Assembly (NCBI GenBank): GCA_964457775.1
Contig: CAYWEW010000001.1
Coordinates: forward strand, 17,783 to 81,782
Reading direction: 5' to 3'
Length of the DNA: 64,000 nucleotides
DNA from: an uncultured Candidatus Saccharibacteria bacterium
GTDB taxonomy: Bacteria; Patescibacteriota; Minisyncoccia; Phycocordibacterales; UBA5272
Each line of letters starts with the position of its first letter. The first letter of the stretch is position 1. The position numbers were made by a program, and so were the translations under genes. The notes beneath the pieces are model-generated. The model saw nothing but the letters and a program-made list of their open reading frames with translations, was not told the origin of the DNA and did not search any database. Positions 1 through 64,000 of the stretch are shown piece after piece.

Positions 1-723
1 TTTAACACTATTTAAATCTCCACCACTAAGAACAACACTCATTTTCCCTTTTGGTAATTCTTGTTTTGAGCCAGGAATAACAGAGGAGGTTACTATGGAA
101 GGTTCAAGTGCAAGGAGAGTGTCTAATTTGTATTTTATAGCATCTTCATCCAAATCATTTTGTTCTGCACTATGCGAAGGGTCATTATTTTGCAAGAATG
201 TATAGATTATGAAAGCGTTCGTTTCAAGCATTACCCTTTCGACTGTTTTACGAACCGACTCTAACTTTTCTTTTGTTTTTTCATCTGCCTTTTCATAGAA
301 TTCCAAAATTTTATGCTTTAGAAGTTTTAATTTTTCACTATTTTCGATGTGAGTACTTATATCTTCTTTATTGTTTACTCTTTCATCTTCTGGAAGATCG
401 GTATCCTTAGATAAACTCTCAACGAAACGATTAGAATCCTCATTTTGTACAGAAGACAATTTGCCATATTCTATATCAGCCTCAACCCCATCTAGAACTA
501 AGCTATTTTCAATCTTGCTTCTTAATGAATCAACTACCTCTCTTTGAGACATTTTGCTCGCCAAAAAAGCCAGGAGATTTTCAATATGTTTATGTACTTC
601 ATAAAATTCTGGTGATTGATGAGGTTTTTCTACATCAAAAAACTTTGGGGTTTTATTTCCATTATCTTCATTTTTATTATCGTGCTTACCTTCAACAAAT
701 TGTGGATTCTCTAAAGTACTCAT
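1..723 (-). CDS. Hypothetical acidic protein, N-terminal ~240 aa; the ORF runs off the left window edge
   Basis: Manual reverse-strand translation from ATG at 723 (MSTLENPQFVEGKHDNK...) has no stop down to position 1. It is absent from the ORF track because its stop lies outside the window. Confidence 0.4.
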   Translation of the reverse strand, partial: MSTLENPQFVEGKHDNKNEDNGNKTPKFFDVEKPHQSPEFYEVHKHIENLLAFLASKMSQREVVDSLRSKIENSLVLDGVEADIEYGKLSSVQNEDSNRFVESLSKDTDLPEDERVNNKEDISTHIENSEKLKLLKHKILEFYEKADEKTKEKLESVRKTVERVMLETNAFIIYTFLQNNDPSHSAEQNDLDEDAIKYKLDTLLALEPSIVTSSVIPGSKQELPKGKMSVVLSGGDLNSVK

Positions 724-727
724 GTTT

Positions 728-1243
728 TTATTTATTTTTATCTCTCAAGTCCATAAGCATGCGAGCCACCACTTCTACATCATTAACATTTTCCATTATA
801 AATTCTTGTTCAGTTCCAGCACTTTGTACTTTTAATTTTCCATATCCAAAAAAAGTAGCCACGAATCCACTTTTCTCAAAAGAAACATCCTGAATGCGGT
901 TAAGTTGCATAAAAGCTTCTTCTCTTTCAAAAATTTGTTTTTGGTTAACTGCAATAATGTGTCTGTCAGTTACATACCAGGTGTCGAGATAGTCTTTTGT
1001 CCAAGCATAAAAAAAGCTAGTCCAAAATATAATCACAAACATAACAAGAAGCATACCAATATAACTATCAATGTTAATATCAATAAAAGACAAAGACCCT
1101 CTAGCGGTAAAATAATTTGCCCCGATTAAAAAAATAAAACAAGCAAAAAAATGAATGAAAAAATCTTCGACATAAACCATCCAGTGTTTACGAACTTTCT
1201 CCAACATTACTTCACCTTCTTCTAATAATTGTTCCTGTTCCAT
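728..1243 (-). CDS. Membrane protein with bacterial PH-like (bPH_2 / YdbS-YdbT-like) domain
   Basis: 171 aa with two N-terminal TM helices followed by a soluble domain (VTDRHIIAVNQKQIFEREEAFMQLNRIQDVSFEKSGF...GYGKLKVQSAG) typical of membrane-flanked bPH_2 proteins. Confidence 0.5.
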   Translation of the reverse strand: MEQEQLLEEGEVMLEKVRKHWMVYVEDFFIHFFACFIFLIGANYFTARGSLSFIDINIDSYIGMLLVMFVIIFWTSFFYAWTKDYLDTWYVTDRHIIAVNQKQIFEREEAFMQLNRIQDVSFEKSGFVATFFGYGKLKVQSAGTEQEFIMENVNDVEVVARMLMDLRDKNK

Positions 1244-1475
1244 ATACTTAAATCGCTAACATATAAATAAATAATAGGACTGAACCAAAAAGAAAAAACA
1301 ATCTCGCTATTTGTACCCCTTTTTCATTTTTACCAAATTTCCACCAAACATATAATAGAATTCCTGCAAGAGGAATATAGATAACTAATGTTGTGAATAA
1401 AATAATAAGCGCTCCGTCCATGTATTAAGTATATCAGAAGATAGTGAATGGATCATATTTTGTTGTTGGTAAAAG

Positions 1476-1504
1476 TTGACATATATACATATTTATGATA
1501 TAAT
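1476..1504 (+). promoter_or_regulatory. Sigma70-type promoter with exact consensus TTGACA-17 nt-TATAAT
   Basis: ttgaca(1476-1481), spacer tatatacatatttatga, tataat(1499-1504). GGAGG RBS at 1535 and ATG at 1545 follow. Confidence 0.6.
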
Positions 1505-1544
1505 ATAGATTGGCAGTTCTTTCTAATTCCTTTTTGGAGGTGTC

Positions 1545-1979
1545 ATGGAAACAGTAATTCAAAAGAAAGTTCAAGGTTTGGCTGAAATGGTTATTGCTTT
1601 GAACGAGCTTTTCGGTAACCATTTGTGCCGTCTTAAGTTAAATGATGGCGCTGTCAATTTTCCGAAAAGGGATTACTCTTTCGGCGAGGCAATTGTTGGT
1701 ACCAATAATTCTTTGGTATTGAGATTCCTTATGTGTGATGACAATAGCCCTGGTGATTTGACGCCGTCGGTTCATGCGGTTGAGATGAACTTTATCAACT
1801 GCGACCACATCATCATAAATGAGCCAGGGTCAGATGACGTGTCGGTCGAGTTTTACTCAATCGATTGGCATACGTACCACAACGCCCCTGGATACGAATC
1901 CCCGATTGCCGGCTTCCAAACCGAAAGGGCTCGTCGCCTACTCGCTCCGATACATGTTGGCAAGTTAACCTACATGTGA
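1545..1979 (+). CDS. Hypothetical protein (144 aa)
   Basis: ORF with GGAGG RBS 6 nt upstream and a perfect promoter. The 3' half is GC-richer than the surroundings. Confidence 0.5.
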   Translation: METVIQKKVQGLAEMVIALNELFGNHLCRLKLNDGAVNFPKRDYSFGEAIVGTNNSLVLRFLMCDDNSPGDLTPSVHAVEMNFINCDHIIINEPGSDDVSVEFYSIDWHTYHNAPGYESPIAGFQTERARRLLAPIHVGKLTYM

Positions 1980-2029
1980 TTCGGATGTCTTTCAGAACCG
2001 CGTAACTTTTATAGTTATGTGGTTTTTTC

Positions 2030-4744
2030 TTATAAAGAGTATTTCTTCATTATTTCCGCTGTTACTTCGTCCACTGGACGGCCGTAGGTTAAGTAACTTA
2101 ACTCTTTTAATGCGTCAATCTTTGTAATGTCACCACGGGGAGGAAATGGTACGAACATATCAAATGGTTTCTTTGGGTCACCATTTGCTAGTATTTTTAT
2201 ATATGCATTATGATTAGATATTTTCATTATATCTCCCGCATTAAATGTTGGTTCAAACTTTGACTCAAGATACTTAGCATCTTCTGGAGAAACTCTATGT
2301 ATTGCCATAGATCCAACGTTACCGAATACTGCACCTTTGATGTCTTCGGTAAGTTGTCCAATATATTGATGAGCAACAGTGAGCGACAATCTATACTTAC
2401 GGGCCTCTGACAGAATAGACGCAATTGCTGGAGTGGTAACGTTTTGGAATTCATCAATATACAAAAAAAAGTCTGGCCGAATATTAGTGTCAACTCTTCC
2501 AAGTGCTGCTTGTGCGAATTTTCCAACAATAATTAGACCGAGTAACTCTGCATTCTTATCACCAAGCTTACCCTTTGCAAGATTAACAAGGAGTATCTTT
2601 TTTGTATCCATTATTTCTCTAAAATTAAACGCGGACTTTTCTTGGGCAATAATTGGACGCATAATGTCGTTTGACATAAACACATCGAATTTACTATTAA
2701 CATATTGTGTCCAATTTTGAAGACCTTGATCCCCTGTTGTCTTCTCCGCATTTTGCCAAAATTGCAAAATGAGAGGATTCTTGCATTTTGATAATTTATA
2801 ATCACGAAAATCTTTATCAGAAAACACACGTGAAATATCAAGTAGAGTGTTACCTGATTCTGGATGCTCCATAACTAACAATGTGGCATTACGGAAATAT
2901 TGCTCAAATCCTGGGCCTCCAGTTGCCTTCATATCAAACAATTTATCAAATATACCAAGAAGTTCATTAACCACAAAAGTCTTCGTTTCTGGATGATTTC
3001 TGTCATATTCAAGCATATTTAGCCCCATAGGACGTGGCATATACGCAGGATCAAAGTAAATCACATCTTTAGCCCTTTCAGCTGGAATATTCGCGAGAAT
3101 ATCTACAATATCCGTACCGTGTGGGTCGATGAAACAACAGCCTTCCCCATTATTAATATCCTGAATTATCATTCGCTTCAAAAAAACGGTCTTACCAGTA
3201 CCCGTCTGCCCTATAACATACATATGCCTCATACGGTCTTCTTTTCCGAAATGAATTTCTGTTTCTAGTCCTCTGTTTTTATTAACTCCAAGAATTATTC
3301 CTTCTGAACATAAATCAACTGGTGCTGGTGATTGTGTATAAGAGCTCTCTCTAACGTTTCCAACATCTTTTGACTGCATTGGAAAATGGAATATTGATGC
3401 AAGTTCTGAAAGATTAAGTGGGTAACTCTCATCCTCATTCCACAAACGATAAGAATAACGATGAAGTAATGCTTTTTGTTTTCTTCCTTCTACTTCTTCC
3501 CATTTTATACTGTTACCATTTATTTCAGCGAATTGTGAAAAAGATGCTTCCAATTCTCCACGTATTGCCTGAGCACGAGAAAGTGAAGATGCTGACGAAA
3601 CGATACGAATATTTGTTTCTATAATTGTCTTTGAAAGTTTTTCTTGGATAAGTTTGGTTGCACTTTCATCTATGTGTGTTGTTTTCTTCTCTTTATCTTT
3701 TTCAATTTCTTCTTTTGATTTTCCACCTGAAAACATTTCTCCTAGAAGATGAAGTGACTCCTTGAGTATGCTTTGTTTATCAATTACACGCTTAAGTGTC
3801 TCTCCTTTTCTTAAATCTTCTAACATTTCTCCGAATCGCTTCGCGAACACATCTCCTGCAGGACGAATTAATATTTGCAAAGCAAGACCTTCATCATCTT
3901 TTGCCATTTTGGTAAAAGAAGCGATTATAACCGTCATTGGGTCACCTTCCATTGTTGCATAAGTTTTAATCGGCAGAACTGGGTGCGTCATATGAGTCGC
4001 ATATGAGCAAGCGGTGATAGCATGGTCGTGGAAAATATTATAATCTTCTTTGCATTCTTTTACCTGTGCAGTCGGGAAAATACCTAAAACTACTTTTTCA
4101 AAAAGTGGGGCATAGTCTATATGAACTGCGCAATAAAATACTGCCGTTGTAACACCGTTTGCAACTGCAAGTTCAAGAGAATAATAATTCTTCTCTTTAT
4201 TCGTTGCATCAGATGCCAGTGCTTGCATAGAAGCATACCACTGCTCCATTAGCCCCATCATTTCTTTTACTTGTTTTGTTTGACCATCCCCTGCATCAGG
4301 CAATACTATTTCGAACAATTTCATGTGGAGAGCTTTCCATTCATCCTTTGATACATCATTTTTTAATTCATGTCCTGAAATTAAATATTGAACAACAAAT
4401 CTTTCAAAATCATCTTCCACTTGTGGGCTATTCAAATCTTCTGCTACTTTAAAAGCATTTTTTATACCCTTTTCAGCCATAACCTGAGAAAGCATACGGA
4501 CTTGAGCGTCTGTTTCCTTTGGTGCTAACCATTCAAGCAATCGGTGCTGTTCACCCGCAGAAACATGGGCTGTTGGTGCAATAATTTTTTCTAAAGGAGT
4601 TTCTTTATAATCACGCACAACTTCATGAGCTCTATCTTTTTCTGTAAATCTACCTTCGAAACCTTTTGCTCTTTCCATTTTATCTGCAACTTGAGAACGA
4701 AGATAAGCAATCTCTTCTTCAGGAGTTGTAAATTGAGTATTCAT
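2030..4744 (-). CDS. FtsK/HerA/TraG-superfamily P-loop ATPase, VirD4/TraD (type IV coupling protein)-like but without N-terminal TM segments
   Basis: 904 aa. Walker A IGQTGTGKT is followed by CFIDPHGTDIV. Walker B FFLYIDEFQNV is followed by EARKYRLSLTVAHQYIGQL, resembling the TraG-D_C RK..(Q..QL) motif. The N-terminal ~450 aa is a soluble helical region. Confidence 0.65.
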   Translation of the reverse strand: MNTQFTTPEEEIAYLRSQVADKMERAKGFEGRFTEKDRAHEVVRDYKETPLEKIIAPTAHVSAGEQHRLLEWLAPKETDAQVRMLSQVMAEKGIKNAFKVAEDLNSPQVEDDFERFVVQYLISGHELKNDVSKDEWKALHMKLFEIVLPDAGDGQTKQVKEMMGLMEQWYASMQALASDATNKEKNYYSLELAVANGVTTAVFYCAVHIDYAPLFEKVVLGIFPTAQVKECKEDYNIFHDHAITACSYATHMTHPVLPIKTYATMEGDPMTVIIASFTKMAKDDEGLALQILIRPAGDVFAKRFGEMLEDLRKGETLKRVIDKQSILKESLHLLGEMFSGGKSKEEIEKDKEKKTTHIDESATKLIQEKLSKTIIETNIRIVSSASSLSRAQAIRGELEASFSQFAEINGNSIKWEEVEGRKQKALLHRYSYRLWNEDESYPLNLSELASIFHFPMQSKDVGNVRESSYTQSPAPVDLCSEGIILGVNKNRGLETEIHFGKEDRMRHMYVIGQTGTGKTVFLKRMIIQDINNGEGCCFIDPHGTDIVDILANIPAERAKDVIYFDPAYMPRPMGLNMLEYDRNHPETKTFVVNELLGIFDKLFDMKATGGPGFEQYFRNATLLVMEHPESGNTLLDISRVFSDKDFRDYKLSKCKNPLILQFWQNAEKTTGDQGLQNWTQYVNSKFDVFMSNDIMRPIIAQEKSAFNFREIMDTKKILLVNLAKGKLGDKNAELLGLIIVGKFAQAALGRVDTNIRPDFFLYIDEFQNVTTPAIASILSEARKYRLSLTVAHQYIGQLTEDIKGAVFGNVGSMAIHRVSPEDAKYLESKFEPTFNAGDIMKISNHNAYIKILANGDPKKPFDMFVPFPPRGDITKIDALKELSYLTYGRPVDEVTAEIMKKYSL

Positions 4745-4785
4745 AGGTACAGTATATAGTTACTGGTTACTAGTTACTAGTGGAT

Positions 4786-4816
4786 ACAAAATCGGCCACT
4801 TCGTGGCCGATTTTGT
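4786..4816. terminator. Rho-independent terminator-like hairpin (13-bp perfect stem)
   Basis: acaaaatcggccac-ttcg-gtggccgattttgt, flanked by T/A runs, lies between two minus-strand genes. Confidence 0.55.
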
Positions 4817-4827
4817 ATTTTCATAAA

Positions 4828-5493
4828 TTAAACTGTTGGCTTTACTGGTTGAGCAAGTGGTGGTGGTACTAATTCCTCTGATATAGCTGGTTCCATATTT
4901 TGAACTACAGGTGCACTAGCTACTTCTACTACAGGAGTCGAATCAATAACCTCTGTTGCTATTGTTTGTGCTGGAATAGATTGTGCTACCACAGGTGATT
5001 CTTCTACTACTGTTGAAACTTCTACTTGAGAAATAACCTCAACTGGAACTTCTACAATTCCTGGTACTTCTACAGCTTCTGTCACTGGAGCTTCTTCAAC
5101 TACAGCAATCGGTTCCGGTGCTGATGGTCTCCATGATGAAACAGGTGGCACAGTTTCTGCAACAACAGGAGCCGTTACAGGCTCTACGGTTGGTGTAGGC
5201 ACTTCCACAACTGGTTGTGCGGGTTCTTGTGCAACTACCGGCTCTGATACTGGAGCTGGTGCAACAACCTCCACGGGAGCAGGAGCACTTACTGGTGTAA
5301 TCACTGGACTAACCACTTCTTCAGCTGGAGATGGGGCGGGTGTTGTCGTAACTGGTGGTACAGGAACTTGCGCTATAACTTCTGCTGGGTGGGATTTGTT
5401 AAGAACAACAAGCAGTACAACCAAAATAAGGATTACCGGTACCAAAAAAATAATTAATGGTGTATTCGCAAAAAAAGAAGAGATGGTTTCCAT
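4828..5493 (-). CDS. Membrane-anchored Pro/Val/Glu/Ala-rich low-complexity protein
   Basis: 221 aa. N-terminal TM (LIIFLVPVILILVVLLVVL) is followed by repetitive PVxxP/EVV tracts. Confidence 0.5.
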   Translation of the reverse strand: METISSFFANTPLIIFLVPVILILVVLLVVLNKSHPAEVIAQVPVPPVTTTPAPSPAEEVVSPVITPVSAPAPVEVVAPAPVSEPVVAQEPAQPVVEVPTPTVEPVTAPVVAETVPPVSSWRPSAPEPIAVVEEAPVTEAVEVPGIVEVPVEVISQVEVSTVVEESPVVAQSIPAQTIATEVIDSTPVVEVASAPVVQNMEPAISEELVPPPLAQPVKPTV

Positions 5494-5592
5494 GAAAAAT
5501 AAGCTTTTAATTTTTAATATATATATAGTGTAACCCCCTTATTAAAGAGAGTAAAGGAATAATGTGAGCAACCATAATATATAAAATCTTAA

Positions 5593-6000
5593 TTAATTAG
5601 TTTTTTCTGGTGGTGTGTACACGGCACTTCCTAAAGCAAGTATCGGTAAAAAGATGAACGGTAACAATACTAGTCCAATTGTAAACGGAATGTCAAATCC
5701 AAATCTTTTACTTAGGTGATAAGATAGATATATACTAACAACCCAACTTACGACTGGTATAAAAAAACCGATCAATAACCACCACGGCTTACCCACAATA
5801 GCAGTCCAAACATACATATTATAAAAAGGAATAATCGCTTCCCACCATTTACGTCCAGCTTTTTTGAAAATTAAAATAATGGACGCAACCATTACAATTA
5901 AAAAAATTGCAAGAAATCCAAAAAATGCACTTCCGCCTAACATTGCCATTGGACCAAAACTAGAGGAACTAAAGGATGATATATTTTGAAAATAATTCAT
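5593..6000 (-). CDS. Small polytopic membrane protein (3-4 TM), hypothetical
   Basis: 135 aa, hydrophobic segments with a KKAGRKWWEAIIPFYNMY loop. Confidence 0.5.
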   Translation of the reverse strand: MNYFQNISSFSSSSFGPMAMLGGSAFFGFLAIFLIVMVASIILIFKKAGRKWWEAIIPFYNMYVWTAIVGKPWWLLIGFFIPVVSWVVSIYLSYHLSKRFGFDIPFTIGLVLLPFIFLPILALGSAVYTPPEKTN

Positions 6001-6044
6001 AATAAATAGATTATTGATAACTTTTTTAGTATATCAAAAACAAA

Positions 6045-6815
6045 TTAAAGAACAGTAAGTATTTCTGCCTTCCCTTCTGTAATCAAAATCGTGTGTTCAA
6101 AATGAGCAGACTTTTTATGGTCCTTGGTAATGAAAGTATAGCCATCGTCTGCCAAATATACTTCATCAGTTCCATGATTAACCATCGGTTCAAGTGCAAG
6201 CACCATACCTGGAACAAGTTTAGGTCCTTTTATACCATCATCAAAGTTCGGCACATATGGTTCTTCATGAACTTTGTAACCGACACCGTGCCCTGATAAT
6301 ATTTTTACAATACCGTATTTTTTTGGTATTGATTTTTCAATGGCTTTTGAAATATCATTTACATAGTTTCCACCTCTAGCAGCATTTATTCCTGCCATGA
6401 GTGCCTCCTTGGTAACTCTCATCAACTCTTCATCTTCTTTACTAATCTTTCCAACAGCAACCGTGACAGCAGAATCAGATATCATTCCTTTATGTGTCAC
6501 TCCACCATCTAACCCAACTATGTCCCCCTCTTTTAGTACTCTATCCCCACCTATACCATGAACTACTTCATCATTAACTGAAATACAAATACTTCCAGGA
6601 TATGGATAGGAGGCTCCAAAAGGCTTGTAGTTAAGAAATGCCGGCTTATCCCCCATATCAGTAATCATTTTATAAACAAAATCATTTAAATAACCAGTTG
6701 TGACTCCCGGTTTTACTTCTTTTGAAACAGCTTGAAGCACCGAGGCTAACCTCTTACCACTTTCCCGTAGTTTTTTTATATCATTTTCATTTTTAAGTTT
6801 AATGTCGTATTTCAT
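6045..6815 (-). CDS. map: Methionine aminopeptidase type I
   Basis: Type I MetAP active-site motifs (VVHGIGGDRVLKEGDIVGLD, HGVGYKVHEEP, LALEPMVN, SAHFEHTILIT). Canonical position after adk. Confidence 0.9.
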   Translation of the reverse strand: MKYDIKLKNENDIKKLRESGKRLASVLQAVSKEVKPGVTTGYLNDFVYKMITDMGDKPAFLNYKPFGASYPYPGSICISVNDEVVHGIGGDRVLKEGDIVGLDGGVTHKGMISDSAVTVAVGKISKEDEELMRVTKEALMAGINAARGGNYVNDISKAIEKSIPKKYGIVKILSGHGVGYKVHEEPYVPNFDDGIKGPKLVPGMVLALEPMVNHGTDEVYLADDGYTFITKDHKKSAHFEHTILITEGKAEILTVL

Positions 6816-6817
6816 AA

Positions 6818-7420
6818 CTAATTATTTTTTAAGGAATTCAATTTCTGCATAATTTCATTTTGAACTTCTTCAATAGTTTGATTGCCATTTATACGTAAAA
6901 CGACATAGCGAGGGTCATTCAAATAAACATCAAGTGTTGGTAATACATCTGTCTCGAACCAATCCATACGATTAGTAACATCAGATTCTATCTTGTCATC
7001 TTCACGTCCACGTAAAGCGATGTGTTTTCTTGAAACACTTTCCGACGTTTCTAAATAAATTACAATTGGTTTCTGATATCCCAAAAAATTAATTGCACTA
7101 TGTAAAACATGAACCTCAAAAGGCTTTCTTGGTGCACCATCTAGGATAATAGTTTCTCCTCCTTTTAAATTATCAATAAAAAAGTTTGACCACCCCCAAA
7201 CTGCCAAAAATTCTGGTTGAAGAGCTCCTGTGTCATTAATATTTTTGGCCAATTTTGCTACATAATTATCTTTTGTAATAAAATCACGAAATCCACCACC
7301 TGTAGTGACATGAATAACTTTCTCCACACCTTGATTCATTAGAGTGCTCCTAAGTAATTCGGCTTGTGTTCCTTTCCCACTCCCAGAACGTCCAATCAAA
7401 ATAAAGAATTGTTTCTGCAT
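6818..7420 (-). CDS. adk: Adenylate kinase
   Basis: P-loop GRSGSGKGTQAELL and ILDGAPR motif. Sits between secY and map as in the spc operon. Confidence 0.85.
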   Translation of the reverse strand: MQKQFFILIGRSGSGKGTQAELLRSTLMNQGVEKVIHVTTGGGFRDFITKDNYVAKLAKNINDTGALQPEFLAVWGWSNFFIDNLKGGETIILDGAPRKPFEVHVLHSAINFLGYQKPIVIYLETSESVSRKHIALRGREDDKIESDVTNRMDWFETDVLPTLDVYLNDPRYVVLRINGNQTIEEVQNEIMQKLNSLKNN

Positions 7421-7561
7421 CTAACAATACTACCATAAAACATATACTTGTAACTAGTTATGCTTCCCTTGATAATAACCTTATTCTCTTTCTAATTCCT
7501 TGGAACAGTAGCACTAATATCTAAAATTGTTTTAAATTTATTAATCATAATTAGTTAATTA

Positions 7562-8413
7562 CTATCTAAAGCCAGACAATTTACCATCTCTTGTATACTC
7601 TGACTGAAGATCTGCTGACTGCTTGCTGCCGTCCTGATTAACTACTTCAATTCTAACTATGTCGAGTTTTTGTGAATAAGTAAAATCAGCATGAAGAGTG
7701 CTGTCATCGTAGCAAACATCTTCATTAAAACTGCCAATTTTACTATTCTTTTTTCTTTCAATACAGACATATGCCGTTCCTTGTGAACTGTCGTTATTGG
7801 GAACTACTTTAGCAACAAGAACCAGATCATGTCTCTCAAAAAAATTAATAGTTGCGTTATCAAATCTAGCTATTTTCAGTAAATTTTCTGGGCTTAATCT
7901 TGGCACTTTTGTTACACGTGCTGGTTCAACTGCAGAAATTCCATACTTTTCTGCTAACCTTGGTATTATTGTTTTTTTCGCTAGTTCAATAAATTCGTAT
8001 CTATTATTAAATTGTTTAAAAGTACAGGATGAATCCATAATATGTTCACCTGTTTCGGAATAAATGCCAAATTGTATTGATGCACATCTAAAAGTAAGAA
8101 CTGCTGGGCCAAATTTAACCAATGGAATATTTCTTTTTGCTAGCTCTTGATTAAAAAGGGTTTCGTTTTGTATGAGCATCCTCCTAAACTGCATCTCACT
8201 ACTTTCTTGAAATTCTACACCAGAGGTCTCTGCTAAAGCATTTTCTGATGTAACAATTTGTCCACCTGCAACAGCTGTACCAACAAGAATTGCTGTACTG
8301 ATTGTATTCCTAACGCGACCAAAAATATCTTTTTCTTTATTATCTGATTTTAATTGTGGTAAATTTTCTTCTATATTTTCCATATTATATATAAGTATAT
8401 ATCTATATAGCAA
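7562..8413 (-). CDS. Hypothetical protein with N-terminal TM anchor, inserted between secY and adk
   Basis: 283-aa ORF with no recognisable motif. The start codon is uncertain (MLYRY... or MENIEEN...). Confidence 0.45.
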   Translation of the reverse strand: MLYRYILIYNMENIEENLPQLKSDNKEKDIFGRVRNTISTAILVGTAVAGGQIVTSENALAETSGVEFQESSEMQFRRMLIQNETLFNQELAKRNIPLVKFGPAVLTFRCASIQFGIYSETGEHIMDSSCTFKQFNNRYEFIELAKKTIIPRLAEKYGISAVEPARVTKVPRLSPENLLKIARFDNATINFFERHDLVLVAKVVPNNDSSQGTAYVCIERKKNSKIGSFNEDVCYDDSTLHADFTYSQKLDIVRIEVVNQDGSKQSADLQSEYTRDGKLSGFR

Positions 8414-8519
8414 TGTTACCTAAATAAAATATAAATATTGATCAAATTTACAAAAAGACCAATAAACTTGGCCAATTTTGTTTATCTAATAAATAATTAC
8501 CGAAAAGACTAATCAATTA

Positions 8520-9788
8520 TTAATACTCCCTCATCGATAGCTGGGCGTCAATTTTCTTAATAACATCAAGAACAACAGACACTGCAATCAAAAGAGATGT
8601 ACCTCCAACCTGTATGGCTGTTAACCCAGTCATACCTTGAACAATAACTGGAAGTACTGCAACAAGACCCAAGAAAATTGCACCAAAGAAAGTAATACGT
8701 CCCAGAACATAACCAATGTATTCTGCGGTCTGAAGACCTGGACGAAAACCTGGAACGAAGGCTCCGTTCTTCTGAAGATTATCTGCTGTTTTTTCTGGAT
8801 CAAACATAACTGCTGTATAGAAGTATGTAAATGAAACAACCAGCAAGAAATAAGCACTTCCATATACCCACTGATTAGCTAAGAGTGTGTTAACTGTACG
8901 TGCAAATGACTGAAGTGATACTTGTGATGATGTTGCAAGCAATTGACCAATTAATTGTGGGAAAAGTAGTATAGAGATAGCAAAAATAATTGGAATAACA
9001 CCAGCTTGATTAAGACGAAGAGGAAGATATGTTGAAGCTCCAAGTGGGCTTCCTCCACCCATTCGTGACTGACGAGCGTAAGTAACAGGAACAGGACGTT
9101 CAGCTTCTGTAACATATACAACTCCAGCAATAACAACGAGAGATAGAACTAGTAGGCCGACAAGCATTGGGATTTGTGAGACATCAAATGTCACAAAAAA
9201 TTGACTAAGACTTTGTGGAATAGCTGCAACAATTCCTGCAAAGATAATAAGTGAGACTCCATTTCCAATACCTCTTTCATTAATTTGTTCTCCGAGCCAC
9301 ATCATGAGCATAGTTCCTGCAGTTACAATAATGATATTTGCAACCATAACTGATTGTGCAAGTTGTGGAATCACATTTTGTCTTTCAAGTAGAGTAATAA
9401 GTGCGAATCCTTGTAATATAGCAAGAGGAAGTGTTAACAGTCTTCCATACTGTACGAATCTACGACGCCCAGCATCCCCTTCTTCTTGATACATCTCTTT
9501 AATACGTGGTGAGAGTACTGTTGTTAATTGCATAATAATTGAGGCAGTAATATATGGACCAACTCCAAGCATTACTATTGAAAAAGATGAGATACCTCCT
9601 CCAGCAAAAACATTAAGCATACTCAAAAAACCGTTATTAGAAAGGTACTCTGCGAGATTTGAAGCATCAACCCCTGGAATTGGAATAACGGCTAATACGC
9701 GAGTAAGTAGCAAAATGCCAATAACAAAGAAAATGCGGTTACGTAGTGACCTGTCGGAAAATATTACCTTGATTGTTTTCATAATCAA
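8520..9788 (-). CDS. secY: Preprotein translocase subunit SecY
   Basis: 422 aa, 10-TM profile, SecY-like N-terminus (RIFFVIGILLLTRVLAVIPIPGVD). Confidence 0.9.
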   Translation of the reverse strand: MIMKTIKVIFSDRSLRNRIFFVIGILLLTRVLAVIPIPGVDASNLAEYLSNNGFLSMLNVFAGGGISSFSIVMLGVGPYITASIIMQLTTVLSPRIKEMYQEEGDAGRRRFVQYGRLLTLPLAILQGFALITLLERQNVIPQLAQSVMVANIIIVTAGTMLMMWLGEQINERGIGNGVSLIIFAGIVAAIPQSLSQFFVTFDVSQIPMLVGLLVLSLVVIAGVVYVTEAERPVPVTYARQSRMGGGSPLGASTYLPLRLNQAGVIPIIFAISILLFPQLIGQLLATSSQVSLQSFARTVNTLLANQWVYGSAYFLLVVSFTYFYTAVMFDPEKTADNLQKNGAFVPGFRPGLQTAEYIGYVLGRITFFGAIFLGLVAVLPVIVQGMTGLTAIQVGGTSLLIAVSVVLDVIKKIDAQLSMREY

Positions 9789-9867
9789 AGTATTATATCA
9801 CAATAAATAGCTTGTGGCTATAAGCCTTTTTTTGAAAAAATCTATTTAAAATGTACAATTTTATTAA

Positions 9868-10512
9868 CTATTTGTACAAAATGTACACGTCACTTAATTT
9901 ACCTTTTGATTCCACTTGAAATGAATATTCTCCATTATAAATATTCCTAAAATCTGTAACTTTAAAGTTAATTTGTTGAGTTTTGTCTGGCATAGGATAC
10001 GCTGGGAGTATCATCTTCTTTGATATTTCTGCTCCCGCCGTTAAAGTTACAATATTAGAACCACTGTCGAAATTTTTTCCAGAAATAGAAACAACCATTG
10101 ATTTGCCATCTTCAGTAATTTTTATGTTATTTATTGTTGGCAAAATTTCTTTTGGTTTATTAGTAGTACTTTTTGAAGATGTTGATTGTGTATTATTGGT
10201 AATAGACAATACTTTTGTACTCGTTGAATTTTCACTAGTACTGGTGGAATAATTTATAATTTTACAATTATCTACACTTGGAATAACGCTCCCATCAGGA
10301 CATGTTTTATTTTTTGGTACACATATTTCATTTTCTAAATATTCATCATCTCCACATTCTATTTTGTCTGTTAATATTGGAGCTAATTCACTAGAAATAT
10401 CCCCATCTTTACTATTTTTCATCTTGTACAAAACATAACCAGAAAAAGCTATGGCTGCGACTGATAGCAACACCACCATTAATACTTTTAAAATATTAAA
10501 GAAATTTTTCAT
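9868..10512 (-). CDS. Hypothetical Ser/Thr-rich secreted/anchored protein inserted between rplO and secY
   Basis: 214 aa, N-terminal TM/signal (LKVLMVVLLSVAAIAFSGYVLY), Cys pairs, S/T/N-rich middle. Confidence 0.45.
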   Translation of the reverse strand: MKNFFNILKVLMVVLLSVAAIAFSGYVLYKMKNSKDGDISSELAPILTDKIECGDDEYLENEICVPKNKTCPDGSVIPSVDNCKIINYSTSTSENSTSTKVLSITNNTQSTSSKSTTNKPKEILPTINNIKITEDGKSMVVSISGKNFDSGSNIVTLTAGAEISKKMILPAYPMPDKTQQINFKVTDFRNIYNGEYSFQVESKGKLSDVYILYK

Positions 10513-10550
10513 ATTATATTAAGTATACATTTATTATAAATAAATACTAA

Positions 10551-10582
10551 ATACAAAGAGCGGCCTTAGGCCGCTCTTTGTA
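10551..10582. terminator. Terminator-like perfect hairpin downstream of rplO
   Basis: atacaaagagcggcc-ttag-ggccgctctttgtat. Confidence 0.55.
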
Positions 10583-10626
10583 TTAATAAATTCACAGTTT
10601 GAATGCAAATCTATATTATAAACATT

Positions 10627-11187
10627 TTATTTCTTTTTCTTAGATACAGTCTTACCCTTATTTGACTTCTTCTCCGCCTTCTTCATTTTCTTATCAGCAA
10701 TTTTCTTCAATTGTTCATCTGACTGTGGCTTTGGCTTTTCTTCAATAGTAATAGTTCCTCCAGCTTTTTCAATCTTTGTTTTTGCTGTTTCTGAAACATT
10801 ACATCTTTCAAATGATAATGCTACAGTTAATTCACCATTTCCAAGAATTTTTACCTTTGGATTCTTTCCGAATGACAGAGCAATAAGTCCTTTTGCAATA
10901 AGAGATGTTGGATTAACAACCTCACCTTTTCCAAATACATTTAATGCTCCAACGTTTACCACAGCCTCAGGACCACGATAGAATACTGAAACTGAACGAT
11001 TCTTACCGTGTCCACGCAATTTTGGAAGCTTCTTGATAATGTCACGCATAGCAGGACGAACACGATGCCCTGCACGAGCTGTTTGTCCCTTTCCTCCATG
11101 ACCTGAAGTTTTTCCACGTGTACCACCACGTCCTACTAATTTACTTTTCTTATGCGCGTGTTCGCGTCTTATTTCGTGTATTTGCAT
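10627..11187 (-). CDS. rplO: 50S ribosomal protein L15 with Lys-rich C-terminal extension
   Basis: KLVGRGGTRGKTSGHGGKGQ...LRGHGKNRS L15 signature. The ~40-aa KK-rich tail is extra. Confidence 0.9.
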   Translation of the reverse strand: MQIHEIRREHAHKKSKLVGRGGTRGKTSGHGGKGQTARAGHRVRPAMRDIIKKLPKLRGHGKNRSVSVFYRGPEAVVNVGALNVFGKGEVVNPTSLIAKGLIALSFGKNPKVKILGNGELTVALSFERCNVSETAKTKIEKAGGTITIEEKPKPQSDEQLKKIADKKMKKAEKKSNKGKTVSKKKK

Positions 11188-11193
11188 AGTCGT

Positions 11194-11943
11194 TTAATTA
11201 GTTGTTGGTAATGGTATTGCAATTGCTTCTCCTTCAACCTTTGTTGCTTGAACTGGAGCTTCACCATGAGCATAAGCAATTTGTTCAAGTGCCTTCATAG
11301 TTGCACGTGCATTGTTTAGTTTATTCTTTGTTCCAGAATAAAACTTTGCAGTAACGTCAGAAAGTCCAGCAAGTGATAATATTGTTCGGGCTGAAGAACC
11401 AGCAATGAGTCCACGACCACGGTTTGGCATTATCATTACAGATGATGACTTAAACTTCGCTTCAATATCATGTGATAATGACTTTTGCTTTGAAAGTTTA
11501 ATTGTAATCATGTTTCTCTTTGCAGCCTTGAGAGCCTTTTCAATAGCAACTTGAGTATCGAGTGCTTTTCCTGTACCTAATCCGATACGTCCATTTCTAT
11601 CTCCAGCAACAATTGCCACTGAAAGCGTAAAACGACGACCACCAGAAACCACACGAGTCACGCGACGAATACTGATAGTCTTACTATCGAATTCTGGCTT
11701 CTCACGAGGAGCACGCGGTGGGCGACCACCTTGTTTTCCACCTGGTTTACCTCCGCGCTGTCCCTGTCCTCCACGAGCTCCACGCGGTGCACCTCTGTCC
11801 ATACGATCTTGAGCAACTGCAACATTTCCTGTTGCAACTGTTGATGCAGGTGTTACTGGAGCAGTTACTTCAACTGCAGGAGCTGGAGTTTCTACTACTG
11901 TTTCTACTACTGTCTCTTCTGTTGTTTTAATTTCTTCTTTCAT
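11194..11943 (-). CDS. rpsE: 30S ribosomal protein S5 with Gly/Arg-rich N-terminal extension
   Basis: S5 core (ISIRRVTRVVSGGRRFTLSVAIVAGDRNGRIGLGTGKA...). Start placed at the internal ATG (MKEEIK) 4 nt after the rplR stop. Confidence 0.9.
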   Translation of the reverse strand: MKEEIKTTEETVVETVVETPAPAVEVTAPVTPASTVATGNVAVAQDRMDRGAPRGARGGQGQRGGKPGGKQGGRPPRAPREKPEFDSKTISIRRVTRVVSGGRRFTLSVAIVAGDRNGRIGLGTGKALDTQVAIEKALKAAKRNMITIKLSKQKSLSHDIEAKFKSSSVMIMPNRGRGLIAGSSARTILSLAGLSDVTAKFYSGTKNKLNNARATMKALEQIAYAHGEAPVQATKVEGEAIAIPLPTTN

Positions 11944-11947
11944 ATAA

Positions 11948-12298
11948 TTAAAAATTAAGACCAGCTTCACGAGCACCTTCAGCTAGTGCTGCTACTCGAC
12001 CACGGTACGAGAACCCGCCACGGTCAAATACGACTGTGGTAATTTTGTTTTTCTTTGCTTCTTCAGCAAGTTTCATCCCCACTTTCTTTGCACGCTCAAC
12101 TTTTGTGATTTTGTCACTAAGGGAAATATCAGATGCTGAGGCTAGTGTTACTGCCTTCACGTCATCAATTAATTGCGCATACATATAGCGGTTTGAACGA
12201 AATACGCAAAGTCTAGGACATTCTGCTGTTCCTGATACACGAGAACGAATCTTCTTATGAAGACGTGCTCGCTTTTCTGTTTTAATATTTGTTTTCAT
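11948..12298 (-). CDS. rplR: 50S ribosomal protein L18
   Basis: C-terminal GGFSYRGRVAALAEGAREAGLNF is L18-specific. Confidence 0.9.
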   Translation of the reverse strand: MKTNIKTEKRARLHKKIRSRVSGTAECPRLCVFRSNRYMYAQLIDDVKAVTLASASDISLSDKITKVERAKKVGMKLAEEAKKNKITTVVFDRGGFSYRGRVAALAEGAREAGLNF

Positions 12299-12315
12299 AT
12301 ATTTATTTTGACAGA

Positions 12316-12849
12316 CTATGCTGATTTCTTACCTTGCTTACGACGTACAACTTCATCACTATAACGAATACCTTTACCCTTATATGGCTCAGGCTTCTTT
12401 AGTGAACGAATTTGATTTCCAAAGAGTCCGACTGCCTCCTTATCGATACTTGTAATAGTGAGAGCACCTTTTTCAGCAACAACATTAATTCCCTTTGGAA
12501 TTACTTTGATGATTTGGTGTGAGAAACCAAGGTTAAGATATAAATCTGTTCCTTTTACTTCCCATTTAAATCCTACACCTTCTACAAGAAGTCTTTTACT
12601 AAATGGAGTAACTACACCTGCCACCATATTTTTGATATGAGACATATATGTTCCCCAGAGTGACCTTGAGAATTTATCGTTACGACGAGGTTCAGCTGTG
12701 ATTACACCGTTTTCAATCTTGAAATCGATTTCATCACGAAGCTCGCGCACGAGTTCTCCTTGTGGCCCTTTGACACGTACAGCATGGGCATCAAATGTTA
12801 CTTCGACACCTGCTGGAATTTGTATTTGTTGTTTTCCTATTCTGCTCAT
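12316..12849 (-). CDS. rplF: 50S ribosomal protein L6
   Basis: MSRIGKQQIQIPAGVEV...; start set at ATG 12849 (the track ORF starts further upstream inside rpsH). Confidence 0.9.
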   Translation of the reverse strand: MSRIGKQQIQIPAGVEVTFDAHAVRVKGPQGELVRELRDEIDFKIENGVITAEPRRNDKFSRSLWGTYMSHIKNMVAGVVTPFSKRLLVEGVGFKWEVKGTDLYLNLGFSHQIIKVIPKGINVVAEKGALTITSIDKEAVGLFGNQIRSLKKPEPYKGKGIRYSDEVVRRKQGKKSA

Positions 12850-12856
12850 ACGTTTT

Positions 12857-13240
12857 TTACCAGATTGTGAATAATAGTTCGCCGCCGACCTGTTCTTTGC
12901 GGGCTTGTTTGTCACTTAAGATTCCTTTCGGAGTCGAAAGTACTGTCATACCATGTCCATACTTGAAAGGCTTGATATCCTTTACGCCAGTATAGATACG
13001 CTTTGACTGCTTTGATACACGCGCTACACCTTGTATACGCGGAGTATCTTTTTTATATGCTAATACTACTTCTACAGTTGGTTTTACACCTTCCGTAACA
13101 GTGTATGTCTTAACATATCCTTCTTGTTTGAGAAGCTCTAATATCGCATTCTTCAGCTTTGACGCAGGAAGAGTAACGGTTGTCTTTTTTACTAGACCAC
13201 CGTTTTTAATTGCGATGAGCATGTTTGCTATTTGATCCAT
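12857..13240 (-). CDS. rpsH: 30S ribosomal protein S8
   Basis: MDQIANMLIAIKNG... S8 N-terminus, 127 aa. Confidence 0.9.
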   Translation of the reverse strand: MDQIANMLIAIKNGGLVKKTTVTLPASKLKNAILELLKQEGYVKTYTVTEGVKPTVEVVLAYKKDTPRIQGVARVSKQSKRIYTGVKDIKPFKYGHGMTVLSTPKGILSDKQARKEQVGGELLFTIW

Positions 13241-13252
13241 ATAATAATTTTA

Positions 13253-13438
13253 TTACCAAGAAGCCTTCTTAATGCCTGGAATCATACCTTCGTTCGCAAG
13301 CTCACGAAAACATGTTCGGCATAGACCAAAATCTCGCATGAATCCGCGCTTTCGACCACATTTAAAGCAACGGTTTACTATTCTTGACGAGAACTTTGGC
13401 TTCTTATTGCTACGAGCAATAGTTGATGTTTTTGCCAT
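13253..13438 (-). CDS. rpsZ: 30S ribosomal protein S14 type Z (zinc-binding)
   Basis: 61 aa with CxxC...CxxC ([10 protein letters not shown]...CRTCFRE). Confidence 0.9.
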
Positions 13439-13613
13439 TGTTGTTGTTTTTTAATTAAACCATCTGAATATCACGCGTTTGTTCGTAAATATTGATTAAA
13501 TATATACGTATTTACCCAAAACTTACGGAGATACACGGATTACAGACAGCTTCGTAATACTACCACAAAAGTCTATTTTAAGCTAGTAATTGTTAGTCAT
13601 AATTATAAAAAAC

Positions 13614-13650
13614 AAAAGCGACATCTTCGATGTCGCTTTTTGTTGTATTA
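13614..13650. terminator. Terminator hairpin; member of a recurring AAAAGCGACATCTT-n-GATGTCGCTTTT family
   Basis: aaaagcgacatc-ttcg-gatgtcgcttttt. Near-identical copies occur at 17309-17340 and 58440-58470. Confidence 0.55.
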
Positions 13651-13683
13651 GCTAAAACCTAATTGCTAATAACTAAAGACTGT

Positions 13684-16600
13684 CTACTGACATGTCTCAT
13701 CTCTCATCGCCTGTCTTGTAACTTCATAAACCATTCCGGTTGGAGCAAGACCTATAGTTGCTTGGTAACCTTTTACAGCTTCTATAGTTTTATCACCATA
13801 AAATCCTGAGACTTCATTTAATAGTCCTTTAGATTGTAGGAATTTTTGTAATGTAGTTACTGCTGATGATTCTGCTCCTCGGTGAAGGTTGCGTGATATG
13901 TAAATGCATGCTGTACTTGCACCTAATACTTTAGCATTACCATTACTTGAGCTACTAAGTGTAACGACTTTTACCAAAACCTGTGTGGATGTTGAACCAT
14001 TTACACCCCCACATTTCATCCCATAATAAATACTATTTGTTACTGGCTTAATTGTTAAAGTGCCACTTGTGGCCCTTGTAACTGGACCATATTGCCCTGC
14101 GTGACTAAAATCACAATAATCAACATTAGTTGACGACCATCTCAAGGTTGTTGATCCATTAAGTGGCACCTGTGTTGGGTTTACTGTCATAGTAATTGTT
14201 GGTATTTTTAATACTGCAGGAGCAACCACTGTTGGGGTTGGAGTCAATGTATAAGTTTTTATAGTACCAGTTCCTCTTAGGCACATATCTGCATTTTTTG
14301 GTCCACTTGCGTCACAATAACTAATACATGCACTATCTGTATCCGCTACTGATGTTGCTGGGTTTGGTGATGCAATCATATTTGTGGCAGTATTTGTTCC
14401 CCCTCTAAAAAGACCACAAGTTAGTCTTGCCGTCGTATTAGTGACAACTGGTGTTGGTGTTGTAACTACAGAACCATTAACTATAAACGAATTTATTGGG
14501 AAATTGTAGATTAAAGCACCATGATGTTGTATATTGCCACCGATAAAATCATTCCATTTAAACGATGCAGGTAAGGCAAGGGAAGAAATTAATTTTGGTG
14601 TAAGACCTGTCTGTATTGTACCTGATACAGTTGCAAATACAGAAAATGTAATTGATGTACCTGCCGGTATCTCAAACGGAGAACTAGACGTTATCAAAAT
14701 ATATGACTCTAAAACCGTTGCAGATAAACCTGCTATAGTTGTATTACCATTTGCAACTCGTGGTGAAGAAATTTTAAAGCCATTTATACCAATTGAGGAA
14801 ACATTAAGAATAGTTGATGTAAAACCTATTTTTCCATTTACATCAGCACTCACTGTGAATTCACCAATCTTATTTTCAGAACCAAGCACTAGTGAGCCCC
14901 CACCATTACTTAAAGTAACTGTTGGTTTTGAAGCAACAAGTGTCATAATATTTGAGGATACTGGTGTGTTATTTATTATTACTGAACCATTAGCATTAGT
15001 TACTTCAATGTAATTAAGTGTTAATTTAACATTAGATACGCCAGAAGTTAAACTTCCTCCTGATGTTGAATTCTGAAAACCACTAAACTTAACTGTAACA
15101 GGCACATCGACTCCTGTTGAAGAAACAGGTAAGCTTAGTCCTGTAGCTGTTACGTTACCATTCACAACTGGAGCCGTTACTCCTCCAACAGTAACACTAG
15201 TTACAGCATCATTGCCTGTAGTTGAGAATCTTAGTTCACGAACAGTTGCAGACGTGTTAAATTCGGAAGTTCTAAGTTTAAATGTTGCAATACCGAATGT
15301 TGAACCGCCAACTACGAATTGTGATACAGGCGATGATGACACTAGTGTTGGATTAGCAATAGAAACAGAAGAAGTGTTCATGGCTGAAACTGCTGCTGTA
15401 GCCTGACTTGAATTAGTTATTGTTGTTGGGGTTTGATTTGGGCTTGGAGATGTCGCCATAGTTGGTGCTGGAGCTGAAGCGGGTGGTATATTTGAGTAAA
15501 TTTCCTCCATTTCCCATGTACATCTAATTGATTTTGTAGGATTATTATAACTATTAGTTACACAGTTAGTATATGCGTATTCTTTTGAAACATTTTCCGT
15601 AGAAATAAATGGCGCTGCACTACCTCCCAAATAACCTTTGTATGAACCCAGTTGAGTGGTAGGTATTGTTGTTATTTCTTGTTGAACATTCAAACCATAA
15701 TTGTTACTATTCCCTGTTCGAGAATTAGTAATATTTATAGTATGAAAACCAGATGAAAGATTTCTTGTTAATGCAAAGTCGCTTTTCTTAATAGAAATAA
15801 TACTATCTGTAGGATTAAATTTACTAACCATAGAATTACCCATGCCGTCTATTTGCAAATAATTACCATCTAAGTTTAATCTAGCTCCAGAAATTGTTAT
15901 ATATCCACTTACATCAGTTGCTTTAGATATATATGGCGAAGTTTCACCGATGATAATTACACTATTACTCTTCGCGTAGTTTACATATGAAGAAACATCA
16001 ACGACTTTTTGTGTGTTGGTGTTAATATCAACATAAGAAAGGTTCGAAGGCCTAAAACTATAAGCGCCAGCAAATAATTCTTTGGTTGGAATTGTATTTC
16101 TAATATAAATTGTAGCTGTATCATTTGCCTTGATTATTAGATTAGTGTCATTGGAATAATTATAGTCAGAAATAAAGCTGGACACAGAGCCTCTGTATTT
16201 TACGCCATTAGAATTAATACGCACATTTTCATTATTAACAAATCCTCCTAAATTTGTTGCAACGCCATACACACCATACACATCTATATCTGAATTTCCA
16301 GCAGTGATTTTTACCTTTGCAACACCAACTAATTCTGTCTCTTTATTATTTAAGTCATAAGAAAGTTTAATTGATGGTGCTCCAACAAACTCAATAACGG
16401 GGTATATCGTATTTGAAGAACTTAGTGCGCTTTCGGTTGTAAATGATAGAAACTCTCCCTTAACATTTCCTTTTGAGCCACTTGCAACTATTCTATAGTA
16501 ATATGTTGTATTGGGAGCCAGTTTGTAAATATTTGTTGAGCAACTTACAACTGTGTTTCCATCGTAGATATATGAACATGGCGTTGCGTTCAATTGTCCG

Positions 16601-17253
16601 TACATTGATGTCCCCCATTCAAACCAAGCTTTGGGTTTTAAAGTTCCATTATTAGGTTCAACATATCCAGCGATAAGAGCACTGTTATTTGTATAGTTAG
16701 CTCCAGTTGTTTTAACAGACACAAAAGAAAGGGTCTCTGATGTATTAGTGCGACACGGTTCATAAGAAACAGCACCATTACAATTATATATAGTTTCAAC
16801 AGGATTGTTTACATTAGGAGTTTTTGTTGACGGAACATCAACTGAAACAGTTTTAGTGTTTACTGAAGAAGCACTTCTACAGCTTATCTCCCTTATCTTC
16901 GCTCGTGTCACAGGACCAACATAACCAGAAGTTATGAACCCGTTCTTTTTTTGAAAATATTTAACTGCTTTAAGAGTAGAAGGACCGAACACGCCATTAG
17001 GTTCTGCTGTAAGAAACCCTTGGTCTTGAAGGAAATATTGTAAATCAGATACTTCTCCGTTAGTATTAGAATCTTTTGATTTCTTATAAGTTAAGTTATA
17101 AGATAAATCTGTACATCCCTCACTTGCTTGGTCTGGGGCTTCATCACCAACAATACTTGTTGTAACAGGAACCGCTATTGATGTTGCTGAAACAATTGAT
17201 AAAGAAAAACAAATTCCACTGATAATAGCACCTACTGTTAAATATTTTTTCAT
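13684..17253 (-). CDS. Giant secreted/surface protein (1189 aa) with two peptidoglycan-binding (PG_binding_1-like) domains
   Basis: Signal peptide (MKKYLTVGAIISGICFSLSIVSA). PGBD-like DLQYFLQDQGFLTAEPNGVFGPSTLKAVKYFQKKNGF near the N-terminus and LQKFLQSKGLLN...GDKTIEAVKGYQATIGL at the C-terminus. Long T/S/N-rich beta-type middle. Confidence 0.7.
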   Translation of the reverse strand: MKKYLTVGAIISGICFSLSIVSATSIAVPVTTSIVGDEAPDQASEGCTDLSYNLTYKKSKDSNTNGEVSDLQYFLQDQGFLTAEPNGVFGPSTLKAVKYFQKKNGFITSGYVGPVTRAKIREISCRSASSVNTKTVSVDVPSTKTPNVNNPVETIYNCNGAVSYEPCRTNTSETLSFVSVKTTGANYTNNSALIAGYVEPNNGTLKPKAWFEWGTSMYGQLNATPCSYIYDGNTVVSCSTNIYKLAPNTTYYYRIVASGSKGNVKGEFLSFTTESALSSSNTIYPVIEFVGAPSIKLSYDLNNKETELVGVAKVKITAGNSDIDVYGVYGVATNLGGFVNNENVRINSNGVKYRGSVSSFISDYNYSNDTNLIIKANDTATIYIRNTIPTKELFAGAYSFRPSNLSYVDINTNTQKVVDVSSYVNYAKSNSVIIIGETSPYISKATDVSGYITISGARLNLDGNYLQIDGMGNSMVSKFNPTDSIISIKKSDFALTRNLSSGFHTINITNSRTGNSNNYGLNVQQEITTIPTTQLGSYKGYLGGSAAPFISTENVSKEYAYTNCVTNSYNNPTKSIRCTWEMEEIYSNIPPASAPAPTMATSPSPNQTPTTITNSSQATAAVSAMNTSSVSIANPTLVSSSPVSQFVVGGSTFGIATFKLRTSEFNTSATVRELRFSTTGNDAVTSVTVGGVTAPVVNGNVTATGLSLPVSSTGVDVPVTVKFSGFQNSTSGGSLTSGVSNVKLTLNYIEVTNANGSVIINNTPVSSNIMTLVASKPTVTLSNGGGSLVLGSENKIGEFTVSADVNGKIGFTSTILNVSSIGINGFKISSPRVANGNTTIAGLSATVLESYILITSSSPFEIPAGTSITFSVFATVSGTIQTGLTPKLISSLALPASFKWNDFIGGNIQHHGALIYNFPINSFIVNGSVVTTPTPVVTNTTARLTCGLFRGGTNTATNMIASPNPATSVADTDSACISYCDASGPKNADMCLRGTGTIKTYTLTPTPTVVAPAVLKIPTITMTVNPTQVPLNGSTTLRWSSTNVDYCDFSHAGQYGPVTRATSGTLTIKPVTNSIYYGMKCGGVNGSTSTQVLVKVVTLSSSSNGNAKVLGASTACIYISRNLHRGAESSAVTTLQKFLQSKGLLNEVSGFYGDKTIEAVKGYQATIGLAPTGMVYEVTRQAMRDETCQ

Positions 17254-17308
17254 ATACTTATTAGTGTAACCTATATATACTCATAAGTCCTTGTTGGAGT
17301 GTTAATAG

Positions 17309-17340
17309 CAAAAGCGACATCTTAAGATGTCGCTTTTGTA
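17309..17340. terminator. Terminator hairpin, identical copy of the 58440 hairpin
   Basis: aaaagcgacatc-ttaa-gatgtcgcttttgtattt. Confidence 0.55.
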
Positions 17341-17406
17341 TTTACTTTCAACTTTTGAATTAATAAATTCGCGACTTGGTTGCAAATTAATTAAATGTTC
17401 TATAAT

Positions 17407-18804
17407 CTACCAAGAGAATGGCGCTGGGTTAGAAACTACCGTTGCCTTTGATGTTCCAATCACTTCCCCTCTTAAATTACTTACAATTACTTCGAAGACA
17501 ACTTCTTGTCTGTACCATGTAGGGTTAGTTATCATTGCTGGAATTTCATTTTGGAATGATGTTGGTGCAAGCGGAATAACAAAGTCTTGGCCACATCCAA
17601 CTCCTGCAATACTTACCGATACAGATGATGGGCAAATTGCATGAATCTTGATTGAATAATTTCCAAACAATGTATTATTCCATGAAGTTCCAGTTGGAAT
17701 ATTCAAATATAATTTGAATTTCTCTCCTGAATCAACTGGTGTCTTACTTGCTCCTAATGTTACATTTGCATAACCATAATATGGGCGACGAATAGTTATA
17801 GGTGCAACTGCGGCACGGAAGTTGGATACATTCCCTGCGATATCAGTCATTGGTGTAGCTATAACAATCTTAAATGATCCCTGTTGATTATTATCACAAG
17901 CTCCAGCACACACTGCATCTAATATTTCTTTTGTAAGTACGAATGAGAAACTATTACCTGATGTAACTGCTACTTGCTTACTTTGTCCTGTGCTTCCATT
18001 TTCAACTAGGATTTGAAGTTGTGCAATATTAAGATTACTTGTTGTCCATGATAAATAGACAGTATCCCCTTCGTTGTATAATGCGTTTGAAGTTGGACTT
18101 GTAATAGTAAGTGTTCCTGGTTGTGGAACAACACCATAAGCATAACCAGTTGATGGATTATATGTTAATCCAGTGCTTTGAATTTGATTTTGTGTTGTTG
18201 CAGGAATAAGTACATTTGTAGGAATAGAAGTATTTATTGCCTGATATTCATTTGAAGAATAGTTTGAAGTGTAAGCTGAAGAATAATAAGGAGTATTATT
18301 ATTTAAGATGTTTGAAAGAGAAATATTATTTTCTTGAGGAGTTGCATAAATAACAGGAGTTGTAACTTGTGGAGAAATAACAACTGCGTATGGGTCATAT
18401 TGATCAACATAAGTGATACCAGAACTATATCCATAATAACTGTACTCGTTATATGAATACATGTCGCCACGAACATCAGAATCACAAAGTCTCTCATTTA
18501 CAGCGTTACGAGTTGATTCTCCAACTTGACCAGTCATTGAGATATTATTATCTCTTTGGAATTTCATCACTGCCTGCTTTGTTCCCTGTCCAAAATAGCC
18601 ATTTGGGGTTGCATATAAATATCCAGCCTTTGAAAGCATATTTTGAAGCACATAAACATCGTTATTTTCTGACCCAACTTGTAAAGTTCTATTGATTTGA
18701 GTTGTACAAGTGTTTACCGGTGTATTGTTAAAATACCCAGCAAATACTGCCGTTTGACCACCAAAAACCCCCAGAAAACCCAATAATATAATAATCTTTT
18801 TCAT
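17407..18804 (-). CDS. Secreted protein (465 aa) with one peptidoglycan-binding-like domain
   Basis: Signal peptide MKKIIILLGFLGVFGGQTAVFA. PGBD-like DVYVLQNMLSKAGYLYATPNGYFGQGTKQAVMKFQRDNNI. Confidence 0.6.
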   Translation of the reverse strand: MKKIIILLGFLGVFGGQTAVFAGYFNNTPVNTCTTQINRTLQVGSENNDVYVLQNMLSKAGYLYATPNGYFGQGTKQAVMKFQRDNNISMTGQVGESTRNAVNERLCDSDVRGDMYSYNEYSYYGYSSGITYVDQYDPYAVVISPQVTTPVIYATPQENNISLSNILNNNTPYYSSAYTSNYSSNEYQAINTSIPTNVLIPATTQNQIQSTGLTYNPSTGYAYGVVPQPGTLTITSPTSNALYNEGDTVYLSWTTSNLNIAQLQILVENGSTGQSKQVAVTSGNSFSFVLTKEILDAVCAGACDNNQQGSFKIVIATPMTDIAGNVSNFRAAVAPITIRRPYYGYANVTLGASKTPVDSGEKFKLYLNIPTGTSWNNTLFGNYSIKIHAICPSSVSVSIAGVGCGQDFVIPLAPTSFQNEIPAMITNPTWYRQEVVFEVIVSNLRGEVIGTSKATVVSNPAPFSW

Positions 18805-18950
18805 AATACCTTCACCCTACACTATTTTTAATAAAATGTCAAGGGTTATTTCGCATAAAAGATTACTGCAAATGGTACAAAAATAGTTCATTTTTGTTAT
18901 GTATTTTGCTAAAACTACGGACTAATGGCAGAAGGCTGTATAATATTCCT

Positions 18951-19871
18951 ATGCCTGAATTACCTGAAGTACATACAACCACGACCGGACTACAGGGAGT
19001 CTTGCCTCGCCTTGTGATAAAAGATATATGGACTGATATGTGGAGTGCCTCAAATCTAGCCAAAAATACTATAAAAGATAAGAAATATTTTCCATATTTT
19101 CAGAAACATGTTCTTAATCAAAAAGTAAAAAATGTAGAACGTAGAGCGAAATATATACTGATAAATTTAGAAAATGATTTTACAGTTATTGTTCACATGA
19201 AAATGACTGGTCATTTGATGTATGGCAAATATGTTATAAATAAAAAAAGTAACGGCAAAGAGTGGTCATGGTTACCAGTTTCCAAAAATACACCTTTGCT
19301 TGATAAATACAATCGTCATATTCATATCGTTTTTACCCTTTCTAACGGTAATCATTTAGTTTATTGTGATTCAAGAAAATTCGGCGGGATGATGGTAATG
19401 AAAACATCTTTAATTCATACCGAAAAATTATCTCACATTGGACCCGAACCTCTCGAAACGTCATTTACGTTAAAATCATTCGAAGAACGCATTATGAAAT
19501 CCCCTACTCGCCCAATCAAAACAGTTCTGATGGACCAAACTATTATTGCCGGCATCGGAAATATTTATTCAGATGAGATGTTACATATGTCACACATTCT
19601 TCCAACAAGAACAGCGAAGAGTTTGGATAAAAAGGAAATAAGTCTACTTTTCAAATCTATGAAGGACGTCTTAGCTAAAGGAATTGATTTTGGTGGAGAC
19701 AGTATGAGTGATTATAGAAATATAAAAGGTGAACGTGGAGAATTCCAAAACAAACATCTTGTATATCTTCGTCACAAGCTTCCTTGTAAGACAAAAAAAT
19801 GTGCTGGGGTTATAAAAAAAGAAAAAATTGGAGGAAGGAGTGGGCATTATTGCCCTGTTTGCCAGAAATAA
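18951..19871 (+). CDS. fpg: Formamidopyrimidine-DNA glycosylase (Fpg/Nei family)
   Basis: Starts MPELPEV (catalytic Pro2/Glu3), H2TH region, C-terminal zinc finger CPVCQK. Start set at the internal ATG rather than the upstream TTG. Confidence 0.8.
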   Translation: MPELPEVHTTTTGLQGVLPRLVIKDIWTDMWSASNLAKNTIKDKKYFPYFQKHVLNQKVKNVERRAKYILINLENDFTVIVHMKMTGHLMYGKYVINKKSNGKEWSWLPVSKNTPLLDKYNRHIHIVFTLSNGNHLVYCDSRKFGGMMVMKTSLIHTEKLSHIGPEPLETSFTLKSFEERIMKSPTRPIKTVLMDQTIIAGIGNIYSDEMLHMSHILPTRTAKSLDKKEISLLFKSMKDVLAKGIDFGGDSMSDYRNIKGERGEFQNKHLVYLRHKLPCKTKKCAGVIKKEKIGGRSGHYCPVCQK

Positions 19872-20237
19872 AAAACAGCGCAATCTTTTGCGCTGTTTTG
19901 GAATACGTTTTGTTTTTCTTGGTGGCTCTGGACCATGCTCATTGAGCAGTGAGTAGAGGAATTTTACATACTCCTCATCTCGCTTCCACCACAAACAAAC
20001 TTTCCAAAGATTCTCCAATGCTTCAATTCTTTCTAATACAAGTTTTCTTGCATATAAACTGTCCCCAATATAAAAATCTGGATTATTTTTTCTCCAAGTG
20101 GTCAAAGCTATGTCTGTTTTGTAGTCCCACTTAAAAGCTTTTTCTTCTCTACTTAAATACCCTGATTGATACAAAATAAAAGAAAGTGACATTAGTCCAA
20201 CTATGTTTGCACAAAGTGTCCCAGTTTCCATTTTCAC
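19671..20237 (-). CDS. Hypothetical protein; the 3' ~200 nt overlap the fpg 3' end convergently
   Basis: 188-aa ORF. The N-terminal 120 aa look protein-like (MKMETGTLCANIVGLMSLSFILYQ...). The tail overlapping fpg is suspicious. Confidence 0.3.
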   Translation of the reverse strand: MKMETGTLCANIVGLMSLSFILYQSGYLSREEKAFKWDYKTDIALTTWRKNNPDFYIGDSLYARKLVLERIEALENLWKVCLWWKRDEEYVKFLYSLLNEHGPEPPRKTKRIPKQRKRLRCFLFLANRAIMPTPSSNFFFFYNPSTFFCLTRKLVTKIYKMFVLEFSTFTFYISIITHTVSTKINSFS

Positions 20238-20321
20238 ACTCCTAAAAATGAACTACAACAATACTAAATTAAAAAATACATAAGCGCAACTATCTATCAA
20301 CTGGTAGCTAATCATTAGTCC

Positions 20322-20507
20322 TTGTATACTATAAACAATATGATGACCTTCATAAAAATCTTTGCAATCTTTTGGGTGATTTGGATTCTTTGGTATATAA
20401 CAGGAGGACCACTTCGGGATGATAAGACTAAACCATTTATTGGATTTAATAAGTCGGGACAGTTGGAGACTTTTGGGACGAGTACGGTAGATGGATTGAA
20501 GAAGTAA
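20322..20507 (+). CDS. Small hydrophobic protein (61 aa), hypothetical
   Basis: One TM segment (FIKIFAIFWVIWILWYI). No clear RBS. Confidence 0.3.
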   Translation: MYTINNMMTFIKIFAIFWVIWILWYITGGPLRDDKTKPFIGFNKSGQLETFGTSTVDGLKK

Positions 20508-20515
20508 GACTGAAC

Positions 20516-21256
20516 TTAAACTAATTTAATGATACTTATTAACAAATAAATACTTAAAATTACCATAGCTAGAATAGTAATTTTATCAGTTAATGATTTA
20601 GACAGCTTTAGCATACCTCTTCTAATTATAATATTAGACACAAATAAAAATGGGATAGCGTACAAAACTCCAACAAGATCACTTGGTTGAATAATTTTAG
20701 CTTCCAACATTACTGATATCTTAACTAAAAAAATGACTGGTAATAAAAAACTTATCGTTCCAAACATCTGTGATAAAGTAAATCCTTTTGAAGCAAAGTA
20801 TGAATTCAAAAATCCCCCACCAGGCAAAGCTGCTCCGGTAACAGACCCAGCAAATATGCCAATAAATTGCTCTTTCCAAAATGAATCTTTAACTACTGTA
20901 GTTTTGTCAATTATTTTTATTTTTTTATAAACATAATAAACAGAGAACACAAACATCAAAACTAGAAGTATTATTGGTTTCATGTTTACCAGAAACAATG
21001 AACCTATAAATGCCCCAACAACACACGGAATCAAAAGATTTTTTGCATCTCTCCAGACAACATCTTTTCTAAACACATACAAAGAAATAATAGCGTTAAC
21101 GAAAAAGAAAGAGCTTGTAAGTCCGGTTGCTTTTATTATATTAATGTCAGTAAAAATATTTAAAGCATTGGTAGTTAGCATACTTCCACCAGCAGTAACA
21201 ACTGGTGCTAAAAAAGAATATGCTATAAAAATTAGTGCTTCGTATATGTGGTTCAT
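20516..21256 (-). CDS. TauE/SafE-family (DUF81) membrane permease
   Basis: 246 aa, ~7-8 TM, glycine-rich motifs AGGSM and ALPGGGF typical of TauE/SafE sulfite-exporter-like proteins. Confidence 0.55.
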   Translation of the reverse strand: MNHIYEALIFIAYSFLAPVVTAGGSMLTTNALNIFTDINIIKATGLTSSFFFVNAIISLYVFRKDVVWRDAKNLLIPCVVGAFIGSLFLVNMKPIILLVLMFVFSVYYVYKKIKIIDKTTVVKDSFWKEQFIGIFAGSVTGAALPGGGFLNSYFASKGFTLSQMFGTISFLLPVIFLVKISVMLEAKIIQPSDLVGVLYAIPFLFVSNIIIRRGMLKLSKSLTDKITILAMVILSIYLLISIIKLV

Positions 21257-21463
21257 AAATTTGTTTGTTGTGCGTTTTTATTCCTTATACGTTTAGAACC
21301 CCCAGAAGGGTGATCTTCCTCAGTAAACTTTTTTCGTCAAAAAAGTTTCATCGGACGGGCTCGTGGTTTTTCTTGCTAGAAAAACATCACTCCGCCTTTC
21401 GATCCCTTACGCAAGTGACACTGGTCACTCGCTCTGGTTTCCCAAAAACGCTTCGCTTATTTT

Positions 21464-21536
21464 GTGCCCCCAGAAGGGATCGAACCTTCGACCGTCTGCT
21501 TAAAAGGCAGCTGCTCTACCGACTGAGCTATAGGGA
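21464..21536 (-). tRNA. tRNA-Lys (anticodon UUU)
   Basis: Manual cloverleaf: acceptor GTCCCTA/TGGGGGC (two G-U pairs), D-arm GCTC-AGTCGGTA-GAGC, anticodon loop CTTTTAA, T-arm GAAGG-TTCGATC-CCTTC, discriminator A, no encoded CCA. Confidence 0.8.
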
Positions 21537-21842
21537 CATGTTTTTTATTTTACTACCTACTAACTAGGTAAACGTTTTAATATATCTACCGACTTGCGTC
21601 AACGCTTGCTAGCTTATGACATCTTCGCTTCCAGGAAGCGAATCTGTTGATTCGGCCACGTTCTCTAGCTACGCGGGACCCTTAATGGTAATTAGGATGA
21701 ATAACATTAAACATCTTTTTACTAATAACGTTTCAATATACTAACATAAAATACAATACTTTTCCAGTATGGGAAGAGAGTTGGTTTATAAACGTACTTT
21801 CTTCCCCATATAATCACAGAGAATATCTGTTACACTTAATTT

Positions 21843-22931
21843 ATGAACAAAAAGTTTCTATATTATTTCATTGCTGTCTTATTGGTCGGTAGTATTCCTG
21901 GAGTTACATACTTGGTTCGTAATCGTATACCACAAACAGAATCACCCTCAAATAAAGAACACACCTGCACACAGGTTCCAAAAATTTGTCCTAACGGTAC
22001 AGCCATTTACAGGACAGGGCCTAGTTGTATATTCTTACCTTGCCCTACTGACACTGGAACAACGACAAATAATATAAATGTGTCAGAATCGACTAGTGCC
22101 AAAATTTCTACGTCTACAATTATTACCGAAAATTTAGTTAAACAAAAATCATCCCCTCAACCTGTAAAAGTGGAAGAGTCCATTTTTTCTAAAATAACTT
22201 CTTCAATCTCTTCTGCCATCAACTCAGTTACATCTTCATTTAGCAATAACCCCACTGTAGTTAATTACAGTCCAAATAACACCAACATCCCACCTTCTAC
22301 TTATGTATCGAGCTCATCCACTTCTCCATACAAACAATTACCACCAGAAAATTTTGCAGGAGAAAAATATATTGTAAAAGATGGTGTCATACTTTCAACA
22401 GATAACAGACTAGTTTATACAATTCCAAAAGAGGTAATTAACAATGTAAGTTCTTCACAACCAGGATGGACCAACACCATAATCAATGTCGTTGCAGTTG
22501 GGGCCGTAGCTCCAGTGCTACCAAATAATGCAATTCCAATTGAAGACCTTCCAGGAAAATATTACTTAAGTCAAAACTCATTCGGGAATATAAATGAATG
22601 TGAATTTTCTAACAAAATATTTATTTTAGACACAATTGCAGACACGGTAACACTTATGTATGAAGAGAATAATACGACCCTTTCACGCGATGACCCAAGA
22701 GCATGTAATAGTGAAATTTTTCTTTTAAAAACAGAAGCAAGTAATCTTATTCTTAAGTATCACACTATTGGGACGAATACGCTTTGTGATAGTGCCTGGA
22801 GTGAGCCAGAAAAAACATTTTATCTTGATGTAACAAAACTACGTACTGAAGGAATGAGAAAATATATTATTCCAGAAAGTCTTTCTGCGGGGGCTGAAGC
22901 TGAGGAGGAAGCATGCAGGAGTAGTTTGTAA
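21843..22931 (+). CDS. Secreted/anchored Ser-Thr-rich hypothetical protein (362 aa)
   Basis: N-terminal TM (YYFIAVLLVGSIPGVTYLV), Cys-containing region, long S/T/N low-complexity tract. Confidence 0.5.
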   Translation: MNKKFLYYFIAVLLVGSIPGVTYLVRNRIPQTESPSNKEHTCTQVPKICPNGTAIYRTGPSCIFLPCPTDTGTTTNNINVSESTSAKISTSTIITENLVKQKSSPQPVKVEESIFSKITSSISSAINSVTSSFSNNPTVVNYSPNNTNIPPSTYVSSSSTSPYKQLPPENFAGEKYIVKDGVILSTDNRLVYTIPKEVINNVSSSQPGWTNTIINVVAVGAVAPVLPNNAIPIEDLPGKYYLSQNSFGNINECEFSNKIFILDTIADTVTLMYEENNTTLSRDDPRACNSEIFLLKTEASNLILKYHTIGTNTLCDSAWSEPEKTFYLDVTKLRTEGMRKYIIPESLSAGAEAEEEACRSSL

Positions 22932-23018
22932 AGTCAAAAGTTTATAAAGTTGAAAGTTAATACAATACGAACCAGTCACGAAATGATTGGTTCGTATTTA
23001 CTTTATAGACTTTTGACT

Positions 23019-23648
23019 TTAAAGACTGAGTATTATTTTCTCTAATTCTACTTTCAAATCAGCTTCACCTCGATGAGCTAATATCGGTGCACGTATTAAT
23101 TTCCCCCCAATTTCTTCGCATTCATTCAGTGTGAATTTTGATGGTTTTCCAAGCTTTACATCACTCCAGACACCTTGGAATTTCCACCACAATGCGCCAT
23201 TTATGGCCTCAGGACTATCCAAATCCCTTATCCTCATCCATTCTATCCAAACCTCCTTTTTGTCTCTCCTTGCGAACAAATTACAAAAAGTAAACACATC
23301 AACATCTTTTTCTTTCCCCTCTCTTGCATCATAAACTTTCTCTGCATATTTTGTTAATCGTGTAACACGATTCGCATCTGAAAACGGCTCATCGATAATA
23401 AATATATTAGTTGATTCTTTCATCTCAGGTAATAATCTAACCACCTCATCACGTGAAGAAGCTACGTCCATAACTTGAATAAGATTCGCGATAACCTTAT
23501 CTCCAAATAAGTTTGATGCGGAAATTAATGGCTCAAGTGTCGCAACTTGTTCACTATAAATATGAGCCGATACATTACCTAGTTTATTAAGCAACTCATA
23601 TGCCTTCTCTCTCTTATTCGTATCTGTTCCAACAATCGCGTATATCAT
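23019..23648 (-). CDS. Hypothetical protein, possibly a short DNA polymerase III delta (HolA)-like subunit
   Basis: 209 aa directly downstream of polA. Weak HolA-like N-terminus (IYAIVGTDTNKREKAYELL...IFIIDEP). Assignment is tentative. Confidence 0.4.
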   Translation of the reverse strand: MIYAIVGTDTNKREKAYELLNKLGNVSAHIYSEQVATLEPLISASNLFGDKVIANLIQVMDVASSRDEVVRLLPEMKESTNIFIIDEPFSDANRVTRLTKYAEKVYDAREGKEKDVDVFTFCNLFARRDKKEVWIEWMRIRDLDSPEAINGALWWKFQGVWSDVKLGKPSKFTLNECEEIGGKLIRAPILAHRGEADLKVELEKIILSL

Positions 23649-23653
23649 ACATG

Positions 23654-26005
23654 TTAAATAATTTGTAAATTACTTCCAAGAGTTCGTGAGGCTTTAATAG
23701 GTAAATCAGACAGCTTTCTTTTTGAGAGAACATTTTCAAGTACGAGAACTAATTCATCTGCAACTTTTTCTGCAATGTCTTCATCTATTTCAAAAACTAG
23801 TTCATCGTGAATCTGTAATACTAACTTAACCTTGTCATCCAACTTCTTTTCATTAATAAAATCCGCCGTATCTAACATTGCCAACTTAATAATATCCGCA
23901 CTCGTCCCCTGCACTGGAGCATTAATCGCAATACGCTCACCGGACGCACGAAGAAATGGTAGAGGACTTTTGAGTAATGGAACTTCACGACGACGGCCTA
24001 ATAGTGTCTCGGTATATCCATGCTTCCACGCGAAAGCTTTCACTTCTTCAAGATATTTCATTAGTGTCGAGAAAGTAAATTTGTACTGATCATAAAATTC
24101 CTGCGCTTCTTTTCGCTCAACACCCATACCCTCTTTCAGAGCTGTTACTCCCATACCATAGAGAATTCCGAAATTAATTGCCTTAGCTTTTCTTCTCATA
24201 TCAGAAGTTACCTTTTCTTCTTTTACCCCGAATACTCTCGCTGCGGTTCCAGTGTGTACATCAATTCCTTTTTGGAAAATCTCAACCAAATTTTCATCCC
24301 CTGACAAAATAGCTGCGGCTCGCAAATCAATCTGAGCATAATCACATGAAAGCAAAACTTTCCCCTTCGCTGAAATAAAAGCAGACCTTACCTTTTGACC
24401 AAGTTCGCTCTTAATTGGAATGTTTTGCAAATTTGGCTCCTCACAACTAAATCTTCCTGTCCCCGAACCTGTCTGCACGAAATGTGCATGTATTCTTCCG
24501 TCATCCTTCACATATGTTGGCAGTGAGTCAATATAAGTTGAAAGTAGTTTTGTAAGTTCACGATATTCTAGAATATAAACAATTGACGGATGTTCATCCT
24601 TAATCTTTTCAAGCTCAGAAACATTGGTGCTCTTCTGCCCAGTTTTGGTTTTTTTAATTTTGGTTCCAAGATCTAGCTTTTCATATAAGACTTCTCCTAA
24701 TTGTTTTGGAGATGAAATATTAAATTCACTGCCTACTGACTCATAAATTTTTTGTTCGAGAACTTTCACTTGAGCATGTAACTCCTCGCTCATCTTTTTT
24801 AATTTATCTACATCTAATGTAATACCATTCTTCTCCATTTCATCCACTCTTTTAATAAGTGGCTTTTCGACATTAATAAACAAATCCCAAAGCTTTTCTT
24901 TTTTGAGTTCCTCTTCTAGGAATTTTCGCATCCCATCTCTAGTTTTTTCTCCGGTAATATTTTCTATATCCTCTATAGGTGCCTTTGTCATTTCACTATG
25001 AAGAAGATGCGTCATAACTTGAAGTTCTTTCATATCTTCTTCACTTATTATTTCTTTTTCTTCTACGACAGTTTCTTGTGTGAGGCCTCCCTCATCTTTC
25101 ATTGCATGTAAACGATTACGCATAGAACGAAATTCGTACAAATCACACATCTCTTGATACTTTGGTATGTTAATTGTTTCTAACCATACTTTTTCTGGTT
25201 CATTATAAGTGACTGGGGCATCACGTCTAATTGTTGCAAGCGTCTTCGAAAATAATGCTTCGTCTTCCCCTTCTTCAAGAAGTCCTACAATACGTTCTTT
25301 GAATCCGTCGTCCAATAATTGTTGTCTGTTGTTTTTCAATACTTCATATATTTTCTCAACTGAACCATAATGCTTAATAAGTTCTGTTGCAGTCTTATCT
25401 CCAATGCCTTTGATGCCAATAATATTATCTGATGTATCTCCAGCGAATCCTTTATAATCAGGAATATGTTCTGGACCAAAACCAAATCTATCCATCACAC
25501 TTTTTGTATTAAATAAAACTGTCTCTGCACCTTTTTTGAAAGTATATACAGTTACTTTATCATCATCAATTAGCTGAAAGGTATCCATATCACCACTAGC
25601 AATAATAATTCTAGTATCTTTATGTTTTTTTAATTGTTCAGCAATTGTTCCTAATAAATCGTCAGCCTCGAACCCTTCGCATGTATAAACTGGTATAGAA
25701 AGAGCTTCACATAATTTGTAAGACTCTTTAATTTGATCAATAAGTTCGTCATCTGTTTTTTGTCTTCCACCTTTATAGGCATCATAACTAAGATGACGAA
25801 ACGTTGGTTTCGGTAAGTCATAACATGCTGCAATATAATCTGGTTTTATGTTTTCGTAAATTTTAAGCACCATAGACAAGAACCCGTACAGTGCTCCTGT
25901 TGGTCTACCGTCACGTGTAGCGAATCCTCCCATAGCATGGTAACCGCGATGTAATATCGCATGTGCATCAAGTAACACAATAGTTTTCATTGTGCTTTTT
26001 TTCAT
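23654..26005 (-). CDS. polA: DNA polymerase I (5'-3' exonuclease + polymerase domains)
   Basis: 783 aa. The N-terminal 5'-nuclease domain carries acidic clusters. Pol A motifs RRKAKAINFGILYGMG and QIHDELVFE. Confidence 0.9.
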   Translation of the reverse strand: MKKSTMKTIVLLDAHAILHRGYHAMGGFATRDGRPTGALYGFLSMVLKIYENIKPDYIAACYDLPKPTFRHLSYDAYKGGRQKTDDELIDQIKESYKLCEALSIPVYTCEGFEADDLLGTIAEQLKKHKDTRIIIASGDMDTFQLIDDDKVTVYTFKKGAETVLFNTKSVMDRFGFGPEHIPDYKGFAGDTSDNIIGIKGIGDKTATELIKHYGSVEKIYEVLKNNRQQLLDDGFKERIVGLLEEGEDEALFSKTLATIRRDAPVTYNEPEKVWLETINIPKYQEMCDLYEFRSMRNRLHAMKDEGGLTQETVVEEKEIISEEDMKELQVMTHLLHSEMTKAPIEDIENITGEKTRDGMRKFLEEELKKEKLWDLFINVEKPLIKRVDEMEKNGITLDVDKLKKMSEELHAQVKVLEQKIYESVGSEFNISSPKQLGEVLYEKLDLGTKIKKTKTGQKSTNVSELEKIKDEHPSIVYILEYRELTKLLSTYIDSLPTYVKDDGRIHAHFVQTGSGTGRFSCEEPNLQNIPIKSELGQKVRSAFISAKGKVLLSCDYAQIDLRAAAILSGDENLVEIFQKGIDVHTGTAARVFGVKEEKVTSDMRRKAKAINFGILYGMGVTALKEGMGVERKEAQEFYDQYKFTFSTLMKYLEEVKAFAWKHGYTETLLGRRREVPLLKSPLPFLRASGERIAINAPVQGTSADIIKLAMLDTADFINEKKLDDKVKLVLQIHDELVFEIDEDIAEKVADELVLVLENVLSKRKLSDLPIKASRTLGSNLQII

Positions 26006-26469
26006 ACTCTATTTTTTTCATCCATCTCTTCATACATCAAAGTAACTTCTCGAGTATCATCATCGATTATGGTAAAAAGCATTTCTAGGTCCGGCTTCAG
26101 ATATTTCATCTTTGTTGGCCATTCAATAGCCAAGATAGTATCTGACTCTCCTAAGTCATCTTCGATTCTAAGAACGCGACCCTCTTGTGGAGTATTGAAT
26201 CTATACGCATCAATGTGAATTAATTTTTTGAATTGGGCATGTTCTGCATCGTATTCTTTTTTTAGAATAAATGTAGGACTATTAACCTTATGTTTATCTA
26301 TACCAATTAAAGATGCAAGTTCTTTTGTAAATGTAGTTTTACCTGAACCTAAATCACCATCAAGTAGAAGCACTTTTGCTTTTGAAGTTTCTTTTGTATA
26401 CAGCAAATGAAGAACTTTTTGAGCAAGTTCTTCCATGTCCTTTTCAGTTACTTCAAAGGTTTCTTTCAT
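26002..26469 (-). CDS. tsaE: tRNA threonylcarbamoyladenosine biosynthesis protein TsaE
   Basis: LLDGDLGSGKTTFTKELA...VNSPTFIL is the YjeE/TsaE signature. Overlaps the polA start by 4 nt. Confidence 0.8.
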   Translation of the reverse strand: MKETFEVTEKDMEELAQKVLHLLYTKETSKAKVLLLDGDLGSGKTTFTKELASLIGIDKHKVNSPTFILKKEYDAEHAQFKKLIHIDAYRFNTPQEGRVLRIEDDLGESDTILAIEWPTKMKYLKPDLEMLFTIIDDDTREVTLMYEEMDEKNRV

Positions 26470-26485
26470 ATAACATATAATACCA

Positions 26486-26518
26486 CAAAAGAGCGACCAC
26501 TTCGTGGTCGCTCTTTTG
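26486..26518. terminator. Terminator hairpin
   Basis: caaaagagcgaccac-ttcg-gtggtcgctcttttg. Confidence 0.55.
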
Positions 26519-26552
26519 TTAACTTTCGTCTCACATAAGGCATTATTTTATG

Positions 26553-28487
26553 TTACTTTGCATTCTCTTTATCTTCTTGATAAGAGGCATATATACTACG
26601 CGCAAGTATGAAGATGATAAATATTATAGCAATGAGAGCTAACCATTCAACAAGATTGTTTGGCATAAAACCTCTCTCACTGCCTGCTCCAATTACTTTC
26701 TTAGCTCCAGTATCTTTATTACTGATACTGTCATTAGGAGTAATTGAACCTACAACATAAGCAGTTACCTCGTCCTGTACAGATGTATTTGGAACCGTAT
26801 AAATTACATATGCTGTAGTTACTATTGATTTACCAATCGTAGCATCTTGTGCAATTTTGCCTGAGATAGCTACAACTCCTTCTGCGTGAGCATCAAGTGT
26901 GTCTTGATTGATTGTTAATATATGTGTTGCTTCATCATATACACCAGAAGTTGCGAGATCGAATTTTATTTCTGCAGGAATTAGAACTTTTACAACTACA
27001 CCTTTAAGACGTGAGTCTGTAGCATTCTTGTAAGTAATTCTATATGACACTGGAGAATTTGCAGAAAGATTTCCTTCACTTTTTTCTACTCTAAGAGTTA
27101 CAAGCTTTTCACCTTGATTAAGCATTGATGCTTGTGTTTCACTTTTTGCATAGAAACTAGAACCATCTGTACATGTTACGAGAGTTTGTTTCTTAACAAC
27201 TTCTGTAACTACTTTCTTTGTAACAGTCTTCTTTGTTGTTGTGACAGGCTTTACATATGTGGTTACAGCATTCTTTGTGACAAAACTCACTATTTCACCT
27301 TTTACAATTCCATATTGATTCTGCATTACAGCACGACAGTAATAACGTGTTGATGGCTTAAGATTTGCAAGTACATTTGAAAATGGTGCAGATGATGAAT
27401 TACCAATTGAAGCAGTTGCTGTTGTTCGACCAAGACTTGATGTTTCACCATATTCGAACCATCCAGTTGAAGGTGCTCCGTTTGCAATAAGCCCAATACC
27501 GTTACAACGACCACTTGTGTTTGTGATTTGAGTTACAACTGAAGTAACAACATTGTTGAATTTAACGGTTGGTAAAGGAGTAACTGTAGGATATCTAACT
27601 ATTGGTTGAGTATTGTAGTAATTCGAACCACTATAATATGTTGTTGGTTGTGTGTAATTATTAGTATTGTAATTTACAGGACAAAGTGATGAATAAGAAA
27701 CGATTGTTCCATTCCAACATGTGTAATTTGTATTTACTGTATTAATTGTACATACACCATTAACTAATGTTGAGCCAGATGGACATGAAGTATTTGTAAT
27801 TTGGCAAGTACCATTTATAAGAGTTGACCCTGATGGACAAGATACTGAATTAATCTGACATGTTCCGTTTACTAATGTTGAGCCTGATGGACAAGATACA
27901 TTATTATTGTTTGTATATCCACCGTAAGTGTATCCATAACTACCAACTGTTGGTGCGTAATTATAACCACCATAGTTATAACCAGCTTGACCATAACTAA
28001 TTCCAATTTGATATGAAGGTGAACTGTATGATGAAACACCGTATGTTGCTGATGAAACATCAGATGTTGTGTATGGTGGGTAGTTTACACCAGTTTCATA
28101 AGTAGGATATGTTGTGTCTGTGTTATAAGTTGGGTAGGTAGTACCACCACTGTACGATGTTGAGTACGTAGTACCGGTGTCATATATTGGATATGTAGTT
28201 CCTCCACTGTATACAGGATATGTAGTTCCCCCACTGTATGTAGTACCAGTGTCATATATTGGATATGTAGTTCCTCCACTGTATACAGGATATGTGGTTC
28301 CCCCACTGTATGTAGTACCAGTATCGTATATTGGATAATTTGTTGTTCCGCCGGAATATGAACTTACTGAACCAACAAACCCATCATCAAATTGAAGTTG
28401 AGCAAAGGCAATAGAAGTACCTTGAAGAAGCAGAACTCCTGCAAGAAAAACAGATACAATGTTTTGTTTTTTCATGATTGTTTTCAT
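26553..28487 (-). CDS. Repetitive cell-surface protein (644 aa) with signal peptide, tandem peptide repeats and C-terminal TM anchor
   Basis: Signal MKTIMKKQNIVSVFLAGVLLLQGTSIAFA. About three 24-aa YSGGTTYP(V/I)Y repeats, three 18-aa SCPSGSTLxNGTCQI repeats, C-terminal LVEWLALIAIIFIIFILA. Confidence 0.65.
   Translation of the reverse strand: MKTIMKKQNIVSVFLAGVLLLQGTSIAFAQLQFDDGFVGSVSSYSGGTTNYPIYDTGTTYSGGTTYPVYSGGTTYPIYDTGTTYSGGTTYPVYSGGTTYPIYDTGTTYSTSYSGGTTYPTYNTDTTYPTYETGVNYPPYTTSDVSSATYGVSSYSSPSYQIGISYGQAGYNYGGYNYAPTVGSYGYTYGGYTNNNNVSCPSGSTLVNGTCQINSVSCPSGSTLINGTCQITNTSCPSGSTLVNGVCTINTVNTNYTCWNGTIVSYSSLCPVNYNTNNYTQPTTYYSGSNYYNTQPIVRYPTVTPLPTVKFNNVVTSVVTQITNTSGRCNGIGLIANGAPSTGWFEYGETSSLGRTTATASIGNSSSAPFSNVLANLKPSTRYYCRAVMQNQYGIVKGEIVSFVTKNAVTTYVKPVTTTKKTVTKKVVTEVVKKQTLVTCTDGSSFYAKSETQASMLNQGEKLVTLRVEKSEGNLSANSPVSYRITYKNATDSRLKGVVVKVLIPAEIKFDLATSGVYDEATHILTINQDTLDAHAEGVVAISGKIAQDATIGKSIVTTAYVIYTVPNTSVQDEVTAYVVGSITPNDSISNKDTGAKKVIGAGSERGFMPNNLVEWLALIAIIFIIFILARSIYASYQEDKENAK
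27757..27920. repeat. Three tandem 54-bp repeats inside the surface-protein gene (encode the SCPSGSTLxNGTCQI units)
   Basis: Units begin at 27757, 27811 and 27865 with about 80% identity. Confidence 0.7.
28100..28345. repeat. About 3.4 tandem 72-bp repeats inside the surface-protein gene (encode the YSGGTTYP units)
   Basis: Near-identical units start at 28179 and 28251 (gtcatatattggatatgtagttcctccactgtatacaggatatgt...). Confidence 0.7.
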
Positions 28488-28521
28488 AATTGTTTTATCT
28501 ATTACCTTTAATAAGAATTAT

Positions 28522-28550
28522 ATTATATCACCTTTATTATTAAATGTCAA
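28522..28550 (-). promoter_or_regulatory. Minus-strand sigma70-type promoter with exact consensus TTGACA-17-TATAAT driving the surface-protein gene
   Basis: Reverse complement reads cTTGACAtttaataataaaggtgaTATAATataattc, about 35 nt upstream of the ATG at 28487. Confidence 0.55.
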
Positions 28551-28564
28551 GCCCTTTTTATAAT

Positions 28565-28595
28565 AAAAAACAGGTCACCAAAGGAGGTGACCTGT
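28565..28595. terminator. Terminator hairpin downstream of the 266-aa minus-strand gene
   Basis: aaaaaacaggtcacc-aaaggag-gtgacctgt. Confidence 0.5.
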
Positions 28596-28615
28596 GCTGA
28601 GCATACAGCTTGCTT

Positions 28616-29416
28616 TTACTTCTGCTGATAGGTAACTTGGTCAATTTCAACCCTTCCACCACCACCAACACGGCCGATCCAGACGCTTTCCGACTCCCCT
28701 TGTTTCGGAGAAATAATCGAGAAAGTGGCACAGAACGGGGGCCTTCCCTCTCCGTTGCCGGAGGAGAAGATGCACCTGCCAGGATTTTGCTGGGTGGCAG
28801 TGTTTTCGCGCCAATACCAAACGGCATCAGAGCGAGAAACGTGACCAGTAACTACGGGTGGAACGACGGCGGGTATGACTGGTGCAGAAGCTGTGGCTGG
28901 AATCACTGGTTTTTTTGGTTTTTCCGCCTTCGGTTTACTGGTCGGCTTTTTGGGAGTCACCGGAGCAACTACCACCTTGTCTTCCATGTTCGGCTTTTGG
29001 ACCTCACTTGTAGGACAAGCAACTTCACACTTCTTCGCCAAGGCGATTAGTGCTTGGTCAGCCTTCTTTTCAACCGAAGCAAGACCGTTCTTGACCCCCG
29101 CAACCTCGCTGTTATCAGCTTTGGTAAACCAGAGAACAGTTCCAGTAATCAGAGCAAGACCAATCGCAAGCAAACTGCACCAGGAGCAACCTTTGTTGTT
29201 CTTAGGTGAATCGCCACCGGATGACGGAGGAGGTGTGTCACCACCAAGTCCGTTTTCCCTGAAAGACTTTTCAGCCTTTCTGGCGGCGTCCGAAGCTTCT
29301 TTCGACGCGGCGTCAGCTGCTTTTTTGGCGGCTGCGGCGGAAACTGCTTTCTGTGCTGCTTTTTCCATTTCCTCCGCAGCAATGCGGAGGCCTTCAGGTG
29401 TGATCTTCTTGGTCAT
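28616..29416 (-). CDS. Hypothetical bitopic membrane protein with N-terminal Ala/Lys-rich coiled coil; GC-rich gene
   Basis: 266 aa. Strong RBS (aaggaggtcatcATG), cytoplasmic AAEEMEKAAQKAVSAAAAKKAADAASK, one TM (CSLLAIGLALITGTVLWF), Pro/Lys-rich extracellular part. The gene is about 55% GC against about 35% background. Confidence 0.55.
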   Translation of the reverse strand: MTKKITPEGLRIAAEEMEKAAQKAVSAAAAKKAADAASKEASDAARKAEKSFRENGLGGDTPPPSSGGDSPKNNKGCSWCSLLAIGLALITGTVLWFTKADNSEVAGVKNGLASVEKKADQALIALAKKCEVACPTSEVQKPNMEDKVVVAPVTPKKPTSKPKAEKPKKPVIPATASAPVIPAVVPPVVTGHVSRSDAVWYWRENTATQQNPGRCIFSSGNGEGRPPFCATFSIISPKQGESESVWIGRVGGGGRVEIDQVTYQQK

Positions 29417-29556
29417 GATGACCTCCTTTAAATTGATTTTTCAAAATATCATTAACGACTGAATTTACCTGTCGATGACTCTGTGGATGATTATATCATA
29501 TTATTATTAAAAAGTCAAGCTTTACATCTACGAAAAGTACTGCATTATTTCAAAAT

Positions 29557-29592
29557 AAAAACCCCTCTAATCTTTCGATTTGAGGGGTTTGT
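29557..29592. terminator. Terminator hairpin downstream of the lipoprotein gene
   Basis: aaaaacccctc-taatctttcgattt-gaggggttt. Confidence 0.5.
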
Positions 29593-29610
29593 TGGGAGTG
29601 CCGGATTCGA

Positions 29611-30267
29611 CTACTCCCCTTTGTGAGGATCGTCCGGCAGCATGCAGACCATGTTGCCGTCTTGCGGATGACCTTGCCATGCGAGCTTAGCCCAGACTTT
29701 GCCATCCTTACAGCGCGATGGAACTGCACTTGCAACCTTTTCGGGTTGGGTACTGTTGCCAGCGCGATGCGAGTCGTCCGGTGCCATGCAGACCATGTTG
29801 CCGTCTTGCGGATGACCTGGCCATGCGAGCTTAGCCCAGACTTTTCCATCACTACAACGGTTCTGCGGTTGGGTCATGACTTGTTGGACTTGTTGTTGTT
29901 CGCTTTCGCAGTATTTGTTACCTGCGAATGCTCCGACAAGCCCACCGATGATGGCACCGATTCCACGGTTTTCCTCACCACCAATCAGTGCACCACCTAC
30001 AGCACCAGCTGCACCGCCGACAAGTTCACACTTACCGATGTTGGCTCCTGCCTGCATCACTGGTGCAAAATTCCCTTGCGGTTGCGTAATCAGGCGCCCA
30101 TCCCAGCATTCCTGAGGTTGGCCGAGTTTTTGTGGTGCAGGAACGCACCCTGGAGGAAGACGATACGAGTTATTCGCACCGACTCCCATACCCATGCCAC
30201 CTGTTGCACATCCTCCGAGGAGGAGTGTGGCAACAGCGAGAAGTACTGCAAACAGTTTGTTTTTCAT
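29611..30267 (-). CDS. Lipoprotein with glycine-zipper (SlyB / 17-kDa-antigen-like) segment and two tandem 45-aa Cys-containing repeats; GC-rich
   Basis: Signal plus lipobox-like LLLGGC. Glycine zipper VGGAAGAVGGALIGG...GAIIGGLVGAFAG. Repeats C(S/K)DGKVWAKLAW(P/Q)GHPQDGNMVCM(A/L)PDD. Confidence 0.6.
   Translation of the reverse strand: MKNKLFAVLLAVATLLLGGCATGGMGMGVGANNSYRLPPGCVPAPQKLGQPQECWDGRLITQPQGNFAPVMQAGANIGKCELVGGAAGAVGGALIGGEENRGIGAIIGGLVGAFAGNKYCESEQQQVQQVMTQPQNRCSDGKVWAKLAWPGHPQDGNMVCMAPDDSHRAGNSTQPEKVASAVPSRCKDGKVWAKLAWQGHPQDGNMVCMLPDDPHKGE
29636..29905. repeat. Two tandem 135-bp repeats inside the lipoprotein gene
   Basis: cgtccggcagcatgcagaccatgttgccgtcttgcggatgacc... at 29641 and again at 29775 (about 90% identity). 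Confidence 0.7.
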
Positions 30268-30381
30268 GACTTTCTCCTGTAATTAGAATCAATGAGCAGA
30301 TCTCATTTGATTGGAATGATTTCCAACCTACTGAGCTGTATATAGTATACATGTTTTATGGATTTTGTCAAGCTAAATTAT

Positions 30382-30410
30382 TTGACAAATGTACTATACT
30401 ATAGTATATT
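30382..30410 (+). promoter_or_regulatory. Sigma70-type promoter TTGACA-17-TATATT
   Basis: ttgacaaatgtactatactatagtatatt; RBS aaaaggag and ATG 30454 follow. Confidence 0.5.
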
Positions 30411-30453
30411 ATATTTGTTCTTTTCCATACGACGATAAAAAGGAGCCTCTAAA

Positions 30454-30651
30454 ATGGTCCACCCAGTACTGAAAAAAGCGATAGTTGACGGCAGAAAGAG
30501 TGAACTCGAGATTCTCGCAACCCAGTTTCACGAGCAACTCAGCCTACGTGATACTGGAGCAACAGCAAAGATCACCTACAAAGCAATCAAGACTCTGGCG
30601 ACTCCAGAAGAAGTGATTGAAATTCTAGAAAATGAATTCAATTTAGTGTAA
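30454..30651 (+). CDS. Small hypothetical protein (65 aa) with strong promoter, RBS and terminator
   Basis: MVHPVLKKAIVDGRKSELEILATQFHEQLSLRDTGATAKITYKAIKTLATPEEVIEILENEFNLV. Confidence 0.45.
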   Translation: MVHPVLKKAIVDGRKSELEILATQFHEQLSLRDTGATAKITYKAIKTLATPEEVIEILENEFNLV

Positions 30652-30661
30652 ACCACAAACA

Positions 30662-30690
30662 TCAACCCCCGACTAGTTCGGGGGATTTAT
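30662..30690 (+). terminator. Terminator hairpin
   Basis: atcaacccccgac-tagt-tcgggggattt. Confidence 0.55.
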
Positions 30691-30751
30691 ATATGTTGTT
30701 TGTTAAAATTTTTTGACAAATTATATAAAGGTTTTATTAAAAATGACTAAA

Positions 30752-30785
30752 AGTGACCCTGTAAGGGGTCACTTTTTTTAAACAC
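30752..30785 (+). terminator. Second terminator hairpin with T-tract
   Basis: aaaagtgaccc-tgtaa-ggggtcacttttttt. Confidence 0.55.
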
Positions 30786-30814
30786 AGAATCCTGAAAACT
30801 TAAGATTTTAGATG

Positions 30815-30897
30815 CAGTACGAGGAGCATAGGAATTTTTCGAGGAAGTCGTACAAATAGTACGACGACTAAGAAAAATTCCGTAGCGACAAAGTAAT
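30815..30897. repeat. Copy a of a ~85-nt structured intergenic repeat family (four copies in the window)
   Basis: acgaggagcataGGAATTTTTCgaggaaGTCGTACaaataGTACGACgactaaGAAAAATTCCgtagcgacaaagta. Outer 10-bp stem encloses an inner 7-bp hairpin. Ends 19 nt after the rplE stop. Confidence 0.6.
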
Positions 30898-30915
30898 GCG
30901 CTAAAATATTAAGTT

Positions 30916-31470
30916 TTATGCTTTTTTGAACGGGATGCCGAGTAGTTCAAAGAATCGAGTCGCCTCCTCTTTTGTCTTTGCCGTTGTTCCAAGAGTAATA
31001 GCCATACCGAACACATCCTTTAATTCTTCATCGTGAATTTCTGGGAAGATAGTATGTTCCTTGATGCCAAATGTCATATTACCAATATTGTCTACTGATG
31101 TACGATTAAGACCACGGAAGTCCTTTGTACGTGGAAGTGAAACATTGAGTACCTTATCCAAGAAACCAAACATGCGAGCACCGCGAAGTGTTACTGCAAC
31201 ACCGATTGGATCCCCTTCACGAGTTTTGAATGACGCAACTGACATCTTCGCTTTACGAATAGTTGCCTTTTGTCCTGTAATCTTTGAAAGACGATCGAGA
31301 ACTAAGTCGTTAAATTTTTTATCACGCTTCATTGCTGAGCCCGTAGCTACAGAAATGTTAACCTTAACAAGTCTTGGGGCTGCCATTATATTCTTATAAC
31401 CAAATTCTTTTGCAAGAACTGTATACGCTTGCTTTTGCTTATCTTGTACACTCATTATTTTTTCTGCCAT
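30916..31470 (-). CDS. rplE: 50S ribosomal protein L5, detached from the rest of the cluster
   Basis: 184 aa, L5 motifs (MAAPRLVKVNISVATGSA..., GVAVTLRGARMFGFLDKV). Confidence 0.9.
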   Translation of the reverse strand: MAEKIMSVQDKQKQAYTVLAKEFGYKNIMAAPRLVKVNISVATGSAMKRDKKFNDLVLDRLSKITGQKATIRKAKMSVASFKTREGDPIGVAVTLRGARMFGFLDKVLNVSLPRTKDFRGLNRTSVDNIGNMTFGIKEHTIFPEIHDEELKDVFGMAITLGTTAKTKEEATRFFELLGIPFKKA

Positions 31471-31647
31471 ATATTTATTCTAAGCACGATTGGTCCTTGA
31501 GGATATACCTTTCCGGACGTTATACGTCGCTTATTTGTAGAAATTTTCCTTTCTACATTACTGTTAGTAGACTTATACTCTACTACAAAATGGACTATTT
31601 GTAAACAACAAAAATCGACCACTTTTGCTATTTAAATATGCATTATT

Positions 31648-32097
31648 TTATTTCTTTTGAGCTTTCTTAATAACCCCCAACCTAAACTCTGAATATATAG
31701 CATATCTATTAGCAAAAAATGGATTCTCTTTTTCCAATATCTTATATGCAAAAGAAACAATTTCTTTAGTTGAAACATATTTACTTCTTAATTTCATAAT
31801 TTCATCAATTATTTCTCTAGTTAATCTCTTAGCCTTAGCTGCATCGTCTCCCTGGTCACGAATTTTTCCCCCTATTACTGCATTAAAAATAGAAACAAAA
31901 AGCTTTTCATAAACGAATTTCTTTCGGACTAAATTCCTTTTAACAACAAACAATGAGTCGTGTGAGAAATATTCTGTTGTTGTATATATTTCTCCACATT
32001 TCAAACACTTTCTTCTCCGCCAAACCCCTACCTCATCAGTTGTTTTTCGAGAATTAATGACTTCAGTTTTTATACTTTTACAAAATGGACATTTCAT
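31648..32097 (-). CDS. nrdR: Transcriptional repressor NrdR (zinc ribbon + ATP-cone)
   Basis: MKCPFCKS...TEVINSRKT...RRRKCLKCGEIYTTTE N-terminal zinc ribbon; 149 aa. Confidence 0.85.
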   Translation of the reverse strand: MKCPFCKSIKTEVINSRKTTDEVGVWRRRKCLKCGEIYTTTEYFSHDSLFVVKRNLVRKKFVYEKLFVSIFNAVIGGKIRDQGDDAAKAKRLTREIIDEIMKLRSKYVSTKEIVSFAYKILEKENPFFANRYAIYSEFRLGVIKKAQKK

Positions 32098-32226
32098 GTA
32101 TACATATTGTCATAAAAATATATAAATATCAATAGATATGTATACATACAGCCATATCAATTATTTTGATAACAAATACACTGATATGTGTAGTTCTTTT
32201 ATTAATCACAAATAAGGAGAATCAAA

Positions 32227-33318
32227 ATGAATAAAGATATTAAAAGAATCGTCATCACTGGTGGCCCCTGCTCTGGTAAAACTACAGGCATGAGCTATCT
32301 TTCACAAAAACTTTCCGACTTAGGTTATCATGTTATTGTTGTCCCGGAATATGCAACTGAAGTCATAAATGGAGGTGTTACCCCTAGTAAAAATATTTCT
32401 ATTTATGACTTTCAAGAAAACATCGTTCTTGGCCAAATAGAAAGAGAAAAACGTTATCTTTCTTTTGCAAAATGTCTTGAAAGTGAAAAAGTTATTATTA
32501 TTTTCGACCGTGGGACCCTTGATTCGAAAGCGTATATCGATGAAGAATCTTGGTTAGTGATGTTGGAAGAAAATAGTTTAAATGAAGTCAAACTTCGTGA
32601 TGAAAGTTATGACGCGGTTATTCATATGCGTACTGTTGCATTAGGTAAAGAAGAGTTTTATACCAAATTGAACAACAGCGCTAGATTTGAAAATCCAGAA
32701 GAAGCAAGAGTGGCTGACGAAAAAACTTTATCCTCATGGATTGGACACACACATCTACGTGTTATTGATAATCGTGATGATTTTTCTTCCAAAATACATC
32801 GAGTTCTTGCTGAAGTACTTCATGTGCTAGGTGAGCCAATACCTCTTGAGATTGAAAGGAAATACTTGGTGAATGAATCTTTTGATTGGAAAAATATTCC
32901 TGTCGCCTACCAAGAAATAGATATTGAGCAAGCATACTTGGTCATAGGTGGAAGAATCAGAAAAAGAGGTCAAGGTGATGTCTTTATTTATACCGAGACC
33001 CATAAAGAAGACATTGGTGGAAGTTTCATTCGCACTGAAGTTGAGAAGAGGATTTCTTCTCGTGAATATCACGATAAGTTAAAAAATATTGTCCCTGGAA
33101 GTAGTATTATCAAGAAAAAAAGAATTTGCTTTGTCTATAATGAGCAATACTTTGAACTTGATTACTTCATCGATATAAAACAAAATCCTTATCTTGAAAT
33201 AGAACTCACCGACAAAAATCACGAAATTAATCTTCCTCCTTGGATTCCAGTTATTAGGGATGTGACGGAAGAAGTGGGTTTTAGTAATCGTGAACTTGCT
33301 CTTAAGTCTTGTGGTTAA
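32227..33318 (+). CDS. Fusion protein: N-terminal P-loop NTPase (AAA_28/NadR-like) + C-terminal CYTH (triphosphate tunnel metalloenzyme) domain
   Basis: Walker A ITGGPCSGKTT and Walker-B-like IIIFDRGTLD in the first ~190 aa. The second half begins with the CYTH signature IEIERKYLV. Confidence 0.55.
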   Translation: MNKDIKRIVITGGPCSGKTTGMSYLSQKLSDLGYHVIVVPEYATEVINGGVTPSKNISIYDFQENIVLGQIEREKRYLSFAKCLESEKVIIIFDRGTLDSKAYIDEESWLVMLEENSLNEVKLRDESYDAVIHMRTVALGKEEFYTKLNNSARFENPEEARVADEKTLSSWIGHTHLRVIDNRDDFSSKIHRVLAEVLHVLGEPIPLEIERKYLVNESFDWKNIPVAYQEIDIEQAYLVIGGRIRKRGQGDVFIYTETHKEDIGGSFIRTEVEKRISSREYHDKLKNIVPGSSIIKKKRICFVYNEQYFELDYFIDIKQNPYLEIELTDKNHEINLPPWIPVIRDVTEEVGFSNRELALKSCG

Positions 33319-33323
33319 AACTA

Positions 33324-33351
33324 AAAAACGGACACTTAGGTGTCCGTTTTT
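33324..33351 (+). terminator. Terminator hairpin
   Basis: aaaaaacggacac-ttag-gtgtccgtttttg. Confidence 0.55.
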
Positions 33352-33522
33352 GATCAGCAAATTATAAATCACCAAATTTATTTCATGGAAGAAGCTTTAC
33401 TATAAAATATTCTGCTTTCTTTAGTTATTTAAGAATGACTTACAATCAAAATTATACGTGATTTTTTACTTAACTATCGTTTTGTAAAAACATATTATAA
33501 TAATTGTTATATTAAAAATAAA

Positions 33523-34425
33523 TTAACCTCCACCACTACCTCCACCAACATCGCCAGGACCTTCATAATTAGGATCTCCTAATATTATTAAATCAAAAAA
33601 ACTATCAGACATTCCTTGGTGTGTATTTACCCCAGATTTTATACTAGTTACACCATCCGCTTTATCTCCAGAACCCCTAGGAGAATAAAATCCATGATTA
33701 TAGTATTTCATATACCAAGAATAGCTGCCTGCTCTAGGGTCTAAAACTTTCCAAACACGAGCTGGACCAGCCCCACCCCCACAAGCATTCATGTCATTTG
33801 CCCACATTACATAGCGAATTTTTTGGCCACAGTTTTGTGTTGTTGGTGGTTTAGTTTGTGTACATAAAGAATCTGATATGGTTTGCCCCAAAGAATTAAC
33901 ACAAGGGATGACTCTTGTTTGTGCTAATAATTGAGTGTAAGACTTTGTAACTCTTTGACCACAACCATCCGAACCGTTATAAACAATTTCATTATGAGTA
34001 GTAGTGTTCACGACTGTACTACATGACCCCCATGTAGCGGTAGTACTCCAACCAGCGTCACAAATAACGTTACCATTAATGTCTGTAATAAGACCAGCCT
34101 TACAATTAATAGGAAAACCTCCAGAAGAAACACTCTTAGAAACTTTTGAGTCCACATAACTCTTAGTAACCAAAGTAGAAGGATCATCTGCATCCTGTGT
34201 AAGAGCAGAGTATCCTTTATTCCCTCCTGTAATAGTAAAAGGGGATCTTACTTTAAAAGGTCCCAATTTTTCTTGTAAAACAGTACCTACGTTCACAGGG
34301 GCACTTACATTATTAGCTGGAGGTATTCCTGCTGGAGCCCCCGTCCATGCATAAGCAACAGTTCCAAGTACAACAGAAAGCACAAAAATAACTGATGCTT
34401 TATTAAAGGAATCTACTTTATTCAT
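33523..34425 (-). CDS. Secreted hypothetical protein, paralog 1 (300 aa), Gly-rich C-terminus
   Basis: N-terminus MNKVDSFNKASVIFVLSVVLGTVAYAWTGAPAGIPPANNV is shared with the neighbouring gene. Multiple Cys. Ends GDVGGGSGGG. Confidence 0.5.
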   Translation of the reverse strand: MNKVDSFNKASVIFVLSVVLGTVAYAWTGAPAGIPPANNVSAPVNVGTVLQEKLGPFKVRSPFTITGGNKGYSALTQDADDPSTLVTKSYVDSKVSKSVSSGGFPINCKAGLITDINGNVICDAGWSTTATWGSCSTVVNTTTHNEIVYNGSDGCGQRVTKSYTQLLAQTRVIPCVNSLGQTISDSLCTQTKPPTTQNCGQKIRYVMWANDMNACGGGAGPARVWKVLDPRAGSYSWYMKYYNHGFYSPRGSGDKADGVTSIKSGVNTHQGMSDSFFDLIILGDPNYEGPGDVGGGSGGG

Positions 34426-34631
34426 ATTATCTTAATTTTAATTGTTTTAAATTCTAATGTAAAGGAACAAAAGGTAAAAAGGACACCGCCATTTGTCGTT
34501 CTTGATCAGCAAATTATAAATCACCAAATTTATTTCACAGAAGAAGCTTTACTATAAAAATATTCTGCTTTCTTTTGGTCTTTCAAAAATTAATTTATAA
34601 TAAATGTTATATTTACTTTTTGTTACTTAAA

Positions 34632-35609
34632 TTAATAAGCTCCGTATAAATTGTAACAAACGTTCTTAACAGCTGTTGGATTTCCACATGCACCATATGC
34701 ATAACAACTTGCTACATATCCCATTTTTTGATCAGGTGTAGGTTTAGCTCTGTAACAATCAAAACATTCTCCAGAACCACCACAAATATCAGTACGAACC
34801 ACATAAGTATACAAATGTGTACAAACATCATTAAGAACATAATATTGTGCGCCACACACTGTACAATTTCTATTTGTATAAGAACCGCCAAGAACGCCAT
34901 TTGTACATAGGCGACTCTCACTAACAGAGGCGCAAGTTTGACCAGAAGTTACCGCAGTTGTTTGGTATGCTGTTACTGATTGACCACTTGAAACTGTTGT
35001 ATTCCAAGGAGATGGACACGACGCACCCGGCGTTACCGTACAATTTCTATTAGTATAAGACCCGCTTAGCACAGTATTAGTACATAGACGATTCTGACTT
35101 ACTGACTCACAAGTTTGACCATAAGGAACAGCAGCTGTTTGATATGTGGTTACTGATTGACCGCTAGCAATTGTGCCACCCCAAGGCACAGTACAGGATG
35201 TTGGACTCAAAACTTTACAAACAATATTACCATTAAAATCTGTACCTAGAACGTCACAACCCGAAAGAGCGCTAAAGTTAATACCATCTATACCACTTGT
35301 ACCAATACCTAAAGATGAGGTAGATGTCCAGGAAGCATTTCCTTCGGCATCAGAAGTTAATATTTTACCTTCTCCTGCACCCGGAGCAAAGTTAAAAGCA
35401 GTATATGCTTTTAATAAACCGTCTATACCAAGTGACCCTGCCTTAAGTTGAATTGTATTACCTACGTTTACTGGTGCGTCAACATTATTAGCAGGTGGTG
35501 TTCCTGCTGGTGCCCCTGTCCAAGCATAAGCAACAGTTCCAAGTACAACAGATAGCGCAAAAATAACTGATGCTTTATTAAAGGAATCTACCTTGACTGA
35601 TTTGTTCAT
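34632..35609 (-). CDS. Secreted hypothetical protein, paralog 2 (~325 aa), with internal ~55-aa Cys-containing repeat
   Basis: N-terminus MNKSVKVDSFNKASVIFALSVVLGTVAYAWTGAPAG. Repeats CT(V)PW..TxxSGQSVTxYQTxAVxxGQTCxSVSxxRLCTNxVLxGSYTNRNCTV x2. Start set at the internal ATG 35609. Confidence 0.5.
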   Translation of the reverse strand: MNKSVKVDSFNKASVIFALSVVLGTVAYAWTGAPAGTPPANNVDAPVNVGNTIQLKAGSLGIDGLLKAYTAFNFAPGAGEGKILTSDAEGNASWTSTSSLGIGTSGIDGINFSALSGCDVLGTDFNGNIVCKVLSPTSCTVPWGGTIASGQSVTTYQTAAVPYGQTCESVSQNRLCTNTVLSGSYTNRNCTVTPGASCPSPWNTTVSSGQSVTAYQTTAVTSGQTCASVSESRLCTNGVLGGSYTNRNCTVCGAQYYVLNDVCTHLYTYVVRTDICGGSGECFDCYRAKPTPDQKMGYVASCYAYGACGNPTAVKNVCYNLYGAY

Positions 35610-35660
35610 TATATAAGTATACCTTTTTCTGAGGTGTTTAGAAGTGTACAAGATAAATAA

Positions 35661-35687
35661 AAAACAGACACTTTCGTGTCTGATTTT
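35661..35687 (-). terminator. Terminator hairpin immediately downstream of rplX, ending the S10-to-L24 block
   Basis: aaaacagacac-tttc-gtgtctgatttt. Confidence 0.55.
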
Positions 35688-35727
35688 ATTTATCTTTCGA
35701 AAATTTATTCTAAAAACTCCCTATAAA

Positions 35728-35985
35728 CTATTTTACCTTCTTTTCTTTCTTAACTTCCTTTACTTTCTTTTCAGTTAATTTTACATTACTTGCGTCCATG
35801 GACATTGCAATTTCTACAATACCACCTTTCTCCCCTGCTTTCTTGGCCTTGATATGCTTCTTCATAAGGTTAACACCTTCAAGCACTACACGATTCTTCT
35901 CGCGTAACACAGATGTTACAACAGAAGACTTTCCTTTGTCCTTACCTGCTATCACTATTACTTTGTCTCCTTTTTTTACGTGCAT
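35728..35985 (-). CDS. rplX: 50S ribosomal protein L24
   Basis: MHVKKGDKVIVIAGKDKGK KOW motif, Lys-rich C-terminal tail. Confidence 0.85.
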   Translation of the reverse strand: MHVKKGDKVIVIAGKDKGKSSVVTSVLREKNRVVLEGVNLMKKHIKAKKAGEKGGIVEIAMSMDASNVKLTEKKVKEVKKEKKVK

Positions 35986-36001
35986 ATATTTATTATTAAA
36001 A

Positions 36002-36382
36002 TTAAATTATTTCAGGTGCTAGGGACGCAATCTTCTTATAACCTTCGATACCAGTTAATGAAAGTTCGCGTGGAATTGGACCGAAAACACGTCCTGCCTT
36101 AGGTTCCTTCTTTGTCTTATCAACAACAACAACTGCATTGTCATCAAAACAAATATATGAGCCATCAGAACGACGAACTTGCTTTGTTGTACGAACAACA
36201 ACACCATAAACGATATCCTTCTTCTTTACTTGCTTTCGAGGTTCTGCAACCTTAACAGAAAGTACAACCAAATCACCAATCGATGCATAGCGACGCTTTG
36301 AACCACCGAGAACTTTGAAAACACGGCCAAATTTTCCGCCTGAGTTATCTGTTATCTTTACATTTGTGCCTGCTTGTATCAT
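36002..36382 (-). CDS. rplN: 50S ribosomal protein L14
   Basis: MIQAGTNVKITDNSGGKFGRVFKVLGG... Confidence 0.9.
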   Translation of the reverse strand: MIQAGTNVKITDNSGGKFGRVFKVLGGSKRRYASIGDLVVLSVKVAEPRKQVKKKDIVYGVVVRTTKQVRRSDGSYICFDDNAVVVVDKTKKEPKAGRVFGPIPRELSLTGIEGYKKIASLAPEII

Positions 36383-36414
36383 ATATTTCTGTTTAGATTG
36401 CTAATAAATTATTT

Positions 36415-36690
36415 TTACTTACTGTTTTCTTTGTAACCAAGAACTGTAAAATTCTTATCCTTTGAAAGTGGACGACATTCTTCAATAATTACATTGTCCC
36501 CTATTTTGTAAGTATTGTTTTCATCGTGAGCCTTGTAACGCTTATCGATTTTGAAATACTTTCCGTATTTTTTGTGAGCAACGTAACGGTTTACGTTTAC
36601 AACAACAGTCTTATCCATCTTGTCAGATACAACTTTACCAGTAAGTTTCTTTGGTGATGTTGTTGTTGGTTTTGTTTGAGTAGTTTTCAT
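36415..36690 (-). CDS. rpsQ: 30S ribosomal protein S17
   Basis: LTGKVVSDKMDKTVVVNVNRYVAHKKYGKYFK matches the S17 core. Start set at ATG 36690 (the TTG at 36717 would overlap rplP). Confidence 0.85.
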   Translation of the reverse strand: MKTTQTKPTTTSPKKLTGKVVSDKMDKTVVVNVNRYVAHKKYGKYFKIDKRYKAHDENNTYKIGDNVIIEECRPLSKDKNFTVLGYKENSK

Positions 36691-36703
36691 ATATTTAAAA
36701 TAA

Positions 36704-37123
36704 TTAACGAGCGACAACGCGTGTCTTTACAGGAAGCTTACACCCAGCCTTACGAAGTGCTTCACGAGCAACCACTTCTGTAACTCCATCAATTTCAAAA
36801 AGAATTCTTCCTGGACGAACTTCAAAAACATATCGATCTGGATCTCCTTTACCTTTACCCATAGGAACTTCAGCTGCTTTTTGAGTTACAGGACGGTCTG
36901 GGAAAATACGAATCCAAAGCTTTGCAGTCTTACCTGCTGAACGCTGGCAAGCACGACGAGCAGCTTCGATTTGATTTGCAGCAACACGGCAAGGTGTTTC
37001 AGCCTTAAGACCGAACGATCCAAAAGCAACAGTAATACCACGTGATTCTGGGCGTGCTAGTTTAGCCTCTGAGAGGCGGGCGGTCTGCCATTTTCGGTGT
37101 TTTACTTTCTTTGGGAATAACAT
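36704..37123 (-). CDS. rplP: 50S ribosomal protein L16
   Basis: MLFPKKVKHRKWQ...GKGKGDPDRYVFEVRPGRILFEI. Confidence 0.9.
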   Translation of the reverse strand: MLFPKKVKHRKWQTARLSEAKLARPESRGITVAFGSFGLKAETPCRVAANQIEAARRACQRSAGKTAKLWIRIFPDRPVTQKAAEVPMGKGKGDPDRYVFEVRPGRILFEIDGVTEVVAREALRKAGCKLPVKTRVVAR

Positions 37124-37138
37124 ATACGTTTCTTTAAA

Positions 37139-37813
37139 TTATTTAGTTGTGTCCTTCTTATCAAACTTCATACCACGATATATCCATACCTTGATACCGA
37201 TAACACCGTAGGTCATATTCGCACGTTCACGAGCAAAGTCAATGTCGGCACGAAGTGTTTGTAGTGGAATACCTCCACGCTTGATTTGTTCACGACGAGC
37301 CATTTCAGCTCCTCCTAAACGACCAGATACTGCGATACGTGCACCTTGTACATCACGATTAGCCATCACCTTCTCAATTGTTGTCTTAAGTACACGACGG
37401 AAAGGAAGACGCTTCTCAATTCCTTCTACAATCATAGCTGCAACAATAGCTGCATCCGCTTCTGGAGAAGAAACTTCAATAATATCTAACTTAACATCTT
37501 GTGGAACAATAATCTTAAGACGTGCCATTTCTTTCTTAAGTGATGCACGGAGTTTTTCGATACCGTCTCCACCACGACCAATAATCATACCTGGGCGTGA
37601 AGTGTGAATCATAATGCGGTACTGCTTCTCAGTTCTTTCAATTTCAATAAGTGAAAGATACATCCCTTTTAGGCGCTTTGTCATCCATGCACGAACAAGA
37701 ACATCAGCACGAAGATGATCAACGTATTGATTGGTATCCTTGCCGAACCAACGTGACTTCCAGTCGCGGATGATTCCAAGTCTATGTGAATATGGGTGTA
37801 CTACGTGTGTCAT
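37139..37813 (-). CDS. rpsC: 30S ribosomal protein S3
   Basis: KH domain and S3 C-terminal domain (GIIRDWKSRWFG...). Confidence 0.9.
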   Translation of the reverse strand: MTHVVHPYSHRLGIIRDWKSRWFGKDTNQYVDHLRADVLVRAWMTKRLKGMYLSLIEIERTEKQYRIMIHTSRPGMIIGRGGDGIEKLRASLKKEMARLKIIVPQDVKLDIIEVSSPEADAAIVAAMIVEGIEKRLPFRRVLKTTIEKVMANRDVQGARIAVSGRLGGAEMARREQIKRGGIPLQTLRADIDFARERANMTYGVIGIKVWIYRGMKFDKKDTTK

Positions 37814-37817
37814 AAAA

Positions 37818-38153
37818 TTATTTTGCTTCTTTCTTAACTGCTACCGGTGCTAATTCGATAAACACTTTACTTGTGTGCTTATGAATTGGAAATGCGCGAC
37901 CCATTGCTCTTGGCATCCAACGCTTAATTACTACTCCCTTATCTACTGTTGCAGTCTTCACCATAAGTTCTGCTGCTGGCACTCCAGCGTTTGCTACAGC
38001 TGAATCAAGAAGCTTCTTAATTGGAAGAGCTCCACGCTTAATAAGATGTGAAAGTATAGCTTGTGCTTGTACAGCTGACTTACCTTTAACAAGTTCGGTA
38101 ATTAAACGAACTTTTCTAGGTGCTTGGCGATAATTGTTAAGTGATGCTTTCAT
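37818..38153 (-). CDS. rplV: 50S ribosomal protein L22
   Basis: 111 aa, L22 fold signature (AVQAQAILSH...KRWMPRAMGRAFPIHKHTSKVFIEL). Confidence 0.9.
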   Translation of the reverse strand: MKASLNNYRQAPRKVRLITELVKGKSAVQAQAILSHLIKRGALPIKKLLDSAVANAGVPAAELMVKTATVDKGVVIKRWMPRAMGRAFPIHKHTSKVFIELAPVAVKKEAK

Positions 38154-38156
38154 ATA

Positions 38157-38501
38157 TTATTTCTTCTTAGTATCAGTTGCGGACTTTGCAGCCTTAGCAG
38201 CAGTAATTTCTGATTCTTTCTTCTTCTGATCAATTTCCTTTTGCATCTTACCTCCGTGTCTTGTAAATTTACGTGTTGGAGAAAATTCACCAAGCTTATG
38301 ACCAACCATATCTTCAGTAATAAGAACTGGAATATGAGTCTTGCCATTGTATACACCAAAAGTGAAACCTACCATTTCAGGCGCAATGTCAGAACGACGA
38401 ATCCATGTCTTAATAACGTCCGTTGTTTCTGGGCGTTTACCAAGTACTTTCTTTAGTACTCGTTCGTCTACGTATGGTCCTTTGTGAAGTGATCTTGTCA
38501 T
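38157..38501 (-). CDS. rpsS: 30S ribosomal protein S19 with Lys-rich C-terminal extension
   Basis: [19 protein letters not shown]...[27 protein letters not shown]. Confidence 0.9.
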
Positions 38502-38612
38502 TTTGGTTAAGTTGGCTTATTATATCAGATTTTGGCTTAAAGTAAAGCGTTTTATGGATTTTAGGTTTGTATTTTACTACTCATTAATTTCCAATCTCTA
38601 CTTTAAAATTTA

Positions 38613-39452
38613 TTATTTCTTCTTACGTACTACACGACGGGATACAATGTGTACATTTGAATATTTCTTTGGAGTTCTTGTCTTATGTCCTCCGGTTGTC
38701 TTTCCTTGCTTTGTCTTTGGACGACGTGTTCCTCGTGGTTGTGCTCCTTCACCTCCTCCGTATGGGTGGTCTACTGGGTTACGAGCCATCGCACGTGTCT
38801 TTGGACGAATACCCAAGTGGCGTGAACGTCCAGCCTTTCCAATGTTACGAAGACGATACTCTTCATTTGAAACTTCACCAATTGAAGCAAAACATGTATC
38901 CACTACTTTACGAATTTCGGTTGATGGAAGTTTGATTGAAGTAAATCCATTATCGTGAGCAACGACTTGAGCGTAAGTTCCAGCTGAACGAACTAGCTTA
39001 GCACCTGCACGTAACTTAAGTTCTACGTTGTATACAAAAGTACCTACAGGGATATTCTTAAGTGCAAGACGATTACCTACATTTAGGTCAGCTTTTTCTG
39101 AAACAATAAATGTATCCCCTACTTTCATTGAACGAGGAACAAGAACATAACGTTTTGCTCCATCTGCATATGATGCTAGCGCAATAAAACCTGAACGATT
39201 TGGATCGTATTCAATAGTTTGAAGTTTTGCAGGAATATCTTTTTTGTCATATACAAAATCAATCTCACGGAAAGAACGCTTGTGGCCTCCTCCTCTGTGT
39301 TGTGATGTAATACGTCCGAAAGCGTTACGTCCTGAACCACGTCTAAAACCTGATGTGAGCGGCTTATATGGATCGTTGGTTGTAAGTACTCCTCGGTATG
39401 TTACCGTGGTCATATTACGACGTGATGGGGTTGTTGGTTTATAGGTTTTCAT
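38613..39452 (-). CDS. rplB: 50S ribosomal protein L2
   Basis: 279 aa; GRNAFGRITSQHRGGGHKR and C-terminal PVDHPYGGGEG motifs. Confidence 0.9.
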   Translation of the reverse strand: MKTYKPTTPSRRNMTTVTYRGVLTTNDPYKPLTSGFRRGSGRNAFGRITSQHRGGGHKRSFREIDFVYDKKDIPAKLQTIEYDPNRSGFIALASYADGAKRYVLVPRSMKVGDTFIVSEKADLNVGNRLALKNIPVGTFVYNVELKLRAGAKLVRSAGTYAQVVAHDNGFTSIKLPSTEIRKVVDTCFASIGEVSNEEYRLRNIGKAGRSRHLGIRPKTRAMARNPVDHPYGGGEGAQPRGTRRPKTKQGKTTGGHKTRTPKKYSNVHIVSRRVVRKKK

Positions 39453-39470
39453 ATTCGTTTACTATCTTAA

Positions 39471-39800
39471 TTATGAGAGTGAAATAGTATCTCCTTTGTT
39501 AAGGAAAATAACTGCTTTCTTGAGACCAGCCTTTGTTCCAAATTTTCCACGAATGAATGTATTCTTGCGAGGCATGTTAGTGATGTTAATCGCTTTAGGA
39601 GTTACTTTGTACTCTTTTTTGAAAGCATCTAATACAGTGTGCTTGGTTGCGTCTTTTCTAACTACGAATGTATATGCATTTGCAGATGATTGCATTGAAG
39701 CTTTTTCAGTAATACGAGGAGCGATAATAACCTTTGAAGATGCTACTGTGTCTACTTTTTCTACTGCTGTCTTTTCAGTTGTTGTTTTCTTTGTTGCCAT
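39471..39800 (-). CDS. rplW: 50S ribosomal protein L23
   Basis: 109 aa, position between L4 and L2, L23-like core. Confidence 0.85.
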   Translation of the reverse strand: MATKKTTTEKTAVEKVDTVASSKVIIAPRITEKASMQSSANAYTFVVRKDATKHTVLDAFKKEYKVTPKAINITNMPRKNTFIRGKFGTKAGLKKAVIFLNKGDTISLS

Positions 39801-39806
39801 ATACGT

Positions 39807-40472
39807 TTATTTATTTACTTTAGAAGAAAGATAAGCAATTGTTTCTTCTGGATTAGCAATAACCAAGTATCTTGTATTAGCTAAATCAAGAGGGTTAAGA
39901 TCATCCATATTATGAAGAGTCATGTATGGAAGATTACGGAATGCGCGCTTTGTTACATCCTCACCTTTCTTAATTGTCATATACACATTGTTTGGCTTCT
40001 TGTAACAAAGAGTCTTGAAACCTTCGATAGTAGTAAGACCTTTCATAGCCATATCTGCATCTTTTGTCTTACCGGTTTGAGTAGGAACAGAATCAACGAA
40101 AATAACTTTACCCGCTTTAACCTTTGCAGACAAAAGTGAGAATAGTGCAGCAACTTTCATTCCCTTAGGAATAGTCTTCTTATAATCCTTATCATTTCTA
40201 GGACCAAAAGTTACACCTCCACCTTTCCATAATGGTGACTGTGCAGAACCATGACGAGCACGTCCAGAACCTTTTTGTGCCCATGGCTTCTTGTGAGTTC
40301 CACGAACTTCAGCTCTGTTTTTTGTGTGAGCAGTACCAGCGCGTCTATTAGACGCTTGTGAATAAAGAACTTGTGATACGAGATCAGCATTCCACTTAGC
40401 ACCAAAAATATTCTCTGGTACTTCGAGTGACTTTGCTATCTTTCCTTCCATTGTATAGACGTTTACTTTCAT
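39807..40472 (-). CDS. rplD: 50S ribosomal protein L4
   Basis: 221 aa; GTAHTKNRAEVRGTHKKPWAQKGSGRARHGS motif. Confidence 0.9.
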   Translation of the reverse strand: MKVNVYTMEGKIAKSLEVPENIFGAKWNADLVSQVLYSQASNRRAGTAHTKNRAEVRGTHKKPWAQKGSGRARHGSAQSPLWKGGGVTFGPRNDKDYKKTIPKGMKVAALFSLLSAKVKAGKVIFVDSVPTQTGKTKDADMAMKGLTTIEGFKTLCYKKPNNVYMTIKKGEDVTKRAFRNLPYMTLHNMDDLNPLDLANTRYLVIANPEETIAYLSSKVNK

Positions 40473-40478
40473 ATAATT

Positions 40479-41087
40479 TTACTTAGTTGTCTTGATTTCC
40501 ACAAGTGTTCCACGCTTTCCTGCAACCGCACCCTTAAGAAGGATGATTCCATTCTCAAAATCAACATCAAGAATTGTTACATTCTTTTGTGTGATACGAT
40601 CACTTCCCATACGACCCGCCATTCTCTTTCCCTTGAAAACTCTCTGTGGGCCTGTTGCTCCAATAGAACCAATTTCACGCATTGAGTGCTTCTGACCATG
40701 CTGATGCCAACCTCCGTGCATACCATGACGCTTCATTGGACCTTGAAAACCTTTACCTTTTGAAACACTAGATACTGTTACAATATCTCCTTTGTTGAAA
40801 ACATCACATGCAATTGTAGCTCCAAGTGACAAGTCCCCTGGTGCTGTACGGAATTCCTTAGATACTTTATGAGGAGTTCCCTTAAAGTGTCCAAGTAACG
40901 CCTTTGACATACGCTCCTTCTTTTGTTCCCCTTGTCCAACTTGTATAGCATCATATCCATCAGTTGCTACAGTCTTAAGAGCGGTCACTGTTAAGGGTGT
41001 TGCCTTAAGAATTGTTGCAGGGTGAACTTTTCCGTCTTCGGAAAAGAATTCTGTCATATGTTGTTTTGTTGCGAGTGTGAATTTCAT
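40479..41087 (-). CDS. rplC: 50S ribosomal protein L3
   Basis: 202 aa; VSSVSKGKGFQGPMKRHGMHGGWHQHGQ motif. Confidence 0.9.
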   Translation of the reverse strand: MKFTLATKQHMTEFFSEDGKVHPATILKATPLTVTALKTVATDGYDAIQVGQGEQKKERMSKALLGHFKGTPHKVSKEFRTAPGDLSLGATIACDVFNKGDIVTVSSVSKGKGFQGPMKRHGMHGGWHQHGQKHSMREIGSIGATGPQRVFKGKRMAGRMGSDRITQKNVTILDVDFENGIILLKGAVAGKRGTLVEIKTTK

Positions 41088-41127
41088 GGTGTTTTCTTGT
41101 GTCTGATAGATTATCTGACTATTTTAT

Positions 41128-41514
41128 CTATGCCATCTTTACATCTATATCAACTCCAGATGGAAGTGATAGATTTGTAAGAGCTTCAATTAGCTTTGCA
41201 TTTGGATTTACGATGTCAACGAGACGCTTATGCACTCTCATTTCGAACTGTTCACGTGCATCTTTATAAATAAATGATGAACGGTTAACTGTATAACGCT
41301 TGATTTCTGTTGGAAGCGGAATTGGTCCAAGAATTATAGCCTCGAAACGACGTGCAGTGTCAATAATCTGCTTCACGGAAGCATCAAGAACTTTACTTTC
41401 ATATGCGCGTACACGAATACGAAGCTTCTGGGTGTCTTGAGCTTTAGATGGCTTTGTTACTTTTTTTACAGCTTTTTTAGTTGCTGTTTTTGTAGCTGTT
41501 TCGGTTGCTGTCAT
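41128..41514 (-). CDS. rpsJ: 30S ribosomal protein S10 with ~28-aa Thr/Lys-rich N-terminal extension
   Basis: QKLRIRVRAYESKVLDASVKQIIDTARRFEAIILGPIPLPTEIKRYTVNRS is the S10 core. Confidence 0.9.
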   Translation of the reverse strand: MTATETATKTATKKAVKKVTKPSKAQDTQKLRIRVRAYESKVLDASVKQIIDTARRFEAIILGPIPLPTEIKRYTVNRSSFIYKDAREQFEMRVHKRLVDIVNPNAKLIEALTNLSLPSGVDIDVKMA

Positions 41515-41560
41515 GCTTGTAAGGATTTAATCTATCATACTTTGATAGAAAGTTAAAATA

Positions 41561-42754
41561 TTATGCAATTATCTTTGTTACCACACCGGCACCAACTGTC
41601 TTACCTCCTTCACGGATAGCAAAACGTCCTTGTTCTTCAAGAGCAATTGGAGCGAGAAGCTTAACAGTGAACTTTGCAGTATCTCCTGGCATAATCATTT
41701 CTACACCAGCCGCTAATGTAACTTCACCTGTAACGTCAGTTGTACGTACATAGAACTGTGGCTTGTAACCATTCAAGAATGGAGTGTGGCGTCCACCTTC
41801 TTCCTTCTTAAGGATGTAAACTTCACATTCAAAGTCTGTATGAGGCTTTACTGAACCTGGCTTAGCAAGAACTTGTCCACGCATAATGTCTTCCTTCTTG
41901 ATACCACGAATAAGAATACCGGCGTTATCACCTGCTTGTCCTTCTGGAAGTGACTTGTTGAACATTTCAATACCAGTAACAACTGTCTTAACAGTGTCCT
42001 TAAGACCGACAATTTCAATTTCTTCGTTAATCTTAACGATACCACGTTCAATACGTCCTGTTACCACAGTTCCACGTCCTTCGATAGTGAAAATGTCTTC
42101 TACAGGCATAAGGAATGGCTTTGTAGTATCACGCTCTGGAACTGGAATCCATGTATCAAGAGCAGTCATAAGTTCTACAATTCTTTGTGCCCAAGGATCA
42201 TTAATATCAGTAGCTTCTGATGCCTTAAGACCTGAACCACGGATAACTGGTGTATTAGCACCATCAAATCCTTGCTTTGTAAGGAGTTCACGAACTTCTT
42301 CTTCAACGAGTTCAATCATATCTGGATCATCAACCATATCACACTTGTTTAGGAAAACCACGATCTTTGGCACTCCAACCTGCTTGGCTAGGAGAATGTG
42401 TTCACGTGTTTGTGGCATAGGTCCATCAGTTGCTGCTACTACGAGAATAGCACCGTCCATTTGAGCTGCACCAGTAATCATGTTCTTAATATAGTCAGCG
42501 TGACCAGGAGCATCAATATGCGCATAGTGACGATTAGCTGTCCAATACTCTGAGTGAGAAAGAGAAATGGTAATACCACGAGCTTTTTCTTCAGGAGCCT
42601 TGTCAATTTCATCAACACCCTTTAACTTAATAGTTTGATCCATTAAGTGAAGTACGTTTAAAATACCTGATGTAAGAGTAGTCTTTCCGTGGTCAACGTG
42701 ACCGATAGTTCCTACGTTTACGTGTGGTTTTGAGCGATCAAATGTATCTGCCAT
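41561..42754 (-). CDS. tuf: Elongation factor Tu
   Basis: [23 protein letters not shown]-motifs; 397 aa. Confidence 0.95.
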
Positions 42755-42823
42755 ATGTTTTTGTTGGGTCTTGTCTCATCTCTAATTTGTCGGCTAAACA
42801 ATTTTTGTTAAAATTGTCGCCCG

Positions 42824-42843
42824 AACATTTGTAAACAAATGTT
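42824..42843. promoter_or_regulatory. Perfect 9-bp inverted repeat (operator-like palindrome) in the tuf/cmk divergent intergenic region
   Basis: AACATTTGT-AA-ACAAATGTT, about 70 nt upstream of the tuf start codon. Confidence 0.3.
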
Positions 42844-43039
42844 TTAGGGAGGATATTGGACTAATTAATTATTTAAATAAAAAGAAACTGGAAACTAATA
42901 AATTACACACTACTTAGCCAAGCAAGATTTCAGTAGATGCTAAGTGAGTCTTGCAATACTATCACATTTCATGACTATTTGCAAATTATATATTCTATTG
43001 CTATTTAAGGTGTTAAATTTTTGATATACTCTATATTAT

Positions 43040-43720
43040 ATGAAGATAAACCCTGTTCCAATTATCGCAATTGATGGGACTTCCTCCTCTGGAAAAGGTA
43101 CTATTGCTTACAAACTTGCAGAATATTTTGGTTATAATTATTTAAATGCTGGTGCACTTTATCGCCTATCTGCTTATACCGCACTTGCGAATAATGTTAA
43201 CCTTTCACACAAGGAAGCGCTGATTCAAATCGCCTCTCAGCTTCGTCCACATTTTAAAGGAAAGCAAATTATTGTTGACGGAAAAGACGTGTGGCCTATC
43301 ATTTCCACCCAAGAATACGGTAATCATGCATCAGTAATAAGTCCAATTAAAGAGCTCAGAGAAGCTCTTTTTTATGCCCAAAGAAAAATGATTGCTCCCC
43401 CTGGCCTGGTCGCTGAAGGGAGAGATATGTGTAACCATGTTTTTACTGATGCAAAAGTAAAATTTTACCTTAATGCGGATGTAACGGTGCGAGCAGAACG
43501 TAGATTAATTGATGAGCAAAAGAAAGGTACAGGTAAAACACTTGAAATGATAGAAAAAGAATTAGAATTGCGTGACCATCGTGATATGACTCGTGAATTA
43601 GGAAGATTATATCCAGCAGATGATGCTTGTATTATTGATACAGGAAATAAAACAATTGAAGAAGTGTTGGAAGAATGTATTGATTGGTGCGAGGTACAAG
43701 GTATAGTCGTTAGTCGTTAG
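43040..43720 (+). CDS. cmk: Cytidylate kinase
   Basis: IIAIDGTSSSGKGTIAYKLAEYFGYNYLNAGALYR P-loop/NMP-binding signature; 226 aa. Confidence 0.85.
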   Translation: MKINPVPIIAIDGTSSSGKGTIAYKLAEYFGYNYLNAGALYRLSAYTALANNVNLSHKEALIQIASQLRPHFKGKQIIVDGKDVWPIISTQEYGNHASVISPIKELREALFYAQRKMIAPPGLVAEGRDMCNHVFTDAKVKFYLNADVTVRAERRLIDEQKKGTGKTLEMIEKELELRDHRDMTRELGRLYPADDACIIDTGNKTIEEVLEECIDWCEVQGIVVSR

Positions 43721-43744
43721 TCGTTAGGAAAATTATACAGAACA

Positions 43745-43767
43745 AAAGCGCGTCGTAGACGCGCTTT
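43745..43767 (+). terminator. Terminator hairpin after cmk
   Basis: aaagcgcgtc-gtag-acgcgcttt followed by an A/T run. Confidence 0.5.
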
Positions 43768-43784
43768 ACCAAAAAAAACTGGCT

Positions 43785-44168
43785 TCACAATTTTTCTCTT
43801 TGAATCTTCTCCAAATTATTGTAATCAAGCAGATGTACACGAGCCTCAAGAACTAAAACGATCCCACTCCATAGTGTGTAGAAATTTTTCACATCAACCA
43901 CAGAAGGTTGATTTTCTTCTGGCTGTATAGCCTTAATGCGCCTTATTAAACTACGCACATCCCCAATATCAGCTCTTCCAGACCAAGCAATTGACCTTCC
44001 AGCCCAGTAGGAAATTACAGCGTTAGTGACTCCTATAGACCTTTCCGTCCAGCAAGGTAAAGCTTTGACCGATTTGAAAAGAATATCTACTCCTTCAAAA
44101 AGAGGTCTAACCATTAATGTTTCCACATCATCTGAATCAAAATCAAACAACTTTGTAGGTTTTTCCAT
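43785..44168 (-). CDS. Hypothetical protein (~127 aa)
   Basis: Start set at ATG 44168, which has GGAGGAG 5 nt upstream (MEKPTKLFDFDSDD...). Confidence 0.45.
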   Translation of the reverse strand: MEKPTKLFDFDSDDVETLMVRPLFEGVDILFKSVKALPCWTERSIGVTNAVISYWAGRSIAWSGRADIGDVRSLIRRIKAIQPEENQPSVVDVKNFYTLWSGIVLVLEARVHLLDYNNLEKIQREKL

Positions 44169-44224
44169 GACTCCTCCAGTATTGAACAAGCTAAATGCAA
44201 TCTAACATAGTTAATTGTAAGAGA

Positions 44225-44249
44225 AAAGCACGGCCTGCGGCCGTGCTTT
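44225..44249 (-). terminator. Terminator hairpin abutting the stop of the Nudix gene
   Basis: aaagcacggcc-tgc-ggccgtgcttt. Confidence 0.5.
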
Positions 44250-44772
44250 AAAGAACTTCATCTAAAACTTTTATTTCTGGTTCAACTTTTTTGCCAAGCA
44301 ATTTCACTTCATAAACATTCCTTTCCCCTTTGAACATTTTTTCAAAGATGTGTTTGTCGGCAGGCATCATTTCATTATATGGAATAGTTTCCACACTAAA
44401 AAATGTTGGTGCCCCCATTTCTTCACCTTCTACTGGTTCACTTAACCATTTTTTAAGAAAGAAAAAAGAAACGTCCATAAATGGTTCAAAACTTCCGTCA
44501 TCTTTCTTTGTATAAAAATAAACTCGCGCAACAATTTCCAAATCTTTTTTACTTGCAGTAACCCCTGATTCATCTAGTAACTCACGAATAGCAGTATCAA
44601 AGATGTTTGTATCTCCTTCTTCCATCTTTCCACCATATCCGTTATATGTTCCTAGACTATACCCGATGGAACCATTTTCATGATGTATTGCCTGCTTTTT
44701 ACGAGCGAGACAAATATTTCCAACACCATCAATTAAAAGAACGACAGTTGCTTTTTTCGTGGGTTTTTCCAT
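44248..44772 (-). CDS. Nudix-family hydrolase (degenerate Nudix box)
   Basis: GYGGKMEEGDTNIFDTAIRELLDESGV approximates Gx5Ex7REUxEExGU; 174 aa. Confidence 0.55.
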   Translation of the reverse strand: MEKPTKKATVVLLIDGVGNICLARKKQAIHHENGSIGYSLGTYNGYGGKMEEGDTNIFDTAIRELLDESGVTASKKDLEIVARVYFYTKKDDGSFEPFMDVSFFFLKKWLSEPVEGEEMGAPTFFSVETIPYNEMMPADKHIFEKMFKGERNVYEVKLLGKKVEPEIKVLDEVL

Positions 44773-44804
44773 GATGATTCTCCTGTAAAGTTCAACTATT
44801 AAAA

Positions 44805-45380
44805 CTATATACTTTTATTAAAATTTGTAAACTTTTTACTAATAATAACTATTACTATCAAAAAGCCAAATAATACTGCAGACATGAGTGGGAATGTAAC
44901 AAATCCGAATTCTATGAATGATGGCTTTGAACAATCAACGGCGAATGGGGCAGTTGAGCATGGCGCAAGTACATTATAACCAATTTGTAAAATGTGATGG
45001 TCTATAGCGATAATAAGCCCAACCGCGGAGAGTAATAATGAGTAAGGGAGAATATTTCTGTCTTTTTTGTACCATGCAAAACCAAATAAAAATATTTGTG
45101 AGTACAAAAATATTCTTTGATACCAACATAAACTACACGGAGCATAGAAAAGATAATCAGAATAAAAAAGTGACATCAGTGTCCCCCACAATGTCGCAAA
45201 AAATCCGAGAGGTAGAACGTTTTCAGAAATAAATTTCAGTAACTTTGGCTCCCGCCTATCCTCTCTAAAGTAAATTGCAAACGAAATATAACAAACGAGA
45301 AGCAACAGCGCTCCACCACCTATAATTGTTGCGATGGATAAATAGTGATTCAAAAATGAGGCAATAGTTTCTTTGTTCAT
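44805..45380 (-). CDS. DsbB/BdbC-like disulfide oxidoreductase membrane protein
   Basis: 4 TM. First loop CxxC (APCSLCWYQR), second loop Cys pair (APCSTAPFAVDC). Confidence 0.5.
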   Translation of the reverse strand: MNKETIASFLNHYLSIATIIGGGALLLLVCYISFAIYFREDRREPKLLKFISENVLPLGFFATLWGTLMSLFYSDYLFYAPCSLCWYQRIFLYSQIFLFGFAWYKKDRNILPYSLLLSAVGLIIAIDHHILQIGYNVLAPCSTAPFAVDCSKPSFIEFGFVTFPLMSAVLFGFLIVIVIISKKFTNFNKSI

Positions 45381-45482
45381 AATTACATTCTATCAAATTA
45401 CAAACTAAAAGCACGGCACCGTAGGTGTCGTACTTTCTATGTATCTTGAATGTATCCCCTAAAAAGTCAGAAATTGAATGAA

Positions 45483-45563
45483 ATGCGCGAAGCGAGGATA
45501 TTTTTATGAGAAGACATACTTACGCGTACGGCGACTCGTAAAAATATTATCGCGACAAAGCAG
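45483..45563. repeat. Copy d of the ~85-nt structured repeat family
   Basis: gcgcgaagcgagGATATTTTTAtgagaagacatacttacgcgtacggcgactcgTAAAAATATTatcgcgacaaagcag, 10 nt past the secF stop. Confidence 0.55.
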
Positions 45564-45572
45564 TTCGTCAAT

Positions 45573-46448
45573 TTATAACTTTTTACCATTCCAGACGGTA
45601 AGGAGAGGAGAAGCCACAAATATCGATGAGTAAGTCCCCACAAACATACCGATAATAAGTGTAAGCGTAAACCACTTTGTCATAACTGGACCAAAGAAGA
45701 ATAGGGCAAGCAAAGCTAAAATAACAGTTACTGAAGTATTAATAGAACGTGTAAATGTTTGCATAAGACTCGCACCAACTATTTCATCGAATGATTGCTT
45801 CTTGCCTGATAACTTCAAATTCTCACGAATTCTATCGAACACCACAATCTTATCTGAAATAGAAATACCAATAATAGTAAGAAGAGCAATTACAAAAAGT
45901 GTATCTACTTCAGCACCATACTTATGTGAAAGAATCACATACACACCAGTTGGAACAATTATGTCGTGAATAAGTGTAACCATTGCTATTACACCATATT
46001 TCCATGATTGAACTGGGAGTGAAACTTCACGGAAAGAGAAAGCGATGAAAGCAAGAATAGCAAGAACCACAACAATAAGAGCAATGATTGCCTTCTTAGT
46101 CATCTCAGCACCGAGTGTTGGACCGACTGTGTTCACTTGAGTAAATTCAAAAGGGGTAGCATTGTTTACGTTTGCAAGTTTTGTAATTACTGGACCAATT
46201 TCTTCATATGTTTTTGAAGAAATAAAACGATAAGTTAATTCCCCTGTTTTATATAATGCTATACCTTCTTGCTCAAAAACTTCTTCTATAAGTTCTGCAG
46301 ATTGAGTACTATAAGTAATATCAATAACTGAACCTCCAGTAAAATCAATACCTTGCTTGATGCCGTATGTGCTAATAAGAAGTAAGGAAGCGACAACTAG
46401 TGTTATTGATAATCCAATAAAGAATATTTTGTGTTTAATTATTTGCAT
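45573..46448 (-). CDS. secF: Protein translocase subunit SecF
   Basis: 291 aa, 6 TM, downstream of secD. Confidence 0.85.
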   Translation of the reverse strand: MQIIKHKIFFIGLSITLVVASLLLISTYGIKQGIDFTGGSVIDITYSTQSAELIEEVFEQEGIALYKTGELTYRFISSKTYEEIGPVITKLANVNNATPFEFTQVNTVGPTLGAEMTKKAIIALIVVVLAILAFIAFSFREVSLPVQSWKYGVIAMVTLIHDIIVPTGVYVILSHKYGAEVDTLFVIALLTIIGISISDKIVVFDRIRENLKLSGKKQSFDEIVGASLMQTFTRSINTSVTVILALLALFFFGPVMTKWFTLTLIIGMFVGTYSSIFVASPLLTVWNGKKL

Positions 46449-46467
46449 AAATTTTATGTTAAAGAAA

Positions 46468-47754
46468 TTATTTACTAGAAAATCCAGAACTGAATAAGAA
46501 TTTCATCAATCGACTACTTGATTTATTTGCAATCGCTCTCATGAATACACGAGTAACCAGTTGAGCAGAAATAAGGGAGACTACTGCACCTAAGAAGAAA
46601 GTGAAGGCAAAGCCTTTCACAACAGATGTTCCCATCCAGAAAAGAATTACTGATACGATGATAGCTGCAATATGTGAATCACGAATAGATGTCCAAGCTC
46701 TTGCGAACCCTAGTTCTACAGCATCGAACAATCCCTTACCTCCACGTATTTCTTCTTTCATGCGTTCAAATGTAAGCACATTCGCATCCACCGCGAGCCC
46801 AACAGAAATAATGAATCCAGCAATACCAGCTGAAGTCAGAGTTACTGGAATAAATTTAAAGAGTGCAAGCATAATCGCACTGTAGGCCACAAGACCAAGT
46901 GATGCCATTATTCCTGGAAGACGATACCAGACTATCATGAAGATAACAACGAGAATAAATCCAATTATTCCTGCCCTAACTCCTGCATTCACCGCTGACG
47001 TTCCTAGTGTTGGTCCAACAACATTTGTTCCAGAAAGTATAACGGGGAGAGGAAGAGCTCCTGCGTTTAAGCGCCCAACGAGCGTTCGCGCTTCATCGAT
47101 TGTAAAATTCCCGGAAATAACTGCCTTACCCCCTGTGATTTCTTCATTTACTACTGGTGCAGAAATTGGAAGACCGTCTAAGAATATCGCAACTTGCTTC
47201 CCGATATTTGCTTTTGTAATTTGAGCGAAAAGTTTTGCCCCTTCATCGTCAAAAATAAGTTCCACTTTTGGTTTGTTAGTTGTTTGATCAAACACGAGTC
47301 CAGCACGATCTAAGTAACGACCAGTAAGTGCTGATAATTCATAACCATTTATAAAATCAATTGACGAAGTTGACTCTTTTGTTCCTGGTTTAATTGTACG
47401 AAAGTCTAGCACTGGCGTCTCCCCAATCATCTTTTCTGCAGCGGCTACATCAGTTACACCTGGTAATTCAACAATCAATCTCCATTCGGAAGCTAAGCGT
47501 GAATACTGTGTTGTAACTGTCGGTTCACGTACACCGAAGAGATTCACACGACGCTCAACCACATCACGAAGTGATGCGACAGACGCTGATACATCCGCAT
47601 CTTTTGGTAATGAACTTATATCAATTTTGTAAGTAAGTGCAGAACCCCCTGCCAAATCAAGACCTAAAACAAAGTCTTTTCCACCATTTATTAAAAAATA
47701 CCCCAATGCAATCGTTGCAATCACCACCCATACTGCTTTAATTTTATGCTTCAT
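46468..47754 (-). CDS. secD: Protein translocase subunit SecD
   Basis: 428 aa with periplasmic domain and C-terminal 6-TM SecD/SecF fold. Confidence 0.85.
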   Translation of the reverse strand: MKHKIKAVWVVIATIALGYFLINGGKDFVLGLDLAGGSALTYKIDISSLPKDADVSASVASLRDVVERRVNLFGVREPTVTTQYSRLASEWRLIVELPGVTDVAAAEKMIGETPVLDFRTIKPGTKESTSSIDFINGYELSALTGRYLDRAGLVFDQTTNKPKVELIFDDEGAKLFAQITKANIGKQVAIFLDGLPISAPVVNEEITGGKAVISGNFTIDEARTLVGRLNAGALPLPVILSGTNVVGPTLGTSAVNAGVRAGIIGFILVVIFMIVWYRLPGIMASLGLVAYSAIMLALFKFIPVTLTSAGIAGFIISVGLAVDANVLTFERMKEEIRGGKGLFDAVELGFARAWTSIRDSHIAAIIVSVILFWMGTSVVKGFAFTFFLGAVVSLISAQLVTRVFMRAIANKSSSRLMKFLFSSGFSSK

Positions 47755-47846
47755 AATCTGACGATTATATCATAAAGGTATTAGTTAGACACTAGTTGCG
47801 TTTATTAAGTAATATATAATACATGATGCCGTGATATACTTTTATT

Positions 47847-48212
47847 ATGTTTAATTTTTGGCCATATTTATTAAGACTTGCCGTTGCTTTCTATTTTATT
47901 TACCCTCACGGGCAAGCACTAATGTTGGGGGTAAAGAAGGTTGGGGTCGCTGCTTTTACTTGTATTAATGAATACATTCCGACGACTATTGCTTTTACTA
48001 TTTGGCATGCATGTTTTGTTTTACTGGGAATTCTTATCCTTATTTGGCCAAGACCAATACTACCACTTCTGGTAGCTCTTATTATTCTTTCTAGTCAGTT
48101 ATACATTAACTTCGCAATGCATGGATACGCCACAAACAGCATGCTGTTATTTATTCTACTTCTTGTATCTCTTGCCCTTATAATTTATCATTCTCGTCCA
48201 CAGTTTCGTTAA
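47847..48212 (+). CDS. Small polytopic membrane protein, hypothetical
   Basis: 121 aa, 4 predicted TM. Confidence 0.4.
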   Translation: MFNFWPYLLRLAVAFYFIYPHGQALMLGVKKVGVAAFTCINEYIPTTIAFTIWHACFVLLGILILIWPRPILPLLVALIILSSQLYINFAMHGYATNSMLLFILLLVSLALIIYHSRPQFR

Positions 48213-48252
48213 ACAGCTACTTACATTGAATTGTGATTGCAAATAAATAAAA

Positions 48253-50421
48253 ATGACTTCGTACAATCTCACATCTTCAATTTCCTCAATTGCTCGAATA
48301 AATCCTGACCATCAAGAAGGGTTAAAGCGACTACATATAGAAAACATAAGTGATTTACTTTATCATTTCCCTACTCGTTATGCAGATATACGCGAAGAAG
48401 CTCATGTTGTAAATATAAAAAAGGGAGACCAGGTTACTATTTATGGTGTCATGGAAAAAGTCACTATCAAAAGAAGTTTCAGAGGACATATGCCAATGAC
48501 AGAAGCAAGAGTTGCAGATGATACTGGAATAATAAAATGCATTTGGTTTAATCAAGCATATATTGGCAAGATGTATCCTGACGGAACCAAGGTAAAAGTT
48601 GCGGGGGTGGTTAATGAAGATAGCCGTGGAGTATTCCTTTCTAATCCAACAATAGAACGACTAGTTGCACTACCTGAACACAGTGACTCACTTTTCGCAT
48701 CCACTGTTGCTCCAGAATTTCTTACACCTATATATAGAGAAACAAAGGGTGTCTCATCTTTATATCTTTACACACTCATCAAGAAAGCTATTTCAGGTGG
48801 AGTACTCGATAATGTCACTGACCCTATTCCATCACATATAACCAAAAAACTTCACCTTCCAGAATTAAAAGATGCGCTTCTTTATATTCACTTTCCAAAG
48901 AACGAAGCCTTAACTGTGGCTGCTCGTAAAAGATTCGCTTTTGAAGAAATATTTTATCTTCAACTAAAACAATATAAAGAAAAAGTTGAAGCCAAACATT
49001 CTCTTGCTTATCCCATAACTATCGACAACAAAGAAATTGATAAGTTCATCAAATCCTTCCCCTTTACTCCAACTAAGGCCCAATTAGATGCCATAGAATC
49101 AATTTTAAAAGACGTTTCAAGAAAAGAACCAATGGGAAGACTGCTTGAAGGTGACGTTGGTAGTGGTAAGACTTTTGTTGCTGCGGTTGTGTCGCATGCC
49201 ATACTACAAAATAGAGTTGGAAAATCTGGAACAAATCTTCAAATTGCATATATGGCCCCAACTGAAATTTTGGCCAAGCAACACTTCGAAAGTTTTATTA
49301 GTTATTTTAAAGGAACTGGAATTGAAATTGGGTTGTTAACCAGCGCTGGTTGTTCGAAGTTCCCAAGTAAAACTGACAAAACGTCCCACACTACTATTTC
49401 CCGTGCACAATTACTTAAATGGTTAGCTGATGGCAGAGTATCAATTGTTATAGGAACACATTCACTTATTCAAAAAACAATACAATTTTCTAATCTCGCA
49501 TTAATTATTATTGATGAACAACATCGCTTCGGAGTAAAACAACGAAAACTTCTAGCTTCTAAAAAAGGTGAAGTCAGAAAAGAACTCCCTCACCTACTAT
49601 CGATGACTGCTACCCCGATTCCACGAACACTAGCTCTCACTATCTTCGGAGACCTAGACCTCACTGTAATTGACACAATGCCAAAGGAACGCAAAAAAAT
49701 TATTACTGAAATAATAAAAAGTAAAGACAGGACTGAAACCTATGAGAAAATTCGTAAAGAATTAGAAGCTGGACGACAAGTCTATGTAATATGTCCACGT
49801 ATAGATGAACAAGATGAGGAAGAAGCTCAAAAAAGAACTTTAAAAAGTGTGAAGGAGGAAGCGAAAAGATTATCAGAAATTATTTTCCCAGAATTTATTG
49901 TTGATATCTTGCACAGCAAAATGAAAAAAGAAGAGAAGGAAGAAGTTATGCAAGATTTCTTGGATAAAAAATCTGACATATTAGTTGCTACTTCAGTTAT
50001 CGAAGTTGGTATCAATGTACCGAATGCAACGGTGATTGTTATAGAACACGCTGATAGATTCGGACTCGCACAACTTCACCAACTTCGTGGTCGTGTCGGA
50101 CGACGAGAGTACCAATCCTATTGTTATCTGTTTACTGAGAGCGTTGGCGAGATAACACAAACACGACTGAAGGCACTAGTTAATGCAAAGAATGGGTTCG
50201 AGCTTGCAGAAGCAGATATGATGGCACGTGGCATAGGAATGCTTATGGATGGAAAACAGTGGGGAATTAGTGATCTTGCAATGGAAGCTATTAAGAATCC
50301 GAAGTTAGTTGAGATAGCACGTGATGAAGCGCGCGAGTTACTCGATAATGACGGAACATTAGAAAATTATCCCGACCTAGCAGAAATAATTAAAAGTCGC
50401 GAAACTGTTCACATGGAATAA
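48253..50421 (+). CDS. recG: ATP-dependent DNA helicase RecG
   Basis: Wedge/OB N-domain, helicase motif I LLEGDVGSGKTFVA, DEQHRFG, C-terminal helicase domain; 722 aa. Confidence 0.9.
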   Translation: MTSYNLTSSISSIARINPDHQEGLKRLHIENISDLLYHFPTRYADIREEAHVVNIKKGDQVTIYGVMEKVTIKRSFRGHMPMTEARVADDTGIIKCIWFNQAYIGKMYPDGTKVKVAGVVNEDSRGVFLSNPTIERLVALPEHSDSLFASTVAPEFLTPIYRETKGVSSLYLYTLIKKAISGGVLDNVTDPIPSHITKKLHLPELKDALLYIHFPKNEALTVAARKRFAFEEIFYLQLKQYKEKVEAKHSLAYPITIDNKEIDKFIKSFPFTPTKAQLDAIESILKDVSRKEPMGRLLEGDVGSGKTFVAAVVSHAILQNRVGKSGTNLQIAYMAPTEILAKQHFESFISYFKGTGIEIGLLTSAGCSKFPSKTDKTSHTTISRAQLLKWLADGRVSIVIGTHSLIQKTIQFSNLALIIIDEQHRFGVKQRKLLASKKGEVRKELPHLLSMTATPIPRTLALTIFGDLDLTVIDTMPKERKKIITEIIKSKDRTETYEKIRKELEAGRQVYVICPRIDEQDEEEAQKRTLKSVKEEAKRLSEIIFPEFIVDILHSKMKKEEKEEVMQDFLDKKSDILVATSVIEVGINVPNATVIVIEHADRFGLAQLHQLRGRVGRREYQSYCYLFTESVGEITQTRLKALVNAKNGFELAEADMMARGIGMLMDGKQWGISDLAMEAIKNPKLVEIARDEARELLDNDGTLENYPDLAEIIKSRETVHME

Positions 50422-50467
50422 TTGAGGTGGAAATTTTCCATTATTTTTGATATAGTTTAGAGCAATT

Positions 50468-50540
50468 GCATCCGTAGCTCAGTTGGTAGAGCCGTCGTCT
50501 TATACACGACTGGTCCCTGGTTCGAGTCCAGGCGGATGCA
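50468..50540 (+). tRNA. tRNA-Ile with unusual UAU anticodon (reads AUA)
   Basis: Manual fold: acceptor GCATCCG/CGGATGC, D-arm GCTC-AGTTGGTA-GAGC, anticodon stem GTCGT/ACGAC with loop CTTATAC (U33, UAU, A37), T-arm CCTGG-TTCGAGT-CCAGG, discriminator A, no CCA. Confidence 0.75.
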
Positions 50541-50745
50541 CAAAAGAACGAAGTGAATTTTGTGCATCCGAAGAAACACAACTGCTTGTGTTTCGTCTGG
50601 ACGAGAAAGCCACAAGCATATTTTGCTAGCAAGCAAAATGCTATACCTAAAAGGTCATTCTGTTGAATGAGGAGTGACTGATTAGAAAATCATGTCGTGA
50701 GACCAAAGCAAAAATTTTTGTGACAACAAAAATTTATTTGTAGGA

Positions 50746-50766
50746 GAGTCCAGGCGGATGCACAAA
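50746..50766 (+). repeat. 21-bp direct repeat of the tRNA-Ile 3' end (att-like)
   Basis: gagtccaggcggatgcacaaa is identical to 50524-50544. Confidence 0.7.
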
Positions 50767-50866
50767 TTACGCACCTGTTCACAACTAGTATTTACTTACT
50801 TTTTTGTGGGTGTACCATTAAGTTAGGCTCTTTAAAGTAAGACTGTTCAAAAAAGGAGGAATCACC

Positions 50867-51094
50867 ATGAATGCAATAGATTCAGTTTCAAATGTATCAC
50901 GACTGCAACCTCAATCCGGAGTTGCAAATGAACCCAAAGCGTCTGCAGTTAAGACAAGAGAAGAAGCTCCGCCTTCATCTGTTGTTCATCTCAGCAGAAA
51001 AATAGAACCTGACACAGATGTCGGATACGGGCATTTGTCAGACAGGAAAAATGCTGGGCGGTCACCATACCCAGCTGATGTTCTGAAATCGTAA
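50867..51094 (+). CDS. Small hypothetical protein (75 aa)
   Basis: RBS aaaggagg 7 nt upstream. Terminator aaaggcgacc-ttgt-ggtcgccttttt at 51115-51142. GC higher than background. Confidence 0.45.
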   Translation: MNAIDSVSNVSRLQPQSGVANEPKASAVKTREEAPPSSVVHLSRKIEPDTDVGYGHLSDRKNAGRSPYPADVLKS

Positions 51095-51214
51095 CTACGC
51101 TACGATTCAAACATAAAAGGCGACCTTGTGGTCGCCTTTTTGTATTGAGCACAACACAAATAAAATATGATAGTATTCATTTAGAAAGTCCTATCTTAAT
51201 TACGAGGAGTTAAA

Positions 51215-51529
51215 ATGAGTAGAGAAGAATACACTTTTATTGGTGGGATGATTGCTGGTCAACACTGTATGGTTTTGAATCCAAGGCACCCATCATGGAC
51301 AAAAGAAGAGGATGACCGTTATCGAAGAGATTTTTTAAGTGAAATTTATATGGATACATCTATAAGTGAATTTCGTCACGGTTGTCGTACCAATCTCGGT
51401 CGTTATAATGGTCGAGACATAGAAAGACTTTCTCTTCCTGATGTGTTGCAATTATGTTTTCCAGAAACACCAGAAGAAGCAATGCTTGCGTTTTCTATCT
51501 CAAACTTTTGGGTTGGGAGAGTTTTGTAA
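51215..51529 (+). CDS. Small hypothetical protein (104 aa)
   Basis: RBS gaggag. Terminator aaaggcaatc-gcaa-gattgccttttt at 51543-51570. Confidence 0.45.
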   Translation: MSREEYTFIGGMIAGQHCMVLNPRHPSWTKEEDDRYRRDFLSEIYMDTSISEFRHGCRTNLGRYNGRDIERLSLPDVLQLCFPETPEEAMLAFSISNFWVGRVL

Positions 51530-51606
51530 ATCATTCACCAAAAAAAGGCAATCGCAAGATTGCCTTTTTGTATTTTAACTACACACTACCAACTACGTAC
51601 TATTCT

Positions 51607-53517
51607 TTATACTACTTCCACTTTCTTCTTCACTGGTATACCATGTAGAGTTAAAATCTTTTCAAACTCCTCTCTTTCAATATTTTCTACACGCATAAGT
51701 TCTTCTGCGATAGCAACTAGCACTGTACGTTTATCAAGAATAATATTTCTAGCTCTCTGCCATGCTTCATCTAAGATACGCTTCACTTCGCCATCGATTT
51801 TTTCTCCATACGCTTCACTATATTCTTTGCTGTAGAAAACACTACGTTGTTCTCCTTCTGGTACATAAGTCACCGGACCAAGTGTACTCATACCATAACG
51901 CGTAACCATAGCGCGAGCCATCGCTGTTGCTACTTGCAAATCATTTGATGGGCCAGTTGTGATATCACCAAATATTTCTTTCTCTGTAACATAACCACCG
52001 AGTGACATCGCGATATCATCCAAGAATGTCGCACGACTCATGAGTCGTCTTTCATCAAGCGGAAGCTTAAGTGTATACCCTCCAGCGTGTCCTCGAGCAA
52101 TAATAGATATCTTATGTATTGGGTCAGCATCAGGTAAACATGATGCAACAAGAGCGTGTCCTGCTTCATGATATGCAGTTATTTTCTTTTCTTGTGGAGT
52201 AAGCACATGACTCTTTCTTTCGGGACCGAGCATAACCTTTTCAATAGAGCGTATGAGGTCATACTGTGCGACACTCTTTCTTTCTTCCCGTGCTGCTAGG
52301 ATTGCTGATTCATTCATAAGTGAATAAAGATCTGCACCAGAAAATCCTGGAGTGCGTTCTGCGATGACTTTCAAATTAACATCTTCTGCGAGTGGTTTTA
52401 ATTTTACATGCACACCAAGTATTGCTTCACGATCATTTCTGTCTGGCAAATCAAGTGTGACTCGTCTATCGAATCTTCCTGGACGAAGAAGTGCTTGATC
52501 AAGTACATCCGGTCTGTTAGTTGCTGCCATAATAATCAAATTCATAGTTGGTTCGAATCCATCCATCTCAACCAGTATTTGATTAAGTGTTTGCTCACGT
52601 CCTTCACCTTGACCACCGAGTGACGGTGAACGTGTGCGTCCAACTGCATCTATTTCATCAATAAAAATAATTGCTGGTGCCGCTTTCTTTGCCATGTCAA
52701 ATAAATCACGCACACGAGACGCTCCTACACCGACGAACATCTCTTCGAATTCACTTCCAGATAAATGGAAGAATGGTACTGCTGCCTCACCTGCCACAGC
52801 ACGAGCAAGCATTGTCTTTCCTGTTCCTGGTGCCCCCATCAAAAGAACCCCTTTTGGAATTTGTGCGCCTATGTCTGTAAACTTTTGTGGAGCTCGAAGG
52901 AATTCTACGATTTCTAATAATTCTTCTTTAGCTTCTTTTGCACCTGCAACGTCTTTGAACAGTATTTTTTCTTTCGTGTCGTCTGGATAAATAACTTTTG
53001 CACGTGATTGTCCAAAAGAAAGAGCTTGAACATTTGCTCCTTTGATTCCACGAGCTAGCCACCAAATCATGAATCCTAAGAAAAGAATTGGAAGTATGAT
53101 TGGAATAAGTGAACCCCAAAATGACAACCCTCTCTCAGACGAAACGGTAATCGTAGTTGTTGCGAGTGTTGAAGTGCTAACTCCGTATATTTTGAGTGCT
53201 TCAAGAATTGAAACCCCTGTTTCTTTTTTACTTAAAACTTTTGTTTTATCTATTTTTTCTCCTGTAAGGGCATCTCCTTCTACAGTGATTGCTATTATTT
53301 GTTGTTGATTAACAAGCTCTGCAAATGAAGAAAGTGGAATAATTGGTGTGGCTTTCTTTTCAGAAAAAATAGAGTACCCCCAAACTAGGAACATAAAAAT
53401 AATAAAGGAACCGAACAACTGCTGAGAAAAACTCTGCACCTTTTTTGCAGTTGTAACTTTTTCCCCATCCTTTTTTGTTATTTTTCCTATTTTTGGCATT
53501 TTCATCTTTTTCATCAA
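51607..53517 (-). CDS. ftsH: ATP-dependent zinc metalloprotease FtsH
   Basis: N-terminal TMs, AAA module [18 protein letters not shown]...DEIDAVGR, protease HEAGHAL motif. Confidence 0.9.
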
Positions 53518-53569
53518 ACCATTCTATCATATTCAACTAAATAGGTAATGTATATGCTAAAATCTAAAT

Positions 53570-54001
53570 ATGCGTTTGATAGATAGTAAAAAACTACATC
53601 TCACTTATGTAATAACAGATAGCCTTGAAGCAGGTGTTGAGCTTTTTGGTTTTGAGGTAAAGGCTCTACGTAAAAAGTTGGGTTCACTTGATGGTGCTAA
53701 GGTTTTAATTCGTGGTGGTGAGGCATTTCTTGTTGGTGTTTATATTCCACCATACCAAGTAGCGAATACTCCGAAGGGTTATGACCCCTATCGTACTCGT
53801 AAATTACTTCTCAAAAGATCTGACATTGAGAATTTGTACAACAAAGAACAATCAAAGACCTTGACATTACATCCAAATTCATTGTATTCTACACACAACC
53901 TCATTAAATGTGAGGTTGCTGTTTGTAAGAAAAAAGATAGTAAAGATAAGCGAGAAGATATTAAGAAAGATATTGCTCGCAGAGAATTACGTTCTATATA
54001 A
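53570..54001 (+). CDS. smpB: SsrA-binding protein SmpB
   Basis: 143 aa; GxEVKAL and RTRKLLL motifs; tmRNA gene lies directly downstream. Confidence 0.85.
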   Translation: MRLIDSKKLHLTYVITDSLEAGVELFGFEVKALRKKLGSLDGAKVLIRGGEAFLVGVYIPPYQVANTPKGYDPYRTRKLLLKRSDIENLYNKEQSKTLTLHPNSLYSTHNLIKCEVAVCKKKDSKDKREDIKKDIARRELRSI

Positions 54002-54044
54002 TCACGACAACGTGTCTGAATTTTAAAATTAAGAATATTACCTT

Positions 54045-54128
54045 AGATACGCGAAGCAACAAATTTTTAGAAGAAGGCGTACTAATAGTACGACGACTGA
54101 TAAAAATGAAGTTGCGACAAAGTAGATG
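54045..54128. repeat. Copy b of the ~85-nt structured repeat family, 23 nt upstream of the tmRNA 5' end
   Basis: tacgcgaagcaacAAATTTTTAgaagaagGCGTACtaataGTACGaCgactgaTAAAAATgaagttgcgacaaagtagat. Confidence 0.55.
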
Positions 54129-54151
54129 AGGTAAGATTGTTTATTTTAATT

Positions 54152-54538
54152 GGGGGTGACTTTGGCTTCGATACTAAGAATATGATGTATGTGCTGTATC
54201 GAGACTGCTCTTACACTCGTAAACGTTTTGAGCAACCATGTTGCAAACTCAACTGGCAAGGCTATCCGTTCGCCATACGCGTTCGGACTAGTTCCAGCAT
54301 TCGTCTAATTTAGACCTATCTGGTGTCCTTCTTTTTCGTATCTACGGAAAAAGTCTGGGCAATATAACAGAAGATGTAGGTTATCTTGTTGCATAGCAAC
54401 CTAACCGAAACAAACATGCTATACATTCATTGTTTTCGTTTGTTTTCTATAATGAATACGAACACATGAAGCAAACTACATACAGTAGATTCATGCACCA
54501 TACATTATTACACGCGGGTTCAATTCCCGCCACCTCCA
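54152..54538 (+). ncRNA. ssrA: tmRNA (ssrA), one-piece, ~387 nt, CCA not encoded
   Basis: 5' GGGGGTGACTTTGGCTTCGAT and 3' CACGCGGGTTCAATTCCCGCCACCTCCA match the conserved tmRNA tRNA-like ends; acceptor strands pair. Candidate tag ORF GCA AAC ... GTC TAA at 54243-54308 (ANSTGKAIRSPYAFGLVPAFV). Confidence 0.7.
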
Positions 54539-54592
54539 CAAATACAAAATACTCCACCCCTCTGGTGGAGTATTTTGTATTTGTGGAGGTGG
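54530..54592 (+). terminator. 29-bp perfect hairpin that includes the tmRNA 3' acceptor strand
   Basis: CCACCTCCACAAATACAAAATACTCCACC-cctct-GGTGGAGTATTTTGTATTTGTGGAGGTGG. Confidence 0.5.
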
Positions 54593-54617
54593 AGAAAGCC
54601 AACTGCTTGGCTTTCAA

Positions 54618-54804
54618 GGGAATTGAATACTGGGTCGCGAAATCATCTGTTACGAACAAAGTGAGTAACTGATTTTGTGACCAATTCCCCCACCTTCGTC
54701 ACTTTCGGGGAACTGAATGCGGGTCGGGAATCTGCTTCGATCAAAGCTGATTAGTAAATCACGTCGGGAGACGCTAGGCAGATTTGTGACCGATTCCATC
54801 TCCT
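54618..54804 (+). repeat. Two tandem structured units (79 and 98 nt) downstream of tmRNA; each has a long-range closing helix and ends with a degenerate copy of the tmRNA 3' end
   Basis: Unit 1 GGGAATTGAATaCtGGGTCGcGAAATCATCTG...CTGATTTTGTGACCAATTCCCCCACCT. Unit 2 GGGGAACTGAATgCgGGTCGgGAATCTG...CAGATTTGTGACCGATTCCATCTCC. Compare tmRNA TTCAATTCCCGCCACCTCC. Confidence 0.5.
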
Positions 54805-54902
54805 AAAATAAAATTTGATGTTGATTTGATATCTCCCCTCTTGTATTGTAGGATACGAAACAGAACTCATTTTGAGTCGTGTACTTTTAAAGGGAGAAAC
54901 CC

Positions 54903-55562
54903 GTGAACGAAATCACTTTACATGCTATTGCTACAAAATTCGTTGACCTCATCTTGAAGTATCAGGACAGTTGGCAAGTAATTACAGAGTTACCAGAAAA
55001 CGAAATGTCTGTATTTTTTTTAATTGTCAGAACAGTTGGTTTTGAAATAACAGAAGTAAAAGAAGGAAAACTTGTTGGTCATTATCATGACCAAGACGGT
55101 ATCACTGGGAAAACGTATCCGATCAACAAACTTTGTCCATTTAAAGTAGTCAATAAAGATCGTGATAACTACAACGCAACAAATTGGTTAGATAGTATGT
55201 TTTCTACTGTAATATCTTCACACAATGGTAAGCCCTACGGGGAATATGATCTACTTGTCGAAAGAGTAATTGAAGCTGTAAGAAAAAGTATTCACCTTAC
55301 TCCTGTTTTGTTGACATCTGAAGGCGACACGCTGCGTGAATATCCATCTGACAATCTTTTCAAACACACAAACGATAGCGACAAACTTGGTTCAAGTGTC
55401 GGTGTTCACAAAGTTTGTAATGGATTCATGGACCGAAAATCTACAACAGAAACACACGATGTAATTCTCTGTAGAAGTTGTGGACTTAGAGTTTCTTTCC
55501 CAAACACAATAAAAACATACGGTGAACTGAGGCAATTCTTTAACTCAAAGCTTAACAATTGA
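54903..55562 (+). CDS. Hypothetical protein (219 aa), GTG start, C-terminal Cys cluster
   Basis: RBS agggag; HKVCNGF...CRSCG possible zinc-binding; no recognisable domain. Confidence 0.45.
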   Translation: MNEITLHAIATKFVDLILKYQDSWQVITELPENEMSVFFLIVRTVGFEITEVKEGKLVGHYHDQDGITGKTYPINKLCPFKVVNKDRDNYNATNWLDSMFSTVISSHNGKPYGEYDLLVERVIEAVRKSIHLTPVLLTSEGDTLREYPSDNLFKHTNDSDKLGSSVGVHKVCNGFMDRKSTTETHDVILCRSCGLRVSFPNTIKTYGELRQFFNSKLNN

Positions 55563-55681
55563 AGCATTAACCTTTTGCAACAATCCCCAACTCCTATCTA
55601 GTAACTATATGTGAACGGTGGGAGTTTTTATAACAAAAATGCCACTAACTTTCGAAAGTGGCATCTGAGAAACTTTTTCAT

Positions 55682-56167
55682 TTAACGCGAAACATCTCCA
55701 CAAAACTTACAAACACCTTCAGAATAAACACCGAGGCAGTTTTTGCTTATATGAATCCTTGCATGAAAATTGTAGCTGTCTGCCAAATTAACCGCAAAAT
55801 TAACCATGGAATTCATTCCCTTTCTTTCTTTGTTACTGAACATGCTTCTACTGACAGCTTCAAAGACACCTCCTGAAATGTATCCTTTATTATTTTTTTG
55901 CCAAATCTCTGATGTTTTTGAAACAATGTTATGGTCAAGACCTTTACGCGGAACTGGCCAAGTTACAACTTCTATTGGCTCTTCAGCTACTGATAAATCA
56001 TATTTTGGGAGACCAGCTTTTTCCTCAAGCTTCCGTAAACAATCATCAATACTTGAGCCGACAACATTCATACGAATATGTTGTGGTGGGCTAATAATTT
56101 GACTAACCCTTCCAAAAATTCCAAAACCTTGAAAAAACCCAATCATTTTTTGACTGATGGATAACAT
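55682..56167 (-). CDS. Hypothetical protein (~161 aa) with C-terminal CxxxxxxCxxC
   Basis: Start set at ATG 56167, which has GGAGG upstream (MLSISQKMIGFF...). Confidence 0.45.
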   Translation of the reverse strand: MLSISQKMIGFFQGFGIFGRVSQIISPPQHIRMNVVGSSIDDCLRKLEEKAGLPKYDLSVAEEPIEVVTWPVPRKGLDHNIVSKTSEIWQKNNKGYISGGVFEAVSRSMFSNKERKGMNSMVNFAVNLADSYNFHARIHISKNCLGVYSEGVCKFCGDVSR

Positions 56168-56344
56168 GGCACACCTCCGTAATGTGTAGACATTTAAAAA
56201 AACTACTGAGTGCATCCTACTATAATGAATAATATAGTCAATAAAAATAAATACTCAAACCCTTCCCAATATTCCAATAATATGTTATAAAATATCTAGC
56301 CAAATTTAGTCAAATTTTGTTCATTAACTAAAGGGGAAGTAGCT

Positions 56345-56902
56345 ATGAGTGACGTTGTGATTGCACTACGCGGTGACGAGTCCGAAAAACTCATCAATGG
56401 AATTCGTGCAGTTGTTACACCCTTTGTCGGTATATCTGGCGAGGGGTACCGCGCGCAACTCGGCATTGGTCTTGCGATTTCGGGAAATACAGCGATTTTT
56501 TGGGGAACCATTGTTCCTCATTCATTGATTCAGTCCTGGCGTGGTATGAAAATACTTGAACAGGCTGATTCCATTAATTCCACTGAGACATTGTGCTCGT
56601 GTTTCACTGTTGCTAAAAACGATATCAACAATGCAACAAATCACTATATCAAATCATTGGCTCGTTCTTTTGGAGGAGTGGATGCTTTGCAAGATATTCG
56701 TTATGAAATACTACGCTCTTTTCCAACCGCTGACGAAATCACAACCATGATTACAAAGTTGCGCGAACATAACCTTCCTGTTGACACCCGAGAGATTGAA
56801 GAGGCGGTGAACCTTAACCACATTGCAGATACTTCCGTCATAAGGGAGATGATTCGCACAAACCGTGAATTGTTCTCACGCGCCGTCCTCAATTTTGCTT
56901 AA
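56345..56902 (+). CDS. Hypothetical protein (185 aa)
   Basis: RBS aaagggga; perfect terminator CCCTCTTGATGAATTC...GAATTCATCAAGAGGGTTTTTG at 56913-56958; GC elevated. Confidence 0.45.
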   Translation: MSDVVIALRGDESEKLINGIRAVVTPFVGISGEGYRAQLGIGLAISGNTAIFWGTIVPHSLIQSWRGMKILEQADSINSTETLCSCFTVAKNDINNATNHYIKSLARSFGGVDALQDIRYEILRSFPTADEITTMITKLREHNLPVDTREIEEAVNLNHIADTSVIREMIRTNRELFSRAVLNFA

Positions 56903-56987
56903 CCCCTTTTCAACCCTCTTGATGAATTCCCTCAAACAGAATTCATCAAGAGGGTTTTTGTTTGTATTGTAATAAGAGAACATTTTA

Positions 56988-57545
56988 TTGCCCTTCATGT
57001 ATTTATATGGTATTATCTATGTATATAACCCCTTGGCAGAAAAAGTAAACATCAATAATAATATCCGTTCACTAAAACTTCGTGTCATTGGACACAACGG
57101 AGATAACTTAGGTGTTCTCACAAAAGATGAAGCTTTAGCTCAAGCAAAAGCTCTTGGACTAGACCTTATCGAAGTATCTCCTCATGCTGAACCCCCTGTT
57201 GCTCGTATTGCTGATTACGGAAAGTACACATATGAAACTTCTAAGAAATTAAAAGAAGTTAAAGCAAAGGCACACATCACTGAAACCAAAACAGTACAGA
57301 TTAGTGTGTCCATTAGTGATAATGACCTTATGATGAAAGCTAAGAAAACTGCTGAGTGGATTAATGAAGGCCACCGTGTAAAAATCGACCTACAATTAAA
57401 AGGCCGTACAAAATATATGGACGACAAATTCCTTCGTGAACGCATGAATCGCATTTTGGCTATTATCCCTGCGGATTATAAAATTGCTGAACCTTTGAAG
57501 AAGATTCCGAAGTCTATGATGGTGGTACTGGAGAAGGCTAAGTAA
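56988..57545 (+). CDS. infC: Translation initiation factor IF-3; start codon uncertain (possibly non-AUG)
   Basis: INNNIRSLKLRVIGHNGDNLGVLTKDEALAQAKALGLDLIEVSP aligns with the IF-3 N-domain. The C-domain follows. Canonical infC-rpmI-rplT order. Confidence 0.8.
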   Translation: MPFMYLYGIIYVYNPLAEKVNINNNIRSLKLRVIGHNGDNLGVLTKDEALAQAKALGLDLIEVSPHAEPPVARIADYGKYTYETSKKLKEVKAKAHITETKTVQISVSISDNDLMMKAKKTAEWINEGHRVKIDLQLKGRTKYMDDKFLRERMNRILAIIPADYKIAEPLKKIPKSMMVVLEKAK

Positions 57546-57554
57546 TTTAAATAC

Positions 57555-57582
57555 TTGACAAAAAGTATCAGTATGATATACT
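57555..57582 (+). promoter_or_regulatory. Promoter TTGACA-16-TATACT upstream of rpmI-rplT
   Basis: ttgacaaaaagtatcagtatgatatact. Confidence 0.45.
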
Positions 57583-57781
57583 GTTACTTGTCCGACGGAG
57601 AGGGTTCTCCGTTAAGCGACCTAAAATCAATTAGCCAGATTCTGGTGGTCCCTACTGCATTGTGCGGTGGGGACTTTTTCGTTTTGTAATATACTCACTT
57701 AAACCAATGTACGAAGCCCTTGATATTCTTGATAATGTATGATAAAATACCCCAACTATCTGAAAGGTATAGAAAAATTCT
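57583..57781 (+). promoter_or_regulatory. ~200-nt structured leader with attenuator-like hairpin + U-run upstream of rpmI (candidate L20-responsive ribosomal-protein leader)
   Basis: ACGGAGAgggtTCTCCGT hairpin, then GGTCCCtactgcattgtgcggtGGGGACTTTTTCGTTTTG. Confidence 0.3.
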
Positions 57782-57970
57782 ATGAAGACAAACAAATCAT
57801 TCTTAAAACGTCTCCGTGTTACCAAAAATGGTAAAATCTTAGCTCGTAAGCCAGGACTTAACCATTTCAATGCAAAAGCATCACGATCAAAGCAACTTGC
57901 TGGCAAAAGAGCTCAGGATTTTGCTATGACAGGAAAGGAAAAGTCACGTTTTCTTCCAGGAATGTTCTAA
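57782..57970 (+). CDS. rpmI: 50S ribosomal protein L35
   Basis: MKTNKSFLKRLRVTKNGKILARKPGLNHFNAK... Confidence 0.85.
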   Translation: MKTNKSFLKRLRVTKNGKILARKPGLNHFNAKASRSKQLAGKRAQDFAMTGKEKSRFLPGMF

Positions 57971-58006
57971 TCCTTTAAGACTCATTAATTTATTTAATCA
58001 ACCACT

Positions 58007-58357
58007 ATGTCACGCGTAAAAAGAAGTTTAATGGCGATGAAGCATCGCAGAAATGTACTCAAGCAAGCTAAAGGCTTTCGTTTTGGTCGTTCAAAGAAAG
58101 AAGTAGAAGCAAAGGTTGCTCTTCGTCATGCTGGAGCTCATGCTTTTGCACACAGAAAAGACAAGAAGACTGACATGCGTCGCCTCTTCACTACTCGTCT
58201 TAACGCTGGACTACGCGCTCTTGATATTACTTACTCTGTTTTCATTGGAATGCTATCAAAGAAGAATATTTCAATAAATCGTAAAATGCTCGCAGAAATT
58301 GCAGCAGAGAACCCAGAAACATTCACAAGAATTGTTGCACAAGTTCGAGAAGCGTAG
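58007..58357 (+). CDS. rplT: 50S ribosomal protein L20
   Basis: MSRVKRSLMAMKHRRNVLKQAKGFRFGRSK... Confidence 0.9.
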   Translation: MSRVKRSLMAMKHRRNVLKQAKGFRFGRSKKEVEAKVALRHAGAHAFAHRKDKKTDMRRLFTTRLNAGLRALDITYSVFIGMLSKKNISINRKMLAEIAAENPETFTRIVAQVREA

Positions 58358-58439
58358 AGCTTCGAAGAGTTCCGTAGCTAGCAAGCGAAGGAACGTTCAT
58401 AAACTACTAAGTCAAAAGTATAAGGCACTTAAAAAACAC

Positions 58440-58470
58440 AAAAGCGACATCTTAAGATGTCGCTTTTGTA
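58440..58470 (+). terminator. Terminator hairpin (identical to the 17309 copy)
   Basis: aaaagcgacatc-ttaa-gatgtcgcttttgtattttt. Confidence 0.6.
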
Positions 58471-58514
58471 TTTTTACAAACTCCATCAGCACAGACTTTA
58501 GTCAAAAATTGCTT

Positions 58515-58598
58515 TAGCTACGCGAAGCATAGATATTTTTTAAAGAAGACGTAGTAGACCTACGGCGACTGAAAAAAATATCTTAGCGACAAAGTAGA
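58515..58598. repeat. Copy c of the ~85-nt structured repeat family, 16 nt past the stop of the LOG-like gene
   Basis: tacgcgaagcatAGATATTTTTTaaagaagaCGTAGtagacCTACGgcgactgAAAAAAATATCTtagcgacaaagtagat. Confidence 0.6.
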
Positions 58599-58613
58599 TA
58601 AAATAATTTTTAA

Positions 58614-59186
58614 CTAAAGTCTAAGTTCCCTTTCGCCGTTAAGCTCTTGCTTTCTTACCATCTTAATCAACTTTTCTATCATTATTTTTGGGTCTTTTTC
58701 AAAAATAACATTTGGATTTGTTCGATCACTATTTTTTATGATATTTTGAATCACTTCATCTGTCGCCCACTCTCCAACAAGTACTCCAAGAGGCATATTA
58801 GCTTCCCAAGCCACTGTAAACTCATGAATAGTACCAATACGACCACAACCAATTACAACCGCATCTGACGAGCGTATAAGCATGAGGTCGCGTCCAGGAA
58901 AACCGAACCCTGTGTATACGACGGTGTCCATAGCCTTAAGTGGTAATCTGTACACCTCCACATGTTCTTTCTTGCTTGCTGCAGGAGAAAGACCAAAAGA
59001 AAATCCCCCTGCCTCCTTTGCCCCTTCAGCTGCATACATAGGAAAACCGCTTGTTGCACCTGTAACAATCTGACATCCTTGTCTAGCAATCTCACGACCA
59101 ATTTCTTTAGCAATTGGTATTACAGATGGTCCACAATGTGCTATTTCAGCAGCGCCTGAGACACTGATAGTAATTCGTTGTTTCAT
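58614..59186 (-). CDS. LOG-family / TIGR00725-type Rossmann-fold nucleotide-binding protein (lysine-decarboxylase-like)
   Basis: GATSGFPMYAAEGA and VVIGCGRIGTIHEF match the LOG GGGxGxM / PGGxGTxEE motifs. Confidence 0.55.
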   Translation of the reverse strand: MKQRITISVSGAAEIAHCGPSVIPIAKEIGREIARQGCQIVTGATSGFPMYAAEGAKEAGGFSFGLSPAASKKEHVEVYRLPLKAMDTVVYTGFGFPGRDLMLIRSSDAVVIGCGRIGTIHEFTVAWEANMPLGVLVGEWATDEVIQNIIKNSDRTNPNVIFEKDPKIMIEKLIKMVRKQELNGERELRL

Positions 59187-59225
59187 TTTACTAGTATATA
59201 GTTACTGGTTGATAGTTACTAGTGG
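59187..59225 (-). promoter_or_regulatory. Promoter cassette: CCACTA + three tandem heptamers + TATATACT + 6 nt + ATG (likely short-leader or leaderless mRNA)
   Basis: Minus strand reads CCACTAGTAACTATCAACCAGTAACTATATACTagtaaaATG, 31/33 identical to the cassette at 4751-4783. Confidence 0.45.
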
Positions 59226-59230
59226 ACTAC

Positions 59231-60604
59231 TTAATCTAATTCAAGAACATCCCCTCTTTCTGGAACAACAACCGGAACATCATATGTTTCGTGAATTCGT
59301 TGACCTAAGAAATATGTACTCTTTGGTTCACCAAGTACAACAATCACCTTCTTAAGTGACGGAGCAGTTGTACCAACGAATTCAACAAGATGCTCTGAGT
59401 CTTTGTGCGCAGAGAATCCATGAATGTTAACCACACGCGCTCGAAGTGGAATCATATTTCCATTAATGTATAGTTCTTTTTCTTCATCAACTATACGGCG
59501 TCCTAATGTATTAACCGCCATATATCCGACAATAATAATTGTACTGTTTGGATCTGGAAGATACTTCGCCTCATGATGTAAGATACGTCCACCATTACTC
59601 ATACCACTTCCAGCGATAATAACTTTTGGACGATTATCACCATTAATAGCCTTACTCTCTTCTGGTGTTGCTGTTTGTATTAAACCCTTGAATGCAAAAA
59701 TATCATCACCACTTTTAATTGTAGCCTCAATATTTTCATTGAACCAACTGTCATATTTTTTATAAATTTTTGTAATATTAATACCAAGTGGGGAATTAAG
59801 GTAAACAGGAATTTCTGGTATTTGCTTACTTTCAACTAATTCATTAAATGCGAGTAACATTTCTTGTGTGCGTTCAATAGAGAATGCTGGAATAAGAACT
59901 GTACCTCCCTTTGCAACCGTACTTACAACCGCCTCCTTAAAAATCTCAATACGTCTATCCTTGTCTTTGTGATTTCTGTCTCCATATACACTCTCAATCA
60001 CCAAGTAATCAATATCCTTAAGCGGTGTTGTGTCTTTCATTAATGGTGAAGGGGTATTCCCGAGATCACCAGTAAAGGCAAGTTTCTTTCCTTTGTATGC
60101 AATTTCAACAATTGAACTTCCCAGTATATGTCCAGCATCATGTAGAGTAATTACAGCATTACCATCATTTGTTTCTATGACAAATTCCTTTTCATAAGTA
60201 AGTGTTGTTCCCCATAGGTGCATACTCTCAAATACATCTTTTTCTTCATAAATCATTGGCGCACCTGAGTGAAGCGACTCTTTTGTTAAAAGTCCCAATG
60301 AATCAAGCATGATAAGTTCTGCCATTTCACGCGTAGGTTCGGTACTGATAATTTGATTTTTGAATCCTTCACGAACAAGATATGGAATACGTCCAACATG
60401 GTCAAGGTGAGCGTGAGTCACAAAAAGATAGTCAATACTTTTTGGGTCATAAATAAAAGGTGCACTGTTAATCGGAATAGAATATTTCTCGCCTTGTACA
60501 AGACCGCAGTCAATGAGAATTTTTTTGCCTCCGAATTCAACTAGGAAGTTGGAACCTGTAGGCATTTGAGCGCCACCCGCAAAAGTAATTTTAAATGTAG
60601 ACAT
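59231..60604 (-). CDS. MBL-fold beta-CASP hydrolase (RNase J / CPSF-like RNA-metabolising enzyme)
   Basis: HxHxDH motif VTHAHLDHVGRIPYL; 457 aa with downstream beta-CASP-like region (His/Asp-containing motifs). Confidence 0.65.
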   Translation of the reverse strand: MSTFKITFAGGAQMPTGSNFLVEFGGKKILIDCGLVQGEKYSIPINSAPFIYDPKSIDYLFVTHAHLDHVGRIPYLVREGFKNQIISTEPTREMAELIMLDSLGLLTKESLHSGAPMIYEEKDVFESMHLWGTTLTYEKEFVIETNDGNAVITLHDAGHILGSSIVEIAYKGKKLAFTGDLGNTPSPLMKDTTPLKDIDYLVIESVYGDRNHKDKDRRIEIFKEAVVSTVAKGGTVLIPAFSIERTQEMLLAFNELVESKQIPEIPVYLNSPLGINITKIYKKYDSWFNENIEATIKSGDDIFAFKGLIQTATPEESKAINGDNRPKVIIAGSGMSNGGRILHHEAKYLPDPNSTIIIVGYMAVNTLGRRIVDEEKELYINGNMIPLRARVVNIHGFSAHKDSEHLVEFVGTTAPSLKKVIVVLGEPKSTYFLGQRIHETYDVPVVVPERGDVLELD

Positions 60605-60664
60605 GAGAATAGTTGGTGGTTATTAGTTACTGGTTCTTAGTTTAATACTAAAAATTAAAAATAC

Positions 60665-61021
60665 CTACTTACGAACAAAAAGGTAGGCAATACTCATACC
60701 AATAAACCCATTAATTAAATCTTTTATTGTATCTACCCAACCTCCCCAGTCTTGAGCAAACATTACGTCGTGTATATATTCATAAGCTTCCCATGTAACT
60801 GCGATCATGATGTAAGTCAAGTATAATTTCTTATATGAGACAGAATTTCCTTTATATGAAAGAATTGCCCCTGTAAGTGATGCAACTCCGAAACCTCCCA
60901 TAATATGCATCGGAATATCTAACCACCATAATTCATAATATAAATATGAAGGATCAAAAACGAATTTTGAAAGACAAAACAATATAATAAGATATGATGC
61001 TGAAATAATGATATGTTTCAT
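60665..61021 (-). CDS. Small 4-TM membrane protein, possibly VanZ-like
   Basis: 118 aa; C-terminal DTIKDLINGFIGMSIAYLF. Assignment is weak. Confidence 0.4.
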   Translation of the reverse strand: MKHIIISASYLIILFCLSKFVFDPSYLYYELWWLDIPMHIMGGFGVASLTGAILSYKGNSVSYKKLYLTYIMIAVTWEAYEYIHDVMFAQDWGGWVDTIKDLINGFIGMSIAYLFVRK

Positions 61022-61121
61022 AATTACAGTATATAGCGTTTAGTGTTTAGCGTATAGTGGGGGACATATTCATAAATTTGTTTTATAAAAACAAATGAGG
61101 TCAAGCAAATTATGCTCAACC

Positions 61122-61664
61122 TCATGTAATACGAAACTGTTTTGATTTTATTTTGTGAATCCATGATTCCACCCCTTTTGATGTGAGTAGAGTCCGATAA
61201 TGCCTTGTTCTCTTGGTCGTATGAAGGGCTATCTTTTTCTTTCTTGCGAAGCTACTCCACTTTTTCCTTTTCTGATTTGCTGTTAGAAAAACCCATTCCA
61301 AGTGAGAAGGATTGAAGCACAGAGTCCTTTTGCAAAGATGATCGATACTTAGCCCACAAGCAGAGTATGCAGCATACAACTCGAAAAAAGTTTCCTTATC
61401 CTGTTTGTTATAAAAATCAAAACCTGGACGAAGAATAAGTAACTCCTCTAGAACTTTTGCCACTCTATGTACTGGGAATTTAAGTGACCTCCCTTTGTAG
61501 GTTAAATTAATTCGCCCATAAGAACCATCCTCACCACGTGTGGAAACTGTTACTTTTTGGCAATAACCAGTCCAAAGAGCGCAGTCCCCTTCTCTTTTTG
61601 AATGAGTGCACAATCGATCTACTAAACTAATGTATTTTCCCAAAATTTTCCTTTCGTTAATCAA
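61122..61664 (-). CDS. HNH homing-type endonuclease (HNH_3 family), free-standing
   Basis: CGLSIDHLCKRTLCFNPSHLEWV is the His-Me finger; upstream beta-hairpin region GYCQKVTVSTRGEDGSYGRINL. Confidence 0.6.
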   Translation of the reverse strand: MINERKILGKYISLVDRLCTHSKREGDCALWTGYCQKVTVSTRGEDGSYGRINLTYKGRSLKFPVHRVAKVLEELLILRPGFDFYNKQDKETFFELYAAYSACGLSIDHLCKRTLCFNPSHLEWVFLTANQKRKKWSSFARKKKIALHTTKRTRHYRTLLTSKGVESWIHKIKSKQFRIT

Positions 61665-61916
61665 GTTATAAAAACAACAATGTTAAAAGGATGGTAACAA
61701 AAACAGCCACTTTGTGCAATTAGAAATTAAACAAATTAAAAATCCCTTTATAAATAAAGAGATTTTTAATTTGGGAACTTGGGGCATCTTCCTGATGTTT
61801 TATGTCAGGTGGGTGGGAAACGAATAGGACCACGGTCCAGTTCTCAATATTCCATAACCCAAAGATGCATTATCCAGAAAAATACCTAAGTTCCCTATCT
61901 AGTATTATATTCCTGC

Positions 61917-62485
61917 TATAAAAAAAGTAAAGGGAAAGAAAATATCCATGCTTAAGCATGGATATTTTCTTTAATGGAGGTACTTCGTATCATGTATCTG
62001 TTCGATTGTCGATACGTGGGTAGAGAATCGTAGGTCCTCGAACTCGTACTAATATCTCATCACCCTTGATACTTGATTAGGCAGATACATATTCTTGAAG
62101 TACCTATACTCATTCTATTCCCGCCGCAAAAAATTGCAATATCCCTCCAAGCGATTTTGCGGTGGATTAGGTGGATATGTAATTAGCATGTAACTTGTAG
62201 CGTGTAGCGTGTAGCGTGTAGCGTGTAGTAAAATTATAGAAAAGAAAATACCCGATGACACTCATCGGGTATTTTCTATAGTGGAGGTACTTACGATTAT
62301 TGTTTGTATTATAAGATATGAGAGAGACATGCGTCACGAACGACTATGCACTATCTGACATCCTATAATCCTTCGAAGGTAAACAAACAAATATATCAAA
62401 GCACCTATGACCATTATAGCCCTCAAAAAAAACCATGCAAGTCTAAATTTTCATGTGGATTAGGTGGACAGTGGGGACAACAAAT
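61917..62485 (-). repeat. Two tandem diverged ~250-nt non-coding units, each ending (minus strand) in a hairpin + U-tract; candidate paralogous sRNAs
   Basis: Shared blocks include GAAAATAYCC...GGRTATTTTC hairpins (61936-61967, 62249-62281), GGAGGTACTT and TGGATTAGGTGGA. No ORF of 60 aa or more lies in 61665-62596. Confidence 0.4.
62195..62229. repeat. Heptamer microsatellite (GTGTAGC)x4.5
   Basis: tgtagcgtgtagcgtgtagcgtgtagcgtgtagta. Confidence 0.8.
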
Positions 62486-62523
62486 AGTTTAAAGTCTGTA
62501 AAGTCAAAAGTCCTTAAAGTGGT

Positions 62524-62556
62524 TAAAAATAGAAGCGAAACCTTTGGTTTCGCTTG
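62524..62556 (-). terminator. Terminator hairpin downstream of ndk
   Basis: agaagcgaaacc-tttg-gtttcgcttgtattttt. Confidence 0.5.
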
Positions 62557-62596
62557 TATTTTTACTTTCGACTTTATAGACTTTACGGACTTTTGA

Positions 62597-63208
62597 CTAT
62601 TCTAATATTCCATCCAAGTTCACGTCGTAAAGAATTTCATCTTGAACTAAACGGTAGTCCAAAATCTCATTTTCGTTAAACCAAATTGGAATTTCGTATG
62701 ATGCTTCCGCTGGATTATCTGTGCAGTGAATTAGGTTTCTTACTGCGCGACCATCAACATCACAAATATTATATGTATCTATTGTGAAGTCCCCTCTTAT
62801 TGTTCCAACATCTGATGTTGCTGGTTCAGTTCCACCAACCAACTTCTTCACTATAGCAACAGATGAGTTACCTTCAACAATAAATCCAACCACAGGCCCT
62901 GCTGTCATGTATTTTACTAGAGCACGAATAATATCTTTTCCGTATTCTATTGCCTCCTTTTCAACTGGAAGTCCTGCCTTTTTAAGATACTCTATGGTGT
63001 TTGACCCTTTCTTATTGAACCATACATCATCTTTATTATAATGCTTCCAACATTGATCTTCTGTTGGTATGAACATTTTGAGACCAATAATTTTGAGACC
63101 TGTTCTTTCAATTCTCTTAATTATTTCACCAACGAGTGAACGCTGAATTCCGTCAGGCTTAATCATTACATAGGTTCGTTCTTTTTTTGGATGTGTTGCT
63201 TGTGACAT
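62597..63208 (-). CDS. ndk: Nucleoside diphosphate kinase, long variant with ~55-aa insertion
   Basis: ERTYVMIKPDGIQRSLVGEIIKRIERTGLKI and NLIHCTDNPAEA (active-site His) motifs; 203 aa against the usual ~140. Confidence 0.75.
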   Translation of the reverse strand: MSQATHPKKERTYVMIKPDGIQRSLVGEIIKRIERTGLKIIGLKMFIPTEDQCWKHYNKDDVWFNKKGSNTIEYLKKAGLPVEKEAIEYGKDIIRALVKYMTAGPVVGFIVEGNSSVAIVKKLVGGTEPATSDVGTIRGDFTIDTYNICDVDGRAVRNLIHCTDNPAEASYEIPIWFNENEILDYRLVQDEILYDVNLDGILE

Positions 63209-63218
63209 AAAATAGATA

Positions 63219-63265
63219 GTAGTTTGTATTCAGTAGAATGTAGCTAAATACAAATACTGAATACA
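63219..63265. promoter_or_regulatory. 14-bp perfect inverted repeat with 19-nt loop between ndk and the downstream gene
   Basis: GTTTGTATTCAGTA-gaatgtagctaaatacaaa-TACTGAATACAAAC. Confidence 0.35.
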
Positions 63266-63335
63266 AACAAAATTAAAAAACTAATAAATAATGTAGATTA
63301 TTCTAGCATAATTTAGCAACTTTTTCTAACAAACA

Positions 63336-63785
63336 CTAAGCTTGTGGTGGAGTAGGTGCTGTAGCAGATTGGGCATTCCCTTCTTGTGATAGTGGTTTAT
63401 TATTTACTTCATTGTTGACTGGGATACCAGCAATAGGTGATACATTTACAAACTGATTAGAGTTAGTTAGAGACTTTTTAAAGTCTGCTGAGTAAAAAAG
63501 TTTTATAAATATTTGGAGAGCTATATAATAAAAAAATATCAAAAAAAGTAAATACGATAAATAAATGAATTTATGGTAAAGCAAAGGGTATACAATTACA
63601 AAAACAAAAATTGATGGTGCTACAGAATTTAAAAGGTTTGAAAATGAGCTACATTGGTTTATGTCTATATTAATAAAAATTCCGGAACAAAAAATAATAT
63701 GATTTGAAAAATAGAATAATGAAACCATACCAACAACATACGTAGCAAAAAGTAAAAATTTATTAAGAACGGTAGAGGTAGTCAT
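63336..63785 (-). CDS. Hypothetical polytopic membrane protein (149 aa) with Asn/Pro-rich C-terminal tail
   Basis: ORF with hydrophobic core; C-terminus ...IPVNNEVNNKPLSQEGNAQSATAPTPPQA. Confidence 0.4.
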   Translation of the reverse strand: MTTSTVLNKFLLFATYVVGMVSLFYFSNHIIFCSGIFINIDINQCSSFSNLLNSVAPSIFVFVIVYPLLYHKFIYLSYLLFLIFFYYIALQIFIKLFYSADFKKSLTNSNQFVNVSPIAGIPVNNEVNNKPLSQEGNAQSATAPTPPQA

Positions 63786-63886
63786 AAATTAAGTATATCT
63801 ATTTATAAACTAAAAACAAATCACATGCGTGATTTGTTTTTAAACATATTTAATTCTTACTAAGAATTAAATAAAAATAACAAAAA

Positions 63887-64000
63887 CTAAGCTTGTGGTG
63901 GAGTGGGTACTGCTGTGAGCTGTGAATTATTTTCTTGTGGTGCAGAATTGTTAACTACTTCGTTATTGACTGGGATACTTGCCACAGATGAAACATTTTC
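63887..64000 (-). CDS. Partial tandem paralog of the preceding gene (C-terminal 37 aa in window)
   Basis: ...IPVNNEVVNNSAPQENNSQLTAVPTPPQA*; the DNA is ~80% identical to 63336-63450. Confidence 0.35.
   Translation of the reverse strand, partial: ENVSSVASIPVNNEVVNNSAPQENNSQLTAVPTPPQA

Follow-up and report, generated by a model that had tools for sequence, protein, structure and literature searches.

Two adjacent genes are found on the minus strand of the stretch of DNA analysed here, which is 64 kb in length and is termed the window (Table 1). GZ encodes a 218 aa glycine-zipper (lipo)protein and its partner a 266 aa membrane protein. The pair was compared in 11 lineages including that of the window, represented mainly by short metagenomic contigs. 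The partner is directly downstream of GZ in all 11, and both genes occupy the syntenic position in each of the 10 related lineages recovered. The conserved gene order is rplE or pilB, GZ, partner, large surface protein, tsaE and polA, and in several lineages it is the pilus ATPase gene pilB that adjoins the pair.

Table 1. Features of the gene pair and of its downstream neighbour, by position in the window
Feature	Position	Strand	Basis
GZ gene, 218 aa	29611..30267	-	ORF; PF13488 and PF05433 above cut-off
GZ signal peptide, lipobox LLLGG/C, aa 1-20	30208..30267	-	Read from sequence
GZ N-terminal two-Cys loop, class X (CVPAPQKLGQPQECWDG), aa 41-57, mosaic	30097..30147	-	Motif comparison
GZ glycine-zipper 2TM helical hairpin, between Cys80 and Cys120	29908..30030	-	Pfam, AF2, conservation
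GZ C-terminal two-Cys module, copy 1, aa 138-166	29770..29856	-	Direct repeat D1; pLDDT 84-86, beta-hairpin
GZ C-terminal two-Cys module, copy 2, aa 186-214	29626..29712	-	Direct repeat D1; pLDDT 86-90
GZ promoter, TTGACA-16-TATACT, AT-rich	30344..30371	-	Promoter near consensus
GZ terminator hairpin	29559..29590	-	Inverted repeat I2, 14 nt arms, then T-run
Partner gene, 266 aa, single-pass membrane protein	28616..29416	-	ORF with Shine-Dalgarno sequence AAGGAGGT
Partner transmembrane segment (CSWCSLLAIGLALITGTVLWF), aa 77-97	29126..29188	-	From sequence; AF2 helix 83-95
Partner C-terminal extracytoplasmic domain, allele class A	28619..28825	-	Alignments A3, A4
Partner promoter, TTGACT-17-TATAAT, extended -10	29490..29518	-	Promoter call
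Partner terminator	28570..28595	-	Terminator call
Downstream neighbour, 644 aa repeat-rich surface protein	26553..28487	-	Pfam PF01345 (DUF11/CLIPPER)

The lipoprotein signal that the original prediction assigned to GZ is present (LLLGGC, aa 16-20), with Cys20 as the lipobox cysteine. GZ has nine cysteines, that of the lipobox and four likely disulfide pairs (41/54, 80/120, 138/160 and 186/208). The lipobox is kept in relatives P0002-P0004 but not across the whole GZ family; the signal peptide of deeper relatives ends in ...AQC and, as we read it, is probably of the signal-peptidase-I type. The predicted glycine zipper (GAIIGGLVGAFAG) was borne out by profile search. At aa 82-119 GZ matches both Gly-zipper_Omp (PF13488; 32.4 bits, cut-off 25) and Rick_17kDa_Anti (PF05433; 31.6 bits, cut-off 24.2), and by profile it is thus a member of the Pfam glycine zipper 2TM domain proteins. 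Glycine-zipper profiles also match 8 of 14 distant members of the family. AF2 places helices at 79-95 and 101-128 (pLDDT ∼65-70), as expected of a helical hairpin, and residues G84, G85, G88, A89, G97, G108, G112, A113 and G116 do not vary within the family.

Two tandem Cys-containing repeats follow the hairpin, with a period of 144 nt (48 aa) in place of the predicted 45 aa and with 91% nucleotide identity over 86 nt. The first copy has the pattern C-x2-G-K-V-W-A-K-L-x-W-x-G-H-P-Q-D-G-x3-C. This module of ∼30 aa, present twice, is undescribed; it has no match in Pfam, NCBIfam or the PDB, and it is retained in family members down to E ∼1e-8. The AF2 model of GZ as a whole has a pLDDT of 62, and a fold search of the PDB with it gave no match at E<0.8.

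The partner has a cytoplasmic Ala/Lys-rich helix, a transmembrane segment, a helix, a Pro/Lys-rich linker and a conserved C-terminal two-Cys domain; the helical N-terminus, single transmembrane segment and linker had been foreseen. The class A form of the domain reads WYWRENTAT..NPG.CIFS.G.G.G.PPFCATF...RVGGGGR. The domain is undescribed, and the partner matched no known family in searches that included Pfam, PHROG, NCBIfam and PADLOC. Its AF2 model is poor (pLDDT 43). A signal peptide marks the partner as secreted in some lineages. A profile search with the partner alignment found at least one further protein.

Each gene has its own hairpin terminator, as predicted, and a near-consensus promoter as well. 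The strong Shine-Dalgarno sequence expected of both is found in the partner gene, but GZ has CAGGAGAA. The GZ stretch that spans promoter, 5'UTR and signal peptide is 85% identical to that of the nearest genome, L001, and the partner promoter is similar to that of the gene that follows (repeat D2). This next gene, for the 644 aa surface protein, has its own promoter at 28522-28550 and a GC3 of 0.17, and is thus not GC-rich. The protein has a C-terminal transmembrane anchor and 73% identity to its L001 orthologue. In every contig that reaches far enough past the pair, a large protein (573-799 aa) follows it, complete in L001, L002, L007, L012 and L016 and partial in L003; a weak CLIPPER match is found in L001, L002 and L012 only.

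Searches for close homologues gave 9 and 4 matches in 5.8 billion proteins, and 19 homologues at E<=1e-10 in 1.84 billion representatives, in which only the glycine-zipper hairpin shows similarity outside the GZ family. Every close homologue found is at the syntenic locus in related low-GC CPR contigs (labelled 'Ca. Gracilibacteria'), and full-length relatives with readable context all occupy the same CPR-type locus. A single GTDB species representative, a Gracilibacteria MAG, carries the locus, and the L5 of the window shares a 90% cluster with the L5 of a 'Ca. Gracilibacteria' MAG; the closest relative that bears a name is a CPR MAG of this label. Scans of genome contigs and of metagenome contigs found one locus each. 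The label raised the possibility of genetic code 25; table 11 was used, as the open reading frames of the window are intact under it and TGA is the stop codon of bona fide genes such as tsaE. Three IMG/VR scans found no viral relatives of the pair, PHROG matches are limited to the glycine-rich segment, and PADLOC gave no match for either gene. No integrase, transposase or flanking direct repeat is present among the open reading frames at 26.5-32.5 kb; the only repeats found at the locus are the internal 144 nt repeat and promoter-like repeats, and the nearest tRNAs are at least 7 kb away.

Base composition, divergence and mosaic structure

A sharp rise in GC content had been predicted between 28.56 and 30.30 kb. 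It was confirmed with sliding 600 nt windows and is unique within the 64 kb. The region 28560-30300 has 50.5% GC and the rest of the window 36.6%. Over the whole 64 kb the 600 nt windows average 37.0% (sd 3.9%) and peak at 55.7%; all 11 that exceed 48% lie in 28501-30400. The predicted figure of about 55% is correct for the GZ open reading frame (55%; GC3 0.48, fourfold-site GC 0.45) but too high for that of the partner (52%; GC3 0.49, fourfold-site GC 0.44) and for the region. Genes that flank the pair have a GC3 of ∼0.25 and a fourfold GC of 0.18. The excess at third positions and fourfold sites shows that the rise is not purely an amino acid effect. Third-position bases of the pair are nearly even (A.23, C.24, G.24, T.28). 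The rise is confined to the open reading frames: the 194 nt spacer at 29417-29610 has 33% GC, and the outer edges drop to 18-34% within ∼50-100 nt.

The same pattern is found in the 10 further lineages, where both open reading frames have 49-65% GC. Spacers, including the internal spacer and the ∼70 nt 5'UTR in every lineage, have 28-44%, and the genes next to the pair are AT-rich in every lineage except one. Across the 11 lineages the GC3 of the pair is 0.41-0.64 versus ∼0.17-0.36 in flanking housekeeping genes, with three adjoining open reading frames for hypothetical or secreted proteins reaching 0.39-0.42; fourfold-site GC is 0.34-0.66 versus 0.09-0.32 in the flanks. The exception with GC-rich flanks is L015 (PilB GC3 0.59). 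The large surface-protein gene that adjoins the pair is likewise fast evolving and has the lowest GC3 of the neighbourhood (0.17-0.29); therefore, the GC excess is gene-specific and not regional. Between the window and L007 the flanking PolA and TsaE are saturated (pS 0.64-0.70), yet the pair has a GC3 of ∼0.5-0.6 in both.

Both open reading frames encode proteins under purifying selection (dN/dS versus L001 orthologues 0.23 for GZ and 0.25 for the partner, with pS above pN along the gene). The pair evolves several-fold faster than its neighbours and is a mosaic of exchangeable modules. Identity to the L001 proteins is 67% for GZ and 37% for the partner, as against 95-97% for flanking proteins; dS is 1.06 and 2.2 for the pair and 0.27-0.81 for the flanks. 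GZ codons 1-60 have a pN of 0.39-0.53. The class A C-terminal domain of the partner is 66, 59 and 61% identical to those of L010, P0012 and P0013, but only 42% identical to that of L001, a class B domain; the L5 of the window is 90% identical to that of L010. Similarly, the GZ loop motif X recurs in the distant members P0031, P0043, P0008 and P0028, whereas the closest full-length relatives (P0002, P0005-7 and P0026) carry another motif, PPQFLCNGRW. The N-terminal motifs X/Y and the domain classes A/B are thus distributed discordantly with flank relatedness, and this discordance between allele and flank similarity points to allelic replacement within the clade. The two sides of the locus differ in nucleotide identity to L001, with 93.6% on the rplE side and 88% on the tsaE side. 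For the GZ of the window the closest allele has 65-69% identity and for the partner domain 66%, and no near-identical alleles common to divergent genomes were found. In an underpowered test of vertical inheritance by rank correlation, L5 against GZ gave rho 0.55 (p=0.10), and PilB and GZ showed no correlation (n=6). In a within-population SNP comparison, L001-L004 differ from one another only in rplE.

Origin and maintenance of the composition

GC-rich islands in AT-rich genomes are frequently structured RNAs, and the strongly negative folding z-scores given below would fit a structured RNA; in addition, a 219 aa antisense open reading frame covers the GZ gene. The antisense frame is in phase with the GZ sense codons and is open only through the absence of TTA, CTA and TCA codons. 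It is not conserved, being broken in four of six orthologues, and was rejected as a gene. A structured RNA was rejected as well: no Rfam family reaches its gathering score, nor does any match rise beyond noise even at E<=1, and the coding signature is clear (dN/dS ∼0.24, pS > pN). The arrangement recurs in independent assemblies from many samples, which excludes the chimerism that had been named as a concern. It is thus exceedingly improbable that the GC peak is a chimera, a contaminant, or an RNA or antisense gene in place of the two open reading frames.

A sharp anomaly in GC content and codon usage is routinely taken as a sign of recent horizontal transfer, and the original prediction was of this kind, a foreign islet with a SlyB-type outer-membrane lipoprotein gene acquired from a proteobacterial host or neighbour. 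The composition and codon usage of the pair are indeed atypical, and the glycine-zipper domain is, in the portion of the literature at hand, best known from proteobacterial outer-membrane lipoproteins. However, the pair is neither absent from close relatives nor patchy among them. Orthologues with the same locus and the same GC excess are found in 10/10 related CPR lineages, and it is these, not sequences of another taxon, that are the closest homologues; the search of 1.84 billion representatives and the SlyB and NCBIfam comparisons described below likewise stand against import. Promoters and spacers are of the native type, and signatures of mobility (integrase, tRNA, flanking direct repeats) are not seen at the locus. 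Nor does a glycine zipper by itself diagnose an outer membrane. A membrane-damaging glycine-zipper toxin of the T7SS is reported from Streptococcus suis, a monoderm (PMC12955049). Closest homologues in related CPR genomes of similar GC were the refuting observation that the original prediction had itself named, and a foreign islet is very improbable. What remains of lateral acquisition is that the partner and the N-terminal part of GZ look exchanged, with alleles inside the same CPR clade. For annotation, a glycine-zipper lipoprotein should count as evidence neither for an outer membrane nor for an origin in Proteobacteria.

The locus is therefore a clean counter-example to the routine interpretation. 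The anomaly is ancient, lineage-wide and limited to open reading frames, and some other force must keep the pair off the compositional equilibrium of the genome; this could be selection at synonymous sites or a bias linked to recombination. Synonymous sites have turned over repeatedly and GC3 is still ∼0.5, which argues for an equilibrium and not for a foreign signature yet to be ameliorated. We favour, with a probability of roughly 0.55, a native, clade-restricted and recombining module of the envelope or host interface that is at its own compositional equilibrium, and not a recent import across phyla. Perhaps, although the odds are somewhat against it, the equilibrium is gene-specific and maintained by a force on the coding sequence, of which selection on mRNA stability or folding would be the likeliest. 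A fuller and more doubtful version has a clade-wide set point, in which synonymous selection on an mRNA property would hold two envelope genes at ∼50-60% GC in spite of saturating synonymous turnover. Fourfold GC is ∼0.35-0.65 in the pair, and ∼0.1-0.3 in the flanks of all but one lineage. The target might be nuclease-resistant, long-lived or highly structured transcripts for host-contact proteins. The two undescribed disulfide-bonded surface modules would in addition be swapped between lineages and diversify the host/phage interface.

Folding was compared with synonymous shuffles in blocks. The mean z is -2.37 for 22 pair genes and -0.42 for 18 other genes of the window (p=7e-6), and dinucleotide shuffles gave -6.4 and -4.8 for the two transcripts. 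With the same null, E. coli genes of similar GC have a mean z of -1.42 (p=0.04 versus the pair). As these are also negative, the signal is not specific, and selection on mRNA structure, only marginally above E. coli genes of similar GC, is a lead and not a finding. A composition driven by sequence motifs was rejected, as the enrichment of 2-, 5- and 6-mers over synonymous shuffles showed only the universal avoidance of TA, and GGTGG from glycine runs.

The evidence for allele exchange makes GC-biased gene conversion and a circulating cassette pool serious rivals to selection. The pair may be a recombination hotspot within the clade with GC-biased conversion, or its alleles may circulate, some of them from GC-richer members, so that no allele would be resident in an AT-rich genome long enough to ameliorate. 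Near-even third positions suggest a lack of bias, or a source pool of ∼50% GC, rather than directional selection, and the GC-rich relative L015 shows that GC-richer members of the clade exist and could be a reservoir. The discordant allele classes of the partner and of the GZ N-terminus, the unequal divergence of the two flanks, the dS of the pair above that of the flanks, and a pair GC that is roughly constant (0.49-0.65) at any GC of the surrounding genome are all in keeping with recombination. But the GC excess ends ∼50-100 nt from the ends of the open reading frames, with spacer and 5'UTR at 28-44%, and the equally variable adjoining surface gene has the lowest GC3. Moreover, divergent genomes share no near-identical alleles, and the IMG/VR scans found no viral carriers. 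Recombination as the source of the GC content is thus possible but tentative.

Possible function and comparison with known systems

Host recognition and attachment in CPR/Patescibacteria are, to our knowledge, largely unknown. The pair is a concrete candidate for a variable host/phage interface, since it is clade-wide, fast evolving, mosaic and membrane-anchored, has undescribed Cys-stabilised modules, and lies beside a large surface protein and, in several lineages, beside PilB. A lipid anchor and/or the signal peptide would keep GZ at the cytoplasmic membrane, on its outer face. The disulfide-stapled hairpin of GZ may insert in the membrane and probably oligomerises, by analogy with SlyB and TraT, and a Gln-rich linker would carry the two small beta-hairpin modules, each with its disulfide bond. 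In the partner, a helical and Pro/Lys-rich stalk would present another small domain with two cysteines. The two proteins and the large surface protein next to them may form a variable assembly at the cell surface or for contact with a host. Homologous recombination between members of the clade would exchange its exposed modules, with hosts or phages as the source of diversifying pressure. From sequence features, such a host-contact function of GZ and partner is plausible, if rather uncertain.

The S. suis toxin raises the question of whether GZ is instead a secreted effector that perturbs membranes of host or competitors, with the partner as immunity protein or delivery factor and an arms race behind the rapid evolution. 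In many members of the GZ family the signal peptide is without a lipobox, one distant member has a PT-VENN match (E=4.5e-4), and the two genes are strictly adjacent, fast evolving and mosaic. The canonical lipobox of the GZ in the window, however, implies retention on the producer, and this protein has no LXG, PT-VENN or toxin-delivery domain and no toxin-domain or PADLOC match. The signal peptide of the partner in some lineages is unlike an immunity protein. An effector is thus improbable.

The predicted likeness to SlyB is valid for the hairpin only. GZ and the SlyB/PCP outer-membrane lipoproteins (PF05433/PF13488) both have a lipobox with its N-terminal cysteine, a linker and then a helical hairpin of ∼40 aa rich in GxxxG/A; the Rickettsia 17-kDa antigen is of the same Pfam family. 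By analogy, the hairpins probably work alike in membrane insertion and oligomerisation. Beyond the hairpin there is no similarity, and full-length orthology is not seen: SlyB in the PDB (7ojf) gave E=0.11 with the family profile and E=1.7 by foldseek, and the best NCBIfam equivalogs scored 13-28 bits against cut-offs of 28-300. Unlike SlyB/PCP, GZ has its hairpin bracketed by conserved cysteines, has an extra N-terminal Cys loop and C-terminal two-Cys modules that are in no library, and always occurs with a dedicated partner gene. Its host is a CPR bacterium, presumed to have no outer membrane, and its family does not conserve the lipobox. TraT, YfgH, TagQ and YiaD-type proteins are, like GZ, surface or envelope lipoproteins, and their glycine-zipper segment weakly resembles that of GZ in profile or fold (Pfam TraT E=0.42; TraT and SlyB by foldseek E>1; TagQ/YiaD NCBIfam E ∼1e-6). 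The TraT/TagQ/YiaD-type matches are far under family cut-offs and span only aa 75-139, and GZ has no OmpA-like or TraT body domain.

A hypervariable gene of a BD1-5 Gracilibacterium encodes an extracellular membrane-anchored protein with extreme local variation, and its codons are more often GC-ending than those of the genome (GAC:GAT 6.2:6.7 versus 0.83:4.79) (Sieber et al., 2019; PMC6851277). The two loci, likened here by description only, have in common CPR hosts, membrane-anchored surface proteins, local variation and atypical GC-ending codons. The BD1-5 gene encodes a PTD tandem-repeat protein that varies within one population, whereas the pair consists of two non-repetitive open reading frames, the entire coding sequences of which are GC-shifted across many lineages.

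Surface loci that undergo allelic replacement, such as those for capsule and O-antigen, show cassette-like exchange between conserved flanks. The pair resembles them in its conserved flanks, divergent alleles, allele classes discordant with relatedness and atypical composition. Classical islands of this type are usually AT-poorer or AT-richer than the genome, a difference put down to acquisition from other species, and their composition ameliorates. The pair differs in that its composition is stable over saturating divergence and limited to two small open reading frames.

The gene pair and its composition

GC content climbs from about 0.33–0.37 to 0.45–0.55 between 28.5 and 30.3 kb of the window, with a dip at 29.4–29.6 kb, and on the 1 kb scale this rise is unmatched anywhere else in the 64 kb. 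In 600 nt windows (mean GC 0.370, sd 0.039 over the whole window) the peak is 0.557 at 29601, and all 11 that exceed 0.48 lie within 28501–30400. The GC rise that the original prediction placed at 28560–30300 is real and is the sole such peak. It coincides with two genes, which encode a glycine-zipper protein (GZ) and a single-pass membrane protein, termed the partner. The excess is confined to these open reading frames: the spacer 29417–29610 has 33% GC and the outer spacers 30%, and in 50 nt windows GC drops from about 0.5 to 0.2–0.3 exactly at the ORF ends. GC at fourfold-degenerate sites is 0.45 in GZ and 0.44 in the partner versus 0.18 in flanking genes; thus, Gly/Ala/Pro-rich protein sequences do not account for the whole anomaly. 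Third-position base frequencies in the pair are nearly even (A.23, C.24, G.24, T.28), and those of background genes are A.36, C.11, G.12, T.41.

Coordinates and base composition of features in the window (GC3, GC at third codon positions)
Feature	Position	Strand	Length	GC	GC3	Remarks
GZ ORF	29611–30267	−	218 aa	0.55	0.48	
Partner ORF	28616–29416	−	266 aa	0.52	0.49	
Mean of 66 long ORFs in window				0.38	0.27	
Large surface protein gene	26553–28487	−	644 aa		0.17	C-terminal TM anchor; DUF11/CLIPPER domain; lowest GC3 nearby, though also fast-evolving
Tandem repeats in this gene	28164–28337		72 nt each			code YSGGTTYP[IV]YDTGTT
tsaE	26002–26469	−				TGA stop
Strain-specific stretch	30389–30915					between rplE and GZ gene
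Small ORF in this stretch	30454–30651	+	65 aa		0.42	no family match
Its divergent promoter	30382–30410					
Bidirectional terminator	30666–30684					
ORF	1545–1979	+			0.50	no Pfam match, no signal peptide
ORF	56345–56902	+			0.41	no Pfam match, no signal peptide
PG_binding_1 protein	13684–17253	−			0.19–0.20	N-terminal domain, E=2e-22; high GC2
PG_binding_1 protein	17407–18804	−			0.19–0.20	N-terminal domain, E=4e-16; high GC2
ORF overlapping tRNA gene	21265–21567		100 aa		0.50	probably spurious
tRNA gene	21465–21537	−				
tRNA gene	50468–50540	+				
tmRNA gene	54152–54541	+				

Both ORFs are genuine coding genes, with dN/dS of 0.23 (GZ) and 0.25 (partner) relative to the orthologues on contig L001, the nearest relative, and with pS exceeding pN along the gene. 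No Rfam RNA was matched over the pair region, and an antisense gene over GZ was rejected, as a full-length antisense ORF is not conserved. Both genes are preceded by a near-consensus promoter of the sigma-70 type and followed by a terminator hairpin; strong SD sequences had been proposed for both, but that of the 218-aa gene is weaker. Elsewhere in the window, the two ORFs with moderately raised GC3 (0.50 and 0.41) may be genuinely accessory or acquired; alternatively, they would add to the cases of gene-specific composition. The two large PG_binding_1 proteins are probably wall-associated surface proteins.

At the amino acid level, all protein features originally claimed for the two products were found. 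GZ has a lipobox (LLLGG followed by C20), a two-Cys loop (C41...C54), a glycine-zipper helical hairpin flanked by C80 and C120, a Gln-rich linker and two copies of a ∼30 aa module, C-x2-G-K-V-W-A-K-L-x-W-x-G-H-P-Q-D-G-x3-C; these tandem repeats are present as described, with a period of 48 rather than 45 aa. The hairpin scores above the Pfam cut-off for the Gly-zipper_Omp and 'glycine zipper 2TM' families. Thus, the protein belongs to the glycine-zipper 2TM family, but not, as the SlyB-like label implied, to the SlyB orthologue group (E=0.11). Outside the hairpin, GZ has no match in Pfam, NCBIfam, PHROGs, PADLOC or PDB sequences. An AF2 model is mediocre overall (pLDDT 62), with two helices visible and confident beta-hairpin modules (84–90), and a Foldseek comparison with the PDB gave nothing below E=0.8. 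The partner, which matches no known family, has a long N-terminal helix, a TM segment (aa 77–97), a further helix, a Pro/Lys-rich linker and a conserved C-terminal domain of ∼70 aa with two Cys (WYWRENxAT..NPGxC..SGGxGxGxPP.C...RVGGG).

A conserved locus with a lineage-wide GC excess

The search among 5.8 billion proteins yielded nine relatives of GZ and four of the partner, and no more. When 1.84 billion representatives were searched exhaustively with an HMM, 269 matched at E≤1e-3, mostly in the glycine zipper alone, and only 19 at E≤1e-10, all with the Cys modules. IMG/VR contained no relatives. Every relative with readable DNA (L001–L005, L007–L012, L014–L016) has the same locus type, in which the partner gene comes directly after GZ. 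Wherever the contig is long enough (L001, L002, L007, L012, L016; partial in L003), a large protein (573–799 aa) is encoded next, ahead of tsaE and polA, with a weak DUF11/CLIPPER match in L001, L002 and L012; the copy in the window also carries three VSCPSGSTL[VI]NGTCQI repeats. Upstream is rplE, in the subclade of the window, or a divergent pilB-type ATPase gene. In deeper relatives, a PilB/T2SSE-type pilus ATPase gene divergently adjoins the pair (L007 4852–6549, L012 6109–7812, L014 2131–3834, L015 183–1886), and the genes ahead of it in L005 and L009 encode an SLT lytic transglycosylase and a 156-aa secreted protein.

The L5 protein of the window clusters at ≥90% with that of a MAG, the nearest relative with a name, labelled 'Candidatus Gracilibacteria bacterium'. 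'Ca. Gracilibacteria' are annotated with code 25. In contrast, TGA is a stop codon in the window, where ORFs are intact under table 11; a recorded gene call in L005 (8743–9657) runs through a TGA three codons ahead of its end.

The GC excess recurs in each of 10 further lineages, where both ORFs have 49–65% GC, GC3 of 0.41–0.64 and fourfold-site GC of 0.34–0.66, with spacers of 28–44% GC. Flanking housekeeping genes have GC3 of 0.17–0.36 and fourfold-site GC of 0.09–0.32, and the GC3 of three hypothetical or secreted-protein ORFs nearby is as high as 0.39–0.42. The sole GC-rich flank is in L015 (pilB GC3 0.59); thus, genome GC varies across the clade, but that of the pair remains roughly constant. 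The flanking PolA and TsaE genes, compared between the window and L007, have saturated synonymous sites (pS 0.64–0.70), yet GC3 of the pair is 0.48–0.59 in both genomes. Even relative to L001, dS of the two genes is 1.06 and 2.2. With so much synonymous turnover, a foreign signature would have decayed under the mutational bias of the genome, by a two-state amelioration argument. GC3 near 0.5 would therefore be an equilibrium particular to these two ORFs.

The original account of horizontal acquisition from a Proteobacterium is therefore wrong: syntenic GC-rich homologues occur in related lineages, the finding that the prediction had itself set against such a transfer, and the GC excess is ancient and lineage-wide at a conserved locus. 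Of the features defining a recently acquired island, composition alone is found. Assembly chimerism is excluded, as many independent assemblies show the same arrangement. GZ is instead an envelope protein of the glycine-zipper kind; its modules are undescribed, its partner is obligate, and its conserved compositional anomaly is a real puzzle for theories of genome composition.

Mosaic evolution and the source of the GC excess

Proteins flanking the locus are 95–97% identical to those of L001, but identity is 67% for GZ, 37% for the partner and 73% for the large surface protein. The small ORF between rplE and GZ is unrelated: L001 has at the same place a 66-aa ORF with 15% identity to that of the window. 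The C-terminal domain of the partner falls into class A (window, L010, P0012, P0013; 56–70% mutual identity) and class B (L001, L005, L007, L009, L011, L014; 53–75%), with only 34–45% identity between classes. The window and its nearest genome therefore carry different classes. The N-terminal loop of GZ, CVPAPQKLGQPQECWDG, is found elsewhere in the distant members P0031, P0043, P0008 and P0028, whereas the closest full-length relatives have PPQFLCNGRW in its place. Over 25501–33351, nucleotide identity to L001 is 93.6% on the rplE–nrdR side and 88% on the tsaE–polA side, which points to recombination with a breakpoint in or close to the locus. Together, the discordant classes and unequal flanks show the locus to be a site of allele or module exchange within the clade, a pattern characteristic of surface determinants under diversifying pressure.

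Perhaps selection on the coding sequence or mRNA keeps the pair GC-rich; this is our preferred reading, with a probability of about 0.4. The folds of the pair's transcripts are far more stable than those of dinucleotide shuffles (z −6.4 and −4.8), and block-wise synonymous shuffles give a mean z of −2.37 for 22 pair genes versus −0.42 for 18 other window genes (p=7e-6). However, the mean z of 12 ordinary genes of E. coli with similar GC is −1.42 (p=0.04), and therefore the folding signal is not specific. No enriched sequence motif was found in the pair. The allele exchange leaves room for a recombination-linked GC excess, and L015, with its GC-rich flank, makes it possible that alleles circulate in a pool fed by GC-richer relatives. 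This reading is given slightly less weight than selection, and, against such a pool, divergent genomes have no near-identical alleles in common. A regional cause, be it the mutational context or a hotspot of GC-biased gene conversion, fits poorly with sharp boundaries limited to the ORFs and with the adjoining, equally variable surface-protein gene, whose GC3 is the lowest of the neighbourhood (0.17–0.29).

Putative function and known systems

The nine Cys of GZ, read from the sequence as one acylated Cys and four local pairs, together with the signal peptides and the partner variants, which are anchored by an N-terminal TM segment or carry a cleavable signal peptide, point to proteins that are extracytoplasmic and disulfide-bonded. 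A variable cell-surface or host-contact assembly is suggested by the conserved small modules on stalks of low complexity, the strict pairing, the neighbouring large surface protein, the frequent proximity of pilB and the mosaic evolution; the pair is a concrete candidate for the interface of CPR bacteria with their hosts. Less favoured is an effector/immunity reading; a membrane-damaging glycine-zipper toxin is reported from the monoderm Streptococcus suis (PMC12955049).

GZ resembles TraT/SlyB-type proteins in weak fold matches. SlyB- and TraT-type proteins insert into membranes by a glycine-zipper hairpin and oligomerise. By analogy, the GZ hairpin, whose two ends are stapled on one side, is probably inserted in the cytoplasmic membrane's outer leaflet, where it would form oligomers. 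The closest analogue found in the literature, by description, is a different kind of gene: in a BD1-5 Gracilibacterium, a hypervariable surface gene has atypical codon use with GC-ending codons (PMC6851277).

Follow-up and report, generated by a model that had tools for sequence, protein, structure and literature searches.

A family of interspersed imperfect palindromes behind stop codons in Patescibacteria

Four hairpin repeats and their neighbours

Four copies of a structured repeat are present in the window, by which we mean the whole 64-kb stretch of DNA that was analysed. We letter them in coordinate order as a (30815), b (45483), c (54045) and d (58515). Three of them adjoin the stop codons of minus-strand genes: copy a that of rplE, which encodes ribosomal protein L5 (30916..31470; PF00281, PF00673), copy b that of secF (45573..46448; PF02355, PF07549) and copy d that of an SLOG cluster4 or LOG-like gene (58614..59186; PF18306). 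Copy c has the plus-strand gene smpB upstream (53570..54001; PF01668) and the tmRNA gene ssrA immediately downstream, also on the plus strand (54152..54541; RF00023, 89.3 bits). A sequence-only reading of this DNA had described the four copies as lying at 30815-30897, 45483-45563, 54045-54128 and 58515-58598, all in the same orientation, and both the positions and the orientation were confirmed in the sequence. The distances to neighbouring genes that it gave are roughly right, the cores ending 18, 9 and 15 nt before the stops of rplE, secF and the SLOG/LOG-like gene, respectively, and its 23 nt between the core of copy c and the 5' end of the tmRNA agree with ours.

The sequence blocks said to be common to the repeat are present in all four copies, with small deviations in copy a (TACGAGGAGCA) and copy b (TGCGCGAAGCG, GAAGACATA and GCGACAAAGCA). 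The letters under which the stem variants had been listed were permuted relative to coordinate order: AGATATTTTTT/AAAAAATATCT and the inner hairpin CGTAG/CTACG belong to copy d, GATATTTTTA to copy b and AAATTTTTA to copy c. The repeat is indeed structured, but the length of ~85 nt assigned to it was too small, since ~20-25 nt more on each side also pair. The resulting imperfect hairpins measure ~125-135 nt, each with a conserved centre of ~105 nt inside it, and extend on the plus strand over 30795..30917 (copy a), 45460..45585 (copy b), 54024..54149 (copy c) and 58493..58622 (copy d). R1, a covariance model described below, matches them at 30804-30906 (97.7 bits), 45470-45573 (88.7 bits), 54034-54135 (96.5 bits) and 58505-58607 (106.2 bits), respectively. 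Their minimum free energies are -40 to -52 kcal/mol (z -4.8 to -8.3), and both strands of the element fold far better than shuffles.

A separate repeat-finding program also picked out the four copies as repeat families, and in their alignment the mean column identity is 79%. A composite three-block pattern, GAAGNC..CGNCGACT..GCGACAAAG, matches only these four sites in the window, where shuffles expect 0.00 matches. With filters off, the covariance model from relatives gives the window copies 89-106 bits and the best unrelated match in the window only 15.7 bits; therefore we count exactly four copies in the 64 kb. A candidate fifth copy at 50347-50383 (65% identity) was rejected, as the model gives it no support.

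The stop codons of the three minus-strand genes enter the hairpins themselves. The TAA of rplE (reverse complement, 30916-30918) lies within the base of the 3' arm of copy a; secF reads into the distal arm of copy b, with its last codons and TAA (45573-45575) inside the stem; and the last two codons and TAG (58614-58616) of the LOG-like gene are paired in the stem of copy d. On the far side of copy a, ~18 nt beyond it, stands a canonical intrinsic terminator on the minus strand, which is that of rplE (30749..30776). The corresponding feature ~29 nt beyond copy b is a G+C-rich hairpin with T-rich tails on both sides (45413..45431), called by the scan on the plus strand and carrying, on the secF strand, one A.C mismatch and the tail GCTTTTAGTTTG. 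Copy d is followed at ~23 nt by a perfectly palindromic bidirectional terminator (A-run, stem, T-run; 58438..58469) that is common to rplT (+) and the LOG-like gene (-). All three copies have the same layout, namely a minus-strand stop codon, the element and a terminator-type hairpin on that strand. The terminator on the rplE strand would place copy a within a transcribed 3' UTR, and because copies a, b and d all lie between a stop and a same-strand terminator, they most likely belong to 3' UTRs, where they would be read in reverse-complement orientation. Copy c starts ~22 nt past the smpB stop and ends 2-3 nt short of the tmRNA 5' end; it is the sole window copy in sense orientation to its neighbours (smpB - element - tmRNA) and the only one in the window that is expected to be transcribed in the orientation in which the copies are written here. 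GC skew is uniformly negative over the whole window.

Relatives and a covarying structure

An exact-pattern scan of 185,579 species genomes returned 59 loci, of which 33 come from low-GC Patescibacteria MAGs and the remainder are high-GC chance matches. All 33 low-GC loci carry the left block TACGCGAAGC, which is absent from the search pattern, and all score at least 74 bits with R1, a covariance model of 104 positions and 33 pairs. R1 found 14 additional, diverged copies within the MAG loci, and in metagenomes a strict pattern search yielded 22 loci with 32 copies, 22 of them new. In total R1 has 83 matches in Patescibacteria MAGs and metagenomes, some sequences being present in both collections. 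Further copies detectable with a covariance model had been named beforehand as a test, and they were indeed found in MAGs and metagenomes alike. The diverged copies include tandem pairs, one copy with an apical insert of ~60 nt and a subfamily, variant B, with the form TAC(A/G)AGGC...TTTTTGCGACCAAGGCGTAC...GTACGACGCGTGGAGCAAAAA...AACG(A/C)AGTA.

The hosts bear the submitters' labels Paceibacterota, Nomura-, Kaiser-, Sacchari- and Gracilibacteria. Because SSB and S7 proteins are 75-89% identical between differently labelled MAGs, many of these organisms are probably fairly close relatives and the taxonomic breadth of the family is probably narrower than the labels imply. For the same reason a broad spread read from the labels Saccharibacteria, Gracilibacteria and Nomurabacteria would be overstated.

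We compared the element with existing catalogues. An Rfam 15 scan of the window at gathering thresholds returned only the tmRNA and two tRNAs, and copies a and d, searched at E up to 10, returned only chance hairpins resembling miRNA precursors, far below thresholds. There was no BLAST match to the element in phage, plasmid and viral collections; a single pattern match in IMG/VR is a chance one, where R1 does not match. Literature searches on CPR repeats, RNA motifs and the literal sequence blocks gave primers and unrelated papers and no match. TIGR-Tas arrays were set aside, being tandem arrays and not dispersed hairpins, and readings as SRP RNA, 6S RNA or a Y-RNA-like molecule are excluded by the multi-copy nature of the family. 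The claim of a genuine structured repeat family is thus borne out by the relatives and by their conserved pairing (below), and the family appears to be one of interspersed imperfect palindromes that is specific to Patescibacteria and has no catalogue entry. The element comprises 125-190 nt overall, made up of the conserved centre of ~105 nt and a distal stem that is specific to the lineage or locus.

In the written orientation the element is one long hairpin. The consensus runs from the outside inwards through the distal stem, a proximal stem AAATTGNTTTAG / GATGAANTAATTT with tandem G.A, and UAC/GUA. There follow a loop GCGAA/GACAAA closed by GC/GC and a variable 3x3 loop or helix, then a 10-bp A/U-rich stem, tandem G.A, AG/CU, AA/GA, a G-C pair and an R.R mismatch. 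The tip is formed by a CGUAC/GUACG stem with a variable apical loop of 5-8 nt. The 2x2 purine loop GAAG/CGAC occurs twice, ~21 bp apart, a spacing in the alignment that would put both loops on the same face of the helix. The internal loops were also inspected by hand for K-turn, loop E/sarcin-ricin and box C/D motifs, and these readings were dropped because no 3-nt bulge adjoins the tandem G.A pairs; an AGUA/GAA bulged-G motif is impossible, because the UAC/GUA pairs covary (AU to GC or UA).

Across 36 sequences 90.7% of cells are paired and 17 pairs change on both sides; across 49 sequences, which include the diverged copies, 92.2% are paired and two-sided change is seen in 27 of the 33 pairs. 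The covariation score of these 49 sequences is 0.458, compared with 0.141 for shuffles (0/500 as high) and at most 0.106 for slid partners. The compensatory changes claimed from the four window copies are therefore real, and strong once relatives are added. The step from these changes to selection on secondary structure stands in part: the changes are there, but in a DNA palindrome covariation taken alone does not distinguish selection on RNA from selection on DNA or from template-switch correction. The latter acts on quasipalindromes and could make 'compensatory' changes without any RNA selection, which would suit an element that works as DNA. Double compensatory changes are also present in six closely related pairs of copies, three of which are the orthologous window pairs considered below. 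In the same six pairs 2-10 of 31-32 internal-loop columns have changed, and the apical loop changes freely.

Placement, history and strand

Of the 68 copies that could be scored, 55 have an opposite-strand gene on the GCGACAAAGTA side of the element (36/48 in genomes and 19/20 among the new metagenome copies), and in 44 of those 55 (29 genome, 15 metagenome) its stop is found -1 to 15 nt from the end of the model; distances on the other side of the element are variable. The stop codons of the 29 genome copies are TAA in 22 cases and TAG in seven, and in 23 of the 29 some or all of the codon takes part in pairing at the hairpin base. Two opposite-strand genes flank the element in 34 copies. Some 20% of the copies have the sense orientation; they include copy c and a small subfamily (TTCGCGAAGC...AAAGAA) situated in 5' leaders, for example before rpsG. 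One copy lies antisense inside an insertion of ~470 nt in the helix-63 region of a 23S rRNA gene. Orientation tracks the adjacent gene and not GC skew, and single loci contain both orientations; an orientation set by replication, which the GC skew of the window had suggested, was rejected on these grounds.

The upstream genes are mostly housekeeping genes. They encode L5, SecF and the SLOG/LOG-like protein in the window and SSB, RF, S12, S7, S20, L11, NusG, SecY and a sigma-like protein elsewhere; EF-G, GyrB, BipA, GAPDH, S15 and others were recognised by eye from translations of further adjacent genes. Of 43 copies next to a stop codon, 25 are followed, ~15-110 nt on and on the strand of the gene, by a hairpin that is rich in G+C and has a T-rich tail. 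Other copies are internal to operons, as in ssb-E-rpsR-E-terminator and rpsG-E-E-fusA-E, where E is the element. From the succession of stop, element and terminator we infer transcription, and the element is most likely co-transcribed with its upstream gene, as the reverse complement of the written strand. A hairpin that stabilises the message looks redundant with an intrinsic terminator 20-30 nt further on, and this observation sits uneasily with a role in the 3' UTR.

Hairpins directly after genes could also represent an unusual class of intrinsic or factor-dependent transcription terminators, and in the scan the apical stem of copies c and d together with TCTTCTT is weakly terminator-like on the gene strand. 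We consider this extremely unlikely, as the full hairpin has no U-tract and the four window copies have no T-run on either strand, a separate canonical terminator follows 25 of the 43 copies, many copies are internal to operons and one lies within a 23S rRNA gene.

To gauge constraint at individual sites, three orthologous pairs were compared over ~129 nt, including the locus-specific distal arms: copy a with its counterpart at locus L023, copy b with that at L058 and copy d with that at L059. The hairpins are 0.89, 0.90 and 0.80 identical, respectively, whereas identity at four-fold sites is 0.47, 0.45 and 0.37 in rplE, secF and the LOG-like gene beside them; over all nucleotides the same orthologous genes are 0.74-0.77 identical. 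The difference between hairpins and four-fold sites shows that purifying selection acts on the elements in place.

Duplication is likewise part of the family's history, as shown by non-orthologous sub-lineages, tandem copies, the copy in the 23S rRNA gene and homogenised cores. One outer-stem lineage, TAAAC(A/T)GACAAAATT...AATTTTCTC(A/T)GTTTAA, is found after ssb in L053 and after rpsR in L042 and L044; another, AAAAAGTCA(T/G)AAATT, occurs after secF, nusG, a sigma-like gene and typA. The number of copies per intergenic region differs among relatives, and ORFs sometimes read into an arm of the element (secF, typA). Five loci of one MAG, nzgw469, have cores that are 0.86-0.99 identical, compared with 0.78 between one of them and its orthologue (the pair d/L059), which indicates gene conversion or recent replacement in that genome; the window cores are 0.63-0.81 identical to each other. 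TA is present on both flanks of the copies in L053, L042 and L044 and of window copy b, and absent in copies a and d, at neither of which a target duplication was seen. A single candidate for an empty site, behind rpsR in L053, falls in a region that cannot be aligned. No transposase adjoins any copy, and a tblastn search with an IS608 TnpA query, a weak test, found no match in the window and the 33 loci (~330 kb).

These dynamics bear on a second reading, in which the repeat works as DNA: a palindrome of REPIN, MITE or attC type, mobile or recombinogenic, whose functional form is a hairpin of the antisense strand or a cruciform. Recognition would be by a transposase, a recombinase or a topology protein, the RNA hairpin would be a by-product, and the position behind stops would reflect a target preference together with the survival of harmless insertions. 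We regard this as the main alternative, possible though not the likeliest account. The sharing of outer-stem lineages between non-orthologous sites (ssb and rpsR; secF, nusG, the sigma-like gene and typA), the TA flanks of several copies, the tandem copies, the 60-nt apical insert, the copy in the 23S rRNA insertion and the likeness among the nzgw469 cores would all be expected of such an element. However, at orthologous sites the locus-specific distal stems are conserved to a degree far beyond neutral expectation, which argues for constraint at the level of the host and not for junk. The termini carry no constant sequence, copies a and d lack a target duplication, no clean empty site was recovered, and orientation follows the gene and not the replication skew; the missing transposase points the same way, with the weakness of the IS608 TnpA query kept in mind. 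Dynamics at the DNA level are nevertheless evident, in the non-orthologous sub-lineages and the homogenised nzgw469 cores, and they are not what a 3'-UTR element alone would lead one to look for.

The evidence on the acting strand is conflicting: position and orientation point to the mRNA strand, whereas folding and wobble pairs point to the antisense strand. The written strand, which is antisense to the gene, folds more stably by ~10 kcal/mol in 34 of 36 copies. On this strand the core has 72 G.U against 31 A.C cells, about half of the latter being register artefacts of one subfamily, and the distal stems, counted independently, have 100 G.U against 49 A.C. An excess of G.U on the written strand means that in the mRNA-sense hairpin C.A mismatches are about twice as frequent as G.U. 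The invariant mismatches are all purine-purine on the written strand and pyrimidine-pyrimidine in the mRNA. From a deamination bias acting on the coding or lagging-template strand one would expect the opposite asymmetry. The wobble asymmetry is not decisive, because a G-poor, pyrimidine-rich mRNA-sense strand, or selection for one, could give the same numbers. That the better-paired strand is the antisense one, and that about one fifth of copies are in sense orientation, are two further observations that run against a 3'-UTR reading. For an element acting as DNA one can cite the roughly 2:1 ratio of G.T over A.C that the antisense strand has in the core and in the distal stems alike, in the direction opposite to the deamination expectation, and the asymmetric conserved mismatches; HUH enzymes read such features on single-stranded REP DNA (PMC3733652).

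An RNA-like written strand, with its tandem G.A, its many G.U pairs and its extra ~10 kcal/mol of stability, could instead belong to free-standing or antisense small RNA genes, read in the written orientation and converging on the 3' ends of neighbouring genes; copy c and the ~20% of copies that are sense to local transcription would be in keeping with this. The sequence-only reading had put forward a novel ncRNA or a REP-like 3' element, and of this proposal the REP-like 3' placement holds good but the free-standing ncRNA in the written orientation does not. Copies a, b and d lie in a minus-strand stretch between stop and terminator. A terminator that stands 14-20 nt upstream of copies a and d in this orientation leaves no promoter room there, and no promoter-like site is present, which makes an antisense RNA unlikely at these two copies. 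Around the copies promoter-like matches are no more numerous than in shuffles, and upstream of the copies as written there is none; a candidate promoter within the 5' arm (TTGCTT-N17-GAGATT) was dropped, its consensus being weak and not general. In addition, 34 copies lie between two opposite-strand genes, no consistent T-run follows the hairpin, and a fixed spacing to the stop codon is needless for an antisense gene. We therefore regard small RNA genes as very doubtful. Unlikely too, if less so, is that the gene-antisense strand is the functional form, whether as a template-strand DNA hairpin or as antisense RNA, with a protein specific to Patescibacteria reading the GAAG/CGAC loops.

The reading that we favour, tentatively and with somewhat less than even confidence, is that of an ERIC/REP-like hairpin that is co-transcribed in 3' UTRs or between cistrons and acts in cis on the mRNA of the upstream cistron; the same kind of role has been proposed for ERIC, REP and Correia-type repeats. 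The elements would be transcribed together with the upstream gene, either between cistrons or between a stop and an intrinsic terminator. In the mRNA they would form a long hairpin punctuated by mismatches, with the stop codon included in its base. Such a hairpin may serve as a barrier to 3'-to-5' decay, as a processing site or as a platform for a conserved RNA-binding protein, for which the invariant internal loops would be the putative recognition surface, and it would thereby set the stability or output of the upstream cistron. Duplication or insertion gives rise to new copies, which can become homogenised within a genome. The sequences show membership of the family, its conserved structure, the rule of position and orientation, purifying selection and the duplicative history; transcription, RNA as the active form and the effect on the upstream cistron are inferred.

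Patescibacteria have streamlined genomes of ~1 Mb and are almost entirely uncultured, and to our knowledge their gene regulation is essentially unknown. A family that sits behind the stops of ribosomal-protein, translation-factor, secretion and ssb genes, and once in a 23S rRNA insertion, offers a concrete handle on post-transcriptional or DNA-level control in these bacteria. Its covariance model could be incorporated into Rfam and annotation pipelines, in which these stretches of 130-190 nt are at present left blank, and the family could be used as a marker for operon ends. As regards method, covariation alone is not enough to recognise an RNA when the repeat is a DNA palindrome; position, orientation and the asymmetry of wobble pairs need to be read jointly, and here they point in different ways. 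If the antisense strand were indeed the one that acts, the family would represent a stop-codon-anchored, orientation-specific signal of an undescribed kind. It could then be an attC-like site for single-strand recombination or marking on core genes, or a DNA signal that couples the ends of translation units to the control of transcription, replication or topology in minimal genomes.

Comparison with known repeat systems

ERIC/IRU elements are intergenic repeats of 127 bp, found in transcribed intergenic or 3' regions near the ends of ORFs, and they have been proposed to influence how stable the flanking mRNA is. Like ERIC/IRU and RU/YPAL, the family described here consists of imperfect palindromes of ~100-170 bp with a conserved central part and a long RNA hairpin. 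It also resembles ERIC/IRU in being dispersed and conserved between species, with a MITE-like history, and in its placement in transcribed intergenic DNA, which for the family is suggested by the layout of stop, element and terminator. The ERIC2 core, searched with up to 3 mismatches allowed, has no match in the window, and no similarity was seen by eye. Unlike ERIC/IRU, the family belongs to another phylum, obeys a strict rule of orientation and pairs the stop codon in the base of its stem; its distal arms vary by lineage or locus around a conserved centre, and its internal loops consist of purine-purine mismatches that do not vary.

According to the literature, REPs and MITEs situated downstream of coding regions are transcribed and can stabilise or destabilise mRNA (PMC3733652). 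The likeness to REP, BIME and REPIN sequences extends further, as these are extragenic, mostly downstream of ORFs and transcribed, and are imperfect palindromes in which conserved mismatches matter (PMC3733652). Indeed, the family has the corresponding location, with an opposite-strand gene in 55 of 68 copies and, in 44 of these, a stop at -1 to 15 nt; it shares with them vertical inheritance and homogenisation within a genome. A REP unit is a G+C-rich stem-loop of 20-40 nt with an unpaired GTAG (or CGTC) end tag (PMC3733652). GTAG tetranucleotides are present in the family as well (CGTAGCGACAAAGTAG), and recognition as a single strand would explain the strand asymmetry. However, the two GTAG occurrences are internal and partly paired and do not form an unpaired end tag. 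REPs are also G+C-rich and number hundreds of copies per genome, whereas the family's elements are A+T-rich, 105-190 nt long and present in four copies in the 64-kb window. No match to a RAYT (Y1 HUH) was found in the window and the 33 loci (~330 kb), the IS608 TnpA query again being a weak test.

With MITEs such as Correia/NEMIS of Neisseria, RPE of Rickettsia, Nezha and BOX/RUP the family has in common that it is small and non-coding and folds over its whole length. Like the hairpin-forming MITEs it is inserted beside or into gene ends and probably co-transcribed, some copies have TA flanks, and ORFs read into it (secF, typA). The terminal inverted repeats of MITEs are conserved, whereas the termini of the family vary in several sub-lineages around a conserved centre. 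No autonomous partner is known or was seen for it, it is under purifying selection in place, and its copies within a genome are old (63-81% identical in the window), unlike those of MITEs.

The attC sites of integrons are imperfect palindromes of 57-141 nt that often overlap the stop of the upstream ORF and fold best as the bottom strand. Their orientation to the ORF is fixed and their conserved unpaired bases outweigh sequence; the Vibrio cholerae repeats measure 123-126 bp. The family likewise places a palindrome directly behind a stop, in fixed orientation, with its best-folding strand antisense to the ORF. In contrast to attC, it lies behind core genes in their usual operons (rplE, secF, rpsG, fusA, ssb) and not in cassette arrays; neither intI nor attI nor a cassette array was seen in any of the fetched loci. 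In addition, attC conserves the outer R''/R' boxes (GTTRRRY) and varies centrally, and the family does the reverse. From intrinsic terminators it differs in having no U-tract after the stem and in being followed by separate canonical terminators.

Taken together, these comparisons make it a new family of the ERIC/REP/MITE-like kind that is a member of none of ERIC, REP, MITE or attC. What sets it apart is an unusual set of traits. It is strictly anchored to stop codons and fixed in its orientation, its centre is conserved while its ends vary, and its wobble pairs are asymmetric in favour of the strand antisense to the gene.

A copy within a 23S rRNA gene and copies around rpsG

Among the loci recovered by the pattern scan of the species genomes, L056 carries a copy of the element within a 23S rRNA gene. 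The copy (L056:211-356, minus strand, antisense to the gene) lies inside L056:1-2498, where the Rfam LSU match covers model positions 1547-2925 but is stretched across 2498 nt. The helix-63 region there holds an insertion of ~470 nt, bounded by ...GGCCUGCCCUCACCAC on one side and by GUGGUGGGGGCCGCAGCGA...GACUGUUUACC on the other, and the copy makes up the initial portion of this insertion. At two further loci, rpsG is bracketed by a pair of copies in inverted orientation (L020:1124-1226 with L020:1879-1982, and L047:303-406 with L047:1053-1156). In both pairs the upstream copy is sense and sits in the leader, ~165-170 nt before rpsG, while the downstream copy is antisense and lies 10-11 nt past the rpsG stop codon.

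Variant forms and core likeness

Variant B, a further subfamily, matches variant A in architecture but differs in its loop sequences (TACAAGGC...GCGACCAAGGCGTAC...GTACGACGCGTGGAGC...AACGAAGTA), and is represented at L037:2502-2604, L008:5996-6098, L008:2384-2487, L042:6484-6586, L025:4121-4225 and L007:949-1052. Both variants are found together in the same genomes, at times in tandem behind one gene. Another altered copy, L044:5213-5371, has its apical hairpin replaced by an insertion of ~60 nt carrying a second GTACGGCGAC block; this copy may have arisen through nesting or recombination. In the MAG nzgw469, the cores are 86-99% identical among copies at five different loci (L018, L023, L032, L055 and L059), but the distal stems of these copies remain locus-specific and orthologous to those in the window. 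This pattern indicates that, in this one lineage only, the copies have evolved in concert or have recently had their cores replaced.

Gene neighbourhoods and a heptamer motif in the window

Gene order is unusual around two of the window copies: at 30916-32097 rplE adjoins nrdR rather than lying within an spc-type ribosomal cluster, and at 53570-54541 ssrA is directly downstream of smpB, with the repeat alone in between. The LOG-like gene ending at copy d is directly preceded by the gene (59231-60604) for an RNase J-like ribonuclease of the beta-CASP/metallo-beta-lactamase/RMMBL type, a candidate RNA-processing enzyme in the vicinity. A second intergenic motif, made of GTTACTA/GTTACTG-like heptamers (AGTATATAGTTACTGGTTACTAGTTACTAGTGGA), occurs at 4751-4784, 59193-59226 and 60604-60637, just upstream of gene starts when read in minus-strand sense; it stands 7 nt ahead of the LOG-like start and also at the start of the beta-CASP gene. 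Ahead of rpsG, at L020:1290-1385, lies a comparable palindromic array of heptamers, (CCTGTAG)n...(CTACTAG)n.

Other repeats in the window

Tandem repeats of 54 nt and 72 nt (3 and 5 units; 27735-28379) lie within a 644-aa ORF (26553-28487), and suggest that its product is a repetitive surface-type protein. At 29630-29859, an 86-nt direct repeat (91% identity, units 144 nt apart) sits in a G+C-richer stretch (28001-32000; 0.42 versus about 0.36) and is overlapped by long ORFs on both strands, the minus-strand one with glycine-zipper Pfam matches. Two adjacent minus-strand ORFs, 33523-34425 and 34632-35651, are connected by a number of long direct repeats (33345-35594; lengths 63-152 nt, identities 77-95%), which point to a recent tandem gene duplication. 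Two terminator hairpins, at 17309-17343 and 58439-58473, share 35 nt with 100% identity (CAAAAGCGACATCTTAAGATGTCGCTTTTGTATTT) across a distance of 41 kb, and related versions occur at 13603-13627 and 51541-51575. The terminators of the window likewise make up a small repeat family.

Follow-up and report, generated by a model that had tools for sequence, protein, structure and literature searches.

Small structured elements behind the tmRNA and tRNA genes of Patescibacteria as candidate site-specific insertions

Mobile and structured elements at tRNA and tmRNA genes

Integrase-mediated islands and prophages use tRNA and tmRNA genes as integration sites, a subject known as 'traffic at the tmRNA gene' from the work of K. 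Williams. Recombination sites which act as folded single strands are represented by the attC sites of integrons and by the attP(+) hairpin of CTX-phi (XerCD). The REP/BIME and MITE-like repeats are short, ORF-less intergenic hairpin elements in multiple copies which are presumably mobilised in trans. Mobile elements with a guide comprise group II introns (EBS/IBS), IS200/IS605 elements with their guide sequences and IS110 with its bridge RNA. At the tmRNA gene (ssrA) itself, islands with direct repeats have been described in Dehalococcoides (PMC3146451). The closest paper found deals with group I introns in the anticodon loop of Patescibacteria tRNA genes (PMC13011429); introns in the T-loop of tmRNA are on record as well (Williams 2002, as cited in PMC13011429).

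The window, i.e. the whole stretch of 64 kb that was analysed, belongs to the core chromosome and encodes ribosomal proteins, SecY, EF-Tu, PolA, RecG, FtsH, SmpB and IF3. A phage origin was rejected on this ground and because no similarity appeared in a phage collection. The closest relatives of its SmpB are found in MAGs of the Paceibacteria/Parcubacteria group (Patescibacteria, CPR), and an identical SmpB is present in metagenome assemblies only. Around ssrA, a gene missed by ARAGORN, the order is RecG, tRNA-Ile(UAU), FtsH (minus strand), SmpB, tmRNA, two structured units, three ORFs and IF3-L35-L20. The three ORFs have no Pfam match; one of them, downstream of the units, comprises 219 aa.

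A sequence-only reading had described the two units as a tandem pair (54618-54696 and 54707-54804), each ending in a degenerate copy of the tmRNA 3' end, and had interpreted them either as attR-like scars of integrations into ssrA or as paralogous small RNAs. All features which it listed are present where it placed them. The explanation favoured here, with a probability of about 0.55, is that the units stem from successive insertions of small, ORF-less, structured and site-specific elements, non-autonomous in nature, into the 3' end of ssrA. In the Paceibacteria, the best explanation of the data is that such elements occupy the 3' ends of the tmRNA gene and of most tRNA genes. Full-text searches found no description of the element in the literature, and the structured insertion elements behind the tRNA and tmRNA genes of Patescibacteria apparently form an undescribed class.

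Anatomy of the elements

Loci of relatives which were compared with the window carry L-numbers (L005, L011 etc.). In these relatives the order on the sense strand of the gene is X1, a trailer with the hairpin hpL, X'a, a linker, P0, X'b, a bulge, P2 and X2, where X stands for the segment of the gene from the T-loop to the 3' end. The element has a size of about 130-280 bp and contains no ORF. The terminator-like hairpin hpL follows a short A-rich trailer, and its stem is prolonged into the gene by X'a, the complement of the acceptor 3' strand. A linker of 2 nt separates X'a from P0, a hairpin of 8-10 bp with a loop which is usually CUGC. After another 0-2 nt follows X'b ('antiT'), the exact reverse complement of the T-loop and the 3' T-stem of its own gene; the complement of the target is split by P0 exactly at the acceptor/T-stem boundary. 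A one-sided bulge (AAUnnG) lies between X'b and the core hairpin P2 (GGGUCGnGAA.../...UUUGUGACC), which possesses two conserved G.U pairs and a variable apex. The distal end is formed by X2, a duplicate of X beginning inside the T-loop. Among relatives and metagenomes, the arms of the element match the adjacent gene in every case.

In the structure models the sense strand is predicted to form a three-way junction which 'shadows' the acceptor/T minihelix of its own gene. In comparison with tRNA-like small RNAs (e.g. YrlA/Y RNA, mascRNA), which have an elbow of T-loop and D-loop and are cut out by RNase P and RNase Z, helices resembling the acceptor and the T-stem are present in this modelled fold, but P2 stands where the T-loop would be, and a constant hairpin takes the place of the D and anticodon arms. 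Only about 20 of 56 elements still have an intact acceptor part of X2 (about 60 % have lost it) and the P1 part is kept, a pattern of decay which fits a full duplication at the start with selection left only on the part closing the core hairpin. Furthermore, the 5' strand of tmRNA carries the G of a G3.U70 pair, whereas X'a has an A opposite U70; X'a was therefore templated on, or selected against, the 3' strand of tmRNA. A tandem duplication of the whole gene was rejected as origin since X'a complements the 3' strand and does not reproduce the GGGGGUG 5' strand.

Table 1 Features of the elements behind the three RNA genes of the window (positions are those of the window)
Feature	Position	Strand	Sequence	Remarks
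tmRNA gene (ssrA)	54152-54541	+		Rfam RF00023, 89.3 bits
X1	54519-54538	+	TTCAATTCCCGCCACCTCCA	last 20 nt of tmRNA: T-loop, 3' T-stem, acceptor 3' strand, discriminator; T-arm and acceptor parsed
hpL, extended hairpin	54530-54592	+		perfect 29-bp arms; inverted repeat; same arrangement with other sequences in relatives
X'a of unit 1	54583-54592	+	GTGGAGGTGG	
P0 of unit 1	54594-54615	+	GAAAGCCAA-CUGC-UUGGCUUUC	2 nt after X'a, 2 nt before X'b
X'b of unit 1	54618-54627	+	GGGAATTGAA	exact reverse complement of tmRNA TTCAATTCCC (54519-54528)
P2 of unit 1	54632-54682	+	GGGUCGCGAAAUCA.../...UGAUUUUGUGACC	folding, covariation, two conserved G.U pairs
X2 of unit 1	54682-54697	+	CAATTCCCCCACCTTC	degenerate duplicate of tmRNA 3' end
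Remnant P0 3' half of unit 2	54697-54707	+	CGTCACTTTCG	identical to GAAAGTGACCTGCGTCACTTTCG of L019, L026 and L028
Unit 2	54708-54804	+		X'b-like GGGAACTGAAT, then P2 and X2
P2 of unit 2	54721-54791	+	GGGUCGGGAAUCUGC.../...GCAGAUUUGUGACC	long apex; base identical to L012
X2 of unit 2	54791-54803	+	CGATTCCATCTCC	resembles CGATTCCGCCCATCTCC-type tmRNA ends
Element behind tRNA-Ile(UAU)	50542-50766	+		gene 50468-50541; hairpin CGGATGCACAAAA/TTTTGTGCATCCG, X'b-like GTCTGGACGAGAA, multi-hairpin centre; orthologue in L007, absent in L005
P0, tRNA-Ile element	50573-50594	+		
X2, tRNA-Ile element	50746-50766	+	GAGTCCAGGCGGATGCACAAA	21 nt identical to tRNA 3' end and trailer
Element behind tRNA-Lys(UUU)	21299-21463	-		gene 21464-21537, minus; P0, antiT and X2 present
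P0, tRNA-Lys element	21432-21411	-	GCGAGTGAC-CAGT-GTCACTTGC	
antiT, tRNA-Lys element	21409-21398	-	TAAGGGATCGAA	
X2, tRNA-Lys element	21315-21299	-	GATCACCCTTCTGGGGG	

The first unit is complete at 54583-54697 (Table 1); the extension on its 5' side, beyond the start given in the sequence-only reading, adds X'a and P0. The outer part of hpL consists of the tmRNA acceptor 3' strand CCACCTCCAC paired with X'a, and the inner part, CTCCACC..GGTGGAG followed by TATTTTGTATTT, resembles an intrinsic terminator. A canonical terminator is located between tmRNA and unit 1. X2 pairs with X'b, forming helix P1, and with X'a in the closing helix. A one-sided 5' bulge, AAUACU, lies ahead of P2, whose variable apex is of a type common to L026. 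As RNA the whole unit (54583-54698) folds into a three-way junction with -53.6 kcal/mol (z -8.05); its arms are P0, P1 extended by P2, and the acceptor-like helix GGAGGUGG/CCACCUUC which closes the junction. The shorter spans of the sequence-only reading fold on the plus strand with -29.3 kcal/mol (z -4.7) for 54618-54696 and -35.3 kcal/mol (z -2.7) for 54707-54804; because of the G.U pairs both fold better there than on the minus strand (z about -1.5), and far better than shuffled sequence.

The motifs which had been reported as common to both units are confined to them: exact matches to GGGTCGnGAA occur in the 64 kb only at 54632 and 54721, and the direct repeat TTTGTGACCnATTCC on the 3' side was found only at 54674 and 54783. 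The claimed compensatory helix (AAATCA/TGATTT versus AATCTGC/GCAGATT) is real, and its two versions recur in relatives as two alleles of P2. Concerning the likeness to the tmRNA terminus, CAATTCCCCCACCT of unit 1 differs from CAATTCCCGCCACCT of tmRNA by a deletion of one base, and the end of unit 2 resembles the CGATTCCGCCCATCTCC type of tmRNA end known in related species.

Unit 2, which belongs to another sublineage, is the older copy and is truncated on its 5' side: no terminator, X'a or 5' half of P0 is left. Its X2 is more degenerate than that of unit 1. The P0 of L006/L012 is combined with the P2 apex of L026 in unit 1, and the P0 of L019 with the P2 base of L012 in unit 2. The units represent two sublineages and did not arise by duplication on the spot, in agreement with successive insertions of which the older lies distally.

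Elements are present at all three RNA genes of the window (tmRNA, tRNA-Ile and tRNA-Lys). The P0 hairpins behind the two tRNA genes are near-identical to that of tmRNA, and elsewhere in the window no convincing copy of a P0-type hairpin was found, only three weak matches laden with G.U pairs. The fold of the tRNA-Ile element is closed by an acceptor-like helix of 10 bp (z -7.7). Altogether the three elements are quite diverged from each other and are therefore not recent copies. Between the two tRNA genes and their elements there is no canonical terminator.

Insertion into the gene end and match to the target

Comparison of occupied and empty sites shows that the element enters within the segment X, endows the gene with another trailer and terminator hairpin immediately behind it, and pushes the original 3' end (X2), terminator and flank downstream. 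At the tRNA-Ile site L005 and L007 differ by a clean indel of 161 nt which starts in the T-loop and has homologous flanks on both sides. An empty ssrA site exists in L011, where tmRNA is followed by CCAAAATAATAAAAATTCCG..., a terminator and ...TTTTGGTAGGACCC...GACGTAGGGTAAGGAATATTA. The sequence CCAAAATAATAAAAATTCCG... recurs without any difference behind X2 of L008, and the terminator and flank of L011 are orthologous to the post-X2 flank in L015; directly after X1, L008 and L015 share another hairpin, unlike that of L011. It follows from this arrangement that the element brings its own trailer and terminator and that the ancestral 3' end is displaced. The displaced ancestral terminator also explains why many tmRNA-linked elements have a second terminator directly after X2. 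The inserted DNA is bounded by a direct repeat of the gene 3' end, the identity of which runs into the trailer, and the original flank follows the distal repeat. As new insertions enter next to the gene, the distal copy is the older one. Presence and absence might also result from deletion by recombination between X1 and X2.

Turnover is visible at many loci. Tandem copies occur in the window, in L026 (a repeat of 281 nt) and in L012, L019, L024, L037 and L064 with two to three units; truncated copies are the stub in L007 and unit 2 of the window, and in L094 a nested insertion directly follows X2. One core subtype is found at tmRNA (L008, L037) as well as at tRNA-Ile (L064), close relatives carry different core subtypes at the same gene, and the tmRNA genes of L011, L017 and L027 have no element. 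Downstream of ssrA the relatives thus differ in copy number, subtype, truncation and presence of the units instead of sharing one invariant sequence. A larger cargo element between X1 and a distal X'/X2 was searched for with only chance-level hits of two mismatches; no distal antiT or X2 above chance exists within 3.5 kb at about 50 loci, and neither an element above about 500 bp nor an integrase lies between X1 and X2 in 80 genomes.

The match between element and target was quantified with an antiT motif computed from each gene's own T-arm. Within 260 nt downstream of their own gene, 10 of 103 genes have this motif without edits and 20 of 103 with at most one edit, versus 0 and 1, respectively, of 5844 control pairs of genes with different T-arms. 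No antiT was found upstream of the 103 genes. In ten tmRNA-linked units, 93 % of the cells are paired against 84.5 % in column shuffles, a value reached by none of 500 shuffles, and 12 pairs have changed on both sides (slid controls 33-48 %). P0, for which RNAalifold was used as well, has 98.8 % of its cells paired, and three of its nine pairs have changed on both sides.

Furthermore, a scan of metagenomes with the pattern of bulge and P2 yielded 57 loci with 56 distinct elements, and for most of those with enough DNA on the upstream side ARAGORN places the end of a tRNA about 90 nt upstream. P1 is fully paired in 32 of the 56 compared with 5.7 % in cross-element controls, and the P1 position opposite T-loop nucleotide 59 shows all four Watson-Crick types (UA 9, AU 13, CG 17, GC 8). 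A matching T-arm upstream of the element exists in 31 of 51 cases. The structure of the element is under selection and strand-specific, and its arms are gene-specific. The isotypes comprise Trp, Cys, Met, Arg, Lys, Thr, Val, Asp, Leu, Asn, Gln, Glu, Ser and Pro; Gly and His were added by the antiT test, so that at least 15 isotypes are covered in all. Up to four elements occur on one contig of 182 kb, and other tRNA genes of element-bearing contigs have an antiT within 220 nt in 21 of 36 cases.

The Rfam 15 models, applied to the window and 18 loci with gathering and permissive thresholds, gave no family matching the elements and no group I intron, hammerhead, HDV, twister, Y RNA or SRP. Hits to miRNA families are spurious and due to the long terminator hairpin only; the permuted-tmRNA model reached 28 bits (threshold 47) and covers T-arm and terminator only. 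All nine hits of the P2 pattern in viral contigs were chance matches inside GC-rich coding DNA.

Of the two earlier interpretations, that of attR-like scars can be kept insofar as the 3' ends of the units duplicate the tmRNA 3' end and were displaced in one insertion after the other. It has to be abandoned for lost integrase-bearing islands, as the inserted DNA is a small structured unit and no recombinase is encoded in the window, and also for the role of ssrA as a hotspot: most tRNA genes bear the same elements, and ssrA is therefore no special hotspot here. The reading as small RNAs survives in the sense that the units, as putative RNAs, are paralogues within a family with a conserved, covarying and strand-specific fold.

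For the favoured insertion the following course may be envisaged. The folded sense strand, as single-stranded DNA or RNA, would be the substrate recognised by an enzyme acting in trans. Pairing of X' with X would either confer the target specificity or re-create a duplex copy of the target site, and integration would correspond to a Campbell-type crossover between the X of the element and the X of the gene. The excised or free form might be a small rod-like circle or hairpin with X' paired to X; P0 would branch there opposite the acceptor/T boundary, and the free form would mimic the target. After insertion the acceptor part of X2 would decay, and X', P0, P1 and P2 would remain under selection. 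Template switching in quasi-palindromes perfects inverted repeats, and such switching could keep X' matched to X1. Against the favoured explanation it has to be considered that no free or circular form was seen and no element was found in viral contigs. In addition, it does not account for the gain of both a complement and a copy for at least 15 tRNA isotypes, and the divergence between the three elements of the window speaks against recent copying.

Relation to described systems and competing explanations

By their defining tests the elements belong to none of the known families considered. With integrase islands they share the insertion in the segment from T-loop to 3' end, the restoration of the gene by an element-borne copy, the original 3' end as direct repeat and the stacking of successive insertions beside the gene with older copies distal. 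However, they comprise only 130-280 bp without an integrase or cargo on the kb scale, contain an internal complement of the target and a covarying fold, and a single family serves at least 15 isotypes and tmRNA. The attC sites and CTX attP, 60-150 nt long, likewise fold strand-specifically into imperfect hairpins in which the structure is conserved, the apex varies and bulges occur on one side; their folded strand re-creates the target duplex, proximal insertion leads to tandem arrays, and the topology of inverted copy, loop and direct hybrid site is the same. In contrast, the present elements have no GTTRRRY/RYYYAAC core sites and no dif-like sequence, intI is absent from the window, and their arms are tRNA-specific and accompanied by the extra branch hairpin P0.

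Group I introns are also structured, tied to tRNA and tmRNA genes of Patescibacteria and ORF-less in most copies, with a GIY-YIG gene in a peripheral hairpin loop of some (here in relatives only). Yet a complete, uninterrupted tmRNA or tRNA gene stands upstream of every element, the units are far too small (core of 80-115 nt) and without a group I match in Rfam, and the segment resembling a 3' exon is duplicated. A role of antiT as group I IGS or P1-P10 was rejected since the putative splice site lacks a U.G wobble and X2 is not preceded by an omega-G. Like REP/BIME and MITE repeats, the elements are short ORF-less hairpins downstream of genes and numerous per genome. They differ from these repeats by their exclusive position at tRNA/tmRNA 3' ends, their constant sense orientation and gene-specific arms of about 20 nt in place of generic terminal inverted repeats; core motifs and P0-type hairpins of the window are confined to the three RNA genes, which does not agree with a dispersed repeat. 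As in guide-bearing elements, an internal segment complements the sequence immediately upstream of the insertion point, and retargeting is possible in principle. Here, however, reverse transcriptase, TnpA and DEDD recombinase are all missing, and the guide of 12-19 nt is split by a hairpin and joined by a duplicate of the target.

Further identities were discarded. A leader of L20/infC is ruled out because infC of L007 directly follows the truncated stub and the arms are tRNA-specific. Readings as hammerhead, box C/D, H/ACA or K-turn (CUGAUGAG in L057, CUGA boxes) do not fit in core nucleotides and spacings, as judged by inspection only. A primer-binding site for mature tRNA is disfavoured because X' pairs with the genomic trailer and not with CCA. 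Against a type III toxin-antitoxin system, with its nearly identical tandem repeats and a toxin gene of the ToxN/AbiE type, speak the different lengths and sequences of the units and the lack of a Pfam match for the downstream ORF of 219 aa.

It is possible, if rather doubtful, that the element is a host-functional RNA module in cis which was inserted at its origin and now serves the cell. Read-through from the tRNA or tmRNA would transcribe it; its complement of 12-19 nt would pair with the 3' half of the nascent product (T-loop, T-stem, acceptor 3' strand) until displaced by X2, and P0 and P2 would act as protein-binding scaffolds. Proposed functions are 3'-end processing (e.g. entry of RNase III, P or Z), modification of the T-loop or quality control of read-through. 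The occupancy agrees with such a module, as an element stands behind each of the three RNA genes of the window and behind at least 58 % of the tRNA genes nearby. X'b complements the whole T-loop and 3' T-stem (12 nt), compared with no more than about 9 nt of X2; in 18 of 20 elements X1 is its better partner, a count affected by ascertainment bias. Moreover, X' follows changes of the T-arm between orthologous elements, e.g. window versus L006, and core sequence, CUGC loop and G.U pairs are conserved across loci and genomes. High occupancy, orthologues across species, the CUGC loop and the G.U pairs indeed fit a host-beneficial RNA as well as they fit an inserted element. The module is nevertheless patchy in close relatives: L005 lacks the tRNA-Ile element, L007 has only a stub at tmRNA, and the tmRNA genes without an element (L011, L017, L027) would do without it. 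Tandem and decayed copies would be superfluous for it, and no known guide or ribozyme family in Rfam matches. The missing canonical terminator behind the two tRNA genes of the window would permit read-through, whereas at tmRNA such a terminator separates gene and element.

Tentatively, the element may also be regarded as a programmable nucleic acid mimicking its target, which consists of a split guide of 12-19 nt (X'a-P0-X'b) and constant hairpins recruiting a protein in trans; the guide would pair with T-loop, T-stem and acceptor 3' strand of a single tRNA or tmRNA, either the gene or its transcript. It would then be either a guide-directed mobile element, representing a new class retargetable to any tRNA gene, or a domesticated guide RNA in cis, specific for Patescibacteria and engaged in processing of the tRNA 3' end or T-loop. 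If this is true, a previously unrecognised layer of tRNA-gene organisation exists in a major bacterial phylum. RNA-based processing or guidance is a live alternative in organisms with minimal protein repertoires. Both hypotheses are directly testable because the element is compact and its specificity segment can be read from the sequence.

If the favoured insertion is true, no site-specific integrative elements smaller than these would be known, and their guide-like module would have been retargeted to 15 or more tRNA isotypes. In a large clade of Patescibacteria, tRNA and tmRNA genes would each bear a private structured appendage made of a complement and a copy of their own 3' end. The elements would also account for pseudo-tRNA hits to 3' fragments, for long hairpins behind tRNA genes and for the variable spacing between ssrA and infC.

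Classical att scars, i.e. remnants of deleted integrase-bearing islands or prophages in ssrA with hairpins as fortuitous island ends, are improbable. They would explain why the tmRNA 3' end is directly repeated with an identity that continues into the trailer, ssrA and tRNA genes are classical integration sites, as in the ssrA islands of Dehalococcoides (PMC3146451), and relatives do show classical half-tRNA-Ile scars from the anticodon loop to the 3' end. They are difficult to reconcile with the size limit of about 500 bp and the lack of an integrase between X1 and X2 in 80 genomes, with the fact that left and right 'ends' are always contiguous and jointly form one hairpin with the target, and with the covariation, which shows that the structure is selected. 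An integrase family is specific for one site, whereas the conserved core occurs at 15 or more isotypes. Independent sRNA genes or a mere local tandem duplication, with a coincidental likeness to the tmRNA end or a shared terminator, are very hard to maintain: both units fold well and the 281-nt repeat of L026 shows that local duplication occurs, but the sublineages of units 1 and 2 differ and each of them recurs in other species and at other tRNA genes, and the 3'-end likeness is gene-specific across about 80 elements.

A candidate for the enzymatic side of the favoured insertion is a small nuclease gene in some relatives. The ORFs of the 64-kb window were searched with Pfam without finding an integrase, transposase, reverse transcriptase or GIY-YIG gene, and the lack of a transposase, integrase or GIY-YIG gene there speaks against the favoured explanation. 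In L035 and L098, however, a GIY-YIG ORF is located at the apex of P2: in L035 it comprises 89 aa (Pfam 1e-17) and lies between antiT and the P2 3' strand with X2, and in L098 it is followed by AACTCGTGATC and X2. Homologues amount to 115 proteins of about 88 aa, the named ones from Patescibacteria. Homing endonuclease genes usually invade conserved functional RNAs, which would agree with a host-functional module. In all four further loci, with tmRNA confirmed by Rfam, the ORF stands directly behind tmRNA on the same strand, as it does in L035. The nuclease might move an autonomous version of the element, or it might be a homing parasite which landed in a widespread element. Since the protein has no DNA-binding domain, its recognition would need to be structural or guided.

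Partial tRNA-Ile copies in related loci

A second kind of scar was found downstream of tRNA-Ile in the loci L004, L008, L011, L012, L016, L020, L021 and L024, which belong to the comparison loci from relatives. It consists of the 3' two-thirds of the tRNA-Ile (from the anticodon stem-loop to the 3' end) copied in tandem, the anticodon loop of the partial copies bearing a 3-nt insertion. Ahead of every partial copy lies a spacer of ~35 nt (TTTGGGGATAAGGTRCGAATGAAATCAAAATACG), itself conserved, and in L011 and L016 a hairpin (TTATGGCCAAGCCATAA) takes the place of the copy's T-loop. These tandem copies look like classical anticodon-loop att scars. In L009 (1107-1400) the acceptor stem of the functional tRNA-Ile reads ..GTAGACGC vs ..GTGGATGC in both the downstream pseudo-copy and X2, the element's duplicate of the 3' end of its host gene. 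Because of this difference, an incoming element, a small structured insertion behind the tRNA gene, is suggested to have replaced the ends of the L009 gene. Near FtsH/SmpB/ssrA almost all relatives keep tRNA-Ile(UAU), which makes up 50 of the 56 tRNAs detected in the loci L004-L083.

Coordinates of genes in the window and of the GIY-YIG loci in relatives
Feature	Location	Strand	Remarks
tRNA-Ile, rare anticodon UAU	window 50468-50541	+	counterparts in L004-L083
L6	window 12316-12915	-	ribosomal-protein cluster
L5	window 30916-31470	-	ribosomal-protein cluster
Two large peptidoglycan-binding-domain proteins	window 13684-17253 and 17407-18804		between L6 and L5
GIY-YIG gene with non-coding module	L035 5019-5288; L093, L094, L095-97, L098		behind tmRNA

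The tmRNA gene and its downstream region

The tmRNA of the window (54152-54541) and those of several relatives were missed by ARAGORN, yet reach 79-132 bits in Rfam; in the window and several relatives the coding and pseudoknot regions align poorly to the bacterial consensus. A perfect 29-bp hairpin after the tmRNA (window 54529-54593) matches several microRNA precursor models with E-values down to 3e-6, but these matches are spurious, an effect of long hairpins.

The interval between ssrA and infC differs among the loci. In the window this interval (54903-56902) harbors three ORFs of 219, 177 and 185 aa, none with a Pfam match, and a search for an additional copy of the tmRNA end flanking them found none. 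L093 contains different small ORFs, and in L007 infC is the very next gene. In many Patescibacteria a GIY-YIG protein family of ~88 aa is encoded directly 3' of the tmRNA, accompanied by a conserved non-coding module in the order CTCGACTCGCTTCGCTCGCTCGTGGCAAGCCAC, terminator, AGCGAGTCGAGTGCCCTGAGCGAGGAGTG..CGAGTCGAATGGGCT.

Other genes of the window

The ribosomal-protein (S10/spc-like) cluster (6045-41087, minus strand) is split. Unrelated genes, including the two peptidoglycan-binding-domain proteins, Fpg, tRNA-Lys, PolA and TsaE, separate L6 from L5, and the gap between L5 and S3 contains further ORFs without Pfam match. The tRNA genes of this genome do not encode CCA. At 58614-60604 (minus strand) a SLOG/LDcluster4 protein adjoins a beta-CASP/metallo-beta-lactamase RNase (RNase J/CPSF-like), a candidate RNA-processing enzyme.
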